From contig JBGTHM010000115.1 in NCBI GenBank assembly GCA_041746255.1, forward strand, positions 64,620 through 128,619: a stretch of 64,000 nucleotides of DNA, given 5' to 3'. Below are positions 1 through 64,000 of this stretch, one piece after another. Numbering within the stretch: the stretch's first letter is position 1; each line of letters begins with the position of its first letter. Made by a program: the position numbers and the translations under genes. The DNA comes from Fibrobacteria bacterium. Lineage in GTDB: Bacteria; Fibrobacterota; Fibrobacteria; UBA11236. The notes beneath the pieces were generated by a model. That model made no database searches. It had not been told where the DNA came from and worked only from the letters and a program-made list of their open reading frames with translations.

Positions 1-147
1 GCGTTTCTCACGGGTTGCGATTTCCGGGACGCCAACTTAAGCCAAGCCCAATGGGAGCCGGAAAACCTGCAAAAAAACCTGTATAACTCTTCCACACGTT
101 TCCCCAGCGGATATACGCCCCATCCCAAGCAGATGCGGGCCCGATAA
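1..147 (+). CDS. 3' end of a pentapeptide-repeat protein (partial, starts before the window)
   Basis: Not in the ORF track. Frame 1 reads AFLTG-CDFRD-ANLSQ-AQWEP-ENLQK-NLYNSSTRFPSG...RAR* (TAA 145-147), i.e. A(D/N)Lxx pentapeptides plus a YNxxTxFP tail. Confidence 0.7.
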   Translation, partial: AFLTGCDFRDANLSQAQWEPENLQKNLYNSSTRFPSGYTPHPKQMRAR

Positions 148-169
148 TAGTACACAACAAGAGTAAATC

Positions 170-1468
170 ATGCGTCGCAATATCCTGCATCCCGGTGCTA
201 CCGAATTGGTTTATGAAATCCGGGAAATTGTAAAAAAAGCCCAACTCTTCCAAGAATTGGGAGTGGAAATTTTTTGGGAAAACATCGGTGATCCTGTTCA
301 AAAAGGGAGCAGGATTCCGGAATGGATGAAGGATATCGTCGGTAATTTGGTAAAACAGGATTCCAGTTACGGCTATTGTCCGACCCGAGGCGTGTTGAGT
401 ACCCGAAAATTCCTGGCGCAAGCCAACAACTCGTTGGGTGGCGCGCAAATCGGGGCGGATGACATCTTATTTTGTAACGGCCTGGGCGATGCCATTTCCA
501 CTTTATACCAATTCCTGGATCCCGGCGCCCGTATCATCGGGCCTTCGCCCGCCTACTCCACCCATTCCTCAGCCGAGGGAAGCCACGCGAGCCAGCCACC
601 GATTACCTATAATCTGCTGCCGGAAAACGGTTGGTTTCCGGATATGGATGAGCTTCGCAACCAGGTTAAATACAATCCGAATATCGTTGGGATTCTCATT
701 ATCAATCCCGATAATCCCACCGGCATGGTCTATCCGGAAAATACTTTACGTGAAATCGTAGCATTGGCCCGTGAATATGACCTTTTTCTGGTAGCCGACG
801 AAATTTACACCCACATAACCTATAATGACGTCGAAGCGGTTCCCATAGCCAAGGTGATTGGCGATGTTTGCGGTATATCCCTTAAGGGAATTTCCAAGGA
901 ATTGCCTTGGCCGGGATCGCGCTGTGGATGGATGGAGTTTTATAACACTAATAAAGACAACGAATTCGGTCGTTTAGTTAAAGCTTTGGAAGATGCGAAA
1001 ATGCTGGAAGTGTGTTCCACCACCTTACCACAGATGGCCATTCCGGAAATTTTGAGCCATCCGGAGTACGCCGCGTATAGAAAAAACCTCAATTTGGATA
1101 TTCAACGCCGTGGCGAAGTGGTTTACCAGGCATTGAAAGACATCCCCCAACTCATTGTGAACCGGACCTATGGAGCTTTTTATACTTCCATTATTTTTCG
1201 CGCCGGCACCTTGAAATCCCACCAGAAGCTCGAAATCTCAGATTCCCGCATACAAATGCAATTGGAAAAAATGGTGGAAGGCGTCGCTCTCGACAAGCGC
1301 TTTGTCTACTATATGCTGGCAGCCACCGGAATATGCATGGTTCCCATTTCCTCCTTCTGCTCCGGATTAATGGGGTTTAGGGTTACCTTACTGGAGGAGA
1401 ATCAGGCCAAATTGGAGTGGTTGTATGCGAAACTCCAAAAAAGCATTGTGGAATACCTGGCTTCATAA
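170..1468 (+). CDS. PLP-dependent aminotransferase, class I/II (aspartate/alanine aminotransferase-like)
   Basis: Motifs NIGDP, INPDNPTG, ADEIY and GISK-x5-GSRCGW (PLP lysine). Confidence 0.9.
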   Translation: MRRNILHPGATELVYEIREIVKKAQLFQELGVEIFWENIGDPVQKGSRIPEWMKDIVGNLVKQDSSYGYCPTRGVLSTRKFLAQANNSLGGAQIGADDILFCNGLGDAISTLYQFLDPGARIIGPSPAYSTHSSAEGSHASQPPITYNLLPENGWFPDMDELRNQVKYNPNIVGILIINPDNPTGMVYPENTLREIVALAREYDLFLVADEIYTHITYNDVEAVPIAKVIGDVCGISLKGISKELPWPGSRCGWMEFYNTNKDNEFGRLVKALEDAKMLEVCSTTLPQMAIPEILSHPEYAAYRKNLNLDIQRRGEVVYQALKDIPQLIVNRTYGAFYTSIIFRAGTLKSHQKLEISDSRIQMQLEKMVEGVALDKRFVYYMLAATGICMVPISSFCSGLMGFRVTLLEENQAKLEWLYAKLQKSIVEYLAS

Positions 1469-1486
1469 GCTTGAAACGCCCTTTTC

Positions 1487-1591
1487 TGGGGGCAAATCCT
1501 CCCAAATCAATTGTTTGCGCAACTCCTTTGAAATCAATATCTTAGCGAAACCTTGACTACGGAAGGGAAAGACTGGGGCGACATGACCCCG
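1487..1591 (+). promoter_or_regulatory. Putative upstream activator region: two TGGG-N10-CCC(A/G) inverted repeats flanking two IHF-consensus sites
   Basis: TGGGGGCAAATCCTCCCA (1487-1504) and TGGGGCGACATGACCCCG (1574-1591). AATCAATTGTTTG (1505-1517) and AATCAATATCTTA (1532-1544) both match WATCAANNNNTTR. Confidence 0.5.
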
Positions 1592-1651
1592 GAACCACCC
1601 GGAGGTTGAATGGGAAAAGGCCTTATTTTCTTATATTTTGAAAGCAGCTCT

Positions 1652-1668
1652 TTGGCCCAAACTTTGCT
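1652..1668 (+). promoter_or_regulatory. Putative sigma54 (RpoN) -24/-12 promoter
   Basis: TTGGCCCAAACTTTGCT has GG(1654-55)-N10-GC(1666-67) with TGGC and TTGC cores. It lies 60 nt upstream of the 1729 gene, and a sigma54 activator is encoded downstream. Confidence 0.7.
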
Positions 1669-1728
1669 TATTCTAGCTCCATTATGGGTATAGTGTTTTC
1701 CCTATTCCCGGGTTTTGGAAGGTAAATC

Positions 1729-2151
1729 ATGAAGAAACTTTTTTCCGCCATCGGGTTCAGCGCAGGCCTGACGATATGTGCCATGGCACAGGGGAAACCC
1801 ACTGTTACCCCACCTGAACACGCAGAAAATCGCAAAGAGGAGGCCCGCAAGTATTTTGAAGAGGCGTTGTCCAAAATGCCTGCTGAAGTCGCAGTAAAAG
1901 TACAGGCAGCCCGTGAAGCGGCCAAAGCCGCCAAGGCTGATGTGGAAGAAATGGTTTCCAAAGGAAAATCGAAAGAAGAAATCGAATCCATGATTGCCGA
2001 GAAACGCGCAGCCGCGCGACAGAATTTGGACAAGGCACTGGAAGATCTGGACAAGGTGCCTGAGCAGGCTAAGGAAAGTGTCGCAAAGGCCCGGGAAAAA
2101 ATGGCGAAACGTCTTGCCGACCGGCAAGAGCGAGAAGGAAAACCTGAATAG
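1729..2151 (+). CDS. Secreted, highly charged alpha-helical hypothetical protein
   Basis: Sec signal peptide (MKKLFSAIGFSAGLTICAMA-Q), an A/E/K-rich helical body, GAAGG upstream and a terminator downstream. Confidence 0.75.
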   Translation: MKKLFSAIGFSAGLTICAMAQGKPTVTPPEHAENRKEEARKYFEEALSKMPAEVAVKVQAAREAAKAAKADVEEMVSKGKSKEEIESMIAEKRAAARQNLDKALEDLDKVPEQAKESVAKAREKMAKRLADRQEREGKPE

Positions 2152-2190
2152 AGCCCCCTGAAATCGTTTCTGATTCGACCCATCGTTAAT

Positions 2191-2222
2191 GCGGGAAGGA
2201 GTAATCCTTCCCGCTTTTTTTT
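2191..2222 (+). terminator. Rho-independent terminator
   Basis: GCGGGAAGGA-GTAA-TCCTTCCCGC is a perfect 10-bp stem followed by T8. Confidence 0.9.
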
Positions 2223-2338
2223 CGGAATATGAGTATAATTGACTTTGTTGAATTATACCGTGAACCCCTATTTCGGTATTCCGGTAAGTCAATCCTCATT
2301 GGACCTTTAAAGGAATCGAGCGAGATTTTACCAACCTT

Positions 2339-3064
2339 ATGCAGCTTGGCAAAATAATAGCCGATTTACGCGTAAAGGCGATTATTCTCCTGCTGCCCTT
2401 TACCCTGATTTCCGCACCCATTACCAACAAGGAAATCGGCTTCACCATCGACCTCCCCTTATCCTGGCGACAACATATCGTCTCTCCGGGTACGCATGCC
2501 ATCTTGCGGGATACGACCGGTGGGCATAAAAGCGTGATTTCCATCGAAAAAATCCTCATCGATAAAAACGTCGATCCCACTCCCTCAGCCTGGGTCCGCT
2601 CCCAGTTTCTGGCATTCAAATTATTGGTCGAGCATAGTGTTTACCCTTTCGGCGCCATCCTTTTTTACGACTCCACCTCATCCGCCCAGTTGGGCGCTCT
2701 GTGGTCTCCCGAGCTTTACGCGGAGTTCTACCATTCCGACAACAAGCCCACCCAAGCCGAGTACGTACGCTATGCGGCCATTTCCGATTTCGGGTATGAA
2801 ATAATCGCCTATGGAGACTCACTCGATATGGCCACTAATATCGTTTATTATGCGGACTCTTTGATTTCCACCCTTGTTTTGTCATCACCGCAAAATGTTT
2901 CCTTACTTAGAAGCCAACACAGCCGACCATTCACCGTCGGAAAAGGTGGCCGGATTTGGGTGGATGTATTGGGGAAGTCACAGCGACATATAGAGGGGAA
3001 AGGGCTTTCACGGCGCCTTTATCCCGTTTTGGGGGAAGGTAGCACCCAAAAGGCTCCCCACTAA
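2339..3064 (+). CDS. Secreted hypothetical protein with a basic C-terminal tail (possible sorting domain)
   Basis: Hydrophobic N-terminus ending ISA, and a basic C-terminal region containing WVDVLGK. Start uncertain. Confidence 0.6.
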   Translation: MQLGKIIADLRVKAIILLLPFTLISAPITNKEIGFTIDLPLSWRQHIVSPGTHAILRDTTGGHKSVISIEKILIDKNVDPTPSAWVRSQFLAFKLLVEHSVYPFGAILFYDSTSSAQLGALWSPELYAEFYHSDNKPTQAEYVRYAAISDFGYEIIAYGDSLDMATNIVYYADSLISTLVLSSPQNVSLLRSQHSRPFTVGKGGRIWVDVLGKSQRHIEGKGLSRRLYPVLGEGSTQKAPH

Positions 3065-3155
3065 CCTATCCAGGTTCTCATTGGGTGTTTTTTTCGCCGT
3101 TTCCGGCAGAGGCTAATGCAATTGCGGTCACCTTTCACAGCGAACCGGTAACAGC

Positions 3156-4709
3156 ATGCCGATAGGAGTCATACTACTGCTGCTAACCATGGTTGCATCG
3201 GGTCGAGAGCCGGAATCGCCACTGGCTTTGTCGCTGGAGCGGGCCGGTAAAGCTCTGGAAATGAGGCAATGGGATGAAGCGGTTGCCCAATATATCGAAG
3301 CCTCCCATCAGGGAATGTCGCAAGACAGCCTCATGTATTTTCTGGCCGGAACCGCACTTGCAAAAGGAGCCGCCGACACGGCGCTGGTTTTCAACTTTGC
3401 CATCGGGTTCCAGCCGAAAACACCGCTGCATACTGCTGCAATCAATCAGCGGATGCGTATTTACACGGAATTAGGGATGGAAAGTGAGGTTGCAAGACTT
3501 CAGGATAGCCTGGCATCCCCTTTTCGGCGCGACGTTGCGTCCTGGTTTCCGAAAGGGAAGTTGCGATTGGGAAGCGGGTATTCCCACGAAACGGTAGTGG
3601 AGGAAGCCTTGTTTCCCGACCGCCCCGGACCCGATGGACCGCCCAATGCGGTGTTACAAGGCCATTTCCGTCGCTTACAGGCGGGCTTGGAATGGAGTGT
3701 GGGGTTGGGAAAAACGACCACCCTGGAAATCGAAAGCGGGTATAGGAGCTTCAAGGCCATTTACCGCGACTCCTCAAAAAGCGACTTGGGCGTGGAATTA
3801 CGCATGACGCGCTTGTGGAAACATCTATTTGCCGGATTGGGTTTTTGGCGCGTCGACAATGGGTACAACCCGGTTTCACATTTACAGCGAAGCGATATCT
3901 CCCTGGTAACCTTAACGCGAAAAAGCCTGCACCTCGCCAATCTAGGCTTCGAACGCGACTTCTATGGCGACCAACGCCGTAAACATGAGATGCTTTGGGC
4001 ATTGTATTATTGGGATTTGAATATCGCCACCGCCGAAGGTTTCAACTTGACGGTTTCGGCGAATGGCTATTTCGCGGATGCCCAGCGCATGGAGAGATTG
4101 AAGATAATTTTCGTGGAAAGTGGAACCATGGGACGGACGGAACATTTCACCGACCGCACATTTACGCAACGGGTTCCCGGCAACCGTTTTACCTCCGCGG
4201 TCAATTCCCTCAATTATTTTGAACGGGAGGATCAGGTTTCCCGACTCGATTATTGGGCGGTAAGCGTTGCCCCAGCCTATACCCATCCCCTATTCTCGCG
4301 ATGGGATGGGTCCATCCAAGTGGGATTTTCGGCTTTTTACTATCCCCGTGATTTCGTCTGGCAGCAAATTTCCCCTGTCATCCCCATCCCCTCACTCCCC
4401 CTGACGGTAGCCTATAGCCGACTTGAAGGTCGGTATTTTTATGTGGATGAGCAGAAAATAGGCGGAGACGACCTCTTCAATGAGGACACACCGGTTTTCG
4501 ATTTACAAAAATATTCCCAAAAGCGCGTGGATCTCTCCTCGGAACTCACCCTGACCCTCAAGCGGAAAACCCTCCGCTGGGGCACGCTCGAATTCCGTTC
4601 CCAAGCCCGATACCTCCATTCCAATCTCGCAGAGCATGCCCCCGTGGAAATACCCAAGTGGGATATTGGCGTCGGTTTTGACTGGCGTAACAAATGGGAG
4701 TTTTTGTAA
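3156..4709 (+). CDS. Hypothetical outer-membrane protein: N-terminal TPR-like helices plus a predicted beta-barrel
   Basis: Signal peptide, TPR-like segment (WDEAVAQYIEA), alternating beta-strands and an aromatic C-terminus (FDWRNKWEFL). Confidence 0.6.
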   Translation: MPIGVILLLLTMVASGREPESPLALSLERAGKALEMRQWDEAVAQYIEASHQGMSQDSLMYFLAGTALAKGAADTALVFNFAIGFQPKTPLHTAAINQRMRIYTELGMESEVARLQDSLASPFRRDVASWFPKGKLRLGSGYSHETVVEEALFPDRPGPDGPPNAVLQGHFRRLQAGLEWSVGLGKTTTLEIESGYRSFKAIYRDSSKSDLGVELRMTRLWKHLFAGLGFWRVDNGYNPVSHLQRSDISLVTLTRKSLHLANLGFERDFYGDQRRKHEMLWALYYWDLNIATAEGFNLTVSANGYFADAQRMERLKIIFVESGTMGRTEHFTDRTFTQRVPGNRFTSAVNSLNYFEREDQVSRLDYWAVSVAPAYTHPLFSRWDGSIQVGFSAFYYPRDFVWQQISPVIPIPSLPLTVAYSRLEGRYFYVDEQKIGGDDLFNEDTPVFDLQKYSQKRVDLSSELTLTLKRKTLRWGTLEFRSQARYLHSNLAEHAPVEIPKWDIGVGFDWRNKWEFL

Positions 4710-4712
4710 ACC

Positions 4713-5384
4713 ATGAAAAAAACCGGTATTGCGATCCTGCTCCTGGTGCTTTCCACCCTGATGCTGACGGCCTGCCAACCCGACGATGTTGAGAAGGGTA
4801 ATATCAGCCTTAGCTTGGGTGATTACCCGCGCGCCATGGCTTTTTTCGAGGCTGCCTTACAAGAACGTCCTGATCATGCCGAAGCACGGTTGGGCATGGG
4901 AAAAGCCCTTCTGCAAAAGGCCATGGACGGCAACGATGACCCTCGTATTTGGGACCAGGCCATGCTCCACCTTGAGGCGTTTCGAACCCTAGCGCCGGAC
5001 CATGGAGCCCAGTCCCTGTTAAGCCAGGCGTACACCGAGAAGGCACGCTTCCTACTCGACCGTTCCGACACCCTCTCGGCCCTCAAATCCCTGGCCCGCT
5101 CACGTGATATCGATCCCGAAGACGTGGCGGCCATCAATCTGGCGGGCATACTCTATTGCCGCCTGGGCCAACCCGACAAAGGCGAGACTCTTTTCTTTTC
5201 CGCGCTCGCCCTGGATACTGCCAACGCTTCTGCCAATTTCAACCTCGGCATGTTGAGTTGGCAACGTCAAGACTACGAAGGGGCCCGCGATTTTTGGTCG
5301 AAAGCATTGAAGAACGCGCCGCAAGACGAAGACATTCTCTTCTGGTTCGCTCTTTCTGAAAAGCACCTCCAGGATATTCCATGA
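4713..5384 (+). CDS. TPR-repeat lipoprotein
   Basis: Lipobox LTAC and several TPR units (GDYPRAMAFFEAAL, ANFNLGML, DYEGARDFWSKAL). Confidence 0.85.
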   Translation: MKKTGIAILLLVLSTLMLTACQPDDVEKGNISLSLGDYPRAMAFFEAALQERPDHAEARLGMGKALLQKAMDGNDDPRIWDQAMLHLEAFRTLAPDHGAQSLLSQAYTEKARFLLDRSDTLSALKSLARSRDIDPEDVAAINLAGILYCRLGQPDKGETLFFSALALDTANASANFNLGMLSWQRQDYEGARDFWSKALKNAPQDEDILFWFALSEKHLQDIP

Positions 5385-6763
5385 TTCCCCGGTTGCCCAA
5401 AGGCTTTTCCCACCCCATGCGTATCGGTGAAGGCGCGTTTTCGTCGGTTTACCGGGTGCGCCAAAAGGCATTGGATAGGTGGGTGGCCATCAAGATGCAT
5501 AAGCAAAATGGTGTGGAAGAGCGCCGTGAGCTTTTGAAGGAAGCGCGCCTGCAGGCCGGTATGGGTATACCGTGCATTCCTGCGGTATTCGACGCCTTCG
5601 AATGGCGCAGCCAGGTTTGCATAGTTATGCAATGGGTGAAAGGGGTGCCGCTCACCCTCCTCATCTCGCGGCTCACCACCGACCAACAACGTTTGGCGCT
5701 GGCAGACGCGTTTATCACGGCCCTGGCGCATTTGCACCGCGCGGGCTACGTCCATCGGGACATCAAGCCCGCCAATGTTTTGGTATCGCCCGACGAAGGC
5801 CTTTACCTGGTGGATTTCGGTTTCACCAAAAACGCATCCGGTGGAGCGCTCGAATCCGTTTCCGGCCATATCAAGGGAACGCCGGCTTTCATGGCCCCGG
5901 AAATTTTCCAGGGGCGCCCTGATATCGACTGGATGCGAACCGACATTTATTCGGCCGGTAAACTCCTGAATCAACTGCTTCCCCGCAATTGGAATCCTGA
6001 ATTTCTCTCCAGCCTGGTGGAAGACGAACCCGCCCGCCGCCCCGCCTCCGGCATGGAGGTGATGGAAAGGTGGCGCCTGTTGCCCGATATGAAATTGGGT
6101 TCCGGCGCCATAGAATGGCAAAGCCTATCCGCCCAGTTGGCCTCGGACCTTTTGGCGAAAAACCTCTACCTGGCCGCCCGCCAATTGGGGGGAGCCGGCC
6201 GTACCGACGAATCCTATTGGCTGGTAACCGAATGCCTGGAGGAGAACTCTGAGTTTCCCGATGCGCTCGACTACATGGCATCACTGCCTCAACTGGGACG
6301 CCGTGCAAGGCGACTGCGTATGGCGTGGATTTCCAGCGGCAGTCTTGTGATAATATTTTTGATAATAGGAGCCTTTTTAATCGGAAAGCAAAACCAGCCT
6401 TCCGACTCCGGATCCAAACCAGTAATCGCCCAGGCTAATACCTTTCTTCTGCCGCAATCCGACTTGGGTTATTCCGGTCTTAACCTACCGTTACATGAGG
6501 TCGGCACACCCGCGCAATCTTTCAACGCCAGCCTGTTAATCGTAGGAGAAACAGGAACCGCCGTTTTGCGGGTGGACGGAAATGCAGCCGCATTCCAATC
6601 CGGCAAGCCGGTGGCCATCCCCTATGGTTTACGTCGAATCCAGCTTTACTCGGATGAACGCGAAATCTTCAACGAACAAATTTCATTTCTGCCTTTTCAA
6701 ACGCGGTTGCTTAAAATATCTGCAATGACGTCGAACCAAAGGAATTCCCGGCATGACCCTTGA
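5381..6763 (+). CDS. Membrane-anchored Hanks-type Ser/Thr protein kinase
   Basis: IGEGAFSSVY, VAIK, HRDIKPANVL, DFG and GTPAFMAPE; one TM helix, then a C-terminal extracytoplasmic domain. ATGA overlap with the previous gene. Confidence 0.92.
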   Translation: MIPRLPKGFSHPMRIGEGAFSSVYRVRQKALDRWVAIKMHKQNGVEERRELLKEARLQAGMGIPCIPAVFDAFEWRSQVCIVMQWVKGVPLTLLISRLTTDQQRLALADAFITALAHLHRAGYVHRDIKPANVLVSPDEGLYLVDFGFTKNASGGALESVSGHIKGTPAFMAPEIFQGRPDIDWMRTDIYSAGKLLNQLLPRNWNPEFLSSLVEDEPARRPASGMEVMERWRLLPDMKLGSGAIEWQSLSAQLASDLLAKNLYLAARQLGGAGRTDESYWLVTECLEENSEFPDALDYMASLPQLGRRARRLRMAWISSGSLVIIFLIIGAFLIGKQNQPSDSGSKPVIAQANTFLLPQSDLGYSGLNLPLHEVGTPAQSFNASLLIVGETGTAVLRVDGNAAAFQSGKPVAIPYGLRRIQLYSDEREIFNEQISFLPFQTRLLKISAMTSNQRNSRHDP

Positions 6764-8561
6764 AGTCTATCCTGCTCTTTTAAATCTCGAGACGCATACG
6801 GAAACCTCTTTGAAAGGACGCATATTCACTTTCGGCTCTTCGCAAAGCTGCGGATTGGTATTGCCCCGTGAGTGCCCGGAACGATTGGGCCACTTCCTTT
6901 TCTCCAACGGACGCTACCAAATCCAATCGCTCAACAGCGGCTCCGTACGGTTCAACGGCAAACCCGTGCAAGCGCCCATGGAGATGCGGCATGGCGATGA
7001 AATCGATTTGGCCGGCCGGGTTTTCCGGTTTCTGGAGCGGGCCGATGCTCCGGAGTCGGGTCCGGATGAAGACCCCGTGGGGGAGTTCATCGAAATCATG
7101 GTGGGACTATTGCAGGAGAGACGTCCTGATGGTTTCGATCGCTTGGTCGGAAGCGTATCGCGCATTCTCAAATGCGATGCCGCCCGCCTGGTCGGCGAGG
7201 ATCCCGTCCGGGAAGAACGGGTGACACTGGCCCGTTACCCCAGGGAAAGCGGGCTGGAGCGTTTTTCCAATCGCGCCATAGACTGGGCCCGGGATGCGGA
7301 GAAAACCGTCCTGATGCATCAGGCCGATTGGAATGACGAAGCCGATGAAGGCGGATCCGCCTCGTCGCTTACTTCCCTGGAAAAAAACCGGGTCAGCTCG
7401 ATTCTTTGCGCACCCCTGGCCGAACAGGGACAGGTACTCGGCTATCTCTATCTGGACCGGCTTAATCGCGACATGCCGTTCACGGAAAAGGACAGGCGCT
7501 TCTGCGATCTGCTGCGGCCCCTGTTCGAGGAAATCCTGCGACAGAGAAAAGAATGGGCGCGGCAAAAGGAAACCATCGCCCGGCTCCAACAAGCCGGTGG
7601 CGCGGGTGGAAGCGTCATCTATGGCAGCCGAAATATGATCGAAGTGATGGAATTGGCGGGACGAGTGGCGGCCACCGATTCGACCGTACTTATCAACGGC
7701 GAAACCGGCACGGGTAAGGAAGTACTCGCCCGTTTCATCCATGCCCAGTCGCGGCGGGCCGACAAACCCTTTCTTGCCATCAATTGTGGGGCCATACCGG
7801 AGAACCTGATTGAATCGGAGTTGTTCGGTTATGAAAAAGGCTCCTTCACCGGCGCCACCCAGCAGAAAAAAGGCCTTTTCGAATCGGCGCAAGGCGGAAC
7901 GGTTTTCCTGGACGAAATCGGAGAATTGACCCTGTCATTGCAAGTCAAGTTGTTGCGCGTGTTGCAGGAAGGCTGCATAACCCGAGTGGGCGGCAACGAA
8001 CCCTTGGCGGTCAACGTCCGCATCTTATCGGCCACCCACCGCGATTTAACCCGCGAGGTGGAGGAGGGCCGGTTCCGTCAGGACATGTATTTCCGGCTTA
8101 ATGTACTCCAATTGAATTTGCCGGCGCTGCGGGAACGCGACGACGACATTTTGCTCCTGGCCGATTATCTGCTCAAAAAATATTGCCAACAATTCGGCTT
8201 GCCGCTGAAACAACTTTCCGCCTCCGCCCGTAAGGAGTTGATGCTCTATGCCTGGCCGGGGAATATCCGGGAATTGGAAAACGTGATGCAAAAAGCCATT
8301 CTGCTTTCGACTTCCCGTTTGCTGGGTGCATCCGATTTACCCCTGCGGCAATCCCCTTTCGCACGGAAATCTCCCGTAACGCCAGGGTTTCTGACTCTCA
8401 AAGAAGCGCGGGCGGCGGCGGAAAAAGACGCCATTACCGCGGCCATGCAACGTTGCCGGGGAAATATTTCGCAGGCCTCACGGCTTTTGCAAATCGATCG
8501 AAAGTGGCTGATGAAAATGATGCAGGAATTGGAAATCGACGCGGATGCTTTCCGCGAATGA
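6753..8561 (+). CDS. sigma54-dependent enhancer-binding protein, FHA-GAF-AAA+-HTH(Fis)
   Basis: GETGTGKE, ESELFGYEKGSFTGA, LDEIGE, WPGNIREL and a C-terminal HTH. N-terminal FHA-like segment (FNG...HGDEI) and GAF segment (SILCAPL...LGYLYLD). Confidence 0.92.
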   Translation: MTLEVYPALLNLETHTETSLKGRIFTFGSSQSCGLVLPRECPERLGHFLFSNGRYQIQSLNSGSVRFNGKPVQAPMEMRHGDEIDLAGRVFRFLERADAPESGPDEDPVGEFIEIMVGLLQERRPDGFDRLVGSVSRILKCDAARLVGEDPVREERVTLARYPRESGLERFSNRAIDWARDAEKTVLMHQADWNDEADEGGSASSLTSLEKNRVSSILCAPLAEQGQVLGYLYLDRLNRDMPFTEKDRRFCDLLRPLFEEILRQRKEWARQKETIARLQQAGGAGGSVIYGSRNMIEVMELAGRVAATDSTVLINGETGTGKEVLARFIHAQSRRADKPFLAINCGAIPENLIESELFGYEKGSFTGATQQKKGLFESAQGGTVFLDEIGELTLSLQVKLLRVLQEGCITRVGGNEPLAVNVRILSATHRDLTREVEEGRFRQDMYFRLNVLQLNLPALRERDDDILLLADYLLKKYCQQFGLPLKQLSASARKELMLYAWPGNIRELENVMQKAILLSTSRLLGASDLPLRQSPFARKSPVTPGFLTLKEARAAAEKDAITAAMQRCRGNISQASRLLQIDRKWLMKMMQELEIDADAFRE

Positions 8562-8563
8562 TT

Positions 8564-9493
8564 TTAATCGCCGGATTCGGAGGTGTCGGCATTGGTATCC
8601 GGCTCCACCACTACGGGACCGGATCGCAATTCCCTCCAACGTTCGTCCGTCAAGCGCCTTGACAGGGAGTCGAGTCGTGCCTGGTCGCCATTGTTCGATA
8701 GGGTATCGGTGGGAATTTTAAGTCCTCGAAAGAGAGCATAATTGCGTTGCACCCGCGCCCGATGGCGGTTGTATGCCCAGTTGGGGCGTCGCGGATCCCA
8801 TTTCGTGGGGCTGGGAAGCAAACTTACCAGGGAGAGCATTTCTTCCTGTGTCAGCTGATTCGGTAATTTGGAAAAATAATGCTCACTTGCGGACCGGACA
8901 CCGAAAATTCCCCGGTCGAACTGGGCTACATTCAGGTATATCTCAAGAATTCTTTCTTTACTCAGGTAATTTTCCAGTAGCAAGGTTATCACCGCCTCCC
9001 GCATTTTACGCGTCAGCTCTTTATCTCCGCTCAAATAGAGGTTTTTCGCCAGTTGCTGGGTTATGGTGCTGGCGCCTCGGGCGTTTCGTCCCGACTGGTG
9101 GTTCGCGACTATGGCGAATTCGATTTGTTCGATATCGAATCCCTGATGCGAAAAGAATTTACCGTCCTCGGCCACCAAGACCATTTCACGCAAGGCTTTG
9201 GGAATACTATCGAGGGGGCTCCACTCCCACCGTACGCCGCGCTCCTCGTCGGTAAGGGAGGAGTCGGAACGGAGATCCGCCCGTTCCGCTTCAATGAAGG
9301 CGGTAGTGGGCGGGTTGATATCCCGCAAGACGCGAATGTCCCAAAAGTGGAAATAACCGGTAACCTGGATGACCGCCCAAATCATGAAAACCAGCAAGGC
9401 TCCCAGCGCGATTTGGTAGAGAGTCCAAAAGGAAATCCATATCCCTTTAAAAAACAGGAAAAGAATGCGGATTATGCGAAAAATAGTCGGCAT
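8564..9493 (-). CDS. mtgA: Monofunctional peptidoglycan transglycosylase (GT51)
   Basis: AEDGKFFSHQG, GASTITQQLAKNL, RKMREA and KERILEIYLN; no transpeptidase domain. Confidence 0.9.
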   Translation of the reverse strand: MPTIFRIIRILFLFFKGIWISFWTLYQIALGALLVFMIWAVIQVTGYFHFWDIRVLRDINPPTTAFIEAERADLRSDSSLTDEERGVRWEWSPLDSIPKALREMVLVAEDGKFFSHQGFDIEQIEFAIVANHQSGRNARGASTITQQLAKNLYLSGDKELTRKMREAVITLLLENYLSKERILEIYLNVAQFDRGIFGVRSASEHYFSKLPNQLTQEEMLSLVSLLPSPTKWDPRRPNWAYNRHRARVQRNYALFRGLKIPTDTLSNNGDQARLDSLSRRLTDERWRELRSGPVVVEPDTNADTSESGD

Positions 9494-9612
9494 AGGTCGT
9501 TAACAAAGCTTTTCGAGCCCGCTGGCGAATGTAGTTTTATACCGATTCACTGCGTAGTGGATATTGCTACTTACCCGGCATCGACTAAAGTTTCAGGCGG
9601 AGAAATTCAAAA

Positions 9613-10386
9613 ATGACGCGCTTCAGGCCCTGCATCGATATCCATGAAGGCAAGGTGAAACAAATCGTGGGCGGCAGCCTCTCCGATTCGGGCGAGGGTC
9701 TCAAAACCAATTTCGTTTCGGACCAAGACCCGGCCTATTTCGCGGATTTGTACCGTAAAGACGGCCTCACCGGGGGGCATGTCATTCAATTGGGGCCCGG
9801 AAATACCGCGGCATCCCTGCAGGCATTGGCTGCCTATCCCGCAGGAATGCAAATCGGCGGCGGCATCGACCTGGATAACGCGGAAACCTTTTTGCAGGCG
9901 GGAGCCAGCCATGTCATCGTCACGTCCTGGATATTTCCGCAGGGCCGCCTGGATTGGAAGCGCTTGAAGTCACTTACGGGCCGAATTGGCCGGGAACGGC
10001 TGGTGGTCGACTTGAGCTGCCGCAGGGTGGCGGATGGCTGGAACGTAGCCATGAACCGATGGCAGACCGTGACCGACACAGCCCTGAATGCCCAGCTTTT
10101 TGAATCGTTAGCGCCTTTTTGTGACGAGTTTCTGGTGCATGCCGCCGATGTGGAAGGCCATTGCCGGGGTATCGACCTGGCCTTGGTCAGGCATCTCGCC
10201 GAAATCTCTCCCCTACCCGTCACTTATGCCGGAGGCGCGAATTCACTCCAGGATTTGCAAACGGTGGCCACGGAGAGTTCGGGGAAAGTCGACCTATCCA
10301 TCGGCAGCGCCCTGGATATATTCGGAGGAAACCTCATCCGCTACGCGGACTGCGTCGCCTTCAACCCCGGCTCCGCCCTACCGTGA
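9613..10386 (+). CDS. hisA: ProFAR isomerase, eukaryote-like (His6-type) HisA
   Basis: N-terminus FRPCIDIHEGKVKQIVGGSL, plus GGHVIQLG, HAADVEG and IGSALDIFGG. Confidence 0.9.
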   Translation: MTRFRPCIDIHEGKVKQIVGGSLSDSGEGLKTNFVSDQDPAYFADLYRKDGLTGGHVIQLGPGNTAASLQALAAYPAGMQIGGGIDLDNAETFLQAGASHVIVTSWIFPQGRLDWKRLKSLTGRIGRERLVVDLSCRRVADGWNVAMNRWQTVTDTALNAQLFESLAPFCDEFLVHAADVEGHCRGIDLALVRHLAEISPLPVTYAGGANSLQDLQTVATESSGKVDLSIGSALDIFGGNLIRYADCVAFNPGSALP

Positions 10387-11258
10387 CATTTCTGTTACCC
10401 CAGCGCCAGCCGGTGTATTCCGGCGGGAACCGCGCCAAGACCATGGACTATTCCCTGGTCCTCTCTTCGGAAGGGTTCCGCCATTGGATTGAGTTCGACG
10501 GGCAAGACTACCACTTATTGGTGGAGGAACAGGCGCTTGGTCAGGCCCAGGAGGTCTTGAACACCTATAATCGGGAAAACGAAGACTTCAACCAACCGGA
10601 AGAGGCCCCTCTGGCTCTGGACCTGTACCTTTCACCGCTAGCCATATTGCTGGTTCCCACCTTCGTTTATTTCGCGGTAGGCTATAGCGATGCGCCCGTA
10701 TGGTTGCAAAGACGAGGGATGGCGGATAGTCTCGCAATTCTGGCCGGCGAGTGGTGGCGAACCCTGACGGCATTGACACTGCATGCCGACCACGCGCATT
10801 TTTTCGGAAACCTGGTATCGGGCTATTTCATTCTCAACCTGCTCAACCACCGATTGCGCCTGGGCTCCATGCTTTTAGGCCTGACCCTGATTTCCGCAGC
10901 CACCAATGGGCTGGTGGCTTGGTATGCCCACTCGCCCCATTTATCCTTGGGATTCTCCACCTTCGTCTTTGCCGCCCTGGGTCTTTTAGCGGCCGTGGAA
11001 ACGCGCCATTGGCGTACCATGCCTTTAAAAAACCTGAGACAGGTCACACCGCTACTGTCGGCCTTTTTCCTGGCGGTGATGATGGGACTGGGAGAGCGCG
11101 CGGATGTGCGGGCCCACTTTTTCGGATTTTTCCTGGGTATGTTCGCGGGATTGATCTTCTACCGCAAGGAAGTGACTTTTCCCCCCTGGATGCAGGGAGC
11201 GATGCTGATACTGGGTTATTCCCTTTATGGGCTGGCCTGGTTTCTGGCCCTCGCATAA
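10383..11258 (+). CDS. Rhomboid-family intramembrane serine protease
   Basis: EWWRTLTALTLHADHAH, GFS catalytic Ser and AHFFGF His. Start is GTG 10383 (overlapping the hisA stop) or ATG 10443; the ORF-track extension to 10161 is not credible. Confidence 0.85.
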   Translation: MTFLLPQRQPVYSGGNRAKTMDYSLVLSSEGFRHWIEFDGQDYHLLVEEQALGQAQEVLNTYNRENEDFNQPEEAPLALDLYLSPLAILLVPTFVYFAVGYSDAPVWLQRRGMADSLAILAGEWWRTLTALTLHADHAHFFGNLVSGYFILNLLNHRLRLGSMLLGLTLISAATNGLVAWYAHSPHLSLGFSTFVFAALGLLAAVETRHWRTMPLKNLRQVTPLLSAFFLAVMMGLGERADVRAHFFGFFLGMFAGLIFYRKEVTFPPWMQGAMLILGYSLYGLAWFLALA

Positions 11259-11264
11259 ACCGCC

Positions 11265-12305
11265 CTATTCGGGTAGGTGCGTGGGTAGGAGAACATGGTC
11301 GACCTTGAAAATCTTGGCGAATAGTGCGACCCGCATCCACATTCCGTTTCGCTCCTGACGCCAGTATTTCGCGCGAGGGTCTTCATCGATGGCCGGATCG
11401 ATTTCGTCGCGGCGCGGAAGCGGGTGCATGATGACACCATCTTGCTTGAGCATGGACAGCTCTTTAAGCCCGAACCGGAAGCGGCTGAAATCCGTCTCCC
11501 GGGATTCACCCTCCAAGTCGTGTTCATCCTGGATACGGGTAACATATACCGCATCGAGGTCGGGAAGCGCCTCGTGCAAATTCTCGGTTTCGAAAAAATT
11601 CACGTTATGGAGTTGGAGATGATCCTTGATGTCTTGCTCCATCCGAAAGCCCGGAGGCGCGATGAACACCAGTTTGACGTCCCGGTAATTCTTCATGAGG
11701 TAACTTAAGGACCGGACGGTTCTACCTCGCTTCAAATCGCCCATCATGCCGATGGTTTTACCATCAATCCCGCCGCGATGTTTGAAACTGCGCATGAGGG
11801 TGTAGATATCGAGCAAGGCCTGGGTGGGATGCTGGTCCTTGCCGCTTCCCGCATTGATGATGGGCACCCGTCTTTGCACATGATCGAAGAGGTCCGCGGC
11901 TGCCTGGGTCCTACCTTCCACCTGGGTGCGCATGACCACCACATCCACATAAGAGCTGAAAGTGCGAATGCTGTCGAGAAAGCTCTCTCCTTTCACCTCC
12001 GAAGAGGTGGCGGGATCGCGGATTTCGCTGGTTTGCATGCCCAAAACCTGACAGGCATTATTGAAGGAAAGAAAGGTCCGGGTCGAAGGCTGGGTGAAAT
12101 ACAGCATGGCCCGTTTGTCGGCCAGTAGCGTTCGCAGGAACATCAGTCCCTCCCGCTGCTTGGCGAACCTTCGGATGGCGGTGGTCAACGAACACAACTC
12201 ATCCAGCAAGGGCCGGGTGAATTGCTGGGTTTTCAGGACATGAAAAAGTTCGGAAGGATTGGCAGGATGGGAAGGGTCGGTAGGGTCGGCTTTGGCTTGG
12301 GTCAT
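11265..12305 (-). CDS. pyrB: Aspartate carbamoyltransferase catalytic subunit
   Basis: FxQPSTRT, NAGSG-x2-QHPTQALLD, GDLK, TRIQ and MHPLPR. Confidence 0.93.
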   Translation of the reverse strand: MTQAKADPTDPSHPANPSELFHVLKTQQFTRPLLDELCSLTTAIRRFAKQREGLMFLRTLLADKRAMLYFTQPSTRTFLSFNNACQVLGMQTSEIRDPATSSEVKGESFLDSIRTFSSYVDVVVMRTQVEGRTQAAADLFDHVQRRVPIINAGSGKDQHPTQALLDIYTLMRSFKHRGGIDGKTIGMMGDLKRGRTVRSLSYLMKNYRDVKLVFIAPPGFRMEQDIKDHLQLHNVNFFETENLHEALPDLDAVYVTRIQDEHDLEGESRETDFSRFRFGLKELSMLKQDGVIMHPLPRRDEIDPAIDEDPRAKYWRQERNGMWMRVALFAKIFKVDHVLLPTHLPE

Positions 12306-12330
12306 ATCGACCCTGGAAAATAATTACAAA

Positions 12331-13851
12331 TCAGATCTTTTCCAGCATCCCCAGATTCAGCTTGGAAAAACTTTTGCCGTCATAGGTTATTTGCACCGCC
12401 ATTTCGCTATTTCCGTCCACTTCCACGGTTTCCAGGTGGACCGGGCGGTCCCACAAATATTGGATTTGCCGCATTACCTGGCGGGAACTGTCTTCGTCCA
12501 ACGACATCCCTTCATAATAATGCTTGAGGTAAAGCTCACTTTTTCCGCCATAATCGCCGTCTTCCACCTTAATCAAGGGGATGCCGGAATGGGCGAAGGA
12601 GCGGACAATGGTGTCTTTAATCGACCTCCAATCGGTTTCCTCCACCACAAACTCCTCCACATTGCCCCGGTTCTTGGACTGGTAAATATACAGTTGGGCG
12701 TCTTCAACCACCTCTTTGTTCATGAACTCGTCCAGAAAAAACCAATCCATATGGGTCCGGCGCACTTCAAACACTTTTTCCAGGCCTTTGCCCACTTTGA
12801 GGTCGATGTCCCATTTGTCCGGCGATTCGTCGCGTTCCCATTCGGGCCCGAATTGTCCGGTGTTATAGCGTTTCTCGATATTCAAAAAGGTTTTGATTCC
12901 CAATAAATACGGGTTCATCCCGAAGGGATTGCTGGCCAAGACCCGGGAATTGTACAGATTGTAAAAACCGTGCTCTTCCTCGCTTAAAAAACCGTCTTGA
13001 AAGAGACGGGACATGATGCGCATATGCCAGAAAGAGGCCCATCCCTCGTTCATCACCTTGGTTCGGCGTTGCGGCATGAAGTATCGGGATTGTTCCCGGA
13101 TGACGCTGAGAATATCCAACTCCCACTCGTCGAATTTACGCGGGGAGTGGCGCATGACGAATTCCATCAAATCGGTTTGCGGTTCAGCGGGGATTTTCTT
13201 CTTGGCCTGTTTGATCTCCTGTCGCTTCTCCTCGAAGGTTTTTACGTTTTTCTGTTTCTCAAAATCGAACATGTCCCCGTATTTTGCCGTTTTCTCTTTG
13301 GGACGAATCAGGGGTTCGGCCTTCTTCTCTTCGCGCGCCGACCTATCCGCGCCGAGAAAATCGGTGTCGACGTTCATCTGGATGGACTGGGCGGCGTCGA
13401 TAAGCTTTTCCACCTCGTTAATGCCGTAAGCTTCCTCGTATTTGCGCATACGGGAAGCCGATTCGCTGGCGGAAGTCACCATATCCTTGCGGGTAGGAAC
13501 GAAATGCACGTTGTTTTTCATGAAATCGTTATGGCCGTAAACATGCGCCATCACCAGGACCTGGATAGGATACGGATTGTTGCGCATCAAAAAGGCCCGG
13601 GAAGGGTTTGAGTTGAGCACCACTTCATAGGGAATGCCGCCGGAATATTCGTATTGCGTGCGCTGCTTTTCGAAATCGCGCCCGAAGGACCAATGGGAAT
13701 AGTTGACGGGCAGATTATAGGACATGATTTCCAGCATTTTCTGGGCGGGAATCACGTCGAATTCCTGGGGATAGCAATCCAACCCGTATTCGCTTACGAT
13801 TTTCTGGATATGATTGTCCGCTCTCACGAGCCGCTTCAAGTCGTTTTTCAT
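12331..13851 (-). CDS. spoVR: SpoVR/YcgB family protein
   Basis: YSHWSFG, YEVVLNSNP, AHVYGHNDF and TKVMNEGWASFWH; follows yeaH and prkA. ATG 13851 has AGGTG upstream. Confidence 0.92.
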   Translation of the reverse strand: MKNDLKRLVRADNHIQKIVSEYGLDCYPQEFDVIPAQKMLEIMSYNLPVNYSHWSFGRDFEKQRTQYEYSGGIPYEVVLNSNPSRAFLMRNNPYPIQVLVMAHVYGHNDFMKNNVHFVPTRKDMVTSASESASRMRKYEEAYGINEVEKLIDAAQSIQMNVDTDFLGADRSAREEKKAEPLIRPKEKTAKYGDMFDFEKQKNVKTFEEKRQEIKQAKKKIPAEPQTDLMEFVMRHSPRKFDEWELDILSVIREQSRYFMPQRRTKVMNEGWASFWHMRIMSRLFQDGFLSEEEHGFYNLYNSRVLASNPFGMNPYLLGIKTFLNIEKRYNTGQFGPEWERDESPDKWDIDLKVGKGLEKVFEVRRTHMDWFFLDEFMNKEVVEDAQLYIYQSKNRGNVEEFVVEETDWRSIKDTIVRSFAHSGIPLIKVEDGDYGGKSELYLKHYYEGMSLDEDSSRQVMRQIQYLWDRPVHLETVEVDGNSEMAVQITYDGKSFSKLNLGMLEKI

Positions 13852-13884
13852 AGTCACCTATCCCCATCCCATGATGGGATTATT

Positions 13885-15246
13885 CTAATGCTTTTTCTCT
13901 CTTGAGAAAAAAACTTTGAGCGCCGGATAGACATGGGTTTTATTCTTGACCACCACTCCCGCCAAGGGCAGGTCTTGCCGCTGCGCCAGATAATATTCGA
14001 AATCGGAATCGCGATACGAAGTATACCGTTCCAGATTGAAGGTTTCTTCGAAACTTTTCATCAATTGTTGGCCATAGGCGACCTCGGTACGGATTTCTCC
14101 ATAGCCCAGCATATTGACCCTTTTTTCCAATAGCTTGCGGGCCGCATGCATGGTTTTGCCCGGATCCCAATCCTCGCCGTCGGAGAAATGGAAAGCGTAA
14201 ATATTCCAATGACTGGGCGGGTATTCGTTGTCTATGAGCTGCGTGGCCATTTCATAGGCCGAAGCGCAAACCGTACCGCCGGATTCGCCTTTATGAAAGA
14301 ACTCGTCTTCGTCCACCAGCTTGGCTTCGGAGGTGTGCGCGATGAAACGGATTTCCACCTTCCGGTATTTATGCTTCAAAAATTGAACCATCCAGAAGAA
14401 AAAACTGCGGGCCAAATACTTTTTGGTGGTGGACATCGAACCCGATACGTCCATCATGGCCAGGATCACGGCATTGCTTTGGGTTTCCACATCCTCTTTG
14501 AGAACGCGGAAGCGCAAATCGTTTTTATTGATGAAGGGCTTCAGCTGGTCGGATTCCTCCGCCAGCTCCGATTCGTCTTGCAGTTTTCTGAGAAGTTCCA
14601 ATGCCTTGATATAATCGCCACGCATCTTATTCAGGGCCTTGGTGCACAAATCAACCGGCTTTCCGCTTTCCTGCACCAATTGCGCGAGGGTTCCGGAACT
14701 TTTTTTAATGGCCTCGCGTACCGTTCTTTTCTTGTCGAGATTCGCTTTGATGCCGGTACGTTCGATGTTCTCGAAATTCCATCCGGAGGGAACCAGGGTT
14801 TCCGCGATGTCTTTGCGGCGTAAATCGGGAAGCTGCAAATCGTCGAGCATCATGGAAATCAGTTCTTCGATATCCACCTCGGTTTCGAGATAATCGCTAC
14901 CGGGGCCTTCGCCCGCCTTGCCGCCTTTTCCGGGCCCCTGTCCTTCTCCCTGTCCGGGAATGGGCCGCCTTCCGATTACGTCGCCTTTGCCTTGTTTCCC
15001 ATGCCCGAGACCGTATTGTCCCCCGCCCTCGCCGGATCCTTTGCGGCGGCCATATTTGAATTCATAGGATTTGACCCCGCGGATGGGAATCTTGACGGTT
15101 TGGCCTTTGCGCTTCGTGATGATGGATTCTTCCGAAATCACATCCGCGATATTTTCGCGTATGCTTTCGCGGACTTTGCCCTGATGCCTGGCGACATCCT
15201 CCTGTCCGCGTTTCGAAAAGTCCCAGTCCACTTCCCTGACGGTCAT
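13885..15246 (-). CDS. yeaH: YeaH/YhbH (DUF444) family vWA protein
   Basis: MMDVSGSM, ESGGTVCASAY, WNIYAFHFSDGE and a Gly-rich linker. Confidence 0.92.
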   Translation of the reverse strand: MTVREVDWDFSKRGQEDVARHQGKVRESIRENIADVISEESIITKRKGQTVKIPIRGVKSYEFKYGRRKGSGEGGGQYGLGHGKQGKGDVIGRRPIPGQGEGQGPGKGGKAGEGPGSDYLETEVDIEELISMMLDDLQLPDLRRKDIAETLVPSGWNFENIERTGIKANLDKKRTVREAIKKSSGTLAQLVQESGKPVDLCTKALNKMRGDYIKALELLRKLQDESELAEESDQLKPFINKNDLRFRVLKEDVETQSNAVILAMMDVSGSMSTTKKYLARSFFFWMVQFLKHKYRKVEIRFIAHTSEAKLVDEDEFFHKGESGGTVCASAYEMATQLIDNEYPPSHWNIYAFHFSDGEDWDPGKTMHAARKLLEKRVNMLGYGEIRTEVAYGQQLMKSFEETFNLERYTSYRDSDFEYYLAQRQDLPLAGVVVKNKTHVYPALKVFFSREKKH

Positions 15247-15293
15247 GCTATCGCCTCCCGGAGCGTTCGCGCCTTGACGCGAACGCCTTTAAC

Positions 15294-17270
15294 CTATTCT
15301 TCTTTGCGCAGCACTTCGCCCACGTATTGCAGCAATTGCTCGGCGTTCCGCTCCGAATAACCCTTCGATTTAAGCGCGTCGATGGCGTCTTGCCGCCGCT
15401 TCATGGCCTTGGGATCCTTTTTGTTGGGATCGGCTATGGTCAAGCTCACCACGTTTTTCAAATCGGCCATCAGCTTGCGTTCGATGGCTTCGTGCAGCGG
15501 CTGGTAAGATTTGAAATCGAAATCCTTGCCTTGATCCAAAGCATCCGATTTGAAAACGAAAATCCCCTGACGGAATTCCCGCTTGGCGTTGTCGGAGACG
15601 CCTATCATCTCTTCGATGCTGCGCAGCAGTTTTTCGTCGGGCTCGTGTTCTTCGCCGGTAACCGGATCGGTGATTTTCTTCTTGAGGCAATACGACGTGG
15701 TGTTCTTGATGTAATTGTCGAACAAGGCCTGCGCCTGGTCCTCGTAGGCGAAAAGGAAGGCCCGATTGACCTCCTTCTTGGCGATTTCGCGATACTCCGC
15801 GTTCACGCTGCCCTTATCGGCCATAAGCAGACGCAGATAACGTTCTTCCTCCTCTTCGGAAAATCCGATATGGTGGCCGAAATTGTGGCGCATGGCCCTG
15901 AGCAAATCGAGCGGGTTGATGCTGCCGTCCTTTTCCTTTTCGGACAGGGCGACGTTAATGGCGTTGACCACGAAACGGGGTGAAATTCCCGACATGCCTT
16001 CGCCTTTTTTCTTGCCTTCGAGGCGCAGCGACTTCAAGTCCACCGGGTCTTTTTCCTGCTCCATCACGGACTCGCCATTGTAATACTTCATCTTTTTGAT
16101 GAGGTCGGGGCAGAGATTCGATTCGACCAGCCGGGTCAGCACCGCGAACATGGCGGCCACTTCCAAAGTATAAGGGGCGATATCCATATGCGAGAATTGC
16201 GAACTGGCAATCATCTTCTTATAGATTTTCACTTCGTCTTCTACCCGCAGGCAATACGGAACGTAAATGGGATACATGCGGTCGTGCAAGGCTTCGTTTT
16301 CCTTGTTCGACTTGAACTTTTCGAATTCGGTCTGGTTGGTATGCGATAGAATGACCACGTCCGTATAGATTTGCGGAAAGCCGGGAGCCTTGATTAATTG
16401 CTCTTGCGCCACCGTGATGAGCACATAATGGAATTTGATGTCGCATTTCAGGATTTCGATGTATTCAATCAGACCGCGGTTGCTGATTTCCAATTCGCCG
16501 TCGAGATTATAGGCGCGCGGATCGGTCTCTCCGAATTCGGTGATCTTGGAAAAATCGACATGGCCTATCAATTCGGAGATGTCCTGATTCTTGGGATCGC
16601 TGGGCTGGAAGGTGCCTATGCCCCGGCGGGCGCGCTCGGAAAGCGTGATTTGTTTGACCTTGTACTTCTCCCAGAGCACATTGCCCTTCTCGTCGCGGTA
16701 TTCCGGAGTGTTGATGAGACGGTAACGGCAAATGGGGCACAAGTCGCCGTCGATTTTGGTTTTGAGAACCTCTTCCCATTTGGGACGGTCGGACCGGGGA
16801 ATCAGATGCAGGGGATCCTCGTTCATCGGGCAGCCGTCGATGGCATACATGGGAAGCTTGGCGCTGAATTCTTCCAGGCGGCGTTTGAGCAGGGAGGCGA
16901 TGGAGGATTTTCCGGAGGAAACCGGACCGACCAGGATGAGGATGCGCTTTCCGGTTTCCGTGCGTCGTGCGCCGGCATGGAAAAACTTTACGATATCGTG
17001 GATGGATTCCTCTTCACCGAAAATCTGGCCGTCGAAGAATTTGTAGCGGACCAAATCTTCATATCCGGGAAGTTCATTTCGTGTGGAAGGTGGTTCGGTG
17101 CCTTCCGAAATAATCATGTCATAGATGCGGGAAGGCGCGGACATGGCCAATCCCGGCTTCGCTTGCACAAGCTGGAGGTAATCCAGACAGGTGCCCTGCC
17201 AGGAACTGGCTGATTTTTTCGACCTCGAGCTATCGATTATGGATTGAAAATCTTCGTTTTTATCCGACAT
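15294..17270 (-). CDS. prkA: PrkA/YeaG family AAA+ serine protein kinase
   Basis: GPVSSGKSS, CPMNEDPL, GIGTFQPSDPKNQD and GISPRFV. Start moved to ATG 17270 (GGGAG upstream). Confidence 0.92.
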   Translation of the reverse strand: MSDKNEDFQSIIDSSRSKKSASSWQGTCLDYLQLVQAKPGLAMSAPSRIYDMIISEGTEPPSTRNELPGYEDLVRYKFFDGQIFGEEESIHDIVKFFHAGARRTETGKRILILVGPVSSGKSSIASLLKRRLEEFSAKLPMYAIDGCPMNEDPLHLIPRSDRPKWEEVLKTKIDGDLCPICRYRLINTPEYRDEKGNVLWEKYKVKQITLSERARRGIGTFQPSDPKNQDISELIGHVDFSKITEFGETDPRAYNLDGELEISNRGLIEYIEILKCDIKFHYVLITVAQEQLIKAPGFPQIYTDVVILSHTNQTEFEKFKSNKENEALHDRMYPIYVPYCLRVEDEVKIYKKMIASSQFSHMDIAPYTLEVAAMFAVLTRLVESNLCPDLIKKMKYYNGESVMEQEKDPVDLKSLRLEGKKKGEGMSGISPRFVVNAINVALSEKEKDGSINPLDLLRAMRHNFGHHIGFSEEEEERYLRLLMADKGSVNAEYREIAKKEVNRAFLFAYEDQAQALFDNYIKNTTSYCLKKKITDPVTGEEHEPDEKLLRSIEEMIGVSDNAKREFRQGIFVFKSDALDQGKDFDFKSYQPLHEAIERKLMADLKNVVSLTIADPNKKDPKAMKRRQDAIDALKSKGYSERNAEQLLQYVGEVLRKEE

Positions 17271-17504
17271 ATTATGTCTCCCCTCCCCTGATTGCATCTA
17301 CGCCTGGTCTGGACGGCACCGGATTGCTCCGGGCGGAAATGCCGTCTTTCCCGATTTATGCCTGCGAGTCCTATCCGTTCATATGATATACCACGCAAGC
17401 ACTCGAATTCATCCTTTGTGTTATTTGAACCCAAGAAAAAATCCGGTAATTTTTCTAGCTTCACCCTCTAAAATATCAAATTTGGAACCTGGAGGACAGA
17501 GCTT

Positions 17505-18737
17505 GTGGCCAGAATCAATGCCAATTTTCAAAAACTGAAGGCCGGATACCTTTTCCCGGAAATCGGAAAGCGGGTGCGACAATATCAAGCCTCCCATCCG
17601 GAAGCGCGTATCATCAGGCTGGGAATCGGAGATGTGGTTCTACCCCTTCCCGCGCCAATCATTAAGGCCATGCATGCCGCCGTGGATGAAATGGCAGTGC
17701 GCGATGGTTTTCACGGATACGGCCCTGAACAGGGATATGACTTCCTTTTACAGGCCATTTCCGACCATTATCGTTCCCAGGGGGCGGAAGTCGCTCCGGA
17801 CGAGGTTTTCGTCTCCGACGGTTCCAAATGCGATACCGCCAATATCCAGGAGATTTTCGCCCTGGAAAACACCATTGCCGTCACCGATCCGGTTTATCCG
17901 GTATATGTGGATACCAATGTAATGGCCGGGAGAACGGGAGCCGCCGACGCATCGGGCCGTTACGCCAATTTGGTGTATATGCCGACCACCGCCGAAAACG
18001 GCTTCGTGCCCGAATTGCCCAAAGGCCATGTCGACTTGATTTACCTGTGCTCGCCGAATAATCCTACCGGGTCGGTGATGCCGCGCGAGTCGCTGCAGAA
18101 ATGGGTGGATTTCGCCCGTAAGAGCGGCTCCATCATCCTATTCGACGCCGCGTATGAGGCATTCATTACCGAACCGGGGCAAGTGCATTCCATTTTTGAG
18201 CTGCCGGGAGCGCGGGAAGTCGCTATTGAATTCCGCAGCTTCTCCAAAACCGCCGGGTTTACGGGGACTCGCTGCGCCTATACCGTGGTACCCAAGGAGT
18301 TGAAAGCCCGCAATGACAAGGGGGAGGAAGTAAGCGTGCACGGCCTGTGGAACCGGAGGCAAACTACCAAGTTTAATGGTGTAAGCTATCCCATCCAGAA
18401 AGCGGCCGCAGCGGTTTTCCGGCCGGAGGGCGCGCGGGCGGTGCGGGAGAACATCGACTATTATATGCAAAACGCCGCTATCATCCGCGACGGGCTCGCG
18501 CAACTGGGATTCAAAGTCTACGGCGGGGTCAACGCTCCTTATATCTGGTTGCAGGTGCCTGCCGGCGAAACTTCCTGGGAATTTTTCGACCGCTTGCTGA
18601 GCGAGGCCGAGGTAGTGGGAACGCCCGGGTCTGGTTTCGGAAGCGCCGGAGAAGGTTATTTTCGCCTGAGCGCCTTCGGCTACCGGGAAAATGTGGAGGA
18701 AGCGATAGAACGCATCAAGAACCGCCTGAGAAAATAA
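17505..18737 (+). CDS. dapL: LL-diaminopimelate aminotransferase
   Basis: [28 protein letters not shown] and [16 protein letters not shown] start with GGAGG RBS. Confidence 0.95.
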
Positions 18738-18888
18738 TTCCACTGTAAAAGACCAGGATTTGGGGTTGTTACACCCCATACTTTCACAGTTATTCGATTA
18801 AAAGCGATGGCGGACTTAGGGAAGACGACTCAGTGAGTTACCTTTGCACATGCGGGGAAACTCTTCAACACCCCCAAGGAGTGTATTT

Positions 18889-19422
18889 ATGGTCAAATAT
18901 GGCCTGATTCTGTCATTTTTTCTGATTCTTTCCACCACGCGCGAGGCGCAGGCACAGGGTAACCTCGGTCTCGGCTTCGTGCTGGGAAACCCGACTGCCC
19001 TGAGCTTGAAATATTGGTTGTCGAAAAACAACACTGCCCTGGATTTCGCGCTAGGCACAGGAGGCTATCGCGGACGTTATTGCCATACCCACAACGGTAA
19101 TACACATTGCCACAGGCGCGGATACGGGTACAACGATTTCCATATCGATGGCAATTACCTGTTCCACTATTTTTTCCGGTCCAGCGAAAAAATCGGGTTT
19201 TTCTACGGACCCGGCATCGCCATTGAAACCGGAAACCATTATTATGACCACCATGAAGATTACGACGGGGACTTCCGGGCGGGTCCGCGCGCTAAATTTG
19301 GCGTAGTCTGGATTCCGAAAGCCGTACCGCTTGACGTCTTTTTGGAATTGGCGCCCACATTCTATGTCATTGGCGGAGGCAATACCGTCCACGGAGGCCT
19401 AGGCGTCCGTTTCTGGTTCTGA
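18889..19422 (+). CDS. Small outer-membrane beta-barrel protein with His/Cys-rich loops
   Basis: AAGGAG RBS before ATG 18889, signal peptide, LGLGFVLGNPTALSLKYW, PLDVFLELAP and C-terminal GLGVRFWF. Confidence 0.75.
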   Translation: MVKYGLILSFFLILSTTREAQAQGNLGLGFVLGNPTALSLKYWLSKNNTALDFALGTGGYRGRYCHTHNGNTHCHRRGYGYNDFHIDGNYLFHYFFRSSEKIGFFYGPGIAIETGNHYYDHHEDYDGDFRAGPRAKFGVVWIPKAVPLDVFLELAPTFYVIGGGNTVHGGLGVRFWF

Positions 19423-19423
19423 T

Positions 19424-22105
19424 TCAGCCTCTTGCGGACGGCACCGCCGGTGCCGTCCGCATTTTCTCTTCCCCACCCGACCGCGCCAGATAATCCAAAT
19501 AGGCTCGGCCATGTTTGCCCTGAATCTCACTGATTTCGCGAAACGAATCGCTTTGTCCCGATAGCGAAGAGGGCGTAATCCACGCCAGCCCGGTGAATAT
19601 CGGAATATGCATGAGCGGAAATTGGCGTCCCAATCGCAACCAGAAATCCTGGTCACCAATGGCTTTATACCGCCCGTCGAAATAACCAATTATCGCGTGC
19701 GCTTCCCGTTTCCACATGGGATGCGGACCGACGCGGCAATTGTAGAGCAAATCGCGAAAGCTGTATTCCGGCCACAAAAAAACGCCTCCATAATTCCTGC
19801 TCGGCGTATGCGATCCGAATTTTTCATGGGGAATGTCGGTAAGGTGCGAGTCGCCGTATACCAATGCCACTTCCGGATGCTCTTCCAGAGCGTTGCGCAT
19901 GATGCGATAGGCGTCCGGGTTCAGTCGATCGTTGGTACTGAAAGGCGTTATGAACTTGCCGGAAGCCATTCGTGCGGCGATATTCCAGGCCGGATAGATT
20001 CCGATGCGCTCCGGAGTGCGCAGGTAACGGATATTGTCGTATTCCCGTTGGAATTCGCGGACGATTTTTTCTTCATCCTGAGGAGAATCCGCGTCGACGA
20101 TTATGATTTCCAAATCGTCGGAAAGCGTTTGGCCTTCCAAATCCTCCAGACACTCCCGCATGAATTCGGCGGAGTTATACGTGGATACGATGGCGGAAAC
20201 GGCATACTCGCGCCTGACGTAATTTTCATCGCTGCGCCGGCTTTGCGCGATAATGGAATCGGCCCATTTTTCTTCAACGGCGATATGGGCGCGCAAGACC
20301 GCGTCATGCACGGGATCCTGATCCAGAAAAGTGAAATAGAGCCCGCCGGCTTCCGCGAGCAAATTGCAAGCCTCCAGGGCGCGGCCCAATTCGAGCACCG
20401 CCCGGGCGTCGGTAGGATCGGATTTTACGGCGGACAGCAAATACGGTAACGCCTCGCGAACATCACCCCGCGCAAAAAGGTCTCGCCCGCGCTTGTGATT
20501 TTCCCCGGCATCGGCGTCGACAGACTCGGCACTGGGCGTTGTCTTCGTTTTAATCGACTCTGCCCGCATCGGCGCGGACGGCGCTTCGGCTTCCCCCAGG
20601 TTGGAAATTTCTTCGCGAAACCGGGGCCGATTCCTTTCCAAATGCCTACGCGCGCCGGCGGCCAATTCCTGCTGGCCAATGGCTTCCGCGACCGAAAGGA
20701 GGTGCCAATGCACACGCCAATGGGGAAATCCGTTTTTGATGGCCTCCATGAATTCTACGGCGGCTTCGGCCATGCTACCCATATGCTTCATCACCAGGCC
20801 CGCCCAGAACCGAAGGTAGGGGTCCGTGGGAAAGCGCTGCCGATAGGCTCCGATTCCGCTCAGGAATGCCAGGCGGCTGGCCGACGCGATTTCATTATCC
20901 GCTTCGCATGCTTCTTCCAGGGTAGCGGGGTCGCGGCTTTTCGCATAGCATGCTCCGGCATCTCCCAGGGTTTCCAAAAAGACCCGGGCGCCGGCGCCTG
21001 TCTCCGAAGGCGATACGAAGCCTTCTCGGCTTTTTTTCGGGCGCTTGAGCATGCTGCCATAGAGGGCATCCATTTTTCGGGCCGCGTTTTCGGCGCCGAA
21101 AATCTGTTCGGCATAGGTCCTGGCGTTGCTTCCCATTCGCACCCTTTCGGCCGGGTAGTGGAAAAGGTATTCGATGGCTTCGCGATACTCTTGCGGCGAA
21201 TGCACCACCATACCGGTGAATTCATTGACCACCAGGCTTTTCACGCCGCCATGGGGAAACACCACGGGAGGAATGCCCGCATACATGACTTCCTGAAGGT
21301 TCAGCTCCGCCGCGGCGTAGGTATCCACGCACAGGGGGTATCCGTACACATCCAGCACAGCCAGTACTTCCCGGATGTCTTCGACATACCCTTTGATCTC
21401 GAACCTGTTCGCAACGCCTAAGGCGGAAGCTTGCGCACGCAGCGAGTCCATGGCGCCGCCCGTACCGCACACGATGAAGCGGGACTCGGGAACACGCACG
21501 GCGGCCGACAAGGCCACATAGTCGGGATGCATTTTCAGGAAATCCACCGTTCCGATATATCCCACATTGAAACCGGAATGCGCGCGTTTTCCCAGCCCTT
21601 CCAGACGGGAAAAATCGGCCGCGTCGTAAACCATGGAAACGCGTTCCGATCGAGCGACGGGATCCATGGAATTGAAAACCTCCAATTCCCGGAAAGAATA
21701 GGGATTGCAAGGCACGTTGACGTCGGCGAGGGCCGCGAGGCGCGGGGTGATGATATGGGGAATACGATCTCCCGCGACATGGTAAAAAACCATCAACCGC
21801 ATGGGCGGAAGGGAGCCGCAGAACAAATCATACATTTCCGGCACGTTCCACCAATGCAACTGGACGATGTCCGCGGCTGCCATTTCGCGCAAGAGGGTTT
21901 CCCGATCGGGCGCCGACAGGATTCGCATCCCCGCAAGTCGCGCCAATTCAGCGGCCGCGGGTTCGACCGGCAGCAGGGACGCCACCGAATGACTATGCTT
22001 TTCACCGGATTGCGAATCGGACCCCGAATATTTCGCCATGGCGATCATCGATCGCGCCGCTCCGCCCAAAGTCAGGCCGTGGATGATGTGGAGTATGTCG
22101 GCCAT
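19424..22105 (-). CDS. Multidomain glycosyltransferase: GT4 (GT-B) + TPR + GT2
   Basis: N-terminal ILHII...GGAARS and LQEVMYAGIPPV; central TPRs; C-terminal SAIVSTYN...LEIIIVDADS. Confidence 0.88.
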   Translation of the reverse strand: MADILHIIHGLTLGGAARSMIAMAKYSGSDSQSGEKHSHSVASLLPVEPAAAELARLAGMRILSAPDRETLLREMAAADIVQLHWWNVPEMYDLFCGSLPPMRLMVFYHVAGDRIPHIITPRLAALADVNVPCNPYSFRELEVFNSMDPVARSERVSMVYDAADFSRLEGLGKRAHSGFNVGYIGTVDFLKMHPDYVALSAAVRVPESRFIVCGTGGAMDSLRAQASALGVANRFEIKGYVEDIREVLAVLDVYGYPLCVDTYAAAELNLQEVMYAGIPPVVFPHGGVKSLVVNEFTGMVVHSPQEYREAIEYLFHYPAERVRMGSNARTYAEQIFGAENAARKMDALYGSMLKRPKKSREGFVSPSETGAGARVFLETLGDAGACYAKSRDPATLEEACEADNEIASASRLAFLSGIGAYRQRFPTDPYLRFWAGLVMKHMGSMAEAAVEFMEAIKNGFPHWRVHWHLLSVAEAIGQQELAAGARRHLERNRPRFREEISNLGEAEAPSAPMRAESIKTKTTPSAESVDADAGENHKRGRDLFARGDVREALPYLLSAVKSDPTDARAVLELGRALEACNLLAEAGGLYFTFLDQDPVHDAVLRAHIAVEEKWADSIIAQSRRSDENYVRREYAVSAIVSTYNSAEFMRECLEDLEGQTLSDDLEIIIVDADSPQDEEKIVREFQREYDNIRYLRTPERIGIYPAWNIAARMASGKFITPFSTNDRLNPDAYRIMRNALEEHPEVALVYGDSHLTDIPHEKFGSHTPSRNYGGVFLWPEYSFRDLLYNCRVGPHPMWKREAHAIIGYFDGRYKAIGDQDFWLRLGRQFPLMHIPIFTGLAWITPSSLSGQSDSFREISEIQGKHGRAYLDYLARSGGEEKMRTAPAVPSARG

Positions 22106-22228
22106 TTGGAGTTTCCCTTTTCCGATGCGGAAACGGCCTCGCGAAGCGGCCTTTTTCCACGGGCTTGATGGTACGATTTTATCATTTCCCAGCCGCAGGG
22201 TAAAGGACGGGATGCTTAGGGAGAAGCG

Positions 22229-23524
22229 TTATCGTTTTCCCGTGCAATAAACCAATATGCGAGGACTATTCGGAGGCGGGTTGGGAAATTCTATGGTTTC
22301 GATTTTACGGAAGTGGGGCTCGAAAGCCTTTCGGAACGATTCCAGAGTATACCAAGCCGGAAGCGGATCGGGAAGCCTTCGGACGCCCCCCAATCCATTG
22401 GGCATGAATTCGGTCAACAATCCTTCGGTCGAATAGGAGGACAATACCTCGGCAATATGTGCGAAAGGAAATCGCTGACCCAGCGATAAATGATGCGAAA
22501 GCGCGAGGGCCAGCGCCATGTCTCCGCTGACGGGCGAATTTTTCTGTGGAGCCGAAAGGTCCCGTATCGCTCCGGTGATGGATAGGTTTTCCGGCACCTG
22601 CTTGAGCATGCCGTGCAAGCGCTCGATGGCCCCTTCATCGAAATCGGCGGCGAAAGTTTGCGCTCCCATCCGCGCCGCCAGCAGGGAAAAACGGCCTGCA
22701 TTGCACCCCAAATCCACGACGCGTTTGGGCTTGGCATTGGCGAGCACGGTTTTGATGGCGTGGTTGCGGCCATTGGACTCATCTAAGTCGGCAGTCGGGC
22801 CTTTGCCTCCGGAATGGTATTCCTTCCAAAAAGTGTCCAATTCCGGAAATTCAATATTCGTCACGAAAGCACGCGCCGTTCGCAGCCAAGCTTCGCGACT
22901 TGCGGAAACCGGTTTCAAATTGATCTTCTCGCCTACCAGCGCGGAAAATTCGACGTCGGAAAGCCCTCCCGCATGCGACAATATCCTGCAAATGCGACCC
23001 AGTGCCGGGCTTTTGGCATAGAGTAGGAGAGGATAGAGAAAATTGTTGGCGAATTCGGCTGGGAACGACTCATTGGGAGGCAGGTTACCTAGCGGGAGTA
23101 TGGATCCCAGATCTATCCAAACCGGCGCGCCTCGGCCTTGCTGTTGAATATTGGCGGAATGGTAATCGATGGTACCCATGCCATATTTCAAAAGTTCGAT
23201 GTTGAGATCCAGTACGCATAAAGCCGCGTCCTTGAGAAAAGTGCGGCTCCAATCCCCCGCTTTGGTGATAAAAGGAATCTTTCGATGGTGCAATACTGAA
23301 GCGAAACCCGGAACATGCAAATCCGTAGGACGCGTTTCCACCAGCAGGCCCGAGCGGACCAGATTTTCGATTATCCCTTTGCGAAACAATTCATCCATGA
23401 ACGCCGCGGAGGCAGGATAAATCGCGCGATAGAACTCCCCTTCATGCTCGAATACCCGCCCATGCGGGTCGAGGAACCGAACACCCATCCATTTGACCGA
23501 TTCGGGCGCCAGGGTTGTGGCCAT
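22229..23524 (-). CDS. NoeA-like protein: kinase-like N-terminus plus class I SAM methyltransferase
   Basis: DPHGRVF, HRKIPFI, LKDAAL and WIDLGS, then VVDLGCNAGRFS and LALALSHHL. Confidence 0.75.
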   Translation of the reverse strand: MATTLAPESVKWMGVRFLDPHGRVFEHEGEFYRAIYPASAAFMDELFRKGIIENLVRSGLLVETRPTDLHVPGFASVLHHRKIPFITKAGDWSRTFLKDAALCVLDLNIELLKYGMGTIDYHSANIQQQGRGAPVWIDLGSILPLGNLPPNESFPAEFANNFLYPLLLYAKSPALGRICRILSHAGGLSDVEFSALVGEKINLKPVSASREAWLRTARAFVTNIEFPELDTFWKEYHSGGKGPTADLDESNGRNHAIKTVLANAKPKRVVDLGCNAGRFSLLAARMGAQTFAADFDEGAIERLHGMLKQVPENLSITGAIRDLSAPQKNSPVSGDMALALALSHHLSLGQRFPFAHIAEVLSSYSTEGLLTEFMPNGLGGVRRLPDPLPAWYTLESFRKAFEPHFRKIETIEFPNPPPNSPRILVYCTGKR

Positions 23525-23710
23525 GTGGACATCCTTTATTCATCCGTGATCTTACCGACTTATGGGATAAGACCGATTGCCTGAACCGTAGTGTAACAGA
23601 AATGGACGGTAAAAATCCACCGATAGATAATACCCTGACAATCCTTGCCTCGACCCGGCCCGCTATGTTTTAATGGGAAAGCATGGCGTCATAACGCCTC
23701 GGGAGGGAAG

Positions 23711-24721
23711 ATGCGAATTAAACACGAACCCGGAAATACGACCGGGATTGAGGCGGCGAATAAGGACGGGCTTGAAGCCAGTGGGCCGCAAGAAATAGAT
23801 CGCTTGATGGCCGAATGCATTCAGGCTCTGGAAAGCGGAAAACATCAACTCGCTTTCGAAACCGTCCAGCGAGCGAAATCCCTGCGGCAATTACGGCAAG
23901 GCCTCGATTATCTTCGGGCGCTCTGTTTTATCAAACTCGGCCGTGCGGGCGATGCCCGCGAATCGCTGGAAGAGGAACTGCGGCATTTTCCCGGTAATCG
24001 GGAGGCTTCCACCCTGTTGGCCGATTTGCGCGCACGGTTTCCCAACCATTTCGTCGCTTCCGTGAAAGACGAGGAGTTTGCGGCTTTGCTTCCCCGCATC
24101 CGCAAATACACCATGGTTCCTGAAATCCGCCTTTACTCCCTGTTTGCGCTGGCCCGCCAGGCTTGCCGCCAGGGAATTCCCGGGAATTTCGTCGAATGCG
24201 GCGTCGCGGGCGGGGGTTCTTCGGCCATGCTCGCATGGATAATCAAGAACCATAGCGCAATTCCCCGCCGTCTGTTCGCCTTCGACTCCTTCGAAGGCAT
24301 GCCTGCGCCCACCGAACACGATACCCATGCCGGCATGCATGCCGATAGTAGCGGCTGGGGCACGGGAACTTGCGCAGCCCCGGAAAGCAGCCTGATGGAG
24401 ATTTCCGGAATTTTACAGGCTTCCGAATTGGTGCGTCCCGTAAAAGGGTTCTTCAAGGATACGTTGCCTCTCCATCGGGAGGAAATCGGTCCCATCGGAT
24501 TATTGCATTTGGACGGTGATTGGTATGAATCCACTCGGGACATACTCGACAACTTATACGACCAAGTCGTTCCGGGAGGTTTTCTGCAAGTCGATGACTA
24601 CGGACATTGGGAAGGCTGCAAACGCGCCATGCACGAATTCGAATCCCGACGCGGACTCAAATTCGATTTGAAATCCATTGACGGCGAAGGGGTCTGGTTT
24701 CAGAAACAACCCGTAGGCTAA
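23711..24721 (+). CDS. TylF/MycF/NovP-family O-methyltransferase with N-terminal TPR
   Basis: GNFVECGV, FDSFEGMP, KGFFKDTL, LHLDGDWYES and DDYGHWEG. GGGAGG RBS before 23711. Confidence 0.9.
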   Translation: MRIKHEPGNTTGIEAANKDGLEASGPQEIDRLMAECIQALESGKHQLAFETVQRAKSLRQLRQGLDYLRALCFIKLGRAGDARESLEEELRHFPGNREASTLLADLRARFPNHFVASVKDEEFAALLPRIRKYTMVPEIRLYSLFALARQACRQGIPGNFVECGVAGGGSSAMLAWIIKNHSAIPRRLFAFDSFEGMPAPTEHDTHAGMHADSSGWGTGTCAAPESSLMEISGILQASELVRPVKGFFKDTLPLHREEIGPIGLLHLDGDWYESTRDILDNLYDQVVPGGFLQVDDYGHWEGCKRAMHEFESRRGLKFDLKSIDGEGVWFQKQPVG

Positions 24722-24724
24722 TCG

Positions 24725-27058
24725 CTACGCATCTTTTCCCGCTGCATCAGACCGTCGGGTCATTTCCGCCAACATTTCCCTGGCCTTCTCATGTTCGGGC
24801 CAAGCGGTCAAAAGGTCCCGAAGCGTCTGCGCGGCTTCGCCTTCACGATTTAGGCGATTCAAAACCAAGGCCCGCGCGTAGGGGTATTCCGGACGCCCCA
24901 TCCCTCCCGATATTTTATTGTCGATGAGTCGCAGGGCTTCTTCGTTCCGGTCTGCTCCGATGCATTCCAAAATATCCATCAAAGCCAAACCGCTGTCGTC
25001 TTCATCCGCCGGATTCGTCGCCGACTTCTCCGCCGGGATCGAGGGCGGCCCGCTGGGCGAAAATGCGGCTTCGAGGTATAAACCCAACCATTGTTCCGAT
25101 GTCCCGGGTTCACCTTTATTGCGATAAGCCGCCGCCAATTCCTGATAAGGCTCAGGCGCCGAGGGATTGATTCGCATGGACTCCAGCGCTTTGGCGATTT
25201 GTGCCACCGGGGTATCCACCGGAGTAGCCGCCGTGGGCGGGCTGCTTTTATGGGAATCATCGGGGGCTGCTGGTATAGGACCGGTATCTATGCCCAGCAG
25301 CCTGAGTGTTCGCAGCACAGCCTCTTCGGGTGGAGCGATGATAGGTGTGAAACCGGAAGTGAGCGGTTCGGCTTCGGCCTTCAGCCGTCCGTCCTCGCCT
25401 TGCGTCACCGAAATTGCCTGGTAACCGCTGCGCCTAAGCAAATACCGCAAGCCCGTAACGGTAAATAATATTCGAATCTCTGCGTCCCGGACATAATCAC
25501 GGAGCCCTCCACCGCCGATGCAGGGAGCGTCCACGGCAATACGCGATTCCTTTTCCCGTGAATTCCGAAAACGAACCAAGGCCTCGTGAGGATGCAGGAT
25601 TCTTTCCAACCCGTTCAGGCGGGTCGGCTGGCCGTGAACCTCGTTCGAGACCGGTGAGTCCCATTCCGGCGGAGGATGTAAATCCTCCGCTCCCCGGAAT
25701 GCGCTGCCGCAGACGCGGCATATTTCAAATTTTTCCGTTACGGAATTTAAATCCGGCAGGGGTAATTCATGGCACGATGTTTCCATCGAATCGCAAGCCG
25801 GGCAAGCTTGTCCGCTAGAGACGGGGGGCTTTGTCTCCTCCACTCGCCCGAATACCGCCAAACCATCCCCGCTTTTACCCAAATAGAAGGTGTCGAAAGC
25901 TCTCCAGAGGATTTCCCGCAACACCGAAGCGGGCAGGGCGTCGCGCAAACCCAGATAGCGATCCACGTAGGCCTTTTGCTCGGCCGAGACTTTTTCGAGA
26001 GGTTGCAGGAAAGGTTTGACGTCCCAAGGATTACCGAACGGCCTTTGGGCAGCTTTCAGAATGACGCTCTCAAAAGCGGATGCGCGCGCCAGGTCTCCCT
26101 CCCATTTTAACAGGGCGAGAAAATCCCCGGGCGTCTTCACCTTGCGACCGATCAGTTTCCTTAAGCCCTGGATTTCCACCGGGAATAACCCCGCCTGCGC
26201 GAGGCTTTCCAGGGAGGTGGAGTCGAGCATGTAATATCCGATCAAATCCTTCCAGACGATTTCGCCTTTGGGATAGGACAGCTCGCCGCCCGAATTGATC
26301 ATGGAAACTTCCTGTTCCCCCCACAGGAAAAACGGCAGCCCCATTTCCACCGCATAAAAACTGGCTGTTCCGACTTCATTTGAAGTGACGTATTTATGCC
26401 GGGAGAGGATGCGATAGAATCTTTCCGTAAACCCGTCGTCGTACATATGGCCGGCGCAATAAACCGGGAAACCTTCCTCCAGAAAAATTGAGTGAAGTCC
26501 GTGGAGAATATCCTTCCAGTACAGGCATATGCTGACGGGTTGCCAGCGTTCGGGAATGGCTCGCAAGTCGCGGCAGTATTTTTTCCAGTCGATGCCGCTT
26601 ACGCGGATGTGATGGGTGCTATGGCTGGGAAAGGCCACCGTGCCTTGGGCGTCTTTTGCCTTTTGGAAACCGTGCAGGCGGCGGCAGTAGACGAACGGCG
26701 CACCCATTACGGCGCAAGGTTTAGCCACGAATTCGCGGGTCACTTGGGCGCTGACCGCATGGTGAAACAAAAGGATGGGCGCTTGTGAAGCCATGTCCAT
26801 CTGACTGGCCACCAGCGAGCGCGAGGGACCGTGGTCGATTTGCGCGCATAACGGCAGGGTGTCGGGATAGCCGACGAAACGTTTCAGCCATTTTCCCAAC
26901 CCGTATACCTGTTCGGACCAAATGGGGCCGTGGGTGGGATGAGGCCGATCCTTGGCCACCTCCTGTAATTCGGAAAGAGTCATACCCATGGCGGTATTTC
27001 CCTTCATGCCTGAGCTCGAGGCGGCCTTCCCCTCATCGCGATCAGTCGACATTTTCAA
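24725..27058 (-). CDS. Large hypothetical protein in the Pse cluster (possible GT-B-like N-terminus, CxxC pair, C-terminal TPR)
   Basis: Long ORF overlapping the pseI stop; CPAC/CRVC and TPR-like C-terminal helices. Function not recognised and start uncertain. Confidence 0.65.
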   Translation of the reverse strand: MKMSTDRDEGKAASSSGMKGNTAMGMTLSELQEVAKDRPHPTHGPIWSEQVYGLGKWLKRFVGYPDTLPLCAQIDHGPSRSLVASQMDMASQAPILLFHHAVSAQVTREFVAKPCAVMGAPFVYCRRLHGFQKAKDAQGTVAFPSHSTHHIRVSGIDWKKYCRDLRAIPERWQPVSICLYWKDILHGLHSIFLEEGFPVYCAGHMYDDGFTERFYRILSRHKYVTSNEVGTASFYAVEMGLPFFLWGEQEVSMINSGGELSYPKGEIVWKDLIGYYMLDSTSLESLAQAGLFPVEIQGLRKLIGRKVKTPGDFLALLKWEGDLARASAFESVILKAAQRPFGNPWDVKPFLQPLEKVSAEQKAYVDRYLGLRDALPASVLREILWRAFDTFYLGKSGDGLAVFGRVEETKPPVSSGQACPACDSMETSCHELPLPDLNSVTEKFEICRVCGSAFRGAEDLHPPPEWDSPVSNEVHGQPTRLNGLERILHPHEALVRFRNSREKESRIAVDAPCIGGGGLRDYVRDAEIRILFTVTGLRYLLRRSGYQAISVTQGEDGRLKAEAEPLTSGFTPIIAPPEEAVLRTLRLLGIDTGPIPAAPDDSHKSSPPTAATPVDTPVAQIAKALESMRINPSAPEPYQELAAAYRNKGEPGTSEQWLGLYLEAAFSPSGPPSIPAEKSATNPADEDDSGLALMDILECIGADRNEEALRLIDNKISGGMGRPEYPYARALVLNRLNREGEAAQTLRDLLTAWPEHEKAREMLAEMTRRSDAAGKDA

Positions 27059-28094
27059 TCAAGTCCCAGTCCATGGGTGTGCCTTTGGCTATATCCCTAC
27101 GAGCGCGACGATTCATCACCTCGTCAAAATGGCGGGTATGCATTCCGTTTCCGGGACGGATGGAACGCACATTCTCGGCGGTGAGAATCTCCCCGGCCCG
27201 GATATCCCTTACGGCGAAAAGCGAGCGGCGGAAAATCCGGCTTTCGGCTTCTTTCGGGCTGGAACCGTATCGGACTTTTCCCAAAGCCTTTTCCGTCATC
27301 CGTATAACATCCATCATTTCCTTGAACTCGGCGGGCTCCATCGAAAAGGAGCTGTCGGGTCCGGGTACGGCGCGCGAAAGCGTGAAGTGCTTCTCAACGA
27401 TGCAGGCGCCCAATGCCACCGCCGCGACGGCGACGCCGGATCCCAGAGTATGATCCGACAATCCAACCGGAACCCCGAAGGCTTCCGCCATATGGGGAAT
27501 GGTCCGCAAATGCATTTCTTCCGCCGAAGCGGGATAAGCGCTGGTGCATTTCAACAGCGCCAACGATTTGGCTCCAGCGTCACGCGCCGCTTTCACAGCC
27601 TCCTCGATTTCACCCAACGTGGCCATTCCCGTGGACATCAGCACGGGCTTGCCGGTGGCCGCCACTTTCCGTATCAAAGGGATATCCACCAATTCGAAGG
27701 AGGCCACTTTATAGGCGGGAACATCCATCGCTTGCAGAAAATCCACGGAAGTGGAGTCGAAGGGCGAGGAAAACAAATCCATGCCCAAATCATCGGCCAC
27801 CTGTTTCAATCGAGGCTGCCACTCCCAGGGCGTGCAAGCTTCGCCATAAAGGTCGTACAGCCGCTTACCCGACCAAATCGTACCTTTGATCCGGAAAATT
27901 TCGGAGTCGCAGTCCAGAGTGATGGTGTCGGGTGTATAGGTTTGCAACTTCACCGCATCCGCTCCCGCCAGCTTGGCGGCCTTGATCAATGCCAACGCTT
28001 CGTTTAAGTCCTGGTTATGGTTTCCGGAAATCTCGGCGATTACATAAACCGGATGACCGGCACCGATTTTCCTATCCTTGATTTTAAATTCCAT
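27042..28094 (-). CDS. pseI: Pseudaminic acid synthase (NeuB family with SAF domain)
   Basis: IAEISGNHN, KLQTYTPDTIT, KVASFE, KCTSAYP, GLSDHT, EKHFTL and FRRSL; located in a pse cluster. Confidence 0.93.
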   Translation of the reverse strand: MEFKIKDRKIGAGHPVYVIAEISGNHNQDLNEALALIKAAKLAGADAVKLQTYTPDTITLDCDSEIFRIKGTIWSGKRLYDLYGEACTPWEWQPRLKQVADDLGMDLFSSPFDSTSVDFLQAMDVPAYKVASFELVDIPLIRKVAATGKPVLMSTGMATLGEIEEAVKAARDAGAKSLALLKCTSAYPASAEEMHLRTIPHMAEAFGVPVGLSDHTLGSGVAVAAVALGACIVEKHFTLSRAVPGPDSSFSMEPAEFKEMMDVIRMTEKALGKVRYGSSPKEAESRIFRRSLFAVRDIRAGEILTAENVRSIRPGNGMHTRHFDEVMNRRARRDIAKGTPMDWDLIENVD

Positions 28095-28692
28095 TTTCCC
28101 GCCGTTTTTGTTCCTGTGAAAGGTTTCGGCCGATTATTTCGCTTATCGCCGTATCCCACCCATTTTCCTTAAGGAGGGATTCGTACTTTTTCTTGTCCTT
28201 ACCGCGGTGGATGGAGCCTCCCGGCTCCTGTTTTTTTCGTCCGGCCTTTCCTGCCATTAATCGGGGCCAAGTCCGCGTGAAGAGATCCAACATGGCGTCG
28301 TCCAACTTCCGGTAGGTGGTGGCCAGGGTTTCGCCGGTCGGGGAAAAGGTTAATTCCTGTTGGGCGATAATGTCCCCGGTATCCAATCCCTCATCCATAT
28401 AATGAATGGTGCATCCCTTCGGAGTATCGTCCAGGAAGCTCCACAAGTTGGGATCGGCGCCGCGATTCCAGGGCAGCAGCGAGATATGCAAATTAATGAT
28501 TTTTCCTTCCAGGTGGCGGATCACTTCCGCCGGAAGGATATGGCGATAACGGTAGCTGACCACGAAATCAATGGCAGCGGTTCTGAGGTATTGCACGTCG
28601 AAAGGATTCTCCGTCTCCTCGACTTGGCAGCCGGAGGCCAGCAGTATGGGCGTCACGGGCGAAGGCAGGCTTCCGATGAATAAAACCTTCAT
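28084..28692 (-). CDS. Sugar N-formyltransferase (formyl-THF dependent)
   Basis: INLHISLLPWNRGADP and TIHYMDEGLDTGDII. ATG 28692 overlaps the pseG stop. Confidence 0.88.
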   Translation of the reverse strand: MKVLFIGSLPSPVTPILLASGCQVEETENPFDVQYLRTAAIDFVVSYRYRHILPAEVIRHLEGKIINLHISLLPWNRGADPNLWSFLDDTPKGCTIHYMDEGLDTGDIIAQQELTFSPTGETLATTYRKLDDAMLDLFTRTWPRLMAGKAGRKKQEPGGSIHRGKDKKKYESLLKENGWDTAISEIIGRNLSQEQKRRENGI

Positions 28693-29780
28693 GTATTTGC
28701 CCCCGTTATGGCATCCACCAGTAAGGCGCATCCCCTACCGTCGATGAGTGCGCGTCCGTTGCGGCTGGATTGCAGACGGGCAGAGCGATTCAGCGCCAAT
28801 TCGGCTACCGATGCCAAAATTCTTTCCTGCATTAACCCGGCATGCCATCCCAAATTCCGGGCTATGCCGCGGTGCATCAGGCTGGCGGCGATTTCCTTCT
28901 GGTTGTCCGCCAGCGTCACCGTCAAAAAGGGAAGGCCCATGAACGCCATCTCCCAACAGGTGCTACCGGCGCCCGAAAGGGCCAGGTCCGCCCACTTCAT
29001 GGCTTCCGGCATTCCCCCGGCGCCGTCCCAAAACGTGAACCGGGACGGAAAGGAACGGATGGCCGATCGCAAATCATCCCCATGGGGATTCGCCGCGCCC
29101 AGCACCACCTTCACTTCCGGCTCAACTCCCAATGCGGACTGCAGGTCCTGCAACGCCTCCAGTACCTTGAGGGTTATGTTATCGGGATCGGATCCCCCCA
29201 TGGTGACCAATACCTTTTGCGCCGTCATGGGCAGGCTCCGCTCCCACGACGCTTGCCGGAGAAATTCCCGGCGCAACAAGGCGTAGCCGCAACCAAGCAG
29301 CCGGAGCGGATTACCTTCGCACACGTAGCCGAGTCCGGGCGCATGCAGGTTCGCGTTCAGTAAAATATCGGCGCAGTACTTATCCAAGTGCGCCGTATCG
29401 TCAATGACCACCGACCTGAAGCCGTGGCCCCGGATGGCGGCTTGATAATGGGAGTCAAAATGGTATCCGTCCAAGACCAGCCAGGTGTCCGCGCCGCCGC
29501 GACTTGCGCGGCTTTCCTCCAGGGCCGCCAAAGTGACTTTCACATCCTCGTTATTGGGATGAGGAGCCTTGATCTCCAGGCAGGTAAACCCTTCGCCCGC
29601 CAGTCTCTCACGAAGTTTTCCGCCCTCCCATGCGCCGATGAATACGACTTCCCTCCCCCGCATTTTCCATTCCTGCGCCACGGCCAGGCAACGCATGACA
29701 TGGCCCGTACCCATGCGCGTAGTGGAGTCGGCACGGATGAACAGGGTGTCGTTTAGGGGACTGATTAGGCTGTCCTGCAT
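28689..29780 (-). CDS. pseG: UDP-2,4-diacylamido-2,4,6-trideoxy-altropyranose hydrolase
   Basis: RAD-x4-MGTGHVMRCLA, LDGYHF, VIDD, TMGGSDP, GSTCWE and LADNQ. Confidence 0.92.
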   Translation of the reverse strand: MQDSLISPLNDTLFIRADSTTRMGTGHVMRCLAVAQEWKMRGREVVFIGAWEGGKLRERLAGEGFTCLEIKAPHPNNEDVKVTLAALEESRASRGGADTWLVLDGYHFDSHYQAAIRGHGFRSVVIDDTAHLDKYCADILLNANLHAPGLGYVCEGNPLRLLGCGYALLRREFLRQASWERSLPMTAQKVLVTMGGSDPDNITLKVLEALQDLQSALGVEPEVKVVLGAANPHGDDLRSAIRSFPSRFTFWDGAGGMPEAMKWADLALSGAGSTCWEMAFMGLPFLTVTLADNQKEIAASLMHRGIARNLGWHAGLMQERILASVAELALNRSARLQSSRNGRALIDGRGCALLVDAITGANT

Positions 29781-29802
29781 GGTTCTCAGCGCGTTTTACC
29801 GG

Positions 29803-29925
29803 TTACCTATGGATGAGGATGCCTTTAATCAGCACCCGATCACGGGATGAATCGGGTTGGTTGCGCATGATGTAATCATCTCCGAAGAATCCTTCGCAAA
29901 AGATTTCCTGGTCGGTTTTTTTCAT
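29803..29925 (-). pseudogene. 40-codon N-terminal remnant of the pseudaminic-acid-biosynthesis-associated methylase
   Basis: MKKTDQEIFCEGFFGDDYIMRN resembles the (T/S)EQE-F-W-GEFG--Y--RN start of that family as recalled. It keeps a GGGGGA RBS and sits between spsF and pseG. Confidence 0.65.
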
Positions 29926-29950
29926 GGCATCCCCCCGGGCGCACCCTGGA

Positions 29951-30679
29951 TTAATATTTCTTCTGCTCGATATGGCCGTTGAGCAAAGCCCAGTCCGGAT
30001 TTCTTTCCGCCGCTTCCAGACAGTCTTCCAGAACGAATTCCGGTTTGCGGGGATAAACATCCTCCAGGATTTTCCGGATCAGCAGTAAATCCTCCGGCGT
30101 GTCCACCGTCCAACGATGGTGGCTCAAAACCCGCTCATGCCGGATCGATCCGAGACGAAACCGTGAAGGTTGCGAATGGATAAAGGGAGTGACATGTTCC
30201 CTTTCATAAGGTGATTTCGCCTCGGCGAAGGCCTGGGATAAGGCGTGAAAAGAGAAGGCTTCGCAATCCAATCCCCGGGGATAGGTTCTTTCCAGAATAT
30301 TGGAGACATAATCCAGTTCCGGATTTTCCGAATGGTGACGGAGTACCCGGTCCACCACTTCGGGATCGATCAACGGGCAATCGGATGTGACCCGAACCAC
30401 CCTTTCCGCCCCATGCTCGGCCGCAGCGCCATGAAAGCGGCTCAAGACATCGTATTCCGAGCCTCGGTAGTATGCGATGTTTTTTCGCAGGCAGTATTCC
30501 ACCAGCACATCGTCTTCGGCGTTCACCGTCGTCGCGACCACTACCTGTTGCGCCAAGGTGACCCTTTGCAACCTTTCCAAATGGAATTCCAACAAGGGCT
30601 TTCCCGCCGCCAGCAGCATGACCTTGCCGGGCAAGCGCGTCGAAGTCATCCTCGCCTGGGTGATGATTACGGTCTTCAT
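29951..30679 (-). CDS. spsF: SpsF-like cytidylyltransferase-family protein (probable CMP-Pse synthetase role)
   Basis: QARMTSTRLPGKV, RGSEYDVLSRF, RVTSDCPLIDP, REHVT and WTVDTPED. Confidence 0.85.
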   Translation of the reverse strand: MKTVIITQARMTSTRLPGKVMLLAAGKPLLEFHLERLQRVTLAQQVVVATTVNAEDDVLVEYCLRKNIAYYRGSEYDVLSRFHGAAAEHGAERVVRVTSDCPLIDPEVVDRVLRHHSENPELDYVSNILERTYPRGLDCEAFSFHALSQAFAEAKSPYEREHVTPFIHSQPSRFRLGSIRHERVLSHHRWTVDTPEDLLLIRKILEDVYPRKPEFVLEDCLEAAERNPDWALLNGHIEQKKY

Positions 30680-31833
30680 GCCAGGATTGCCCCCAATGCC
30701 GCAACCACCTTATCCTGGTCCGCTTCGGTCAAATCGAAAAACAAGGGAAGGCTGATGGCGTCCCGGTAATAGGCTTCGGCCACCGGAAAGTCTCCGTCCC
30801 CGAATCCGAGTCCGCGATAATAGGGTTGGGTATGCACAGGAATATAATGGACATTGACGCCGATGTCGGCACGACGCAATTCCTCGAAAACCTGCGCGCG
30901 GTTTTTTCCGCCCTGTCCGGGTAGCAGACGAATAACGTATAGGTGGAAAGCCGAGCGGACATCGGCATGCCTTTGTGGAAGCCGGAGCGGCAAACCGGAC
31001 AACAGCCTGTCGTAACGATCCGCCAGGTAATTCCTCCTTTCCACGAATTGATCCAATCTTTGCATTTGGCTGCATCCCAGCGCCGCCTGAATTTCGGTCA
31101 TGCGGTAATTGAATCCCAGTTCAATCTGCTGATAATACCAGGAACCATGGTTCTCCCCTACCATTTCGGCGGGATTCCGAGTGATGCCGTGCGAACGCAA
31201 CCGCACCAGCCGCGCATGCAACTTTTCATTATTCGTCACGATCATGCCGCCCTCGCCGGACGTCACGATTTTAACCGGATGAAAACTGAATACCGTCATG
31301 TCGGAAAATTGGCATGAGCCGACGGGACGCCCCAAATAGCGTCCCCCCAACGCATGGGAAGCGTCCTCGATGATGACGATGTTTTTTTCCTCGGTCAGTT
31401 TTCGAATTTCATCCATGCGGCAAGAACGCCCGCTCAAATGCACGGGAACCAGGACCTGCGGCAGCGAATCGGTTTCGCCCGCCCGTCGCAATTTTTCTTG
31501 CAAAGTTGCCGGCGCAAGGTTGCCGTCTTCGCTATCGATGTCCACGAATCCGACTTCCGCCCCGCAGTAACGACCGCAATTGGCGGAAGCCACGAAGGTG
31601 ACGGGAGAAGTCCACAGACGACCTCCCGGTCCCAATCCCGCGGCAAGGCAGGCCAGGTGCAAAGCCGCGGTTGCGCTGCTCACAGCGACGGCATACCGGG
31701 CCCCGCAATAATCCGCCACGGCGTTTTCGAAACGCTCCAAGACGGGACCTTGCGTCAGCCAGTCGGATCGAAGCACCTCGACGACCGCGTCGATATCGGC
31801 CTGGGAAATGGATTGCCGTCCGTAAGGGATCAT
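30676..31833 (-). CDS. pseC: UDP-4-keto-6-deoxy-HexNAc aminotransferase (DegT family)
   Basis: MIPYGRQSI, LTQGP, EDASHALG, FSFHPVK, RSHGITR and LGFNYRM. Confidence 0.93.
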   Translation of the reverse strand: MIPYGRQSISQADIDAVVEVLRSDWLTQGPVLERFENAVADYCGARYAVAVSSATAALHLACLAAGLGPGGRLWTSPVTFVASANCGRYCGAEVGFVDIDSEDGNLAPATLQEKLRRAGETDSLPQVLVPVHLSGRSCRMDEIRKLTEEKNIVIIEDASHALGGRYLGRPVGSCQFSDMTVFSFHPVKIVTSGEGGMIVTNNEKLHARLVRLRSHGITRNPAEMVGENHGSWYYQQIELGFNYRMTEIQAALGCSQMQRLDQFVERRNYLADRYDRLLSGLPLRLPQRHADVRSAFHLYVIRLLPGQGGKNRAQVFEELRRADIGVNVHYIPVHTQPYYRGLGFGDGDFPVAEAYYRDAISLPLFFDLTEADQDKVVAALGAILA

Positions 31834-32049
31834 GGAGAGCCCGCCCAGGCTCGACCGCCCATTTTTCCGCCACGGTCTTTTTTGGGGTATTTAAACATGC
31901 ATTCGACCGTTTAATCGCAAAAACCGCGAACTTCTCCAAGCGAGGGTTGCAGTCAATTCTATTACGACATTCACCGCCAAGTCAACCCGACGGTTGCGGC
32001 AGTCGTGCCGGTAATACTAGAATGAACGGGTGGCAGCATGAGGATGGAT

Positions 32050-33135
32050 ATGCTCAATAACAAATCGATACTGATTACCGGCGGCACGGGATCGTTCGGC
32101 CAGAAATTTCTGCGCATGACCCTGGATAAATTCACCCCGGCGAGAGTGGTGATCTATTCGCGCGACGAAATGAAGCAATGGGACATGTCCAACGCATTCA
32201 AAGACCATCCCAAAAAAAACCTCATTCGGTTTTTCATCGGAGACGTGCGCGACAAATCGCGCCTGGTGCGTGCGCTGAAGGGCATCGATTACATTGTGCA
32301 TGCCGCCGCTTTGAAAATCGTGCCCGCGGCGGAATATAATCCCTTCGAATACATCAAGACCAATGTGCAGGGAGCCATGAACGTCATCGACTGCGCGATC
32401 GATCAGAAAGTGCGGCGCGTGGTGGCGTTGAGCACCGACAAAGCTTGCAATCCCGTGAACCTTTATGGGGCCACCAAATTATGCTCCGACAAATTGTTCA
32501 TCTCCGGCAATTCCTATACAGGCGGAGCCGAAACCCGGTTCGCTATCGTTAGATACGGGAACGTGATGGGAAGCCGGGGCTCCATAATCCCGCTGTTCAA
32601 GTCGCTGGCGGCGACGGGGGAGATCCCCATCACCGACGAACGGATGACTCGATTCATGATTTCTCTGGAACAAGGCGTCGAATTGGTTTGGAATGCGCTG
32701 TCCGACACGATCGGAGGCGAAATTTACGTTTGCAAAATCCCCTCGATGAAGGTCACTGATATCGCGAAGGCGGTCGCACCCGACGCGAAATTGAAGACCA
32801 TCGGCATCCGCCCCGGCGAAAAGCTGCACGAGCAGATGATCAGCACCGAAGATTCACCCTATACTTACGAATACGATACCTATTACAAAATCCTTCCCTC
32901 CATCCACGACTGGCACCGGGATCCCAAGCGCATAGCCGGTGGTAGGCCTTGTTCCGAGGGCTTCTCCTATACCAGCGACAACAATACCCAATGGATGGAT
33001 GCCGCGGAATTACGGCGGTGGATGCAAAACGAATTCGGCGAAAATCCGGCGGCGGGAGAAAACGCCGCGCCAAGCGACAGGAATGATTGGCGTCCGGTGG
33101 TTCCCGAAGTTGCCCCGGCCAAGAAAAACGGCTGA
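32050..33135 (+). CDS. pseB: UDP-GlcNAc 4,6-dehydratase (inverting)
   Basis: TGGTGSFG, SRDEMKQ, HAAALKIVP, LSTDKA, YGATK, RYGNVMGSRGS and GIRPGEKLHE. Start may be 32038, 32044 or 32050. Confidence 0.95.
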   Translation: MLNNKSILITGGTGSFGQKFLRMTLDKFTPARVVIYSRDEMKQWDMSNAFKDHPKKNLIRFFIGDVRDKSRLVRALKGIDYIVHAAALKIVPAAEYNPFEYIKTNVQGAMNVIDCAIDQKVRRVVALSTDKACNPVNLYGATKLCSDKLFISGNSYTGGAETRFAIVRYGNVMGSRGSIIPLFKSLAATGEIPITDERMTRFMISLEQGVELVWNALSDTIGGEIYVCKIPSMKVTDIAKAVAPDAKLKTIGIRPGEKLHEQMISTEDSPYTYEYDTYYKILPSIHDWHRDPKRIAGGRPCSEGFSYTSDNNTQWMDAAELRRWMQNEFGENPAAGENAAPSDRNDWRPVVPEVAPAKKNG

Positions 33136-33169
33136 TCCCGCATATCCTCACTATTGGAGATAGAGAGAA

Positions 33170-34081
33170 ATGGAAATTTCCTTGCCCACGGTAAGAGAAG
33201 CCTATGCGCGCGGCGCCAACATCATGGAACTGCTCAGGCAGGCGGGTGACACCGAGGTCAACTCGCGCGAGGCCATCGAGATGGCATACGACCTCCAAGC
33301 CGGCACATACCTCGAATCACTGCGCGATCCCGCCGCCAAAGCGCGTAACGATGCCTATACGCGGTCCATCGCGGAAATATTCGAACGTCTGCAATTCCGC
33401 TCGGTGCTGGTGGGCGGAGTAGGAGAAGCCATCACTTTGGTCGGGGTATGCACCCAGATGAGCAGACCCCTTTCAGGAATGATGGGCTTCGATATTTCCT
33501 GGTCGCGTCTGGCCTATGCCCGCCGCCATTTAGGCGCCCATGGCCTGTCCGCCGACCTGGCCGTAGGCGATTTAACCCGGATTCCCTTCCTGACCGGAAG
33601 CGTTGATACCGTCTTTACCTCGCATTCCATCGAACCGAATCGAGGATCCGAAACCGCCATTCTCAAGGAAATGTTCCGGGTCGCACGGCGTTACGTCGTC
33701 ACCCTGGAGCCCTCCAACGAACTCGGTAACCTTGAAACCCAGGCGCATATCGAAAAGCACCGCTATTGCCGTGATTTACACCGTACCGCGCAAGACTTGG
33801 GATACCATGTCATTGAGCACCGCCTTTTCGAAACGACGAAAAGCTCGGCCAATCAATCCGCGTTGATGATTATCGAAAAACCCGCAGCCCAGGAAGCCGA
33901 ATCCGGTTTACCGGGTGCGCCCTACGCCTGTCCCCTTTGCGACGGCAGACTCTCCGAGGTAAAAGGCCAGCTGTTCTGCCCCCACGACGGAGTGGTCTAT
34001 CCCGTACTAGACGGCATCCCCTGCCTCCGCAAAAGCCACGCCATCCTCGCGAGCAAGTTCGACGATGGCGTCACTCCCTGA
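33170..34081 (+). CDS. Class I SAM methyltransferase with C-terminal Trm112-like domain
   Basis: YDLQAGTY, GVGEA, GFDISWSR and FTSHSIEPN; C-terminal CPLC...YPVLDGIP. Confidence 0.8.
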   Translation: MEISLPTVREAYARGANIMELLRQAGDTEVNSREAIEMAYDLQAGTYLESLRDPAAKARNDAYTRSIAEIFERLQFRSVLVGGVGEAITLVGVCTQMSRPLSGMMGFDISWSRLAYARRHLGAHGLSADLAVGDLTRIPFLTGSVDTVFTSHSIEPNRGSETAILKEMFRVARRYVVTLEPSNELGNLETQAHIEKHRYCRDLHRTAQDLGYHVIEHRLFETTKSSANQSALMIIEKPAAQEAESGLPGAPYACPLCDGRLSEVKGQLFCPHDGVVYPVLDGIPCLRKSHAILASKFDDGVTP

Positions 34082-34098
34082 GGGCCTGTAGCCTTACC

Positions 34099-35307
34099 TC
34101 AAACTACCGCGATGGCGTGGATTTCCGAGAGCTTTCCCGGCAATTGCAAGCTGCGGGAAACCTTGGTCTGTTCGTCGAAAATGATAATGGACGTATCGAT
34201 GGAAATATTCAGGGACAAGCCGAGGAACTTACTGTAATTGCGGTTCCGGCTTTGGCCGACGTAATAATAGCTTCCGTCATAGGCCAGGCCCCGCGAAAAG
34301 CCGGGAAAGCGCCCGACCGCCTGCGCGTTATTACGCCTCAATTCGCCCCGTAGCGAATCCAGCACCACCAGCGACCCTTCGATAAAGGAGATATTATGCG
34401 GCATCCATAAGTCCTGAATAACGGGGCCGATCACCTCTCCCGTGCGGACGTCCATTTCCAATACCACCCCGTCAAATATATCCTTTTTCCAATTCCCGGT
34501 ATGCGAGAACATGGAAACGTAAAGACTCTCTCCCACCACGCAAATATCGTTGCAATGGTGCGAAGGCAGCCCCACCTTGTCGAACTTGCCGGAAACGGGA
34601 TAGTTTCCCGCCGGTTTGAAATCGCGGTCGAATACCAGCACCCTATCCGAATAGGTGGAGACCACGTAAAAGCAACCAGTAAGCTCTGAATGCGCTATAC
34701 CATGGCCGCGGGTCCGCGACGGCAATTCCGCCTGCCGCTTTACCCGGTAATTTTTATCGAGTTCGATAAGTCCCACGTCGTCGTCCACGGCTACGAACCC
34801 GTCGGCAAAGGGTAAAATACCGTGGCAATTTCCGCTATAAACCTTGCGGTACTGATAATCCCCGTCCACCGTCAATTCGTAAAGGCCCCCTCCATATCCG
34901 GGAGCCTCTTGGGGCGGCGACCCGCTGGAAAACACCAGTTTGGCCTTGCAGCTTTCCATTTCGCCGATGATGCGTAAATCGTTGAGTATGGGGCTGACCA
35001 TATAGTCTTCCGTCGGGCGAAAGCCCATCCCCTGCAATTGGGTGGACACTTCCATGAAGGAAGTCGTGCAAATGACGATGAAATACCCTTTGGGGCCTTT
35101 CGCTTTGAGAGTTTCCGGTTCGCGAATGAGGATGTCGCCTTCCTTCGAATTCCACAGGTTGGAATTGTTGTCCACCAGGAAGGCATGCGCGCCGTCAAGC
35201 TTGCGGGCGGTTTTAGCGGAAATGTCCCCAGCGCCGAACAGGACCAATTCCCGACCTTGCCGCCTTTGCGCCAAATCCTTGAAACTGCTGAATGAAAGCT
35301 CTCGCAT
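34099..35307 (-). CDS. DUF4915-like beta-propeller protein with N-terminal Rossmann-like domain
   Basis: LVLFGAG N-terminus, then HHCNDI, MPHNI and PGFSRGLA. Confidence 0.65.
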   Translation of the reverse strand: MRELSFSSFKDLAQRRQGRELVLFGAGDISAKTARKLDGAHAFLVDNNSNLWNSKEGDILIREPETLKAKGPKGYFIVICTTSFMEVSTQLQGMGFRPTEDYMVSPILNDLRIIGEMESCKAKLVFSSGSPPQEAPGYGGGLYELTVDGDYQYRKVYSGNCHGILPFADGFVAVDDDVGLIELDKNYRVKRQAELPSRTRGHGIAHSELTGCFYVVSTYSDRVLVFDRDFKPAGNYPVSGKFDKVGLPSHHCNDICVVGESLYVSMFSHTGNWKKDIFDGVVLEMDVRTGEVIGPVIQDLWMPHNISFIEGSLVVLDSLRGELRRNNAQAVGRFPGFSRGLAYDGSYYYVGQSRNRNYSKFLGLSLNISIDTSIIIFDEQTKVSRSLQLPGKLSEIHAIAVV

Positions 35308-35330
35308 ACCCGCTCCTTAGCCTATCGTCC

Positions 35331-36476
35331 TTACCGGTTTTCCCGCGCCTCGAAATCCCAGATATTATCCTTGATCCAATTCCCGCGGTCATCCTTCGAC
35401 CAGACCCGCTTGTCCCGGAAGGTATCGGCTATCCGGTCGAATTCCGCTTCGGTCATATCCACGTATTCGAGCCAACCGGCCAAATCGCCCGGCTTGACGT
35501 GGTCGTATTTACGTACCATCTCGATTCCGGTTTCGCGGCTCATGTATCCGGTGCGGATATCCTTGGAGGCGTGATCCGAGGCGCGGCCGTAGCCGAATTT
35601 GATGTACTTCATATAGTCGTGGAGTCCGTTTTCGTGTAAATCGTCCAGGTTCGACATGGTGCGATAAGTCCGGTCAAAGGGTTGGCGCGCTTTTTCGAAA
35701 CCGAACTTATCCACCATCAATTCCGTTTGCTTATTGGGATCCCATTTGAAAAAGTTGCCGACGTAAATACCCCGGACGCCGGTTTCGGCGAATTCCTCGT
35801 CGGTGGGCATGCGCAGCCAGAGCAAATCCTTCTCCGTCAGCCCCTCTTCACCGCCGATCATGTCCTCCCAAGTGAACCCACGCAAATCATGCTCCAGGAC
35901 CATGCGCTTGTTGTACTCCACGTAATCATCGGGAGAGTGCATACCCGATATGTCCCACACCGTTTCGCCCCACACCACGATGGGGATGCGGAATTTCACC
36001 GCCAGCGCCATGGGCATTATCTTGATACCGGCGTGGTTATGCCAATTCATGTCGCCCATTTTCTTGAAGCACATCCGGTTCAATTTGATCAAGGTCTCCA
36101 CGCTGGGACCGAATTGCAGATGATCGACGTTGAAGACCTTCCGCATGCGATCCAGGTTGGCCTGGCCTTCGGGATAATAACGGTTGCCGTGGTAGGTGAC
36201 GAGCAACGGGTTCAATCCGCAGATGTTCTTGACGACATGCGTCTGCCACCAACTGTCCTTGCCTCCGCCCACGGGAATGATACAGTCATAGCGGCTTTGT
36301 CCCGCATCTGCGGCCTCTTCGACGATGGACAAGAATTTTTTCTCCCTTTGCTTCCATTGGTCGGGAGTGATCGTCTCCATTTCATCGGCGACGCGGCAGG
36401 CGCTGCAAATTCCCTCGTCGTCGACGAGCAAATTCACGGCGATTTCAGGGTATACGCAGCGTTTGCAGTAGTTCAT
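35331..36476 (-). CDS. N-acetyl sugar amidotransferase (PseA/WbuX/PtmG family)
   Basis: N-terminal CKRC...CSAC, PP-loop GGGKDS, KFGYGRA and SKDIRTG. Start moved to ATG 36476 (ATGA overlap, GGGAGGG RBS). Confidence 0.9.
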   Translation of the reverse strand: MNYCKRCVYPEIAVNLLVDDEGICSACRVADEMETITPDQWKQREKKFLSIVEEAADAGQSRYDCIIPVGGGKDSWWQTHVVKNICGLNPLLVTYHGNRYYPEGQANLDRMRKVFNVDHLQFGPSVETLIKLNRMCFKKMGDMNWHNHAGIKIMPMALAVKFRIPIVVWGETVWDISGMHSPDDYVEYNKRMVLEHDLRGFTWEDMIGGEEGLTEKDLLWLRMPTDEEFAETGVRGIYVGNFFKWDPNKQTELMVDKFGFEKARQPFDRTYRTMSNLDDLHENGLHDYMKYIKFGYGRASDHASKDIRTGYMSRETGIEMVRKYDHVKPGDLAGWLEYVDMTEAEFDRIADTFRDKRVWSKDDRGNWIKDNIWDFEARENR

Positions 36477-37306
36477 CGTGTTCCCTCCCGGCCGGTCACG
36501 GTCTTGATCAACGGGGACCGCACGTCTATTCCCTGCTTGTGCAGGAAAGTCTTCGCAAGGTGCACGCTGTTTTCGGTGTATTGGAAAATATTCGCGGCCG
36601 CGACGGCTCGGGCGCCGCCCGATTCGATGGCCTCCTGAAAGTGCGTCCACTCCCCCACCCCGCCCAATGCGATGACGGGGATGCGTACCGCATCGGTTAC
36701 CGCGCGTATCAATTCGATATCGTATCCCCGGCGCATTCCGTCGCGATCGATGGAATTCAACAAAATCTCACCGGCTCCGGCGCTCTCGACTTCCCGGGCC
36801 CATTCCACCGCCGTTTTTTTCGTCGCCGTTTTTCCGCCGTCGATAAAAACCTCCCACCCGCCGCTGCCCTCGACGCCGCGCACGTCGATGGAAACCACCA
36901 CGCATTGGGAGCCGAATTCCCGGGCTGCCGCGGATATGAAGCCGGGATCCCGGAACGCCTGTGAATTCACGCTTACCTTGTCGGCACCCGCCTTCAATCG
37001 TTGCCTCACCTGGTCCAAGGTGCGTATACCGCCGCCGACGGTCAGGGGCATAAAACAATTCTTTGCGATATCCACCATGATTTCTTCGAATTCCGCGCGG
37101 TTGGGATAATTCAAATCTTCGCGGCGCAGGTCATATTTGGCTTCCCTGCTGATATCCAGATAGATCAACTCGTCGGCGCTCCAATTGCTGAGCCGTCCCA
37201 CAATCGTCGAGGCGTTTCCCAATGCCTGGTACCGCGAAAAACCTTTGCTTTGCACGACCATGCCGTTACGCATCAAAACCACGGGAATCAGTCTGATTTT
37301 CAGCAT
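36473..37306 (-). CDS. hisF: HisF-like cyclase paralog of a glycan-amidation module (WbuZ-type)
   Basis: RLIPV, DELIYLDI, PLTVGGGI, FGSQCVV and GEILLNSIDRDG; clustered with the amidotransferase rather than with his genes. Confidence 0.85.
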   Translation of the reverse strand: MLKIRLIPVVLMRNGMVVQSKGFSRYQALGNASTIVGRLSNWSADELIYLDISREAKYDLRREDLNYPNRAEFEEIMVDIAKNCFMPLTVGGGIRTLDQVRQRLKAGADKVSVNSQAFRDPGFISAAAREFGSQCVVVSIDVRGVEGSGGWEVFIDGGKTATKKTAVEWAREVESAGAGEILLNSIDRDGMRRGYDIELIRAVTDAVRIPVIALGGVGEWTHFQEAIESGGARAVAAANIFQYTENSVHLAKTFLHKQGIDVRSPLIKTVTGREGTR

Positions 37307-37941
37307 ATGTTGGCGAAATTCCGGAGGAGTTGCAATCCGGCCTCCTGGCTTTTTTCCGGGTGGAATTGCACGCCGAAAACGCGGTTGCGGCCTACGCAGG
37401 CCGTAACAGGTCCGCCGTAGTCGCAGATTCCCAATCGGTCCTCGGGGTTGTCGGGTAAAAAATGAAAACTATGGACGAAATAGAAGGTGGGTTCCAAGTC
37501 CATTCCCGTAAAAAGCGCGCAGTCCCCCTGGACGGAAACCTGATTCCACCCCATATGGGGGATGGAAAGCTTCCCATCGTCGGGCTCGATGGGCGTAACC
37601 TTGCCGGGAATGATGCCAAGCCCCGGATGCGAACCGAATTCCATTCCGGTTGTCGCCAATACTTGCATGCCTACGCAAATCCCCAGGAAAAATTTTTCCC
37701 GGTGCAGGACTTCGCGCCGAATCGCTTCGGTGAAGCCACTCTTGCTGAGCTTATCCATGACGTTACCGAAAGCTCCGACGCCCGGCAGGACGATATGCGA
37801 TTCCGCTTCCAATTGCTCAGGTCTTTCCACATCGGCAACGGTAACGCCCAAATGCCGGAAGGCATTTCGCACGGATGCGTAATTACCCGAACCATAATCC
37901 ACTAAGGCCACACGATGCATCGAATCATTCCCGGTGCTCAC
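37300..37941 (-). CDS. hisH: HisH-like glutaminase paralog (WbuY-type)
   Basis: DYGSGN, LPGVGAF, GICVGMQ, PHMGWN, YFVHS and QFHPEKS. Confidence 0.9.
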   Translation of the reverse strand: MSTGNDSMHRVALVDYGSGNYASVRNAFRHLGVTVADVERPEQLEAESHIVLPGVGAFGNVMDKLSKSGFTEAIRREVLHREKFFLGICVGMQVLATTGMEFGSHPGLGIIPGKVTPIEPDDGKLSIPHMGWNQVSVQGDCALFTGMDLEPTFYFVHSFHFLPDNPEDRLGICDYGGPVTACVGRNRVFGVQFHPEKSQEAGLQLLRNFANIC

Positions 37942-38076
37942 CGGGTGTAAATCCCCGGTAATTGCTGTTGATTCTAGCCTATTTTACTCAGTAAAAGCCA
38001 CCTATCCTCCTGGGCCACGCGTTACCTCGACGCCTGTCCTGGTTATGGGCTCCCGTAATTATTAAGTTTCGCGGCT

Positions 38077-39258
38077 ATGGCCGGTTACCCTGAACTGCAA
38101 ATCCTCCCCGCACGCGAAAAATCCCTAGTAGGAGGACACCCCTGGGTTTTCTCCGGCGCCTTGACGCATAAACCCAAAATCCCTGACGGCCAGCTCGTCC
38201 ACCTGTGCATCGGTCAACGCATCCTGGCCACCGGGTATTACAATTCGCATACGGACATCGCCGTGCGCATTCTGCACAAAGGTCCGGCCCAAATCGACGC
38301 CGCCTTTTTCCGCAAACGCTTCTCGGATTTGCTGGCGGATAAAAAACCCCTCTTGCCGCCCGATACCGATGCCTTTCGGTTGGTATTCGGCGAAAGCGAC
38401 GCTTGCCCTGGCCTTGTCGTCGATTGTTACGGGAAAGTGCTGGTGGCGCAATTCCATACCCTGGGCATGGACAAGCTCAAACCCCTGGTCGTTTCCGCGC
38501 TGGTAGACGCCATTGCCCCCCGAGCCATCGTCGAGCGCAGCGATATCAGCATCCGGCGCACAGAAGGGCTTAGCGATATGCCGGTGGGCATGTTGTACGG
38601 CGACCCGGTCTCTGAAATCGAAATAAGGGAAAGCGGGCTGCGTTTCGGAGTCAATGTAATGGAGGGACAGAAGACGGGCTTTTTCCTGGATCAGAGAGAG
38701 AACCGCCGCGCCATTCGCAATTATTGCGCGGGTCGTCGCGTACTCAATTGCTTCAGCTATACCGGCGGCTTTTCGGTTTACGCGGCTTCAGCGGGCGCCA
38801 AATCGGTTACCAGCGTCGACATTTCCAAGCCGGCCATGGAGCAATGCCGTAAAAACTTCGCCCTCAACGGCTTGGATGCGCCTCAACATGAATTCATCGC
38901 CCAAGACGTCTTCGATTACCTCAAGGCGTTGGAGCCGGGCGCCTTCGATTTCATTATACTGGATCCGCCCTCGTTCGCGAAGAACAAAAGACAACTCACC
39001 AACGCCATCAAGGCCTATACCACCATCAACTCCAAGGCTTTGGAAAAACTCCCGGCGGGCGGCATTCTCGTAAGCGCCTCCTGCACCTCTCATGTCGATC
39101 CGCTCACGTTTTTGAAAATTCTCCACCAGAGCGCGGTTAACGCACGCTGCACGGTTAAAGTCGTGGAAAACCGGGAACAACCCTTTGACCATGCCTACAA
39201 CCTCGCCTTCCCCGAAGGCCGCTACCTTAAATTCGTCATCCTGAAAAAATCCCTCTAA
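38077..39258 (+). CDS. rlmI: 23S rRNA m5C1962 methyltransferase, RlmI family
   Basis: GHPWVFS, GESDxxPGLVVD, GQKTGFFLDQRENR, VLNCFSYTGGF, LDPPSF and PEGRYLK. Confidence 0.9.
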   Translation: MAGYPELQILPAREKSLVGGHPWVFSGALTHKPKIPDGQLVHLCIGQRILATGYYNSHTDIAVRILHKGPAQIDAAFFRKRFSDLLADKKPLLPPDTDAFRLVFGESDACPGLVVDCYGKVLVAQFHTLGMDKLKPLVVSALVDAIAPRAIVERSDISIRRTEGLSDMPVGMLYGDPVSEIEIRESGLRFGVNVMEGQKTGFFLDQRENRRAIRNYCAGRRVLNCFSYTGGFSVYAASAGAKSVTSVDISKPAMEQCRKNFALNGLDAPQHEFIAQDVFDYLKALEPGAFDFIILDPPSFAKNKRQLTNAIKAYTTINSKALEKLPAGGILVSASCTSHVDPLTFLKILHQSAVNARCTVKVVENREQPFDHAYNLAFPEGRYLKFVILKKSL

Positions 39259-39381
39259 GGACCGGCCATGGACGCTTTATTCCGGGCGAAAGTCCTTAAT
39301 TTTCTGCATGAACGATTTATTGAGTTGCGCAAGCGCCTCGGGTTTTTATATATCCAAGCTAAACCAAAAGGAGTCCAGCCC

Positions 39382-39810
39382 ATGCTCAAAATCGGAGATA
39401 CTTTTCCTGCCGCAAGAATCACCACCGAAGCCGGTCCCGTCGATATCAAAGGCCACCCCTATACCGCATTCTATTTCTATCCCAAGGACGACACTCCGGG
39501 ATGTACCATCGAAGCCAATGAATTCCAACAGCTCAAAGGCGAATACGATTCCCGCAATATCCGCATCCTGGGGGTAAGCGTGGACGATGCCGCCTCCCAC
39601 CGCGCCTTCTGCGAAAAATTCGCATTGACTTTCGAATTGGCCACGGACGCCGGGGGTAAGGCGGGAAGCGAAATGGGTATCATGTCAGGCGCCGTTCACA
39701 AACGGGTTACCTTCGTGGTGAACGAGTCCGGAAAGGTCGTACTGGAATACCCGGAAGTGAAACCCGCAGGCCATGCCCAAAAGATCCTGGACGACCTAGC
39801 TGCAATCTAA
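39382..39810 (+). CDS. bcp: Peroxiredoxin, BCP/PrxQ family
   Basis: YFYPKDDTPGCTIEA; AAGGAG RBS before ATG 39382. Confidence 0.9.
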   Translation: MLKIGDTFPAARITTEAGPVDIKGHPYTAFYFYPKDDTPGCTIEANEFQQLKGEYDSRNIRILGVSVDDAASHRAFCEKFALTFELATDAGGKAGSEMGIMSGAVHKRVTFVVNESGKVVLEYPEVKPAGHAQKILDDLAAI

Positions 39811-39927
39811 GGTCATTGTTGCGCTCAAGTTCATAGTTGCGCTCGACTTTCCCCTGGACCCAAAATTCAGCCCGTGCCCTATGGCTACCGTGTTTTGAGC
39901 TGTAGCCTTAGCCACCCGCATGCTGCA

Positions 39928-40095
39928 GGCCTGATGCCGGGCGAGTGATTTTGCAGGCCTTCAGCGGAGCCCCCGCTTTGCGTAGGGCGCCGGAGCCTGT
40001 CTGAGCCCGCGAAGCGGGCGAGTTGCGACGGCAACCGCATCGCAAAGCGGAATGGGCGGAGCGCGCCTGCAAAATCACTCGCCCGGCATCAGGCC
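39928..40095. repeat. 168-bp palindromic element (MITE/REP-like) with 31-bp perfect terminal inverted repeats
   Basis: GGCCTGATGCCGGGCGAGTGATTTTGCAGGC (39928-39958) is the exact reverse complement of 40065-40095. Nested arms are at 39973-39982/40041-40050 and a central hairpin at 40005-40019. Confidence 0.85.
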
Positions 40096-40157
40096 CTACC
40101 ACTACCGATGATTTACCTACCCCTACCGTTGATAGACCCAATGTCAAAACTCAAGCA

Positions 40158-40586
40158 TCACCCGAACAGCGGCAGCACGGAAATCGGCCGATATTCCTGC
40201 TCCCACAGTTCCCAATAACCGGATTCCAGCCCATTGGTAACCATCAAGTACCGGCAGCGACACAAGCTCAAGTAACGCGAAACCTGGCGCGTCACTTCGT
40301 CGCCCAATGGTTCGCCTTGTGCCTTGCACTCCACCAGCAACCACGGAGCCAATGGCCGGTTATCCGCACCCGGTTTCCACACCAGAATGTCGGCACGGCG
40401 GAAATTGCCGGGTTCGATTTGGGAGAGACAGAATTCCACCCCCAGTAACCTGGGTGGAACCCTGACTTTTTTAAGCAAGTAGGTAATCACGGACTGCCGC
40501 ACCTCTTCTTCGGGAGTCGCCGCCACCCATTTCAAACGCACGGGATCGTAAATTTGCCGAAATCGGCTGGGCCTTCGTACTAACAT
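40158..40586 (-). CDS. Stand-alone HsdR N-terminal-like (PD-D/ExK) domain protein
   Basis: IYDPVR...TPEEEVRQ, RRADI, LVECKA, QVSRY and VTNG. Confidence 0.85.
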   Translation of the reverse strand: MLVRRPSRFRQIYDPVRLKWVAATPEEEVRQSVITYLLKKVRVPPRLLGVEFCLSQIEPGNFRRADILVWKPGADNRPLAPWLLVECKAQGEPLGDEVTRQVSRYLSLCRCRYLMVTNGLESGYWELWEQEYRPISVLPLFG

Positions 40587-41645
40587 CTATTTTACCGCCA
40601 CGCTGGCTTTGACCATGAAATGGTCCGCCGCATAAAGAGAGTCTCCCGCTTCCGTGGCGAACCTTTCGCCCAGCAGGACTTCCGCGTCGATCGACTTGGC
40701 GTCGCCGCGTAGAAAAACATAATCGATGCGCCGATTCGAAAAGGCCGCATTCGGGTCGGTGAGCAAGCCGCTGACGCAGCAGGTCCCGCCCTTGTCATCA
40801 TTCACGGCACTGTAAGCGTCCCGCCAGCCCGCTGTGATAAATGTCGAGTATACCGTTGAGCCGGGTTCCCCGTTGAAGTCGCCCAGCAAAATTTGCGGCA
40901 CCCCGTCCATGCGAACCCTATTCATGTGAGTCCGTAATTCCGTGGCTTGATTAATTTGATAGAGGCCGATTAAGGGGACCTCCAAATGGGTGTTGAATAT
41001 TTGGAAGTCCAGCGAACCTTTTTTCAAATCGACCTGGTTAAAGGCCCTCTTCGCCGAAAAGCCCCGGGATTTAAAATAACTGTTGAAAAATTGGGTGGCC
41101 GAATCCGTAACTTCAAATTCGGCCTTGTATAGAACGGCGTTGCCTTCCACGAATCTCACCTTCAACTTACCCGCCGAGGCGTCGACGGCTAAAATGGTAT
41201 CGTTCAATGGCGCCCAGTACGCCCGATAGTCCGGCCCACCCGATGCTTCGATGGCGGCCAGTAATTGAGGGATAAAATCGCTATGCGCGGTGTCATTCCA
41301 TTCCATGGCCATGACTTCCTGTAAACCGATGATATCCGGCTGTTCTTCCGCGATGACCCTGCCCATTATCTTGACCCGTTCCAAGGGAAGGTTTGCGAAA
41401 TAGTCTTGACGGATTTTGCTAAGCGCGGAATATACCGTATCCGTGTTGTTCGGATCGATGAAAATCAGGGAAGTGATATCGAAACCAATTGCCATGTTAT
41501 ACGTGGCGAAGCTCAGGGTATCGGTCCAGGGACCCGTCAGGGAATCGGGAGGATATTTTGGTTCCAAACCGGGCCCGGTGATATCATCCGCTTTTTTGGA
41601 GCAGGAACTCCAAACCAGGGCCAATGCAACCAGCCAATATTTCAC
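40587..41645 (-). CDS. Endonuclease/exonuclease/phosphatase family lipoprotein
   Basis: Lipobox WSSC, ATYN, PDIIGLQE, NTHL, GDFN, RIDYVF and ADH. Likely GTG start at 41645 overlapping the upstream TAG. Confidence 0.85.
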   Translation of the reverse strand: MKYWLVALALVWSSCSKKADDITGPGLEPKYPPDSLTGPWTDTLSFATYNMAIGFDITSLIFIDPNNTDTVYSALSKIRQDYFANLPLERVKIMGRVIAEEQPDIIGLQEVMAMEWNDTAHSDFIPQLLAAIEASGGPDYRAYWAPLNDTILAVDASAGKLKVRFVEGNAVLYKAEFEVTDSATQFFNSYFKSRGFSAKRAFNQVDLKKGSLDFQIFNTHLEVPLIGLYQINQATELRTHMNRVRMDGVPQILLGDFNGEPGSTVYSTFITAGWRDAYSAVNDDKGGTCCVSGLLTDPNAAFSNRRIDYVFLRGDAKSIDAEVLLGERFATEAGDSLYAADHFMVKASVAVK

Positions 41646-42589
41646 TACAAACCCCAGTAAACGTTTAATTTGAGCGAGGCGAACCATCCCGTGAAATCAC
41701 CCGTAACCGTTCGGAAGCGGGACTCGCCGATTTCCGCCAATTTTCGTGCCGAAGCCTCCGAGCCGAAAAAGATTTGATCGTCTTCGGGCCTGGAGGTCAC
41801 GGACTGAATGTACAAAATGGCTCCATTTTCAGCCTCAGGGAAAACAATGTCGAAAACCTGCGAATTCCCGGTTTCATCTTTTAAGGTGAATTGCGGCATA
41901 TGGGTTATTCGCCACCCCAATCGGGTCTGAAATCCCAAAAATCCACCCAAAAACCGGGTGGAGCGGAATTCCAGGTCGACGAAATATTTTTGCACCGTAT
42001 TGATACCCGGATCGACCGAATAACGGATATCATCGGACGGTAAGCCGAATTTCCCGAAATAGTCGGTTTTCATGCGGATGGAGGCGGAACCGGCCATCAC
42101 CCCGAGACCGGCTCCGGGAGCCAGACGCCAGGAGGGCGACAACAGGATTTCCCTGGAAACCTGCAAGGTAATCGGGAGAAATAAAAAAACCTCTTGAGCT
42201 TGGACGCAGCCGGCCAACCCATCAAAGCCATTGCCGCCGGCTCTCAGTGACGCACAGTCGATGCGATAATCCCTTTCCGCGTTTTCCAAATCGAAGGGAA
42301 CTTCAGTTTGCTCAAAGGATTCGGTCCAGAATTCCGCCTCCAACCCAAATCGCCAGGCGCCGATCTGAAACCCCGCTACAACCGCCTGCTGGGGATGTCC
42401 GTCGAATTGACTGACCTCGTAATTATTGAACCCGGATACTTGCGTGGTTTTTTCCAGCAATACCAGAACCCGGTTTAAGTCTTCCGCTTCGTAATGGGTA
42501 TAACCTTGCGAAAGCGACAAAAAGAGTTGCGTGGCGGAGATGGGCGTCGCCCAGATCAGGAGGCCAATAACCGCGGCGTTTTTTTTCAC
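41645..42589 (-). CDS. Hypothetical outer-membrane beta-barrel protein
   Basis: Signal peptide from GTG 42589 (start uncertain), amphipathic strands and C-terminal SLKLNVYWGL. Confidence 0.6.
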   Translation of the reverse strand: MKKNAAVIGLLIWATPISATQLFLSLSQGYTHYEAEDLNRVLVLLEKTTQVSGFNNYEVSQFDGHPQQAVVAGFQIGAWRFGLEAEFWTESFEQTEVPFDLENAERDYRIDCASLRAGGNGFDGLAGCVQAQEVFLFLPITLQVSREILLSPSWRLAPGAGLGVMAGSASIRMKTDYFGKFGLPSDDIRYSVDPGINTVQKYFVDLEFRSTRFLGGFLGFQTRLGWRITHMPQFTLKDETGNSQVFDIVFPEAENGAILYIQSVTSRPEDDQIFFGSEASARKLAEIGESRFRTVTGDFTGWFASLKLNVYWGL

Positions 42590-42605
42590 TCTCCGGCTAT
42601 CCCAC

Positions 42606-43352
42606 CTACCGTCCACGAAACCGAGCGGGCCGGGAAAATTGGGTGACACTTCGCTGCCAAAGATATCGTTCTTCTCGCCGCAGGCATAACCAGACGATAG
42701 GAACCATCAAAACCACATCACGGGTCAACGCGAACCAGGCATCGGCAGGGCCTTGCGCGCCGGAAATATCGAAGCAGCCGCAGGCAATGCCCAATTCCCG
42801 CGCCAAAGCTTGCCACAGCGCGACGATGAACATGATCATGAGCGCTCCGATGAAAAGGGAGTATTCCCGGGAATAACGGGTAAAAATAAGCCCGCCGGCC
42901 ACCACCAACTCCAACGCCGGCATGCCGACCGCAAAGGGATGGACCAGTAATTCCGGGAGTAATTGATATTGGGCCACCGCCATAGCGAACTCAGTGGGAT
43001 TCACCAATTTCGGCCATGCCGCCGCCAGGAACATCACACCCAGTCCGACTCGGAAAAAAGACTCTAAATAGTCGTCCAAGCGCATATACCGCGCTCGAAT
43101 CAGGACGAACCCGAGCAGCAGCGACGCCAGCAACAATCCCACGATGAGGGCGCCATGCCGAACCGTATCTCTCCAGGCCAATTCAATAGCGGACCACAGT
43201 CCCGCCCAAAATCCCGGTGCGGGATAACCCGGAGGCGTTTCCAAAATCTGGGGACTGCCGAACCAAGGCACACCGTTGGGATTAAACAGGTTATTCGTTT
43301 CAGCAATCAAGCCCGCGAGTATCAAGGTTACAATGACGACTCTTTTATTCAT
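42606..43352 (-). CDS. MauE/DoxX family membrane protein
   Basis: FLAAAWPK, PALELVV, IACGCF and TRDVV. Confidence 0.8.
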   Translation of the reverse strand: MNKRVVIVTLILAGLIAETNNLFNPNGVPWFGSPQILETPPGYPAPGFWAGLWSAIELAWRDTVRHGALIVGLLLASLLLGFVLIRARYMRLDDYLESFFRVGLGVMFLAAAWPKLVNPTEFAMAVAQYQLLPELLVHPFAVGMPALELVVAGGLIFTRYSREYSLFIGALMIMFIVALWQALARELGIACGCFDISGAQGPADAWFALTRDVVLMVPIVWLCLRREERYLWQRSVTQFSRPARFRGR

Positions 43353-43427
43353 AGACTCAAAAATACTTAGTCTAGCCCAATCGGCACAGCTGACAAGGCC
43401 CTTTGTGTGATGTAAATTGGGGAATAT

Positions 43428-44324
43428 ATGGCCTTTCTGGAAAAAATCCGCAAAAGTATCCCGACTTTGTCCTATGAATTGTTCCCACCCAAAAACCCCA
43501 CGGGCTGGGGTACCTTGTATGCCACGCTATCCGAAATCGCCAAGCAAGCTCCGGACTATATCTCGGTAACCTATGGTGCCGGGGGATCTACCCGAGACAA
43601 AACCGTGGATATGGTCGGTCGCATTCAAAATGAATTGGGTATCGAATCCATGGCCCACCTGACTTGTGTGGGCCATTCCCGCGATGAACTGCAAAATCTG
43701 CTGCAGTCGCTGCAAAAGGTCGGAATCCGCAACGTCCTGGCCCTTCGGGGAGATCCACCAAAAGGTGACACGGCTTTCAAGCCTCATCCCGATGGCTTTG
43801 CCCATGCCAGCGATTTGATTGAATTCATCCGCGAGCAATTCACCTTTAATTTAGGCTGTGCCTATTACCCCGAAAAACACGTCGAAGCGCCTACCCTCGA
43901 AGAAGATATCCTCCATCTCAAATTGAAGCAGGATAGAGGCGCTGACGTAGCCATTAGCCAGCTATTCTTCGATAATGAAAACTTCTACCGGTTCCGCGAC
44001 CTGGCCTATAAGGCCGGAGTGCGAATTCCCCTGGTCGCCGGAATCATGCCGGTACTCGAATTGAAACAGCTGCCTCGCTTTCAACAACTTTCCGGATGCG
44101 TAGTTCCCGAGAAATTGGTTGCCGCGCTGGGTGAAGGTCAAAATGAAGAAATACAGGAGCGGGGCATCGAATACGCCACCCGACAATGCCTCGATTTGCT
44201 TGCCAATGGCATTGCCGGAATCCATCTCTATTGCCTCAACCGTTACCAATCCTCCGTGCGCATAACCGAGAACTTGCGACGGGAAGGTCATTTCCGGGTC
44301 GAGTCCGACTCTCCGGAGAGTTGA
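43428..44324 (+). CDS. metF: 5,10-methylenetetrahydrofolate reductase
   Basis: SYELFPPK, SVTYGAGG, AHLTC, LALRGDPP, SQLFFD and GIHLY. Confidence 0.95.
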   Translation: MAFLEKIRKSIPTLSYELFPPKNPTGWGTLYATLSEIAKQAPDYISVTYGAGGSTRDKTVDMVGRIQNELGIESMAHLTCVGHSRDELQNLLQSLQKVGIRNVLALRGDPPKGDTAFKPHPDGFAHASDLIEFIREQFTFNLGCAYYPEKHVEAPTLEEDILHLKLKQDRGADVAISQLFFDNENFYRFRDLAYKAGVRIPLVAGIMPVLELKQLPRFQQLSGCVVPEKLVAALGEGQNEEIQERGIEYATRQCLDLLANGIAGIHLYCLNRYQSSVRITENLRREGHFRVESDSPES

Positions 44325-44328
44325 TTTC

Positions 44329-45618
44329 GTGAGCCAGGCGAAAGAGCCACAGGCTCCCAATCGCCTTCACGCCTTACTTCAGCGGCTTCGCCGCGAAGGC
44401 GGGGAAATCCTGGAGTTGACCGAATCCAACCCCACCCATGTCGGTTTTACCTACCCCGAAACCGAAATTCTTGCCGCCCTGAGCAGCCCCGAAAGTTTGA
44501 GCTATGCTCCCGAACCCGCCGGACTCCTCGTTGCACGCAAGTCCGTTGCCGAGTACTATGCTGAAATCCGTTCCGACCCTCAAGCGAAACACATGGGAAA
44601 TGCGGAACAAACGACCCAAACCTATCCGCCGGTTCGGCCCGAAAACTTGATCCTCACGTCCGGAACTTCGGAAGCCTATGGTTTTTTATGCAAACTTTTA
44701 TGCAAACCGGGTGATGAGATATTGATCCCCTCGCCATGCTATCCCTTGCTGGATTGCCTGTCCGAACTGGAGCATGTTTGCCTCGTTAAATATCCTTTGG
44801 CCTTTCACCCGGAACAAGCGCGGCCCTGGACCCTGGATTTAAATGCCCTGGAAAATTCCATCTCGACTCTCACTCGAGTACTCGTCGTAGTGAATCCCAA
44901 CAATCCTACCGGGCATTATTTCACCGCTGACGAAGCCCGCGCATTACTAAAAATCGCCGCGCGCCATGACCTTGCCGTCGTGGTGGACGAAGTTTTTCGC
45001 GACTATGCCTTGCTAGGGAAGCCGGAACAGTATTTCGCGGCCGAGTCCACACAGGTTTCTCTGACCCGCCCCCTATTCACTTTGAACGGCTTTTCCAAAA
45101 CCCTGGGTCTGCCACAACTGAAATTGGCATGGATACATATCTCCGGTGAAGAAGCGCTGATCCGTCCCTACCATGAGAGACTGGAATTCATTGCCGATGC
45201 CTACCTCTCGGTCAATTCACCGGTTCAGAACGCCGCCGCCGGGTTATTTCGATTACGGGGCCAATTACAAAACCAGATTCTCTCGCGACTTCGCACAAAC
45301 TTGAAAACCGCCACCGATATGGTCGGCGAATACAGCGCCGTTCAAATTCTACCTCCCGAAGGAGGATGGCAACTCATCCTGCTCTGCGATGTTGCCATGG
45401 ATGATGAGACCCTTTCCCTAATCTTACTGGAAGAATGCCGGATTTTTGTCCATCCCGGCTATTATTTCGATTTGCCACACCCCTGCGGCTTGGTCGTGAG
45501 CCTCCTGTTACCGCCCGAGCGATTTCGCGAGGGTTTGACACGGCTGCTTATGCGAGTTCAAGGTTTAACCGAACCGCCTCAAAACAACTCCCTTCTTCAA
45601 CCGGGAAACGCATCATGA
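44329..45618 (+). CDS. PLP-dependent aminotransferase class I/II
   Basis: LTESNPT, TSGTSEAY, VNPNNPTG, DEVF and FSK-x2-GLPQLKLAW. Confidence 0.88.
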   Translation: MSQAKEPQAPNRLHALLQRLRREGGEILELTESNPTHVGFTYPETEILAALSSPESLSYAPEPAGLLVARKSVAEYYAEIRSDPQAKHMGNAEQTTQTYPPVRPENLILTSGTSEAYGFLCKLLCKPGDEILIPSPCYPLLDCLSELEHVCLVKYPLAFHPEQARPWTLDLNALENSISTLTRVLVVVNPNNPTGHYFTADEARALLKIAARHDLAVVVDEVFRDYALLGKPEQYFAAESTQVSLTRPLFTLNGFSKTLGLPQLKLAWIHISGEEALIRPYHERLEFIADAYLSVNSPVQNAAAGLFRLRGQLQNQILSRLRTNLKTATDMVGEYSAVQILPPEGGWQLILLCDVAMDDETLSLILLEECRIFVHPGYYFDLPHPCGLVVSLLLPPERFREGLTRLLMRVQGLTEPPQNNSLLQPGNAS

Positions 45619-46511
45619 TTTCCACCAACGCTCCATCGAAAAGTACCACCGACATCGGAACCAATCATTCCAACAAAGCCCGGGTAAGGCGCTACTATGC
45701 CGCCGCCACCGAAGATTATCTGAAATACTATGAAGCCGACTGGCATCACCATATGCATTACGGCTTCGAACGTGATTTACCCAAGGGAGGCAATCCCACC
45801 GAGAACCTGGTGCGTTACCTGGCCGACACGGGAGGCATCACCGCGGGCGCCCGGGTGTTGGATGCCGGATGCGGCGTGGGCGGCTCCGCGATTTGGTTGG
45901 CGCAGAACCGAGGCTGCGCAAGCGTGGGCATCACTTTGATGGAACCGCAAGCCCGCCTGGCCCGGGGATTCGCCGAGCGGAAATCTCCTCCGGCCCAGGC
46001 TCGCTTTTCCGCCATGGATTTTACCGCTCCGGCTTTCAAACCCGGGTCTTTCGATTTTGTTTGGGCGGTGGAGAGCTTCGATCATGCCTTCGACAAAGCC
46101 GCCTTTATCGCGGAAATGGCGAAGTTGCTGTCGCCGGGCGGAAGAATCGTCATCGCGGATGGGTTTCGGGCCGACCGCGAATTCACCCCCCGCGAAACCC
46201 GGCAATACTCCCGGTTTCTGGAAGGTTGGGCGGTGCCTCACCTCTGCACCCGGGAAGAAATGCGCGGCTATGCCGCCGAGGCATCGCTGAAAGTGGCCTT
46301 GCACGAGGATATCAGCGCCGACGTGGCGCCGCATGCCTTCGCAATTTATCGCTTTGGATTGTTTTTCGGGCCTTTACGGTTTCTGGGGCATAAACTGGGA
46401 TTGACCAGCCGGGAAAAACTAGGTAACGCCTGGGCTACCTATCATCAGTACACCACTTTTCGTAAAGGGCTGTGGACATATGATGTTTTTGTATTGGAAA
46501 AAGCCGGTTAG
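45615..46511 (+). CDS. Class I SAM methyltransferase (tocopherol/sterol/N-methyltransferase-like)
   Basis: HMHYG, VLDAGCGVGGS, GITL, FDFVWAVES and PGGRIVIAD. ATGA overlap at 45615. Confidence 0.85.
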   Translation: MISTNAPSKSTTDIGTNHSNKARVRRYYAAATEDYLKYYEADWHHHMHYGFERDLPKGGNPTENLVRYLADTGGITAGARVLDAGCGVGGSAIWLAQNRGCASVGITLMEPQARLARGFAERKSPPAQARFSAMDFTAPAFKPGSFDFVWAVESFDHAFDKAAFIAEMAKLLSPGGRIVIADGFRADREFTPRETRQYSRFLEGWAVPHLCTREEMRGYAAEASLKVALHEDISADVAPHAFAIYRFGLFFGPLRFLGHKLGLTSREKLGNAWATYHQYTTFRKGLWTYDVFVLEKAG

Positions 46512-46720
46512 GGGATATTCCCGCGAGCCCGGGTGACGGTGATATGGTTGAATCCTGACTGCAGAGCTGTAACGTCAGGGCACACCATGGCCGTAACGTG
46601 CCGGATTCGTCGCTTTTACTAAAAATTGACAGGCCCTGTAACCTTTTCCACCCCTTCCCGGACTAAAACCCACATTTCCATCCTGGTTTAAGTGCTTCCC
46701 GGTGAAGCAGGGGTATCGGT

Positions 46721-49165
46721 ATGCCATTCAGTGAAAATTCACCCATTCTGGTTCTTGGAGGCGACGGGTATTTAGGGTGGCCCCTTTCCCTGCATCTTGC
46801 CTTGGAACATCCTTCCAGGCCGGTTATCATGGCCGATAATCATCTCAGACGCAGACTCGTGAAGGAAACGGGCGGCGAAAGCCTGCTTCCCATTTTATCT
46901 CCATCCGGGCGCATAAAGGCCGCGCGGGATATCCACTCCGTCGACAACCTTGAGTTCATCCATCTCGACGTAAACTCTCCGGTCCTGGAAGCGCTCATCC
47001 GGGAACGGAAACCGGGAACGGTCTACCACCTGGCCCAACAATGTTCCGCGCCTTATTCCATGCGCGGAAGCCGGGAAGCGCTGTTCACCCTCCGGAACAA
47101 TGAGGAAGGTAACATGCGTGTATTATGGGCCGTGCGGCGTCATGTTCCGGAGGCGCATATCGTCAAGCTGGGGACCTTCGGAGAGTACGCGAAGTCGGGC
47201 TTGGATATCGCCGAAGGATATTTCCGTCCCGAATACCGGGGACGCATCGCGGAACGGCCTGTGCCTTATCCCAGGGAGGCGGACGACTTCTACCATGCCT
47301 CCAAAATCAACGACAGCAATTATATCTCCGTGGCCTGCAGAAAGTGGGGGCTGCGCGTCTCCGATATCATGCAATCGACGGTTTTCGGTTCGTGGACGGA
47401 GAAAACCGGGGCCGCGCATGAGCTCTTTACGCGCCTCGACTATGACGAATGTTTCGGCACCGTGGTGAACCGGTTTCTCGCCCAGGTGGTACGGGGGAAA
47501 TCCCTGAGCGTCTATGGAACCGGCCACCAACGCACGGGCCTGATGGCCCTTTCCGATTCCATCCAATCTTTGGTTTCCCTATGCGACAAAGCGCCGTCGG
47601 TCGGCACCCACCGGGTCATCAATCATGTAACGGAAGACTCCTTTTCGGTAATCGAACTCGCGGAAACGATGCGCGGCATTGCCATGGAGGAAGGCTTTTT
47701 GGTCACAATTGAAAGAGGCGCCCACGACCCAAGAGGAGAGACAGCCCCCGCGAAGATGGAATATCGCATTGAAAGACGGTATGTTTCGGAGAGCTTCGAG
47801 TCCGCCGGAATGAGAGAGGTTATTTCCAAAACCTTTCGGATGGTTCTGCCTTACAGACACCGCGTAAATGCGGCTCTTTTCGCCCCCAAGACCCTATGGA
47901 ACGGTCATTCCCCGGTTTTTGAAAAGTCGGAATCGTCCCCGCATGAATTCCCGGATGCAAACTTTCGCCTGCGCCATTTTCCCTATGGCCGCATCAACTT
48001 GAATCCCGGAACCTTGGGTTCCCCATCGTTGGATACCCTTGAAGCCATGGGGAGATTTCATGAGGATGAGCGTTTGGGGCATCCGCTAGGGCAGTACCAG
48101 CATGGGCGCGAGGTTTTGGACCGGTGTTTATCCCTTATTCCCGTGCTATGGAAAACGAATTCCCATTTGGCGACCGTTTCGGCAAGCGCCACCCAATTCA
48201 CCAACCTGTTGGCGCTTTCCATGGCACGCTCCTTCCCGAACCGTTCCAGACCGATACGCATCGTGACCACGCCCCACGAACATCAAGGTGGTATCAGCGC
48301 ATTTGAAGCCCTGTCCGACTTCGAAGTTCTTTACCTGTCCGCCCTGGAAATGGCGGACAATGAGACCTTCGTGGATTTCCTTCGCAAACACCGTCCCGAT
48401 GCGGGTTTCTATTCCCATATCGCCTATGATTCGGGTTGGCGGTTTCCCGTTGAGAGCTGGGCCTCAAGCATGAAGGCTATTTTACCCGACTCCCTGGTTA
48501 TTCTTGATCTTTGTCAGTCGCTGGGATTGTTGGATCCGCCTTTCGAATATGCCGACGTCCTGTTTACCAGTTCCCATAAATGGCTGTTCGGACCAAAGGG
48601 AGCGGGTATACTCTGGACCAACGAGCGTTTCCGAAGGAAAATAGGGGCGTTGCAATGGTCGGGAGAATCGTTGTCGTTTCAACCCGGCGAATCGGGCTTC
48701 GGCCCCTCGGGCGGGATGGACTTCTCCATTTTCTCCGGACTGGAAGCCACGCTGCGTCTTCATCAATTCGTGGGAAACAAAACCATATTTGCAAGAAGTT
48801 CGGCCCTTTCCGCCTATTTCCGAAAAAATCTGCGCGACATACTCGAACATGCCGGCATTACCCATGAATTCATGGACTCCCCGAAAGGCTTTCCCATCGC
48901 CTCAGCCGTTTTATCGGTCGATTTCGTGGATTTGGATCCCTACCCCGTCTATATCCACCTGGAGGAAAACGGGGTGCATGTGAAATGCATCAAGGGAAAA
49001 CAGATAGCCGGAGCGACCCGGAATCTGCTTCGTTTCGGGTTCCCCTACTATGAAGACGAAAAACGGTTGGATACGGTTTTGGCTTGTATGGAAGCCTATC
49101 TTTCCTCCTGCCGGGAACCAATCCTTGCACCGAACCGGCATCCGCATTTGGCCAGGGAGAATTGA
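46721..49165 (+). CDS. sqdB: Fusion of UDP-sulfoquinovose synthase-like SDR (aa ~1-393) and class V PLP C-S lyase/desulfurase-like domain (aa ~415-800)
   Basis: SqdB/SQD1 motifs GGDGYLGW, SAPYSM, VKLGTFGEY, FYHASK and RLDYDECFGTVVNRF...VYGTG. Class V motifs NLNPGTLG, HEHQGG, DLCQSLG and SSHKWLFGPKG (K620). One continuous frame. Confidence 0.88.
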   Translation: MPFSENSPILVLGGDGYLGWPLSLHLALEHPSRPVIMADNHLRRRLVKETGGESLLPILSPSGRIKAARDIHSVDNLEFIHLDVNSPVLEALIRERKPGTVYHLAQQCSAPYSMRGSREALFTLRNNEEGNMRVLWAVRRHVPEAHIVKLGTFGEYAKSGLDIAEGYFRPEYRGRIAERPVPYPREADDFYHASKINDSNYISVACRKWGLRVSDIMQSTVFGSWTEKTGAAHELFTRLDYDECFGTVVNRFLAQVVRGKSLSVYGTGHQRTGLMALSDSIQSLVSLCDKAPSVGTHRVINHVTEDSFSVIELAETMRGIAMEEGFLVTIERGAHDPRGETAPAKMEYRIERRYVSESFESAGMREVISKTFRMVLPYRHRVNAALFAPKTLWNGHSPVFEKSESSPHEFPDANFRLRHFPYGRINLNPGTLGSPSLDTLEAMGRFHEDERLGHPLGQYQHGREVLDRCLSLIPVLWKTNSHLATVSASATQFTNLLALSMARSFPNRSRPIRIVTTPHEHQGGISAFEALSDFEVLYLSALEMADNETFVDFLRKHRPDAGFYSHIAYDSGWRFPVESWASSMKAILPDSLVILDLCQSLGLLDPPFEYADVLFTSSHKWLFGPKGAGILWTNERFRRKIGALQWSGESLSFQPGESGFGPSGGMDFSIFSGLEATLRLHQFVGNKTIFARSSALSAYFRKNLRDILEHAGITHEFMDSPKGFPIASAVLSVDFVDLDPYPVYIHLEENGVHVKCIKGKQIAGATRNLLRFGFPYYEDEKRLDTVLACMEAYLSSCREPILAPNRHPHLAREN

Positions 49166-49169
49166 ATCC

Positions 49170-49739
49170 ATGTGGGAATCGCTCATCAATGCCTGTCGGC
49201 GTGTCATTCCGCCCCTCGGACCTTATCCTGATTTCCAACAGGTGGCCGATGCGATGAACCTGCTTACCCCTGTGGTTTCCAACTACCGGGTGGAAGGCGA
49301 GGGCATCCCCTATGGCCGGTACCTGCTTTTCCAAGACTCCGATGATCTTTTCAACGTGCAGGTGGATGTCTTTTCCAAAGGCTATACCGGCGCCATCCAT
49401 TGCCATGAAACCTGGGGTTGCTTCTGGGTGCTCAGGGGTAACCTTCATGTTTCCGATTGGATACCCGAGAAGGACGGCTATGTCCGTATACGAGCATCGA
49501 CATTGGGAACCGGAAGCGGTCAATGCTTCTGCCCCCCATCGCCGGATTGGCATAAAACCGCTACGCCCCTAGAAGGGGATCAGGTGGTGAGTCTGCATAT
49601 TTACGGATCCGGCTATAACCTCGACAGGGGAATCTACCTGGACGACTCGAAAATGCCCCGTACCGGCTTACGCAGCCCATTCAAGGATCTCGCCCTGGTT
49701 ACCTCCCACATGCGAACGGTAGCAGGGCCTTCTGCGTAA
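49170..49739 (+). CDS. Cysteine dioxygenase-family thiol dioxygenase (cupin)
   Basis: YGRYLL (Arg-type), IHCH plus WH forming a 3-His triad, and SLHIY. GGGAG RBS; starts 4 nt after the fusion-gene stop. Confidence 0.85.
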   Translation: MWESLINACRRVIPPLGPYPDFQQVADAMNLLTPVVSNYRVEGEGIPYGRYLLFQDSDDLFNVQVDVFSKGYTGAIHCHETWGCFWVLRGNLHVSDWIPEKDGYVRIRASTLGTGSGQCFCPPSPDWHKTATPLEGDQVVSLHIYGSGYNLDRGIYLDDSKMPRTGLRSPFKDLALVTSHMRTVAGPSA

Positions 49740-51276
49740 ACCACGTCCGCATTCCCAACCGGAAAGCCTCGAGAACACCGGAAAGGTAGCGCGGGGAGCG
49801 CTGCTCTATTTTACGGGCTTCGGGGGCAAGCTGGCGGGACCCCTTTTCCTGATTATCGCCTCCCGCTTTTATGGACCCGATCAACTGGGAGCTTTTTTCG
49901 GGGCCTGGGCATGTTTACAAGTCGCGATGAAGATCTCATCCGGCGGACTGTGCGAGGGCACGACGCTCTTTGTTCCCCGCCATTTTGAAGAAGGTAGAAG
50001 CGGCATCGTGATTCCCGGCGCAGTGTATGGAGCTCTTTCCACGGCATTTTATGGCGGCATGCTGGTTTCCTTGACCTTCGTGGGTTTGGGATACGCAGGG
50101 CTGGCATACCTGGATGGCTATCACTCAAACTTGCTTTCGCCCGATTTGCGCGCTTCCCTGAGCATATTGCTTCCGATTATCGTATTGGGTTTCCTTGTCC
50201 AATATTCCCTTTCGGCGCTCAAAGGCATTGTCGTATTCAAATACGACGTCTGGATCAACAGCTATGCCAGGGAATTCCTTCCCCTGGCACTGGCGTTGAT
50301 TCTGCTGGCGGGTCCGGAGTGGGGTATGACCCTGGCATGGATTCATCTGGTAACCTATACGGTACTGGCTCTTTCGTCTCTTATCGCAATGTCCCGTCAT
50401 TTCAGTTGGAGAGGAATATTGGTTTGGAAAGGATGGGACAAACGGTTCCTGGCCTTTTGCCTGCCCCTGGGGGCCAACGATTTGCTGCTTTTCCTGGTTC
50501 AGGAGCTCGACATGCTCATGCTCGTCATTCTCGGAGCCGTGGAAGGTTTCGAACTCGCCTTTTACGGCGTGGCGGCGAGTATCGCTTTCGGATTCCGCAT
50601 GTTGCGGCTGAATTTCATGAAAGTATTCCAGCCCTTGGCATCGCGATTGACGGCCCAAGGCGACATGCGGGAGCTGGAGCATGTATTCCATACCACTTGG
50701 CGCTGGAGCCTTTATGCAATCCTGCCTTTCGCGGGAGTTCTGCTCCTGGCTCCGGAGACCCTGCTGGCGATCTACCACCCCGATTACGCCTCCTACGCGT
50801 CCTGCCTGCTGCTCTTGGCCGTAGGTCCGCTGGTGAACGGAATTTTCGGATTGAATACGGCCCTACTGCTGGCTTCCCAAAGAACCGGCCTGCATTTGGC
50901 CAACAATCTGGTCACGGTGGTCGTCAATGCCGGGCTGAACCTTGCCCTGATTCCGAGGTTCGGCGTTTACGGCGCCGCGGCGGCCACCGCCACGTCCATG
51001 GTTTGTGTGCAGGCTCTGACCGCCTTGCAAGTTCGCCGGTTGCGCATGCCGCTCTTTTCCCTGCGTGCGGCGGCAGGTCCCCTGTCGGCCTTTGGCGCGG
51101 CCCTTCTTGTATTCCTGCCAATGCGAATCCACCTCGCGCCCGGGGATTGGGAACAAGGGTTGTCGGCAGCAGGGTTCCTGGTGGTTTTCGCCGTCATAGC
51201 CCGTTATCGAAATGCACCGGAAGCAACTCCGGCTTCGCGACCGGGTCTTGCCATAAAAGAGAGGGTGAGCGAATGA
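49732..51276 (+). CDS. Wzx/MOP-superfamily oligosaccharide flippase
   Basis: Polytopic membrane protein with VARGA...ASRFYGPDQLG, LAFYGVA and LNLALIPRFGVYGAAAAT. The frame is open from 49723; the first ATG is 49927, but flippase-like sequence begins earlier, so CTG 49732 is proposed. Confidence 0.82.
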   Translation: MRKPRPHSQPESLENTGKVARGALLYFTGFGGKLAGPLFLIIASRFYGPDQLGAFFGAWACLQVAMKISSGGLCEGTTLFVPRHFEEGRSGIVIPGAVYGALSTAFYGGMLVSLTFVGLGYAGLAYLDGYHSNLLSPDLRASLSILLPIIVLGFLVQYSLSALKGIVVFKYDVWINSYAREFLPLALALILLAGPEWGMTLAWIHLVTYTVLALSSLIAMSRHFSWRGILVWKGWDKRFLAFCLPLGANDLLLFLVQELDMLMLVILGAVEGFELAFYGVAASIAFGFRMLRLNFMKVFQPLASRLTAQGDMRELEHVFHTTWRWSLYAILPFAGVLLLAPETLLAIYHPDYASYASCLLLLAVGPLVNGIFGLNTALLLASQRTGLHLANNLVTVVVNAGLNLALIPRFGVYGAAAATATSMVCVQALTALQVRRLRMPLFSLRAAAGPLSAFGAALLVFLPMRIHLAPGDWEQGLSAAGFLVVFAVIARYRNAPEATPASRPGLAIKERVSE

Positions 51277-52082
51277 ATCCACGGTTTTCGGTAGTCATGC
51301 CCTATTTCAATGAACGGGAATACATCCTTCATACCCTGGAATCCTGGAAGGGGCAAAACAGGCTTCCGGATCAATTGATCCTGGTCGATAACAGCTCCAC
51401 GGACGGTACCGAAACCCTCTGCCGCGATTACCTGCAGGACTGTCCGCTCTTCGAAATCCTGTATCTTCGCGAGCCCCGGGCCGGCAAGACGCATGCCCTC
51501 GAAAGGGGCTGTCATTTCGCCAAGGGGGAGTTCATCGCTTTCAGCGACGCCGATACGTATTATCCGCCGCATTATCTGGAGCTTTGCGATGCCCTGGCGC
51601 GGGAATCCCCCGCCGACATCGTGGCCTTCATGGCTCAGGCCCTGGAGGCCGGACCGGAGGACCCCGCCGTGCGCAAGCGACTTATGCGCACGGTTTTCTG
51701 GTCAAAGTTACTGACCCGCAAAGCGTTTACCGGAAACGCTGGCCATGTTTTCCGGCGTGCGGCCTTGGAAAAAGCGGGAGGGTTTTCGACCCGGCATTGG
51801 GACCTCATGTATGCGGACCACGAAGTCATGCACCGGATGTTCAAGGTGGGCCGTTCCCTTTACCACAAGGACCTCTGGTGCCTGGCCTCGGAAAGAAGAG
51901 CGGACCGCTCCCATTTGCGCTGGGACCTGTGGGAGCGGATGGTTTACCGGTATACCCCCCATATTCTGGGAGATTGGTATTTCTATTCCTTTCTGAGGGG
52001 GCGATTACTGAAAAAAGGCATGGCCATCACGAATCTGCGGAGACGGGATTGGGAGGAGCGGCAAACGACTGCAAAGACCTGA
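51273..52082 (+). CDS. Family 2 glycosyltransferase
   Basis: SVVMPYFNE, ILVDNSSTDGT, FSDAD and FRRAALEKAGGF. ATGA overlap with the flippase. Confidence 0.9.
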   Translation: MNPRFSVVMPYFNEREYILHTLESWKGQNRLPDQLILVDNSSTDGTETLCRDYLQDCPLFEILYLREPRAGKTHALERGCHFAKGEFIAFSDADTYYPPHYLELCDALARESPADIVAFMAQALEAGPEDPAVRKRLMRTVFWSKLLTRKAFTGNAGHVFRRAALEKAGGFSTRHWDLMYADHEVMHRMFKVGRSLYHKDLWCLASERRADRSHLRWDLWERMVYRYTPHILGDWYFYSFLRGRLLKKGMAITNLRRRDWEERQTTAKT

Positions 52083-52251
52083 AAAAAAAGGATCAGCGCC
52101 CAATCCGAAGCGTAGGCCGCCGTCAAGTAGACTGGCGTTTCTGAGGTGAAGAAGTCGTTTGCGATTGGTATTGCGGGACGCAAACCTACCGTATTGCACC
52201 CAAGATGCTGGTGGAATACGCTTTAGGCTTCCACGCGCTCAAAGGGTAACC

Positions 52252-53124
52252 TCAGCCCCGCACCCCGTTCACATAGGCCGCGGTGATGGCGTCGCGGGGC
52301 GCTTCGAAGATCTGCGCCGTTTCTCCCTGCTCTATCAGGCTTCCGCAACCCTCTCGCATCCAGAACACCATCACCTCGTCGGCGATGCGGCGGGCCTGGG
52401 CCAGGTTATGGGTGACGATGACGACGGTATAGCGCTCCTTGAGGCCGGAAATCATATCTTCCACCACGCCGCCGGCAATCGGATCCAGCGCGCTGCAAGG
52501 CTCGTCCAGCAACAGCACCTCGGGTTTGAGAGACAAGGCGCGGGCGATACACAAGCGTTGCTGCTGCCCGCCGGAGAGATTGAGCGCGGAAGCTCCCAAC
52601 CTGTCCTTCACTTCGTTCCACAGCCCGACGGAGCGCAGCGAGGCTTCGGTGATTTCCTCGATGTCCATCCGTTCCGAAATCCCGTTTTCCTTGAGTGGGA
52701 TTTCGAAATTGCGGCGGATGGAAAAGGGAAATGGATTGGGTTTCTGGAATATCATGCCTACGCGACGGCGCAAGGAAACCACGTCCGTGGAATTGTCCAG
52801 AACGTCGTCGCTCCCTACCCGAATATGGCCGGTAACGCGACAGCCGGAAATGAGATCGGTAAGGCGGTTGAAGCACATGAGATAGCTGGACTTGCCGCAT
52901 CCCGAAGGACCCACCAATGCCGTGATGCGGCCTTTACCCACCATCGCGGACACGGCTTGGAACGCGGGCTTGTCTCCATACCATAGGGAGAGGTTTGTCG
53001 AGCATAAGGCCGACGGGGTATCCGAGGGATGGCCCGCTGACGCGACGGCGTGGCAGGGTGTCTCCAGGAAATCCTCCGGATAAGGACCCCCGTTCCGGTG
53101 GGAAGGGTGGGAATCAGTTATCAT
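52252..53124 (-). CDS. pstB: Phosphate ABC transporter ATP-binding protein
   Basis: GPSGCGKS, GMIFQKPNPF, LSGGQQQRLCIAR, DEPCSALDP and VTHNLAQA. Confidence 0.93.
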   Translation of the reverse strand: MITDSHPSHRNGGPYPEDFLETPCHAVASAGHPSDTPSALCSTNLSLWYGDKPAFQAVSAMVGKGRITALVGPSGCGKSSYLMCFNRLTDLISGCRVTGHIRVGSDDVLDNSTDVVSLRRRVGMIFQKPNPFPFSIRRNFEIPLKENGISERMDIEEITEASLRSVGLWNEVKDRLGASALNLSGGQQQRLCIARALSLKPEVLLLDEPCSALDPIAGGVVEDMISGLKERYTVVIVTHNLAQARRIADEVMVFWMREGCGSLIEQGETAQIFEAPRDAITAAYVNGVRG

Positions 53125-54017
53125 GCGCGTTTCCTTCCGGTGAAGCGTTTTCCCATGGCCATCGCGGTGATGCCGTTGATTATCAACAGCAGACCGACCA
53201 GTACCAGCGCCGAAGCATAAGCGTTGGTATCGCCTCCGGGAACATTCATGGATAGATCGAAGATATGTATTGAAAGCGATCGGCCCGAATCGAACAACGA
53301 GCCGGGCATGCGGTCCACATAGCCGCTGGTGAAGATGAGCGCGGCGGTTTCGGCCAGCGCGCGGCCCACGCCCAAGGCCAACCCCACCGTAATGCCGGGA
53401 AGCGCGAGCGGAAGCAGCACACGGAACAGCATGCCCGCGCGCGACAGCCCGAGGGCGGCGGCTCCCATGCGGAATTCCGACGGAACGGCCCGGAATTCCT
53501 CTTCTACGACGCGTATCAGAATGGGAAGCACCATGCAGGCCAAGGTCAGGCCGCCGGAAAGTATGGAAAAGCCCATGCCGAAAAGTTTGCTGAACAGCGC
53601 GTTGCCGAAAAGCCCGAAAACGATGGAAGGCATGGCGGCCAACACTTCAAGGCTGCGTCGCAACAATTGCGCGAGATTGGACTCTTCGCGCGTGAACCCG
53701 GCGAGATAAGCCGCCGCCGCAACTCCCAGCGGAACGGCCGTCGCCATGCATACCGATAGGATAAGCAAGGTGGAAACCCAGATGGAGCGGATGCCCCCTT
53801 CCCTACCCGCATTGACCGGATCGGCAAGCAGAAATTCCCAGGACAGCCCTCCCAGCCCTTGTCGCAGCAGGTCAAAAAGAATCCATAGGAAAAGGCCGGT
53901 TACGATTACGGCGGAGGCCCGGATTAAAAAACCGGCCAGGACGGACGACACCCTGCCAGATGTGCTCATCATGCGCGGCGGACGCAGGCGCTTCACAACC
54001 GGAATCGACTCAGGCAA
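53121..54017 (-). CDS. pstA: Phosphate ABC transporter permease
   Basis: GREGGI, PSIVFGLFG and GRALAETAAL. Start uncertain (TTG 54017 or ATG 53972). Confidence 0.9.
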   Translation of the reverse strand: MPESIPVVKRLRPPRMMSTSGRVSSVLAGFLIRASAVIVTGLFLWILFDLLRQGLGGLSWEFLLADPVNAGREGGIRSIWVSTLLILSVCMATAVPLGVAAAAYLAGFTREESNLAQLLRRSLEVLAAMPSIVFGLFGNALFSKLFGMGFSILSGGLTLACMVLPILIRVVEEEFRAVPSEFRMGAAALGLSRAGMLFRVLLPLALPGITVGLALGVGRALAETAALIFTSGYVDRMPGSLFDSGRSLSIHIFDLSMNVPGGDTNAYASALVLVGLLLIINGITAMAMGKRFTGRKRA

Positions 54018-54888
54018 AAGCGGGCCCCTTTCCGAAGCGATGGGAGGCGGCCACAAGGGCTATCGTAAGCAACGCCAACAGCAATCCGCCCATGAATAGC
54101 GCGGAGCGGTGGCCGTCCATGGCATAGGCCATTTCCAGGGCGATGTTGGCGGTTAACGTACGGACCGGATCGAAAAATCCCGTGGGAACCTGCACCACAT
54201 TGCCGGCCACCATGAGCACGGCCATGGTTTCACCCAGCGCCCTGCCGGCGCCGAGGATGATTCCAGCGATGATGCCCGGACGCGCGGAGGGAAGCACGAT
54301 GCGCCGGATAAGGCCCCAGCGCGTCATTCCCAACGAGGCGCCTGCCAGAATATGATCCCGGGGAACATTGGCGATACCGGAGTCGGCCAGGAGAGCGATG
54401 GTGGGAAGGATCATCAGCGCCAGAATAAGGATCCCGGCCAGCAGGCTCTGTCCGGGGGGCTGAATGCGACCCAGCAGCGGTACCAGCACCACCAACCCCC
54501 ACAAACCGTAGACCACCGAAGGGATTCCCGCCAGCAATTCGACCAGCCTGCGATAGGCCACGGCCATGGGCGCCGGTGCGTAATAACGGCAGAACAGCGC
54601 GGACAACACGCCCAACGGGGCCGCCAAAATCACGGCGCCCGTTGCGACAAACAAGGTGCCTGCCAGCATGGGCAACAGATTGAAGCGGTCTTGCAGCGGG
54701 TGCCATGAAGGGTCGGTGAAAAAACGGAAAGGGCCGATAGCGGCCAGTATGGGGAGGGATTCCATCGCGATGAAGGCCACGAGCATAAATGCCAGCGAGC
54801 CCGCCAGGACCCCCGCCCCACGCAGAGCCCAGGCCAGCACACGATCAATCCGTGATGGGAAGGAGGTGGAAGTTTTCAAGGAGGTCAT
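54010..54888 (-). CDS. pstC: Phosphate ABC transporter permease
   Basis: ELLAGIPSVVYGLWG, GRALGETMAVLMVAGN and TLTANIA. Confidence 0.92.
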   Translation of the reverse strand: MTSLKTSTSFPSRIDRVLAWALRGAGVLAGSLAFMLVAFIAMESLPILAAIGPFRFFTDPSWHPLQDRFNLLPMLAGTLFVATGAVILAAPLGVLSALFCRYYAPAPMAVAYRRLVELLAGIPSVVYGLWGLVVLVPLLGRIQPPGQSLLAGILILALMILPTIALLADSGIANVPRDHILAGASLGMTRWGLIRRIVLPSARPGIIAGIILGAGRALGETMAVLMVAGNVVQVPTGFFDPVRTLTANIALEMAYAMDGHRSALFMGGLLLALLTIALVAASHRFGKGPAFA

Positions 54889-55675
54889 GCACTTTCTCCG
54901 ATTGGGCGAATTCCAGGAATTCCTTAAGCAAACCCTGGGGCGACGATTTCACCACGAGATTCAAGGTGCGGGAGAGGGGAAAGGAACCGTCGCCGACACC
55001 GGTAAGAGTGGGCACAATACCGTTTAGAGCCAAACTCCTGATGGCCGCCTCACGGCCCATCGCGTATTCCGCCGCGCCGATGGACACATACCCCACCGCT
55101 CCCGGAATTCCCGCCACCGATTTGATACCCTGTTCATTGTCCCCGATAATCACATGGGCCTTCACGTCCGTGGAGGCCAATTTGAAATGGGACAGGAACA
55201 ACTCCAGCGTGGAACGGCCCTCCGCCTTGTTGATAACGGTTATCGGCAGGTCGGGACCGCCAAGTTCGCTCCAATTCGTAACGGCTCCGGAGAACGCGGC
55301 TTTCACCTGCGCGTCCGTCAAATCGCCCGTGGGGTTGTCGCGATGGGTGATGAGGGTAATGCCGTCCCGGGCGAGGGCGTAGGGAATGAGATCGCCTTCA
55401 TTCTCCTTCAAGTCGCGTGAAACCATGCCGATATCGCTCAACCCTTGCCGGCAATCGGCCATGCCGCGCGACGAGCCCCCCGTTTGCACGTCGATGCGCA
55501 CTCCCGGATGCAGCGATTCGAAGCGACGCGCGATTTCCCCGACCACCGGAGCCACCGTGCTGGAGCCGGTAATAACCAATTTCCCGGGTGATTCTCCGTT
55601 ACGCTCTCCCGATTGCGAACAACCCGCGGCCATCGAGAGGATCGCCAGGGTGAATGCCCACTGTAACCTTTTCAT
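54845..55675 (-). CDS. pstS: Phosphate-binding lipoprotein
   Basis: Lipobox AAGC, ITGSSTV, GGSSRG, DIGMVSR and ARDG. AAGGA RBS before ATG 55675. Confidence 0.9.
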   Translation of the reverse strand: MKRLQWAFTLAILSMAAGCSQSGERNGESPGKLVITGSSTVAPVVGEIARRFESLHPGVRIDVQTGGSSRGMADCRQGLSDIGMVSRDLKENEGDLIPYALARDGITLITHRDNPTGDLTDAQVKAAFSGAVTNWSELGGPDLPITVINKAEGRSTLELFLSHFKLASTDVKAHVIIGDNEQGIKSVAGIPGAVGYVSIGAAEYAMGREAAIRSLALNGIVPTLTGVGDGSFPLSRTLNLVVKSSPQGLLKEFLEFAQSEKVHDLLENFHLLPITD

Positions 55676-55702
55676 CGTAGTCCTTTTCATCAATCGCATA
55701 AT

Positions 55703-55724
55703 CATATGTAGATATCTTTATATG
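55703..55724. promoter_or_regulatory. ArsR/SmtB-type operator-like inverted repeat upstream of pstS
   Basis: CATATGTAGATATCTTTATATG matches its own reverse complement at 18 of 22 positions; AT-rich, between the ArsR-family gene and pstS. Confidence 0.65.
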
Positions 55725-55755
55725 TATGACCGAGAAAAATTCCCGTCTATTCGCG

Positions 55756-56127
55756 TCAGCTTCCGCCTGAACGGGTTCCACCGCTACGCAGGGAAATGGA
55801 ACAACAACCGAATTCGATGGTTTCCATGCCTTTCGAGGTTTTCGATAGCACCGACGGATGGATGCGGCTGAAAATGTGCTTACCCTTTCTCTCCTTGAAC
55901 ACCAGCCCCGCGCGCTTCAGAATTTCGAGGTGATGGGAAACGGAAGGTTGGGACAGGCCCAGTTTTTCCACCATTTCCGATACCGATTTTTCCCCGTCCA
56001 CCAGAAGAAGCAAAATGGCGATACGGGTGGGGTCCGCCATGGCTTTGAGCACGCCGGAGCATTCTTTCGAGTCGAGCGTTCCGAGTCCGGGGGTTTTTCT
56101 TGCGAGGGGACTGCGGACTTTTTGCAT
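55756..56127 (-). CDS. ArsR/SmtB family transcriptional regulator with C-terminal vicinal Cys
   Basis: LKAMADPTRIAIL, SQPSVSHHLEILKRAGLV and a FGCC tail. Confidence 0.88.
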   Translation of the reverse strand: MQKVRSPLARKTPGLGTLDSKECSGVLKAMADPTRIAILLLLVDGEKSVSEMVEKLGLSQPSVSHHLEILKRAGLVFKERKGKHIFSRIHPSVLSKTSKGMETIEFGCCSISLRSGGTRSGGS

Positions 56128-56241
56128 CCAGGCTCCGGATTTGGGGGCGAATCGCAGATATCCGCACCCTGACTCTTATCAGGGCGACGCTACCGGCAAG
56201 GGCGTTTTGGTTATATGGGAACGAAATCAGGCCGCTGCCGC

Positions 56242-57564
56242 TCATCGATCCCGGAACCTTTGAAAGTAACTTTTTTCGAACATGGCCAAGGAAAAAACCA
56301 TATCCAAACTCGCGGTTCCCGACCCCACCTCCATCCGGATGCGATCGACTCCGGGCAGGAGGACATGCACCCCCCCATAAGCGCTTTGAAACAAATCTCC
56401 CCCCAGCAAGGCGTCATGATTCCAATTGGCGGCCCAGTCGAGGCCCGCCACCAATTGCAGTCCATAATGAAGATTGATTTTCCACCAGGATAAGGTCCGC
56501 CGTCCCAGCAAATCGAAGCGGTTTTCGAGGGTAAGCAGCACCTCGCTCTTGCCGCTCGAAGTATTGGGCGCAAATCCCCGCAATGAATTTCCGCCCCCCA
56601 GATGGAAGTCATCATAAATGCCGAGGGTCTGGCCCAACTCTCCGGTTCGATAACGGTATAGGAGGGTTGCATGCACGATATCCCGGGAAGCCAATGGCAA
56701 GAACAGTCGGGTATCGGACAGCCATTCCTGGAAATCGGCGGGCCCGCCCAAGGGCCCTCCCGATTGTGTCCACCTCATTTCGTGGTATATGCCCCGGCTG
56801 GGATTGAACAGCACGTCACGCGTGTCCAGTATGAAGCCCGCTCCCAAGCGCGGAACCCAATCGGCCGCGCCGTCCGACAGCAGCAGTTCCGGCCGCGCCT
56901 CGTCCTCTTTGAGATGCCACAGCTCCGCTGCCAAAATCGGTCCGAGCCAGGGTTTCACCCGATAATTCATTTCCAACAACGCCCGGTTGCTGGTTTCACG
57001 GTAATCATCAAAGGCATTGTCGCTGTCGACCCGGATAAAGGCCAGGTCGTATTTGACGGGAAGCGTGTGCAGCCAACGGGAACTCACCAGCAAAAGGATT
57101 TCGTTGGTGCCGCCGAAACGTGCACTTCCCTGCAGGCGTACGGCCTGGCCCAGAAAGTTGAGGGAGGCCAAGGCCGGTCCGGCGCTGAATCCATCCTGGT
57201 CGGTTTTCTTGACCGTTATGAAGGGAATATAGGCGGGCACTTCCTTGAAGTGATAGACAAGCGCGACCGTATGGTCCATGGCTTCGCCCTGCACACTGAT
57301 ATCTGCGAATATATCGAGACCCTGCAGTCGTTTTTTTTCCGATTCCCACTCGAGACAGGAAAAGCGTACTCCTTCGCGATGCGACAGTTCCCGGTTTACC
57401 ACGGCATCACGGGTATGCCGCAAACCCTCGAAACGAACTCCGGTAATGGTTGCGCCATCGTATTCTTGGCAGAGTTTACCGGCCTTGGCTTCTACAAACG
57501 CCAGGAAGAGGATGGATGTCGCCCATGTCAGACGCGTGAGGAGGGACTTTCGATAGTTCGCCAT
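56242..57564 (-). CDS. BamA/TamA (Omp85) family outer-membrane protein with one POTRA domain
   Basis: Signal peptide, ITGVRFEGLRHTRDAVVNREL (POTRA), NFLG, DTRD...PSRG and LGGGNSLRGF. Confidence 0.85.
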   Translation of the reverse strand: MANYRKSLLTRLTWATSILFLAFVEAKAGKLCQEYDGATITGVRFEGLRHTRDAVVNRELSHREGVRFSCLEWESEKKRLQGLDIFADISVQGEAMDHTVALVYHFKEVPAYIPFITVKKTDQDGFSAGPALASLNFLGQAVRLQGSARFGGTNEILLLVSSRWLHTLPVKYDLAFIRVDSDNAFDDYRETSNRALLEMNYRVKPWLGPILAAELWHLKEDEARPELLLSDGAADWVPRLGAGFILDTRDVLFNPSRGIYHEMRWTQSGGPLGGPADFQEWLSDTRLFLPLASRDIVHATLLYRYRTGELGQTLGIYDDFHLGGGNSLRGFAPNTSSGKSEVLLTLENRFDLLGRRTLSWWKINLHYGLQLVAGLDWAANWNHDALLGGDLFQSAYGGVHVLLPGVDRIRMEVGSGTASLDMVFSLAMFEKSYFQRFRDR

Positions 57565-57728
57565 TTTTTTTCGATTAGCCTTTGTCGATTAACCTTACGG
57601 AATTGAAGTGAGGTATAAGTCCTGTTTTTCAGGCTAATGTTACGATATTTTTCCCTGATGCCTTCCCTGTAACACACCACCACCCGAATCGGACAAATTC
57701 ACCACAACCTGAATCGAAAAGGCCCGGA

Positions 57729-58457
57729 ATGGTCGAAAAACCAAAATCGCTACTGCCGCTCGCTCTTGCCGTCGCCCTCCTGACCTTCTGGACGGCCCAT
57801 GCCGAAGCCCGGCCCTGGCAGGAAAACTTCGATGACCTGAATGACTGGAAGCCTTTGACCTTCCCCAAGATCAAGGAGCATAGCGAATATTCCCTTATCC
57901 CCGATAATTCCGGGGGAAGCCTGCTGCGGGCCGAGAGCCGGGCTTCCGCTTCCGGAATCATCCACAAGCGTGAATTCGACGTTACCAAATATCCCATCGT
58001 CACCTGGCGCTGGAAAGTGGACAATGTCTATGAAAATGCCGACGGCGAAACCAAGGCGGGAGACGATTATCCCATCCGGATCTACGTCGTGTTCAAATAC
58101 GACCCCCAGCGGGCAAGCCTATGGGAAAGAGCCAAATACGCCTCGGCCAAATTGATTTATGGAGAATATCCTCCCGAAAGCAGCTTGAATTATGTGTGGG
58201 CCAGCAAGGAAGGAGGGACGAAGCGTTTCCCCAATCCCTACACCGACAAGGCCCACATGATAGTGCTTCGTTCCGGAAAATCCCAGGTGGGTAGCTGGCG
58301 GGAGGAAAGCGTCAACGTGCTGGAAGATTACCGCAAAGCCTTCGGCAAGGAGCCTCCCAAGGAAGCGTCCATCGCCATCATGAACGATTCGGACAACACC
58401 GGAGAGGCCTCGGTTTCGTATGTGGACTTTATCGGCATCCGGGAGCTTGACCAATGA
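57729..58457 (+). CDS. DUF3047 family secreted protein
   Basis: Signal peptide, SASG, WRWKV, GDDYPIRIYVVF, LNYVWA and AIMNDSDNTG. Confidence 0.85.
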   Translation: MVEKPKSLLPLALAVALLTFWTAHAEARPWQENFDDLNDWKPLTFPKIKEHSEYSLIPDNSGGSLLRAESRASASGIIHKREFDVTKYPIVTWRWKVDNVYENADGETKAGDDYPIRIYVVFKYDPQRASLWERAKYASAKLIYGEYPPESSLNYVWASKEGGTKRFPNPYTDKAHMIVLRSGKSQVGSWREESVNVLEDYRKAFGKEPPKEASIAIMNDSDNTGEASVSYVDFIGIRELDQ

Positions 58458-59143
58458 ATAAGAAGATTGTTATCGGTGTCCTTGCCATAGCCGCCTTGTT
58501 TCTGTTGTACCGCTTTCTTCCCATCCAGGAATGGCTGTCGGCGGCCATCGAAGGATATCGGGGTCTGGGAGCGTGGGGCGCGGTGCTTTTCATCCTCACC
58601 TACGTGGGCTTGAGCCTATTGCTGATGCCCGGTTCGGCCTTGACCATAGCCGCAGGAGTTCTCTACGGCTTCGTGCAAGGCTACCTGGTGGTGGCCGCAG
58701 CTTCGCTTATCGCCGTGGCCCTGGCTTTTCTATTGGCCAAAAGCCTCTTGCGTTCGAAAGTGGAGTCATGGGCGAAGGGTTATCCCCGTTTTCAGGCGGT
58801 GAATGAGGCGATTTCGCGGCAAGGCGCCATAGTGACCTTTCTTGTGCGCTTGAGCCCGGCCTTCCCCTTCTCCATCAGCAATTACCTGTTCGGCCTCACA
58901 CGCGTGCATTTCGGGTGGTACATGCTGGCCAATTGGCTGGGCATGGCGCCCGGCACGCTCCTGTACATCTATATCGGCATGGTCGGCAGGGAATTGACAG
59001 AAGGTGCGGGCGGTGTCGATACATTGCGCATGGTGCTATTGGGTGTCGGCCTTTTGGCGACCTTCGCGGTCACCGTCCTGGTGACGCGCATGGCGAAGAA
59101 GGCTTTGGCCGAAAAGACGAATCTGCGACCGGAAGGAACCTGA
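58454..59143 (+). CDS. TVP38/TMEM64 (DedA superfamily) membrane protein
   Basis: PGSALTIAAG, RLSPAFPF, NYLFGLT and GMAPGT. Confidence 0.9.
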   Translation: MNKKIVIGVLAIAALFLLYRFLPIQEWLSAAIEGYRGLGAWGAVLFILTYVGLSLLLMPGSALTIAAGVLYGFVQGYLVVAAASLIAVALAFLLAKSLLRSKVESWAKGYPRFQAVNEAISRQGAIVTFLVRLSPAFPFSISNYLFGLTRVHFGWYMLANWLGMAPGTLLYIYIGMVGRELTEGAGGVDTLRMVLLGVGLLATFAVTVLVTRMAKKALAEKTNLRPEGT

Positions 59144-60675
59144 TGAGCGAATCACAAAGGAAGTTGACAGGGGAGCTGGTTTCCCCCCTGGATGTACACA
59201 ACGTGACCCTGCTGCGCAATGTCCATCCAGATGATTGGAAAAACCCCGATCCAACGGGGGTATACGACATGGTGGTATTGGGAGCCGGAACAGCGGGCCT
59301 GGTAACGGCGGCCGGAGCTGCGGGCCTGGGAGCCAAGGTGGCCTTGGTAGAACGCAAGCTGATGGGAGGCGACTGCCTCAATTACGGGTGCGTGCCTTCA
59401 AAGGCGCTATTGCATTCAGCCAAGGAGGCCCACCTCCGCAAGCTTTACGGAAATTCCACCGATACCAAGGAATTTTTCCGCAAGGCCATGGAATCATTGC
59501 GCCGGAAAAGAGCCGATATTTCCTCCCACGACTCGGCGCGCCGGTTCACCGATTTGGGCATGGACGTGTTTTTGGGGGATGCACGCTTTACGGGCACGAA
59601 TACCGTCGAGGTGGGCGGAAAGATTCTTCCATTCCGCAAGGCCTGCATCGCCACCGGGGCGAGGGCATCGGCACCGCCCATTCCGGGACTGAAGGACGTT
59701 CCTTTCCTCACGAATGAAAATCTGTTCAATCTGACGGAACTCCCGGAAAGGCTCACCATCATCGGAGCGGGTCCCATCGGCGTAGAGATGGCACAGGCTT
59801 TCCAGCGTCTCGGATCGCAAGTCACCCTCATCGATGCCGGTCCCAATATTCTGGGGCGCGAAGACTCCAAGGCGGTGGCGATCCTGGAAAAACGGCTTGG
59901 GGACGAAGGTGTTACCATTCAGGTTAACGTGCAAATCGTATCGGCATCGGGCGATGACAGACGGCAGGTACTGACCTTCAAGCAAAACGGCCAGGAAATC
60001 ACCGTCGAATCCGACAAGCTGCTGGTGGCCGCCGGAAGAGCGCCCAATGTCGAAGGGATGGGCCTCGAAGCCGCCGGGGTGCGCTTCGGACGTCACGGGG
60101 TTGAGGTGGACGATAAATTGCGAACCACGAATTCCCGCATTTTCGCCTGCGGCGACGTGGCCTCGGCCTACAAATTCACGCATGTCGCCGACTTTCAGGC
60201 GCGCATCGTGATTCAAAACGCCCTGTTCTTCGGACGCAAAAAAGCGTCTTCGCTACTGGTCCCCTGGGTAACCTACACGGAACCCGAAGTAGCGCATGTC
60301 GGGCTTTATGAAAGAGACTCCGTGGAAAAAGGCCTCGAAGTCCAATCCTTCCGGCTTGATTTCAAGGACATCGATCGATCCCTGCTGGAGGAGGAAACCG
60401 ACGGATTCGCCGAAGTGCTTGTGCAAAAAGGGTCCGACAAAATCGTCGGCGCTACCATCGTCCACAACCGGGCGGGCGATATGATTTCGGAATTGACCGT
60501 GGCGATGGCGGGCGGAATCGGCCTGGGTTCCATGGCGAATGTCATTCATCCCTATCCGACGCAGGTGGAAATCATCCGCAAGCTGGGGGATCAGTATAAT
60601 CGTGGCCGGCTGACCACGGGCGCTAAAAAGCTGCTCGGACTCGTGCTGAAATTGGGAAGGCTGATTGGACGGTAG
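59143..60675 (+). CDS. Pyridine nucleotide-disulfide oxidoreductase (MerA/LpdA-like, no C-terminal Cys pair)
   Basis: GAGTAG, GGDCLNYGCVPSK, GAGPIG, GDV and HPYPT. TGATG coupling at 59143. Confidence 0.88.
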   Translation: MSESQRKLTGELVSPLDVHNVTLLRNVHPDDWKNPDPTGVYDMVVLGAGTAGLVTAAGAAGLGAKVALVERKLMGGDCLNYGCVPSKALLHSAKEAHLRKLYGNSTDTKEFFRKAMESLRRKRADISSHDSARRFTDLGMDVFLGDARFTGTNTVEVGGKILPFRKACIATGARASAPPIPGLKDVPFLTNENLFNLTELPERLTIIGAGPIGVEMAQAFQRLGSQVTLIDAGPNILGREDSKAVAILEKRLGDEGVTIQVNVQIVSASGDDRRQVLTFKQNGQEITVESDKLLVAAGRAPNVEGMGLEAAGVRFGRHGVEVDDKLRTTNSRIFACGDVASAYKFTHVADFQARIVIQNALFFGRKKASSLLVPWVTYTEPEVAHVGLYERDSVEKGLEVQSFRLDFKDIDRSLLEEETDGFAEVLVQKGSDKIVGATIVHNRAGDMISELTVAMAGGIGLGSMANVIHPYPTQVEIIRKLGDQYNRGRLTTGAKKLLGLVLKLGRLIGR

Positions 60676-60834
60676 ACTCCCACCGGTTTACATTGAAGAC
60701 CGGGGAACTTTCGACACCGAAGCCGAAGGGGTGGAGTGGATACCCGTCATTACGGTCTACACGGGTTTTGGGTGGAGTTGGGGCGTATATTATGAGGGCA
60801 TCGAAATTTATGAGCCCTAGGAGATTACCTCGAA

Positions 60835-61488
60835 ATGAAGCTAAAACACCTTTTCAACACCATTACCCTTGCGGTTGTCGTTATTGGCTTGAATACTCCG
60901 ATTGAAGGTGGAGAAGCGGCCAATTCAAACCGTGTGTTCGCCTCGGCGGAAGCAACGCAACCGCTGGCCGTAGGCGAAAAGCTTCCGGAAGTCACAATCC
61001 GGAATCTGGATGGGGCATCGCTGGGACTCTCCGAAGCGCTGGGGGGAAAACCGGCATTGCTTATGTTTTATCGGGGTGGCTGGTGCCCTTTTTGCAATAC
61101 CCACCTGGGAGAATTGGCGACGGTTCAGGATTCCCTGCTTGAAACGGGCATCCGGATTTTCGCCCTTAGCCCGGACAAGCCGGAGAAGCTCCGTGAAAGC
61201 CTCGAACAGCATGAAATTGATTACACCCTGTTGTCGGACAGTGAAATGAAGGCCGCCAAGGCCTTCGGCATCGCATTCCGCGTGGAGAAGAAAACCGTTT
61301 CCCGCTTGAAAGACCGGGGAATGGACCTGGGAGAATCCGCGGGACAGGATCATGGACTGCTTCCGGTTCCTTCGGTGTTTCTGGTGGACGCGGAAGCCGT
61401 CATCCGCTTCGTCTATTCGAATCCGGATTATCGCGTCCGCATCAATCCCGATTCGCTGATTCAAGCGGTACGGGATAACCTCAAATAA
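60835..61488 (+). CDS. Secreted AhpC/TSA peroxiredoxin-like protein
   Basis: Signal peptide, FYRGGWCPFC, LSPD, LLSD and LPVPSVF. Confidence 0.85.
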   Translation: MKLKHLFNTITLAVVVIGLNTPIEGGEAANSNRVFASAEATQPLAVGEKLPEVTIRNLDGASLGLSEALGGKPALLMFYRGGWCPFCNTHLGELATVQDSLLETGIRIFALSPDKPEKLRESLEQHEIDYTLLSDSEMKAAKAFGIAFRVEKKTVSRLKDRGMDLGESAGQDHGLLPVPSVFLVDAEAVIRFVYSNPDYRVRINPDSLIQAVRDNLK

Positions 61489-61494
61489 AATATC

Positions 61495-61765
61495 TCAATG
61501 AATAAATGATTGTGGAAGGATTGTTTCAGCCCCTTCGCCCCGGGGACCCGTTTCTTCGGAATACAGCCGGAGATGATTGGCGAATCCGAGCATGTGCTCG
61601 AAAAGCAAGCGCGCCTCCTCAAGATATTTCGGGCGGAATCGCCCTGCCCGGGTCAAGGCTTCGATCATCCAGAAAGTGCAGAAAATTGAAGGTTCCCTCT
61701 TCGGAACCATCAAGGCCATCAAGAACCTCTTTGGCGATGTAACGGTACACCAGCCCGTTGGAGAT
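61495..61765 (-). pseudogene. Frameshifted C-terminal fragment of a GH15 (glucoamylase/trehalase-like) gene
   Basis: ISNGLVYRY...[13 protein letters not shown], then a one-base frameshift near 61681, then [13 protein letters not shown]...[22 protein letters not shown]...PQSFIH. The N-terminal part is absent. Confidence 0.8.
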
Positions 61766-61891
61766 CTGCTTGGTGAGTTGGCGGTCCGGATTCAGGGTTT
61801 GGTACTGAGTAGCAGCTTCCGGTGATTAGCTGGCCATCTCAAACTGATACCCATCTGCAACCCCGCCAAGGATGGAGCTTACCTGACGGAA

Positions 61892-62501
61892 CTATGCTGT
61901 GCGCTTGCCCCCCTCGATGACCAAATAGGTATCGTCTTTCACAAACCAGGTTTTGCTCACCTCCAGCCCCGGTGCCAGTCGCAAATGTCCCAGCGTATCG
62001 CGGTCGAAACGTGCCCCATAAACCTTTTCGACAAAGGGCGCTAAGCGTTCCTGCCGCCGCCGGGCTTCAGTACACGTTCGAATTGCGAGATGGCAGCGGA
62101 TTGGAGTTCGTCGGGCATGACGCAACACATGAAAGTGGATATTGCAATATCACCCAATCTAAATGGCCTGAAAGAATAGATGTCATGAGGGTGGCATCTT
62201 CCTGCACCAGCGAAACCACGCATTTGGCTTTCCGGGAACGCCGCCGGGCCTTTTTCAACATGGCCTTGCTGAGTTCGATACCGGTCAGATTTACCGATGC
62301 AGAGTAATGCTCCAGGTTTCTTCCTGTACCCACCCCCGCCTCCAGCACGTTTCCCTCGAGGTCTCCCACAAAAGCGGGCCGCCAACGCCGGTATTGTCTT
62401 TCCCAGGGATAATCGAGCAGATCATACCACCACGCGGTCATGGCGTATTTGGCTTGCAGGGCTTTGTTGGCCGCATTTATCGAGGTGGCTTTAACCATCA
62501 T
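61892..62501 (-). pseudogene. Class I SAM methyltransferase (PmtA/phospholipid N-methyltransferase-like) broken into three frames
   Basis: VLEAGVGTGRNL...DWVI | STFMCCV...ERVLKPGG | RRQERLAPFVEKVYGARFDR...; lesions at about 62143 and 62055. Confidence 0.8.
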
Positions 62502-62524
62502 CCCAATATACCCACAAAGGACCG

Positions 62525-63862
62525 TCACGCGACAGCGGGAAGCCGGGATAGATAGCCCGCCAGGTAAAGGGGTACCTGAAAAATTCCGCTGGACTTGTCG
62601 ATAGACAGATTTTTCGCACTCAAGGTTACTCGTCGGGGTGGCTGATATTTACCGGCGAACACCCGCAGACTTTTCGACTTGGTGGCCCAACCGGATTTTA
62701 TTTCGATGGGCAGCACGATGCCGTCCCTCTCCAACAGGAATTCCACCTCCGCGGTATTCTCCCGCCAGGCGACCGGATTTCCGCTTCCCGAAACGATCAT
62801 TTCCTGCAGCGCAAAATTCTCGGCGATATATCCCTTGTAGGAGCCGAAGGAAAAATCACGCAGAACCTTGGGCGAAAGCCCGGCCAGTGATCCGAGCAGG
62901 CCGACATCGAATAGGTATAATTTGAATGCTCTCTCCTCGGCATAGGCCGTGAGCGGATGCCAAGCCTTGTTAACGATGGGGATTTTGAAGATCAACCCGG
63001 CCGCCTTCAGCCAATCGATGGCTCCGGCCAGTCGCGCATACCCTTGTATTCCCGGAACCACTCCCTTGAATCTGAATTTGGGAGCGGATCCGTCCAGGGT
63101 CCTGGCCAATTGCGCCGGTACATTGCTCCACACTCTTTCAATGTGCATGGAATTAACCTTGCCTGCATGCTTCGCCACGTCGGCAAGATAAGCGATGGTA
63201 AGATCGCGCTGTTTTTTTCGTACCTCCTCATAAGCCTTTAAAGTGTCCTTTTGCAATTTTGCATAAGTGGAAACGGCCTCCGGCAATCCTCCCACGATAA
63301 AGTAGGTCTTTAACATCTCCCATAAGTGACGGTGCACCACTTCCGGCAAGTGATCCTTGAAGTCAAACTCTTCGAGAAAGCGATAAGACTTGTCGTCGCC
63401 TATTCCCAGCAAAAATTCGGAAAACGACATGGGATGCATATCCAAAAATTCAACCTTGCCGACGGGAAAGTTGCTCTCCGCAAGGTGAAGGCCCAGCAAG
63501 GAACCGGCACCTGCCAAGGAAAGGCCCGGGAGATTCTCGACAAAATATTTGCAAGAAGTGATGGCCTTGGGTATTTCCTGAATTTCATCGAAAATCAGAA
63601 AATCCCTTTCGGGATTTATAGTGCGGTTAAGATGAAAGCCGATTTCCCGGAGGATACGCTCCGGCTGCAAATCCAGTTCGAATATCGCGGCCAGCCCCGG
63701 CATTTCTTCAAAATTGAGGTAGTCAGTCTTTTCATAACCCGCCGCACCAAACGCCTGTAGCGCAAAAGTCTTTCCCACCTGGCGCGCACCGGTCAAGAGC
63801 AACGGCTTTCGCTCCTTTTTTACCTTCCATGCTTCCAATTCGGCTAAAATATGGCGTTTCAT
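62525..63862 (-). CDS. AAA-family ATPase with C-terminal DUF4143 domain
   Basis: GARQVGKT, FDEIQ, GGLPE, KLYLFDVGLL, ENF and EVEF...PIEIKS. Confidence 0.9.
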   Translation of the reverse strand: MKRHILAELEAWKVKKERKPLLLTGARQVGKTFALQAFGAAGYEKTDYLNFEEMPGLAAIFELDLQPERILREIGFHLNRTINPERDFLIFDEIQEIPKAITSCKYFVENLPGLSLAGAGSLLGLHLAESNFPVGKVEFLDMHPMSFSEFLLGIGDDKSYRFLEEFDFKDHLPEVVHRHLWEMLKTYFIVGGLPEAVSTYAKLQKDTLKAYEEVRKKQRDLTIAYLADVAKHAGKVNSMHIERVWSNVPAQLARTLDGSAPKFRFKGVVPGIQGYARLAGAIDWLKAAGLIFKIPIVNKAWHPLTAYAEERAFKLYLFDVGLLGSLAGLSPKVLRDFSFGSYKGYIAENFALQEMIVSGSGNPVAWRENTAEVEFLLERDGIVLPIEIKSGWATKSKSLRVFAGKYQPPRRVTLSAKNLSIDKSSGIFQVPLYLAGYLSRLPAVA

Positions 63863-64000
63863 GCAAAATCCGGTTCATGGTGACCGGCTAATCCGATTCA
63901 AAGTGACCGGCCGATCCGGTTCAAGATGACCGGTTCGGACGATTGACCCGAGGGTGAAAATCCGGTTCAAAGTGACCGGTTTTCGTCCTTCTCAATCCAG
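63862..64000. mobile_element. Terminus of a probable IS21-family insertion sequence (continues beyond the window)
   Basis: Begins TGCA, then four ATCCG(G/A)TTCAnnnTGACCGG units at 63868, 63891, 63914 and 63960 (spacing 23, 23, 46), the multi-repeat end architecture of IS21 elements. No transposase is visible in the window. Confidence 0.75.

Follow-up and report, generated by a model that had tools for sequence, protein, structure and literature searches.

A widespread SqdB-like enzyme always paired with a class V PLP enzyme probably places cysteine-derived sulfur on a sugar

Introduction

Sulfoquinovose is among the most abundant organosulfur compounds, and to our knowledge, all known synthesis of this sugar proceeds through SqdB, SQD1, or Agl3 with sulfite. 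In SQD1/Agl3, replacement of Ser180 (S180A) impairs the enzyme. Among PLP enzymes, those of the CsdA/SufS type are known to have a desulfinase side reaction on cysteine sulfinate. According to PMC4388408, Agl3 forms the 5,6-ene when sulfite is lacking, the Agl3 mutant M145A is inactive, and the in vivo delivery of the sulfur donor to sulfoquinovose synthase is still termed unknown. A precedent for a synthase that may be supplied with sulfur by a protein bound to it is cited there as well, namely the SQD1-ferredoxin-glutamate synthase complex of chloroplasts, although in that case the partner is another, unfused protein (PMC4388408). In PMC8987622, [ST]-M-G, at the catalytic Thr, is given as the fingerprint of sulfoquinovose synthases.

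Here, a 64,000-nucleotide stretch of Fibrobacteria DNA (the window) was analyzed, in which four neighboring genes had been annotated from the sequence as a candidate sulfosugar pathway.

Locus architecture

The genes and domains were assigned as follows.

46721..49165, + strand: fusion gene, 814 aa; SqdB-clade SDR plus predicted class V PLP lyase
46721..47899, + strand: N-terminal SQD1/SqdB-like domain (residues 1-393), from alignment to 1qrr/1i24, invariant columns, and tree
47933..49165, + strand: C-terminal class V PLP domain (residues 405-814), from Pfam, NCBIfam, profile search against the PDB, and Foldseek
49170..49739, + strand: CDO-family thiol dioxygenase, Arg type, 189 aa, from profile search against the PDB and structure model
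49732..51276, + strand: MOP-superfamily flippase-like membrane protein, from Pfam MatE; start at CTG 49732 proposed
51276..52082, + strand: GT2 glycosyltransferase, 268 aa, from Pfam Glycos_transf_2

The initial annotation had described a packed sulfur-sugar operon of four same-strand genes at 46721-52082, and this observation holds, with the dioxygenase gene starting 4 nt past the TGA of the fusion gene and the GT2 ATG at 51276 overlapping the flippase stop by 1 nt. The fusion itself is not an assembly artifact, as supported by an identical independent contig and by full-length homologues. Positions 46600-52200 were covered by a 16,138-nt contig made with an independent assembler from run X1, possibly the source sample, with 0 differences and 0 gaps, and at least 120 full-length homologues (666 to 900 aa, 39 to 56% identity, 79 to 99% query coverage) were listed from several bacterial phyla and one eukaryote. 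Moreover, the whole four-gene set was found again in genome G026, which belongs to another family of the same order.

The SqdB-like half of the fusion

Residues 9-393 matched positions 3-383 (of 384) of the NCBIfam UDP-sulfoquinovose synthase model NF041015 with 318.5 bits, under the equivalog cut-off of 575, and five relatives scored 316 to 355 bits; in a control run, the model had matches in Synechococcus elongatus and Sulfolobus acidocaldarius, one of the two being over the cut-off. The extended SDR fold of this half aligned over its full length to SQD1 (structures 1i24/1qrr, E 4e-64; Foldseek TM 0.81, target normalized). Compared with SQD1/SqdB/Agl3, the fold, the length, and the end-to-end alignment are the same, the motif G13-x-x-G16-x-x-G19 corresponds to G-x-x-G-x-x-G of SQD1, and T152, Y191, H192, and K195 align to T145, Y182, H183, and K186 in 1qrr/1i24, with the catalytic Tyr, His, and Lys retained in all 46 PLP-paired sequences of the clade. 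The N-terminal half thus shows the SQD1 fold with the catalytic Thr/Tyr/His/Lys set and probably makes the same UDP-4-keto-glucose-5,6-ene intermediate as SQD1/SqdB/Agl3.

It differs from those synthases in being fused to a PLP enzyme, and its clade is always PLP paired or fused. Phylogenetic analysis placed the PLP-paired SqdB partners in one separate clade (support 100), and the SqdB domain nearest to that of the window, from locus L001, was 61% identical. When the 46 paired sequences were compared with 78 unpaired SqdB sequences, F153, D189, N197, and T272 emerged as clade-specific residues, replacing Met146, Ser180, His188, and Arg263 of SQD1. The [ST]-M-G fingerprint has turned into S/T-F-G in the clade and reads T-F-G in the window; its middle position was occupied by Phe (38), Met (7), or Ile (1) in the 46 paired sequences versus Met in 78/78 unpaired ones. 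Two positions before the catalytic Tyr, Asp (D189) occurred in 46/46 paired sequences versus Ser in 78/78 unpaired ones, and the T272 position was Arg in all of the latter, none of which had Asp189 or Thr272. These invariant changes, which lie next to the catalytic Tyr and, within the pocket, close to C6, set this half apart from an ordinary SqdB; sulfite chemistry that stayed the same would not need them. The SqdB assignment of the initial annotation was thus retained for the fold and catalytic set and given up for membership in the ordinary SqdB group.

The PLP half of the fusion

Residues ~405 to 814 matched Pfam Aminotran_5 (48 bits), in agreement with the earlier class V assignment, and the choice of K620 as the PLP lysine was confirmed by its location within an invariant S-x-H-K-W motif, as expected of the Schiff-base lysine. 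The domain contains H521, D596, Q599, S617, H619, K620, and R771; of these, H521, D596, S617, H619, K620, and R771 were invariant and aligned with C-DES motifs, where the Asp faces the pyridine N, the His covers the ring, and the Arg serves the alpha-carboxylate. This half thus belongs to the class V PLP enzymes and binds an alpha-amino acid.

The PLP family profile found C-DES (1elq) as its best solved match (E 1.3e-22 over 341 positions), followed by PvdN, a non-sulfur enzyme (E 3e-20), and also SufS, while the carbon-sulfoxide lyase 8iry was among the top Foldseek matches. The best NCBIfam match was EgtE (TIGR04343, E 1.5e-12), whose 47.1 bits against a cut-off of 400 indicate that the PLP half is not an EgtE. 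The CsdA/SufS-type desulfinase proposed earlier is not the nearest model: the closest solved relatives act on S-substituted cysteines as beta C-S lyases (C-DES, E 1e-22; EgtE model), and the SufS model gave 30 bits against a 475-bit cut-off. A cysteine desulfurase (NifS/IscS/SufS/CsdA) was considered and rejected because the persulfide cysteine is not conserved: C756, the sole candidate, is replaced by Y, L, or F in 5/42 members of the family, and its position is Thr in C-DES. This lack fits a lyase or a desulfinase rather than a desulfurase, and it distinguishes the PLP half from the CsdA/SufS desulfurases with cysteine sulfinate desulfinase activity, whose fold it shares.

With the Synechocystis L-cystine C-S lyase C-DES (1elq/1elu), the PLP half shares the motifs E-H, D-x-x-Q-S, and H-K-W and the Arg for the carboxylate, and neither has a catalytic cysteine; however, identity is low, and C-DES is a free-standing enzyme that works in Fe-S cluster supply, whereas the PLP family here is tied to an SqdB-like enzyme. 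EgtE and 8iry, of ergothioneine synthesis, are likewise class V PLP beta-lyases acting on the C-S bond of an S-substituted, oxidized cysteine, but the presumed substrate of the PLP half is a sugar conjugate or cysteine sulfinate.

The thiol dioxygenase

The 189-aa product of the second gene had no match in Pfam or NCBIfam, and Pfam CDO_I (PF05995) was found neither in it at E values up to 0.1 nor anywhere in the genome. Its family, with 115 clusters, none having a Pfam domain, retrieved 3-mercaptopropionate dioxygenase 6xb9 (E 2e-14) and rat CDO (E 1e-12) in a profile search against the PDB. The structure model (pLDDT 95.9) had only thiol dioxygenases as top structural matches (TM 0.76 to 3-mercaptopropionate dioxygenase and 0.66 to CDO). 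All of Tyr58, Arg60, His86, His88, His140, Ser153, His155, and Tyr157 of rat CDO are kept: H77, H79, and H128 correspond to H86, H88, and H140 of the cupin 3-His iron site, S141, H143, and Y145 to the Ser153-His155-Tyr157 triad, and R50 to Arg60, a position that is Gln in 3-mercaptopropionate dioxygenases. R50, H143, and Y145 were invariant in 47/47 family members. By alignment and model, the second gene encodes a CDO-fold thiol dioxygenase with all of the cysteine-binding residues of a true CDO, which makes the conversion of cysteine to cysteine sulfinate a reasonable first step. The cupin fold, the 3-His site, and the Ser-His-Tyr triad are shared with rat CDO (2b5h) and the 3-mercaptopropionate dioxygenases (6xb9/4tlf), and Arg60 is as in true CDO; in contrast, the enzyme of the window is only ~20% identical to them, belongs to a separate small family, occurs beside SqdB-PLP genes, and has Gly where rat CDO has the cross-linked Cys93. 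Thiol dioxygenases of the same fold accept many thiols, including mercaptopropionate, mercaptosuccinate, and ergothioneine.

Distribution of the enzyme pair

Hosts of the SqdB-PLP pair included Gammaproteobacteria, Bacteroidota, Bdellovibrionota, Gemmatimonadota, the phylum of the window, and a jakobid eukaryote. Fifty-eight loci were fetched, six of which were left out as uninformative since the PLP gene was cut by the contig end, and the PLP enzyme was paired with SqdB at all of the remaining 52 (31 fused, 18 separate on one strand, and 3 on opposite strands). Cultured strains bearing the fusion exist, e.g., Zhongshania. A full-text literature search found no published description of the SqdB-PLP fusion architecture, in keeping with the initial annotation, which had known of none.

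The dioxygenase was far less constant, being present at 11/59 loci and missing from 48/59. Among 40 genomes of Spongiibacteraceae, 12 had the fusion and 0 had this dioxygenase or Pfam CDO_I; neither was found in the genomes of L001, L002, and L005, and among 296 genomes of the window's phylum, the dioxygenase reached a strong score in only the two that bear the fusion. It recurs beside the SqdB-PLP pair in three or more separate lineages, directly following the PLP gene at five loci (L119, L128, L140, L141, and L142) and coupled to the GT2 gene instead of the PLP gene at four (L112, L130, L134, and L137). The dioxygenase is therefore an accessory of the SqdB-PLP pair: its earlier designation as a pathway partner fits the CDO-type residues and the 4-nt coupling in the window but cannot be extended to the family. 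Given its absence from most loci and from the fusion-bearing Spongiibacteraceae, the pair does without cysteine sulfinate in the majority of lineages, and cysteine sulfinate cannot be the usual donor of the family.

Proposed pathway and alternatives

We tentatively favor, at slightly under an even chance, a reading in which the products of the four genes synthesize a glycoconjugate containing a quinovose with sulfur at C6 and export it, the sulfur entering C6 already oxygenated from an oxidized cysteine. The dioxygenase would convert L-cysteine to cysteine sulfinate, and the SDR half would convert UDP-glucose to UDP-4-keto-glucose-5,6-ene, as SQD1 and Agl3 do. The PLP half would then draw sulfur from the oxidized cysteine so that it reaches C6 oxygenated, after which the GT2 would transfer the sugar and the flippase would move the lipid-linked product outward. 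In the many relatives that lack the dioxygenase, unmodified cysteine would serve this pair as the donor, yielding a 6-thio sugar. This reading draws on the domain identities, the obligate PLP-SqdB pairing, the single partner clade, the CDO residues, the coupling of dioxygenase and PLP genes, the recurrence in G026, the restriction of strong dioxygenase scores in the phylum to the two fusion-bearing genomes, the lack of a persulfide cysteine, and the 5,6-ene formed by Agl3. Against it stand the absence of the dioxygenase from most loci, from the genomes of L001, L002, and L005, and from the fusion-bearing Spongiibacteraceae, the failure to reach the NF041015 cut-off together with F153, D189, and T272, the dioxygenase-GT2 coupling at the four loci above, and the many thiol substrates of the CDO fold; moreover, no residue separated dioxygenase-linked from dioxygenase-free SqdB or PLP sequences in a manner that took in the window, although one might expect a different donor to be reflected in such a residue.

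Two sub-routes may be envisaged. The one given in the initial annotation, in which the PLP half frees sulfite and the SDR half adds it to give UDP-sulfoquinovose, is plausible for the operon of the window, though on the unlikely side, and with the dioxygenase at only 11/59 loci, it cannot be the general mechanism of the family. In the other, which we consider distinctly unlikely, the sulfinate sulfur first joins the ene, and cleavage of the C-S bond by the lyase follows, giving UDP-6-sulfinoquinovose, pyruvate, and ammonia.

It is also possible, if on the unlikely side, that the SqdB-clade enzyme uses no sulfite, adding instead amino-acid sulfur, either as the thiol of cysteine or, in the window, as the dioxygenase-made sulfinate, to UDP-4-keto-glucose-5,6-ene, with the partner PLP lyase cutting the amino-acid side of the C-S bond. 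Such a sequence would parallel the logic of ergothioneine and ovothiol synthesis, in which the C-S bond is made first and a C-S lyase acts after. The products would be UDP-6-thioquinovose or UDP-6-sulfinoquinovose, neither of which we know as a sugar nucleotide in nature, and the result would be an oxygen-dependent sulfosugar route needing no free sulfite.

Alternatively, the thiol may come first and the oxygen later: the fusion would act as in its dioxygenase-free relatives, putting the reduced sulfur of L-cysteine at C6 to give UDP-6-thioquinovose, either by way of an S-(quinovos-6-yl)cysteine adduct that the lyase cleaves or with sulfide or persulfide that the lyase sets free, and the CDO-fold enzyme would then oxidize the sugar thiol to a sulfinate, which may oxidize on to the sulfonate. 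We regard this order as rather unlikely. It is the most parsimonious with the phylogeny, the nearest SqdB domain (L001) being in a genome without the dioxygenase, and is consistent with the missing donor-linked signature, the dioxygenase-GT2 coupling, the cutting of S-substituted cysteines by C-DES, EgtE, and 8iry, a pocket (F153, D189, N197, T272) that would suit a non-sulfite nucleophile, and the varied thiols hosted by the CDO fold. However, the dioxygenase keeps Arg60 and Tyr58, which hold the cysteine carboxylate in CDO, while a sugar thiol has no carboxylate; furthermore, the literature search turned up nothing published on a related thiosugar pathway, and we know of no natural 6-thioquinovose.

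That the PLP half supplies no sulfur, and instead acts on the sugar (e.g., by 4-keto transamination) or builds a C-C or C-N bond (e.g., by adding a PLP-stabilized amino-acid carbanion to the 5,6-ene), with the dioxygenase as an unrelated neighbor, appears improbable. In deoxy-amino-sugar pathways, an SDR dehydratase is commonly paired with a PLP enzyme, and PvdN is the second-best solved match, as would suit this explanation. So would the departure of the SDR half from the fingerprint given in PMC8987622. Yet the family of the sugar aminotransferases is DegT and not class V, the alpha-carboxylate Arg (R771) is invariant, as is the S-x-H-K motif known from C-S lyases and desulfurases, and the recurrence of a thiol dioxygenase beside the pair in at least three lineages points to sulfur. 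A true DegT gene is located elsewhere in the window, at 30676-31833.

Ordinary sulfoquinovose synthesis, in which the SDR half takes free sulfite from assimilatory sulfate reduction and the PLP half and dioxygenase only feed or regulate cysteine metabolism, is very improbable, because even with a NirA-family sulfite/nitrite reductase in the genome (784 bits) and with Agl3, a proven synthase, also under the NCBIfam cut-off in the control genomes, the 52/52 pairing in four arrangements across several phyla and the partner-specific clade argue for a joint reaction, and the Asp189 or Thr272 of that clade occurs in 0/78 unpaired SqdB sequences. With this reductase in the genome, the independence from sulfate assimilation suggested by the initial annotation was not supported.

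Significance

These results define a second, unstudied branch of the SqdB/SQD1/Agl3 family, locked to a putatively cysteine-cleaving PLP enzyme. What is new here is the constant pairing of this PLP enzyme with SqdB, the partner clade with an altered active site, the C-DES/EgtE-like character of the PLP enzyme, and the accessory dioxygenase. Through an undescribed route, the widespread SqdB-PLP pair probably attaches sulfur from cysteine to a sugar. If that product is sulfoquinovose, non-phototrophic producers have been overlooked, with databases misnaming the enzymes as aminotransferase or selenocysteine lyase; if thio- or sulfino-sugars are made, the sugar chemistry itself would be new.

Flippase and glycosyltransferase

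The flippase scored 28.6 bits with Pfam MatE (cut-off 24.9) and 22.1 bits with MurJ (cut-off 27.4); the Pfam search gave no match to a Wzx-specific model, and the assignment is therefore to the MOP superfamily. Its first ATG, GTG, or TTG is at 49927, 187 nt past the dioxygenase stop, although the frame is open from 49723 and the conserved N-terminal helix is encoded upstream of that ATG, with no canonical start before it. In G026, the orthologue (E 2e-98) starts at a GTG whose aligned codon in the window is CTG 49732; on this basis we propose CTG 49732 as the start, which would give an 8-nt overlap with the dioxygenase gene. The GT2 matched Pfam Glycos_transf_2 with 92.5 bits (cut-off 23.3), and its orthologue in G026 (E 2e-85) occupies the same place in the gene order.

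Operon structure and assembly support

The fusion of an SqdB-like half with a class V PLP half is followed by three further genes on the same strand.

46721-49165, + strand: fusion, 814 aa
49170-49739, + strand: dioxygenase gene, 189 aa
49723-51276, + strand: open frame of the flippase, with its start at CTG 49732 or at ATG 49927
51276-52082, + strand: GT2, 268 aa

The fusion and dioxygenase genes are separated by 4 nt (TGA, ATCC, ATG), and the flippase and GT2 genes overlap by 1 nt. Thus, the tight same-strand coupling described in the initial annotation stands at these junctions, while a flippase-dioxygenase overlap (8 nt) exists only if the CTG start is used. No ATG, GTG, or TTG was found upstream of 49927 in the flippase frame, though the frame is open from 49723, and the 68 codons 5' of 49927 specify the conserved first membrane helix. 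In G026, a related genome of the same order and another family, the flippase ortholog has a GTG start aligned exactly with CTG 49732. Considering this alignment and the lack of a canonical start before 49927, the flippase is predicted to be either CTG initiated at 49732 or N-terminally shortened by start codon loss. Moreover, a 16,138-nt contig of run X1, which was produced with another assembler and is possibly from the source sample (labeled as a hot spring metagenome), covered 46600-52200 with 0 differences and 0 gaps, indicating that the fusion is real in the assembly. Where five short contigs from another run of that study overlapped the window, they were identical to it. Consensus scans of 43000-52600 for promoters (5 sites versus 5.6 in shuffles) and terminators (14 versus 12.9) gave no excess above chance.

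The SqdB-like half and its altered active site

Residues 9 to 393 of the fusion matched the NCBIfam UDP-sulfoquinovose synthase model end to end (318.5 bits; cutoff, 575) and the SQD1 structures with an E value of 4e-64 (Foldseek TM, 0.81), in agreement with the SqdB-like identity initially assigned to this half. Window residues T152, Y191, H192, and K195 correspond to SQD1 T145, Y182, H183, and K186, as counted along the 1qrr alignment, and no second SqdB was found in the window's genome.

A FastTree phylogeny was built from 124 distinct SqdB domains (129 sequences, with five identical ones merged), leaving out domains with <300 aligned positions or with X, e.g., those of L103 and the frameshifted L119. 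One branch (support, 100) separated all 46 PLP-associated domains from the 78 unpaired ones, the groups being defined by the counted feature itself and the unpaired set being the best 80 matches without plant and cyanobacterial sequences. With midpoint rooting, the deepest branches among the PLP-associated domains were split forms. The paired clade and the unpaired SqdB differed at the positions listed below.

Residues distinguishing paired-clade from unpaired SqdB domains
D189 (SQD1/Agl3 Ser180): Asp in 46/46 paired; Ser in 78/78 unpaired
F153 (Met146/Met145): Phe in 38, Met in 7, and Ile in 1 of 46 paired; Met in 78/78 unpaired
N197 (His188): Asn in 43/46 paired; His in 75/78 unpaired
T272 (Arg263): Thr in 46/46 paired; Arg in 78/78 unpaired
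A157: Ala in 41/46 paired; Gly in 78/78 unpaired
Position 219: Ser, Ala, or Cys in paired; Gly in 78/78 unpaired

According to PMC4388408, the Agl3 S180A variant is impaired and M145A is inactive. In a review (PMC8987622), sulfoquinovose synthases are assigned the fingerprint [ST]-M-G, located where 4,6-dehydratases bear an acid/base pair beside C5 and C6. Given these substitutions, the pocket beside C6, which the residues would line, has probably changed across the whole clade; sulfite chemistry, if unchanged, would not require this. Separately, window C108 (about 47042-47044) occupies the position of SQD1/Agl3 Arg101, and Agl3 R101A is inactive. The 46 paired domains have Cys (29), Pro (9), Ala (7), or Gly (1) there and never Arg, and the 78 unpaired ones have Pro (36), Arg (29), or Ala (13).

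The PLP half as a putative lyase or desulfinase

Residues ~405 to 814 form the class V PLP domain, and K620, which had been proposed as the PLP lysine, lies within an S-x-H-K-W motif that is invariant in 15 full-length homologs and 42 domain sequences, in line with that assignment. Against solved structures, the profile of the 42 PLP domains had its best match in the cystine C-S lyase C-DES (E value, 1.3e-22), followed by PvdN and SufS; the best curated family was EgtE, with a score far under the EgtE cutoff, and cysteine desulfurases and a carbon-sulfoxide lyase appeared together in the Foldseek results. Five of the 42 family members have Tyr, Leu, or Phe in place of C756 (in K-C-I-K), the sole cysteine that could carry a persulfide, and C756 stands opposite Thr in the C-DES alignment. 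Considering the nearest relatives (C-DES/EgtE) and the variable C756, the PLP half is taken to act on an alpha-amino acid, either as a lyase or as a desulfinase. The predicted model of the fusion had a pTM of 0.54, with low confidence at residues 154 to 197. A persulfide-type cysteine desulfurase was ruled out, as C756 is not conserved.

Distribution of the fusion and of the SqdB-PLP pair

A search of 5.8 billion clusters, with 8,000 candidates scored, returned 148 matches to the fusion, including at least 120 near-full-length homologs (79 to 99% query coverage), so the architecture recurs in other genomes. Among the 120 matches listed, lengths were 666 to 900 aa and identities 39 to 56%; annotations, where present, were "aminotransferase class V-fold," "selenocysteine lyase," or "UDP-sulfoquinovose synthase," and hosts included Spongiibacter, Zhongshania, Litorivivens, Chitinophagaceae, Cytophagaceae, Flaviaesturariibacter, a Pseudobdellovibrio MAG, and the jakobid Andalucia godoyi. 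This nonphotosynthetic jakobid has an annotated protein (P0043, 874 aa) that is a full-length fusion with 46% identity and 97% coverage and may represent either a true eukaryotic member or contamination. Of 40 genomes related to that of the window, a count that takes in the unpublished genome G021 (no relevant match), G026 alone had the fusion, where it is split by a contig end; it was absent from the same-genus genome G001. In the Spongiibacteraceae, 12 of 40 genomes bore the fusion. The Bdellovibrio MAG of locus L001 has two copies (G042:C97:28703-29830 and G042:C194:11306-12430; open frames of 849 and 847 aa).

The PLP profile matched 96 representatives of a library clustered at 50% identity with an E value of 1e-30 or better. 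Only 4 of the best 40 were of fusion length (816 to 874 aa), 35 being 357 to 462 aa and 1 being 548 aa; thus, the stand-alone PLP forms are more diverse. A contig search with SqdB-half motifs recovered mostly unpaired SqdB: the 80 loci contained two fusions (L001 and L002) and one split pair (L005), and the rest served as the unpaired comparison set. These three loci, together with 55 from a second search, gave 58 PLP-family loci, with near-duplicates among them (L098/L099, L128/L129, L131-L133, and L116-L120). An SqdB-like gene was also present in 52 of the 58, in one reading frame with the PLP gene (31 loci), in separate frames on the same strand in both orders (18), or on opposite strands (3); in the other six, the PLP gene was truncated at the end of its contig. 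In one group of fused loci (L109, L116-L118, L120-L122, L124, L127, L136, and, in part, L131-L133), the fusion lies downstream of genes for a 494-aa membrane GT2, a 958-aa TPR plus YaiO beta-barrel protein, DUF4838, and actin-like ALP proteins, a set resembling a synthase-dependent system for exopolysaccharide secretion.

The component enzymes are of known kinds. In a full-text literature search, mostly of journals outside subscription, no account of an SqdB-PLP fusion or pairing was found, consistent with the novelty first suggested for this architecture; within the same scope, there is likewise no description of obligate pairing, of a separate SqdB clade, or of the unnamed CDO subfamily.

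Identity and distribution of the dioxygenase

The second gene had no Pfam or NCBIfam match. A profile of 47 family members matched 3-mercaptopropionate dioxygenases (E value, 2e-14) and rat or human CDO (1e-12 to 1e-9), and the top structural matches of its model (pLDDT, 95.9) were all thiol dioxygenases (TM of 0.76 to 6xb9 and 0.66 to CDO), with mercaptosuccinate, ergothioneine, PCO, and ADO enzymes also among the matches. Counted along the rat CDO profile alignment, residues retained in the family are Tyr58 (Tyr or Trp), Arg60, His86, His88, His140, Ser153, His155, and Tyr157, and position 93 is Gly; mercaptopropionate enzymes have Gln at the Arg60 position, whereas CDO and this family have Arg. 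Profile, model, and residues thus agree on a thiol dioxygenase, as initially annotated, from a small, unnamed family (115 clusters, all lacking Pfam domains).

The sqdB-CDO synteny held in part: the dioxygenase occurred in 11 of 59 loci (10 fetched loci, plus the window), mostly split forms from at least three lineages on the SqdB tree, and is an accessory rather than a constant partner of the pair. Both the dioxygenase and Pfam CDO_I were absent from the genomes carrying L002 (Zhongshania), L001 (Bdellovibrio MAG), and L005 (Gemmatimonadaceae) and from all 40 Spongiibacteraceae genomes, including the 12 with the fusion. Within the window's phylum, the dioxygenase profile matched 3 of 296 genomes, the two that bear the fusion (267 and 213 bits) and one weakly (60 bits). 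In a Gemmatimonadota sample with too few candidates scored per genome to be informative, the dioxygenase was found in 0 of 401 and the PLP family in G043 alone.

The four-gene set is conserved in G026, as the dioxygenase is located upstream of the fusion (on the opposite strand) and the flippase (E value, 2e-98) and GT2 (2e-85) follow downstream in the window's order. Split loci have the order cytochrome-P460-like gene, SqdB, PLP, 575- to 600-aa membrane protein, dioxygenase, and GT2; a GT2 of some type occurred in 21 of 59 loci. The multipass membrane protein, encoded between the PLP and dioxygenase genes, has many invariant residues in its alignment and matched nothing in Pfam or the PDB; judged by eye, it might be a GT-C-type transferase.

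L141:6637-8355, membrane protein
L137:2487-4217, membrane protein
L112:9104-10903, membrane protein
L134:9101-10888, membrane protein

Proposed reaction and alternatives

The constant SqdB-PLP pair suggests a joint reaction needing an amino acid. According to PMC4388408, Agl3 releases UDP-4-keto-glucose-5,6-ene without sulfite. Given the SQD1 machinery present, a nucleophile would join C6 of this intermediate, and the recurrence of a thiol dioxygenase beside the pair points to sulfur. Since a CDO of any sort is missing from most members, the usual donor across the family is probably plain cysteine and the usual product a reduced C6-thio sugar. A thio- or sulfino-sugar as the product is possible, if on balance unlikely; if true, it would be categorically new chemistry.

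For the window operon, we tentatively favor, as a nearly even proposition, that the dioxygenase preoxidizes the donor cysteine to cysteine sulfinate, because it has every cysteine-holding residue of a true CDO. Sulfite might then be released and added canonically to give UDP-sulfoquinovose, the route of the initial annotation, which we consider rather doubtful; addition of cysteine sulfinate itself, with later cleavage of the C-S bond, is distinctly less likely. The GT2 and flippase would then build the sugar into a glycan that is lipid linked or belongs to the envelope.

The main alternative, that the fusion makes a thiol sugar which the dioxygenase oxidizes afterwards, is unlikely but has several observations in its favor: by phylogeny, the closest dioxygenase-free relatives of the fusion would make the thiol sugar; no residue common to the dioxygenase-linked enzymes, with the window among them, was found and hence no donor-linked pattern; and, in split loci, the dioxygenase gene directly adjoins or overlaps that of the GT2. 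The retained Arg60 argues against it. A nonsulfur role for the PLP half is improbable, the neighboring thiol dioxygenase pointing elsewhere. Ordinary sulfite-fed synthesis is slightly less probable still.

Genomic surroundings

The window flippase and the MTHFR, class I/II aminotransferase, and methyltransferase encoded upstream were not matched in any of the 58 fetched loci, and the window GT2 had a weak match in L098/L099 only, which places all five outside the conserved core. The window, holding a nonulosonic-acid-type cluster as well as the fusion operon, is a surface-glycan region.

28084-37941: nonulosonic-acid-type glycan cluster, also including a formyltransferase and a GT28-like gene
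29951-30679: CMP-sugar cytidylyltransferase of the cluster
30676-31833: DegT aminotransferase of the cluster
32038-33135: PseB-like Polysacc_synt_2 of the cluster
36473-37941: HisH/HisF-like pair of the cluster
43428-46511: tight operon of MTHFR, class I/II aminotransferase (PatB/GntC-like), and SAM methyltransferase, ending 210 nt upstream of the fusion
52090-52106: hairpin plus T-run between the GT2 gene and pstSCAB
52252-55705, - strand: pstSCAB phosphate transporter operon, converging on the GT2 gene
12331-17297, - strand: three-gene operon of PrkA, DUF444, and SpoVR

Under phosphate limitation, sulfolipids often stand in for phospholipids. The PrkA operon is a conserved stress and sporulation-related kinase module.

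Follow-up and report, generated by a model that had tools for sequence, protein, structure and literature searches.

An SQD1-like SDR domain joined to a class-V PLP domain in a Fibrobacteria bacterium: small residues in place of the active-site arginine and a possible cysteine-derived sulfur donor

In Arabidopsis SQD1 the active-site residue Arg101 has reportedly been proposed to position sulfite. According to PMC4388408, free sulfite is the sulfur donor of the known UDP-sulfoquinovose synthases, the R101A variant of Agl3 is inactive, which makes the arginine indispensable in a classical enzyme of this class, and sulfur delivery to sulfoquinovose synthases in vivo is still described as unknown. 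The window analysed here, a stretch of 64,000 nucleotides from a Fibrobacteria bacterium (assembly GCA_041746255.1, contig JBGTHM010000115.1), carries a gene in which an SDR domain of the SQD1/SqdB type is joined to a class-V PLP domain, with cysteine at the position of that arginine (Table 1).

Table 1. Features of the fusion gene and of the genes that follow it, in window coordinates.
Feature	Position	Strand	Basis
Bifunctional gene, 814 aa, SQD1/SqdB-like SDR domain fused to class-V PLP domain	46721..49165	+	ORF, translation; Pfam Epimerase and Aminotran_5
SDR domain, residues 1-400, SQD1 fold	46721..47920	+	phmmer, Foldseek
Motif HLAQQCSAPYSM, residues 103-114 of ORF 46721-49165	47027..47062	+	translation, phmmer alignment
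Codon 108, TGT (Cys), at the SQD1/Agl3 Arg101 position	47042..47044	+	alignment, column counts
Codon 133 (Arg), invariant in the PLP-linked clade; Asn in Arg-type relatives	47117..47119	+	alignment columns
Class-V PLP domain, approximately residues 431-814, like cysteine desulfurases and C-S lyases	48011..49165	+	PF00266, NCBIfam, Foldseek, hhalign
Codon 620, PLP-binding Lys in S-x-H-K	48578..48580	+	alignment columns
Codon 756, Cys of K-C-I-K motif, 15 residues before conserved Arg771	48986..48988	+	alignment columns
Cupin, 189 aa, Arg-type thiol dioxygenase, CDO/MDO fold; starts 4 bases after the fusion stop codon	49170..49739	+	phmmer, AF2, Foldseek
MATE/MurJ/Wzx-like multi-pass membrane protein, putative flippase; true start possibly further upstream	49927..51276	+	weak Pfam MatE, MurJ
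GT2 glycosyltransferase, soluble, 269 aa	51273..52082	+	PF00535, 1.6e-26

The TGT codon was read directly in the translated frame, and its assignment to SQD1 Arg101, made in the original prediction, was reproduced by using phmmer against PDB chains, in which the ungapped motif alignment places Cys108 on residue 101 (Arg) of 1qrr_A (E 1.2e-63). The residues T152, Y191, H192 and K195, said to be intact, are all present in the 814-residue protein, as is K620. Full-length homologues of this protein numbered 180 at E≤1e-5. Cys108 is a real family trait and no sequencing error, because 106 of the 120 fused homologues listed share it, as does the fusion gene of a second genome (G026) from the same taxonomic order. 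One public sequencing run contains the stretch and is probably the source of the assembly; no RNA run is listed for it.

The SDR domain was matched by phmmer to 1qrr and 1i24 with an E value of approximately 1e-64, and 1qrr was also the top Foldseek match (E 1.3e-32; TM (target) 0.86). The SQD1 fold, the SDR triad of Thr/Ser, Tyr and Lys and the His next to it were all found, and the residue at SQD1/Agl3 position 101 is Cys108 instead of Arg; T/S152, Y191, H192 and K195 are kept throughout the family. With the NCBIfam model UDPsulfquin_syn (NF041015) the 814-residue protein scored 318.5 bits, under the cut-off of 575, and a search of the whole genome with the same model gave 321.1 bits at best, with no SQD1-like gene reaching the cut-off. 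Because the fold, the motif around residue 108, the triad and His192 are kept, the SDR domain, with what by homology would be the full oxidation and dehydration machinery, should form UDP-4-keto-glucose-5,6-ene, the same intermediate as in SQD1, SqdB and Agl3.

The PLP domain matched PF00266 (Aminotran_5) with 48 bits (gathering cut-off 21.5), and Aminotran_5 only; the threshold of the Pfam sugar-aminotransferase family was not passed. Its best NCBIfam match was EgtE (TIGR04343; 47.1 bits, under the cut-off of 400), followed by SufS (TIGR01979; 30.2 bits, under the cut-off of 475.1). Cysteine desulfurases and EgtE were returned by Foldseek with E values of approximately 1e-19 to 1e-18, hhalign to the SufS of the same genome gave a probability of 95.8, and PvdN and isopenicillin-N epimerase were also among the matches. 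S617, H619 and K620 are invariant, K620 in 32 of 32 sequences, and this lysine is kept in all eight rows of an alignment that includes SufS. Of 115 fused proteins, 111 have Cys at position 756 and the other four Leu, Tyr or Phe; Cys also stands there in the PLP proteins of both split systems, in which the domains are encoded by separate genes. Its distance of 15 residues from Arg771 equals that separating the catalytic Cys of the genome's SufS from the conserved Arg of that protein, but the SufS Cys falls elsewhere in the hhalign and MAFFT alignments, and whether the two Cys correspond is ambiguous. By these profile and structure matches the domain lies closest to C-S lyases of the EgtE type and to cysteine desulfurases. 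In the AF2 model of the fusion (pTM 0.54) the inter-domain geometry is uncertain.

Position 108 is occupied in the 120 fused homologues listed by Cys (106), Gly (7), Ser (4) or Ala (2), and never by Arg. Among the 115 full-length fused proteins, 104 have Cys and 11 have Gly, Ser or Ala; Y191, H192, K195, K620 and R771 are all kept in these 11, and five of the six best matches of the window protein carry Gly108. The split systems (L089/L090 and L091), with SDR, PLP protein and cupin as separate genes (53-55%, 37% and 43-49% identical to the window counterparts, respectively), have Ala108 in the SDR. A relay of sulfur by C108, one of the routes first suggested, does not agree with these residues: because five of the six best matches carry Gly and the split systems Ala, the thiol is not an obligatory relay. 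The alignments indicate that the constraint at position 108 is for a small residue and not for Arg, and that Cys108 is a permitted, dispensable member of this set.

Loss of the arginine had also been expected to co-occur with the fusion, and this expectation failed. Of the 120 nearest unfused relatives, 62 carry Ala at this position, 22 Pro, 21 Cys and 10 Arg, so that 110 lack Arg; in 80 species-level SQD1-like loci the residue is Pro (36), Arg (28), Ala (14) or Cys (2), and Arg is missing in 52, most of which have no nearby PLP gene. Arg loss is not specific to PLP-linked enzymes. The substitution is therefore common in stand-alone SqdB proteins, a finding that had been named in advance as counting against the prediction, and this holds for the loss of Arg as well as for Cys itself, which occupies position 108 in 16 full-length unfused proteins. 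A class-V ORF was found at most 7 kb from the SDR gene in all six Cys-type loci, in one of 36 Pro-type loci and in none of the 14 distant Ala-type or 28 Arg-type loci; Pro or Ala at position 108 (50 of the 80 species-level loci) is nearly always without a PLP neighbour. Since Arg-less loci mostly have no PLP neighbour, the arginine may not be the sulfite site, and Arg-less enzymes may use sulfite. Cys at position 108 arose at least twice, once in the fused clade and once in a subclade of unfused proteins, and this repeated origin suggests that the thiol may bring some advantage.

Arg133 was considered as a relocated Arg101. It is found in 133 of 133 sequences of the PLP-linked clade, 22 of 24 Arg-type sequences have Asn at this position, and R108 and R133 occur together in 0 of 24. 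The co-variation is real, but residue 133 lies far down helix 117-141, which by general SDR architecture faces away from the substrate, and compensation is not claimed.

The downstream cupin was matched by phmmer to 3-mercaptopropionate and cysteine dioxygenases (6xb9, 3uss, 2b5h) with E values of 1.6e-8 to 1e-4. Its AF2 model had a pLDDT of 93.4. Every one of the 40 matches that Foldseek listed for it (ranks 1-50, with gaps) is a thiol dioxygenase; the PDB titles among them name the CDO variants R60, C93, H155 and Y157. The cupin fold contains the three-His iron site and the Ser-His-Tyr triad, and R50, H77, H79, H128, S141, H143 and Y145 are invariant in seven of seven sequences. R50 aligns with Gln62 of 3uss; the offsets of the aligned stretches (query 48, chain 58) also put it on residue 60 of rat CDO. 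We take Arg at this carboxylate-binding position to mark dioxygenases of free cysteine and Gln to mark the mercaptopropionate type. Oxidation of a thiosugar by the dioxygenase, as first suggested, is not favoured, since the cupin has the Arg of the free-cysteine enzymes. Pfam CDO_I (PF05995) gave no match to the cupin even at E≤1, and a search of the genome with PF05995 was also empty; a word search of 5.8 billion proteins returned three cupin homologues only.

Thiol dioxygenases recur beside the SDR and PLP genes in three independent arrangements, and most fused genes have none nearby. With this protein or Pfam CDO_I as the query, no dioxygenase was found in three of four other genomes searched, and two of these three (G041 and G042) carry the fusion; none was found within 10 kb at the loci L086, L087 and L092 either. 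This excludes cysteine sulfinate as the general donor. Fusion lineages without the dioxygenase include Spongiibacteraceae, Bdellovibrio, many Bacteroidota and the jakobid Andalucia.

In G026 the cupin, a fusion with Cys108, the flippase and the GT2 stand together; the flippase homologue (40% identical) lies directly 3' of the fusion and is followed by the GT2 homologue (50% identical). The putative flippase of the window has many hydrophobic segments and the GT2 none. The specific feature of the locus is a conserved module of SDR-PLP fusion, Arg-type thiol dioxygenase, MATE/Wzx-like flippase and GT2, shared with this one genome from the same taxonomic order, and the PLP partner, whether fused or adjacent, is kept over approximately 40% sequence divergence and in many phyla. 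The upstream MTHFR, aminotransferase and methyltransferase genes (43428-46511) might have belonged to the pathway, for instance through S-methylation, but this was rejected, as none of them lies beside the module in G026. Clustering of the neighbours of 86 loci reflected mainly housekeeping synteny among close relatives and said little on function. A pstSCAB operon adjoins the cluster. Genes of the PAPS-reductase and sulfite-reductase families are present in the genome, so free sulfite should exist.

A sulfur donor other than free sulfite, the core of the original prediction, is plausible because Arg is absent (0 of the 120 listed fused homologues), a PLP enzyme is always joined or adjacent, a thiol dioxygenase belongs to the module and Agl3 R101A is inactive (PMC4388408); the accompanying argument from a link between Arg loss and fusion is given up. 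The gene is read here, with about an even chance of being right, as encoding a two-domain enzyme that makes UDP-6-deoxy-6-sulfur-substituted glucose, the sulfur being taken from a cysteine-derived amino acid by way of the PLP domain. Replacement of Arg by a small residue would remove the site for the free sulfite dianion and make room for a bulkier or enzyme-delivered donor, and the fused PLP domain would provide the sulfur. Cysteine desulfurases also desulfinate cysteine sulfinate. At the window locus the translationally coupled thiol dioxygenase would most likely convert L-cysteine into cysteine sulfinate, giving a product at the sulfinate or sulfonate level, a sugar of the sulfoquinovose type; where a lineage lacks the dioxygenase, the product would be a 6-thio sugar. 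The PLP domain might cleave the amino acid first, as a desulfinase or desulfurase, with addition of the nascent sulfite or persulfide to the glucosene, or cysteine or its sulfinate might add first and the PLP domain then act as a beta-lyase, as EgtE does; both orders fit the data. The sugar would then be attached by the GT2 and exported by the MATE/Wzx-like protein.

Sulfur could instead reach C6 of the glucosene through Cys108, as persulfide sulfur passed on from a PLP domain working as a cysteine desulfurase. The Cys majority in the fused clade, the independent rise of Cys in an unfused subclade and the near-invariant Cys756 with its SufS-like spacing to the conserved Arg are in keeping with such a relay; it is nevertheless highly improbable, because otherwise intact fused proteins, among them five of the six closest, have Gly, Ser or Ala, because the split systems combine Ala108 with a retained K-C-I-K Cys, so that the two cysteines do not co-vary, and because Cys756 is itself replaced in four proteins and is not put on the SufS catalytic Cys by hhalign. 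A UDP-sulfoquinovose synthase of the ordinary kind, which needs no arginine to add free sulfite, with the PLP domain and the dioxygenase raising local sulfite or doing an unrelated job, is unlikely, although every residue for glucosene formation is kept, the genome presumably makes sulfite, the adjoining pstSCAB operon fits a phosphate-sparing anionic sugar, and most of the fold family consists of Arg-less (Pro/Ala) relatives without a PLP partner, some of which may be working synthases. Against it stand an NCBIfam equivalog score of about half the cut-off and the strict retention of the PLP partner, which argues for a coupled step over loose supply, as well as the inactivity of Agl3 R101A reported in PMC4388408.

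The product might also contain no sulfur at all: the PLP domain could transaminate or otherwise modify the 4-keto/5,6-ene intermediate of the SDR domain to give an amino sugar or an amino-acid-linked sugar, the cupin acting elsewhere. In amino-sugar synthesis a dehydratase is typically paired with a PLP enzyme, the chemistry of class-V enzymes is diverse, as the matches to PvdN and isopenicillin-N epimerase illustrate, and most fused genes have no dioxygenase nearby. This reading is distinctly unlikely, however, as the PLP domain matches Aminotran_5 and not the sugar-aminotransferase family, all of its closest structures and families cleave C-S bonds, the SDR belongs to the SQD1 type, which is specialised for C6 chemistry, and the cupin that recurs in three arrangements is a thiol dioxygenase.

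A literature search found no paper that describes the fusion, a cysteine-dependent route or naturally occurring 6-thio- or 6-sulfinoquinovose. What the locus offers is a cysteine-processing PLP enzyme, accompanied in some lineages by a cysteine dioxygenase, joined to an SQD1-type enzyme without the arginine on which the sulfite-using enzymes depend. It is put forward tentatively, as possible rather than probable, that C-S bonds in nucleotide sugars are formed here by a new route, in which the SDR-made 4-keto-5,6-glucosene is captured by cysteine sulfur via the fused PLP domain; the product would be UDP-6-thioquinovose in the absence of the dioxygenase and a 6-sulfino or 6-sulfo sugar in the presence of the Arg-type thiol dioxygenase, as in the window. 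If true, a cysteine-dependent route to 6-sulfur sugars would be defined, 6-thio and 6-sulfino sugars would be previously unknown building blocks of the cell envelope, and such sugars (6-thio- or 6-sulfinoquinovose) would be predicted in the envelopes of widespread marine and soil bacteria. Annotations as UDP-sulfoquinovose synthase would then be unsafe, given that Arg is present in only 28 of the 80 species-level SQD1-like loci.

With SQD1, SqdB and Agl3 the SDR domain shares the features expected to lead to the glucosene at approximately 34-44% identity, namely the fold, the motif around residue 108, the T/S-Y-K triad and His192. It differs from them in the residue equivalent to Arg101, which is Cys here and Gly, Ala or Ser in orthologues, in Gln at position 106 (Glu or His there), in Arg at position 133 (Asn there) and in the C-terminal class-V PLP domain. 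The cupin resembles CDO and 3-mercaptopropionate dioxygenase in fold, three-His iron site and Ser-His-Tyr triad. At the equivalent of CDO residue 60 it carries Arg, where the mercaptopropionate enzymes have Gln, and it differs in giving no Pfam CDO_I match and in its identity of only approximately 20% to solved structures. A Cys at the position of the CDO crosslink is present in the window cupin and is not conserved among its homologues.

The PLP domain has in common with SufS, CsdA, IscS and NifS the class-V fold and the PLP-binding residues; like the SufS of the same genome, it has a conserved Cys 15 residues before the Arg that binds the substrate carboxylate. It differs from them in its identity of approximately 17-21%, in a loop before the Cys that is 4 residues shorter (by manual alignment; automated ones place the Cys elsewhere), in the loss of Cys756 from 4 of 115 family members and in the lack of a sulfur-acceptor partner of the SufE/SufU type in the locus. 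LmbF of lincomycin biosynthesis is presumably a comparable C-S lyase that finishes the biosynthesis of a thiol. EgtE/Egt2 of ergothioneine biosynthesis is the best NCBIfam family of the domain, albeit far under its cut-off, and is likewise closest by language-model clusters (EgtE and hercynylcysteine sulfoxide lyase, 0.97); it is also among the Foldseek matches (8irk; E 1.2e-18; TM 0.80). The logic would match, in that cysteine sulfur is placed on a carbon electrophile and the C-S bond of the cysteine is then cut. The proposed substrate here is a nucleotide sugar, whereas that of the ergothioneine pathway is a histidine betaine, and the C-S bond would be formed by conjugate addition in the SDR site instead of by an iron sulfoxide synthase.

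The fused gene of the window was translated, and residues 9-327 of its product were aligned by phmmer, in a search of all PDB chains, with Arabidopsis SQD1 (1qrr_A, E 1.2e-63). C108 lies opposite Arg at residue 101 of 1qrr_A in an ungapped motif stretch, so the reading of a Cys in place of the SqdB Arg was correct; T152, Y191, H192, K195 and K620 are all intact in the translation, as the original prediction had stated. A UDP-sulfoquinovose synthase model (NCBIfam) spans residues 9-393 with 318.5 bits, below its curated cut-off of 575. The top NCBIfam families for the C-terminal half were EgtE, the C-S lyase of ergothioneine (47 bits), and the cysteine desulfurase SufS (30 bits), both far under their own cut-offs. 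An AlphaFold model built from 32 homologues had a mean pLDDT of 84 and a pTM of 0.54, so that the separate domains are confident and their relative placement is not. By Foldseek, the predicted N-terminal half matched SQD1 (E 1.3e-32, TM 0.86 of target) and the predicted C-terminal half matched cysteine desulfurases and EgtE (E about 1e-19 to 1e-18); a language-model search placed the PLP half closest to EgtE and hercynylcysteine sulfoxide lyase clusters.

Features of the fused gene and its surroundings (nucleotide positions in the window unless residues are named)
Feature	Position	Strand	Basis or remark
Fusion ORF	46721-49165	+	814 residues; ORF and translation
NAD-dependent epimerase/dehydratase domain	residues 9-294		Pfam
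Class-V aminotransferase domain	residues 489-784		Pfam
Motif, residues 103-114	47027-47062	+	reads HLAQQCSAPYSM
Codon 108, TGT (Cys)	47042-47044	+	read from sequence
Position 106			Gln 131/133 in PLP-linked clade; His 12, Glu 11 in Arg-type
Position 131			Asn 131/133 in PLP-linked clade
Position 133	codon 47117-47119		Arg 133/133 in PLP-linked clade; Asn 22/24 in Arg-type
MTHFR, class I/II aminotransferase (weak PatB C-S lyase and GntC hits), SAM methyltransferase	43428-46511	+	210 bases upstream of fusion
MauE/DoxX-family membrane protein gene	42606-43352	-	upstream of MTHFR gene
pstB-pstA-pstC-pstS-like phosphate ABC transporter operon	52252-55705	-	ABC_tran, two BPD_transp_1, PBP_like_2

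Of 5.8 billion proteins searched, 180 full-length homologues matched at E<=1e-5; the hits come from Spongiibacter, Zhongshania, Litorivivens, Chitinophagaceae, Cytophagaceae, a Pseudobdellovibrio MAG (also labelled Bdellovibrio MAG) and the jakobid Andalucia. In the best 120 of the 180 (39-56% identical), position 108 is Cys in 106, Gly in 7, Ser in 4, Ala in 2, a gap in 1 and Arg in none; the 115 fused proteins of at least 780 aa, query included, have Cys 104, Gly 7, Ser 2 and Ala 2. The 11 non-Cys proteins of this set all retain H103, Q106, Y191, H192, K195, the S-x-H-K lysine and R771, and five of the six best hits of the window protein are non-Cys, all with Gly108. Since the Cys recurs in homologues and yet is replaced in otherwise intact proteins, it is neither a sequencing error nor indispensable, and the relay of sulfur through Cys108 that had been proposed is unlikely. 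A pattern of Cys, Ala, Gly, Ser and Pro, never large or charged, is the one expected if the site must be small rather than nucleophilic.

The original prediction proposed to test whether loss of the Arg goes with the fusion, and a substitution common in stand-alone SqdB was to count against it. Loss of the Arg is common there: the best 120 unfused hits to residues 1-400 (42-67% identical) carry Ala in 62, Pro in 22, Cys in 21, Arg in only 10, Gly in 3 and Ser in 1, and 16 of the 21 Cys proteins are full-length (388-394 aa), stopping at the end of the SDR domain, the other five being fragments. In the wider SQD1-like family, sampled as 80 genome loci from species representatives, the counts are Pro 36, Arg 28, Ala 14 and Cys 2. 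With every second fused protein taken, a midpoint-rooted FastTree tree of 269 SDR domains placed the fused proteins in a single clade (55 Cys, 2 Gly, 1 Ser and two stray unfused rows), with four unfused Ala-type proteins as sister (support 0.886); 69 unfused proteins (Ala 47, Cys 15, Pro 3, Gly 3, Ser 1) form the next group out, and Arg-type proteins diverge further out. As Cys occurs in the fused clade and in a separate unfused group, it appeared two or more times on an Ala/Pro background. A search with an HMM for the PLP partner gave a class-V ORF no more than 7 kb from the SDR gene in 6/6 Cys-type loci, 2/2 close Ala-type loci (a biased count, both having been retrieved via the PLP gene), 1/36 Pro-type, 0/14 distant Ala-type and 0/28 Arg-type loci. 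SQD1-like proteins without the Arg are thus frequent, and most have no PLP partner; Arg is absent from the best 120 fused homologues, but its frequent loss elsewhere leaves the link with the fusion loose.

When 133 PLP-linked sequences were compared with Arg-type sequences (n=24 at position 133), three further SDR positions differed or were nearly fixed (see the table). Arg108 and Arg133 occur together in 0/24 Arg-type sequences, and Arg133 is found in 136/141 sequences whose residue 108 is Cys, Ala, Gly or Ser; the sequences are related, and this co-variation does not amount to a statistical test.

Several observations concern the wider family. Loci annotated as UDP-sulfoquinovose synthase-like (L003-L080) that lack the Arg belong mostly to Actinomycetota, Chloroflexota, Thaumarchaeota and Acidobacteriota, and that annotation is probably over-confident for them. 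The single Pro-type locus with a PLP neighbour, L006 of a Gemmatimonadaceae MAG (5243-7403), has a distant class-V gene (27% identical to the window's domain) directly upstream of the SQD1-like gene and may be an independent pairing of both enzyme types. Among the SQD1-like proteins P0267-P0361 are many of 700-1160 aa whose match to the SDR query falls into two or three separated stretches; these carry large insertions or other fusions. In 13/28 Arg-type loci, mostly from related Acidobacteriaceae genomes, the SqdB-like gene (e.g. L039:11692-12867) has a GT21/GT2 glycosyltransferase, a PMT_2 family protein and an asparagine synthase in its neighbourhood.

Few genomes have the fused gene: it is present in 1 of 40 relatives, 2/296 genomes of the phylum (the window's own included) and 2/301 genomes of Zhongshania's order, and was not found in the same-genus genome. 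The only public sequencing run that contains the genome is a hot-spring metagenome, probably the assembly's source. A metagenome scan with the PLP domain yielded three more fused genes (L086, L087, L092), all with Cys108, and three split loci (L089 and L090, with identical matches, and L091), in which the SDR (53-55% identical, Ala108), the PLP enzyme (37%) and the cupin (43-49%) each have a gene of their own, arranged in the window's order. In the window, the fusion is followed by the thiol-dioxygenase-like cupin, which starts 4 bases past the fusion's stop codon, a MATE/MurJ-like protein and a soluble GT2. The same four genes recur in G026 (same order, 77% complete), the one relative with the fusion, where the fused gene (63% identical, Cys108) is split over two contigs joining within it, beside a cupin on the divergent strand (48%), a MATE-like protein (40%) and a GT2 (50%). 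No counterparts of the upstream MTHFR, aminotransferase and methyltransferase genes adjoin the module in G026, and these three were not counted as part of it. G026 also has, a few genes past the cupin (L174:730-2485), an MbnB/TglH/ChrH-family RiPP-modification gene and a DUF2063 gene, both probably unrelated. L001 and L087 likewise have GT2 genes close to the fusion; in Zhongshania and L092 its neighbours are a sigma-54 activator on one side and a nitroreductase on the other, and no GT is nearby. The nitroreductase-family flavoproteins after the fused gene in two related, dioxygenase-less Spongiibacteraceae-like loci (L002:12599-13264, L092:11510-12175) and a PNPOx-like FMN protein on the other strand in dioxygenase-less L086 (5016-5435) might be redox partners. 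The pst operon converges on the end of the window's module and, by analogy with classical sulfolipids, could tie its expression to phosphate limitation.

The 189-aa cupin had no Pfam match, and a word-indexed protein search returned only three homologues. By phmmer it matched 3-mercaptopropionate dioxygenases (6xb9, 1.6e-8; also 3uss) and cysteine dioxygenases (2b5h, 1.6e-4); with its predicted model (pLDDT 93.4), all 40 Foldseek matches listed (ranks 1-50, with gaps) were thiol dioxygenases. R50, H77, H79, H128, S141, H143 and Y145 are identical in 7/7 homologues. R50 lies opposite Gln62 of the Pseudomonas enzyme in the phmmer alignment and, by offsets of the matched stretches, opposite residue 60 of rat CDO, where an Arg is characteristic of enzymes that hold free L-cysteine by its carboxylate. 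On this residue the cupin is more likely a cysteine dioxygenase than the thiosugar oxidase of the original prediction, a role that is disfavoured. One search each with the window's cupin and with Pfam CDO_I found no cupin in three of four other genomes, MAGs among them that may be incomplete; the fusion is present in two of these three, Zhongshania guokunii and the Bdellovibrio MAG.

In the PLP-domain alignments the PLP lysine and the class-V-typical Asp, Gln, His and Arg are invariant. C756 of a K-C-I-K motif is kept in 111/115 fused proteins and both split-system PLP proteins, and shows no co-variation with residue 108. The conserved Arg771 comes 15 residues after it, a spacing equal to that of the catalytic Cys and Arg in the genome's own SufS; against this, hhalign (probability 95.8) and MAFFT place the SufS Cys opposite other residues, and L, Y or F replaces C756 in four members. 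A persulfide mechanism is therefore possible, though not one general to the family.

Full-text literature searches, mostly outside subscription journals, turned up nothing that describes the fusion, a cysteine-dependent sulfoquinovose route or a natural 6-thio or 6-sulfino quinovose. The Agl3 study (PMC4388408) reports the R101A, H95A, M145A, Y182A and K186A variants as inactive. All of these residues except the Arg are kept, and the SDR domain would thus still make the 4-keto-5,6-glucosene, as in Agl3-type enzymes. The small residue at 108 and the obligatory PLP partner point to a donor other than free sulfite; in the window, where an Arg-type thiol dioxygenase is translationally coupled, this would most likely be cysteine sulfinate. 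It could be desulfinated to give nascent sulfite beside the SDR site, or could add through its sulfur, the alanyl part then being lost by beta-elimination; in dioxygenase-less lineages the same enzyme would form a thiosugar from cysteine. We give even chances to the general reading that the glucosene meets a cysteine-derived donor by way of the PLP partner, in either order of events. Against it count the sulfite-forming genes of the window's genome and the large number of relatives that have neither the Arg nor a PLP partner, and the fusion may use free sulfite after all. The proposal that an SQD1-like enzyme uses a donor other than sulfite is worth testing.
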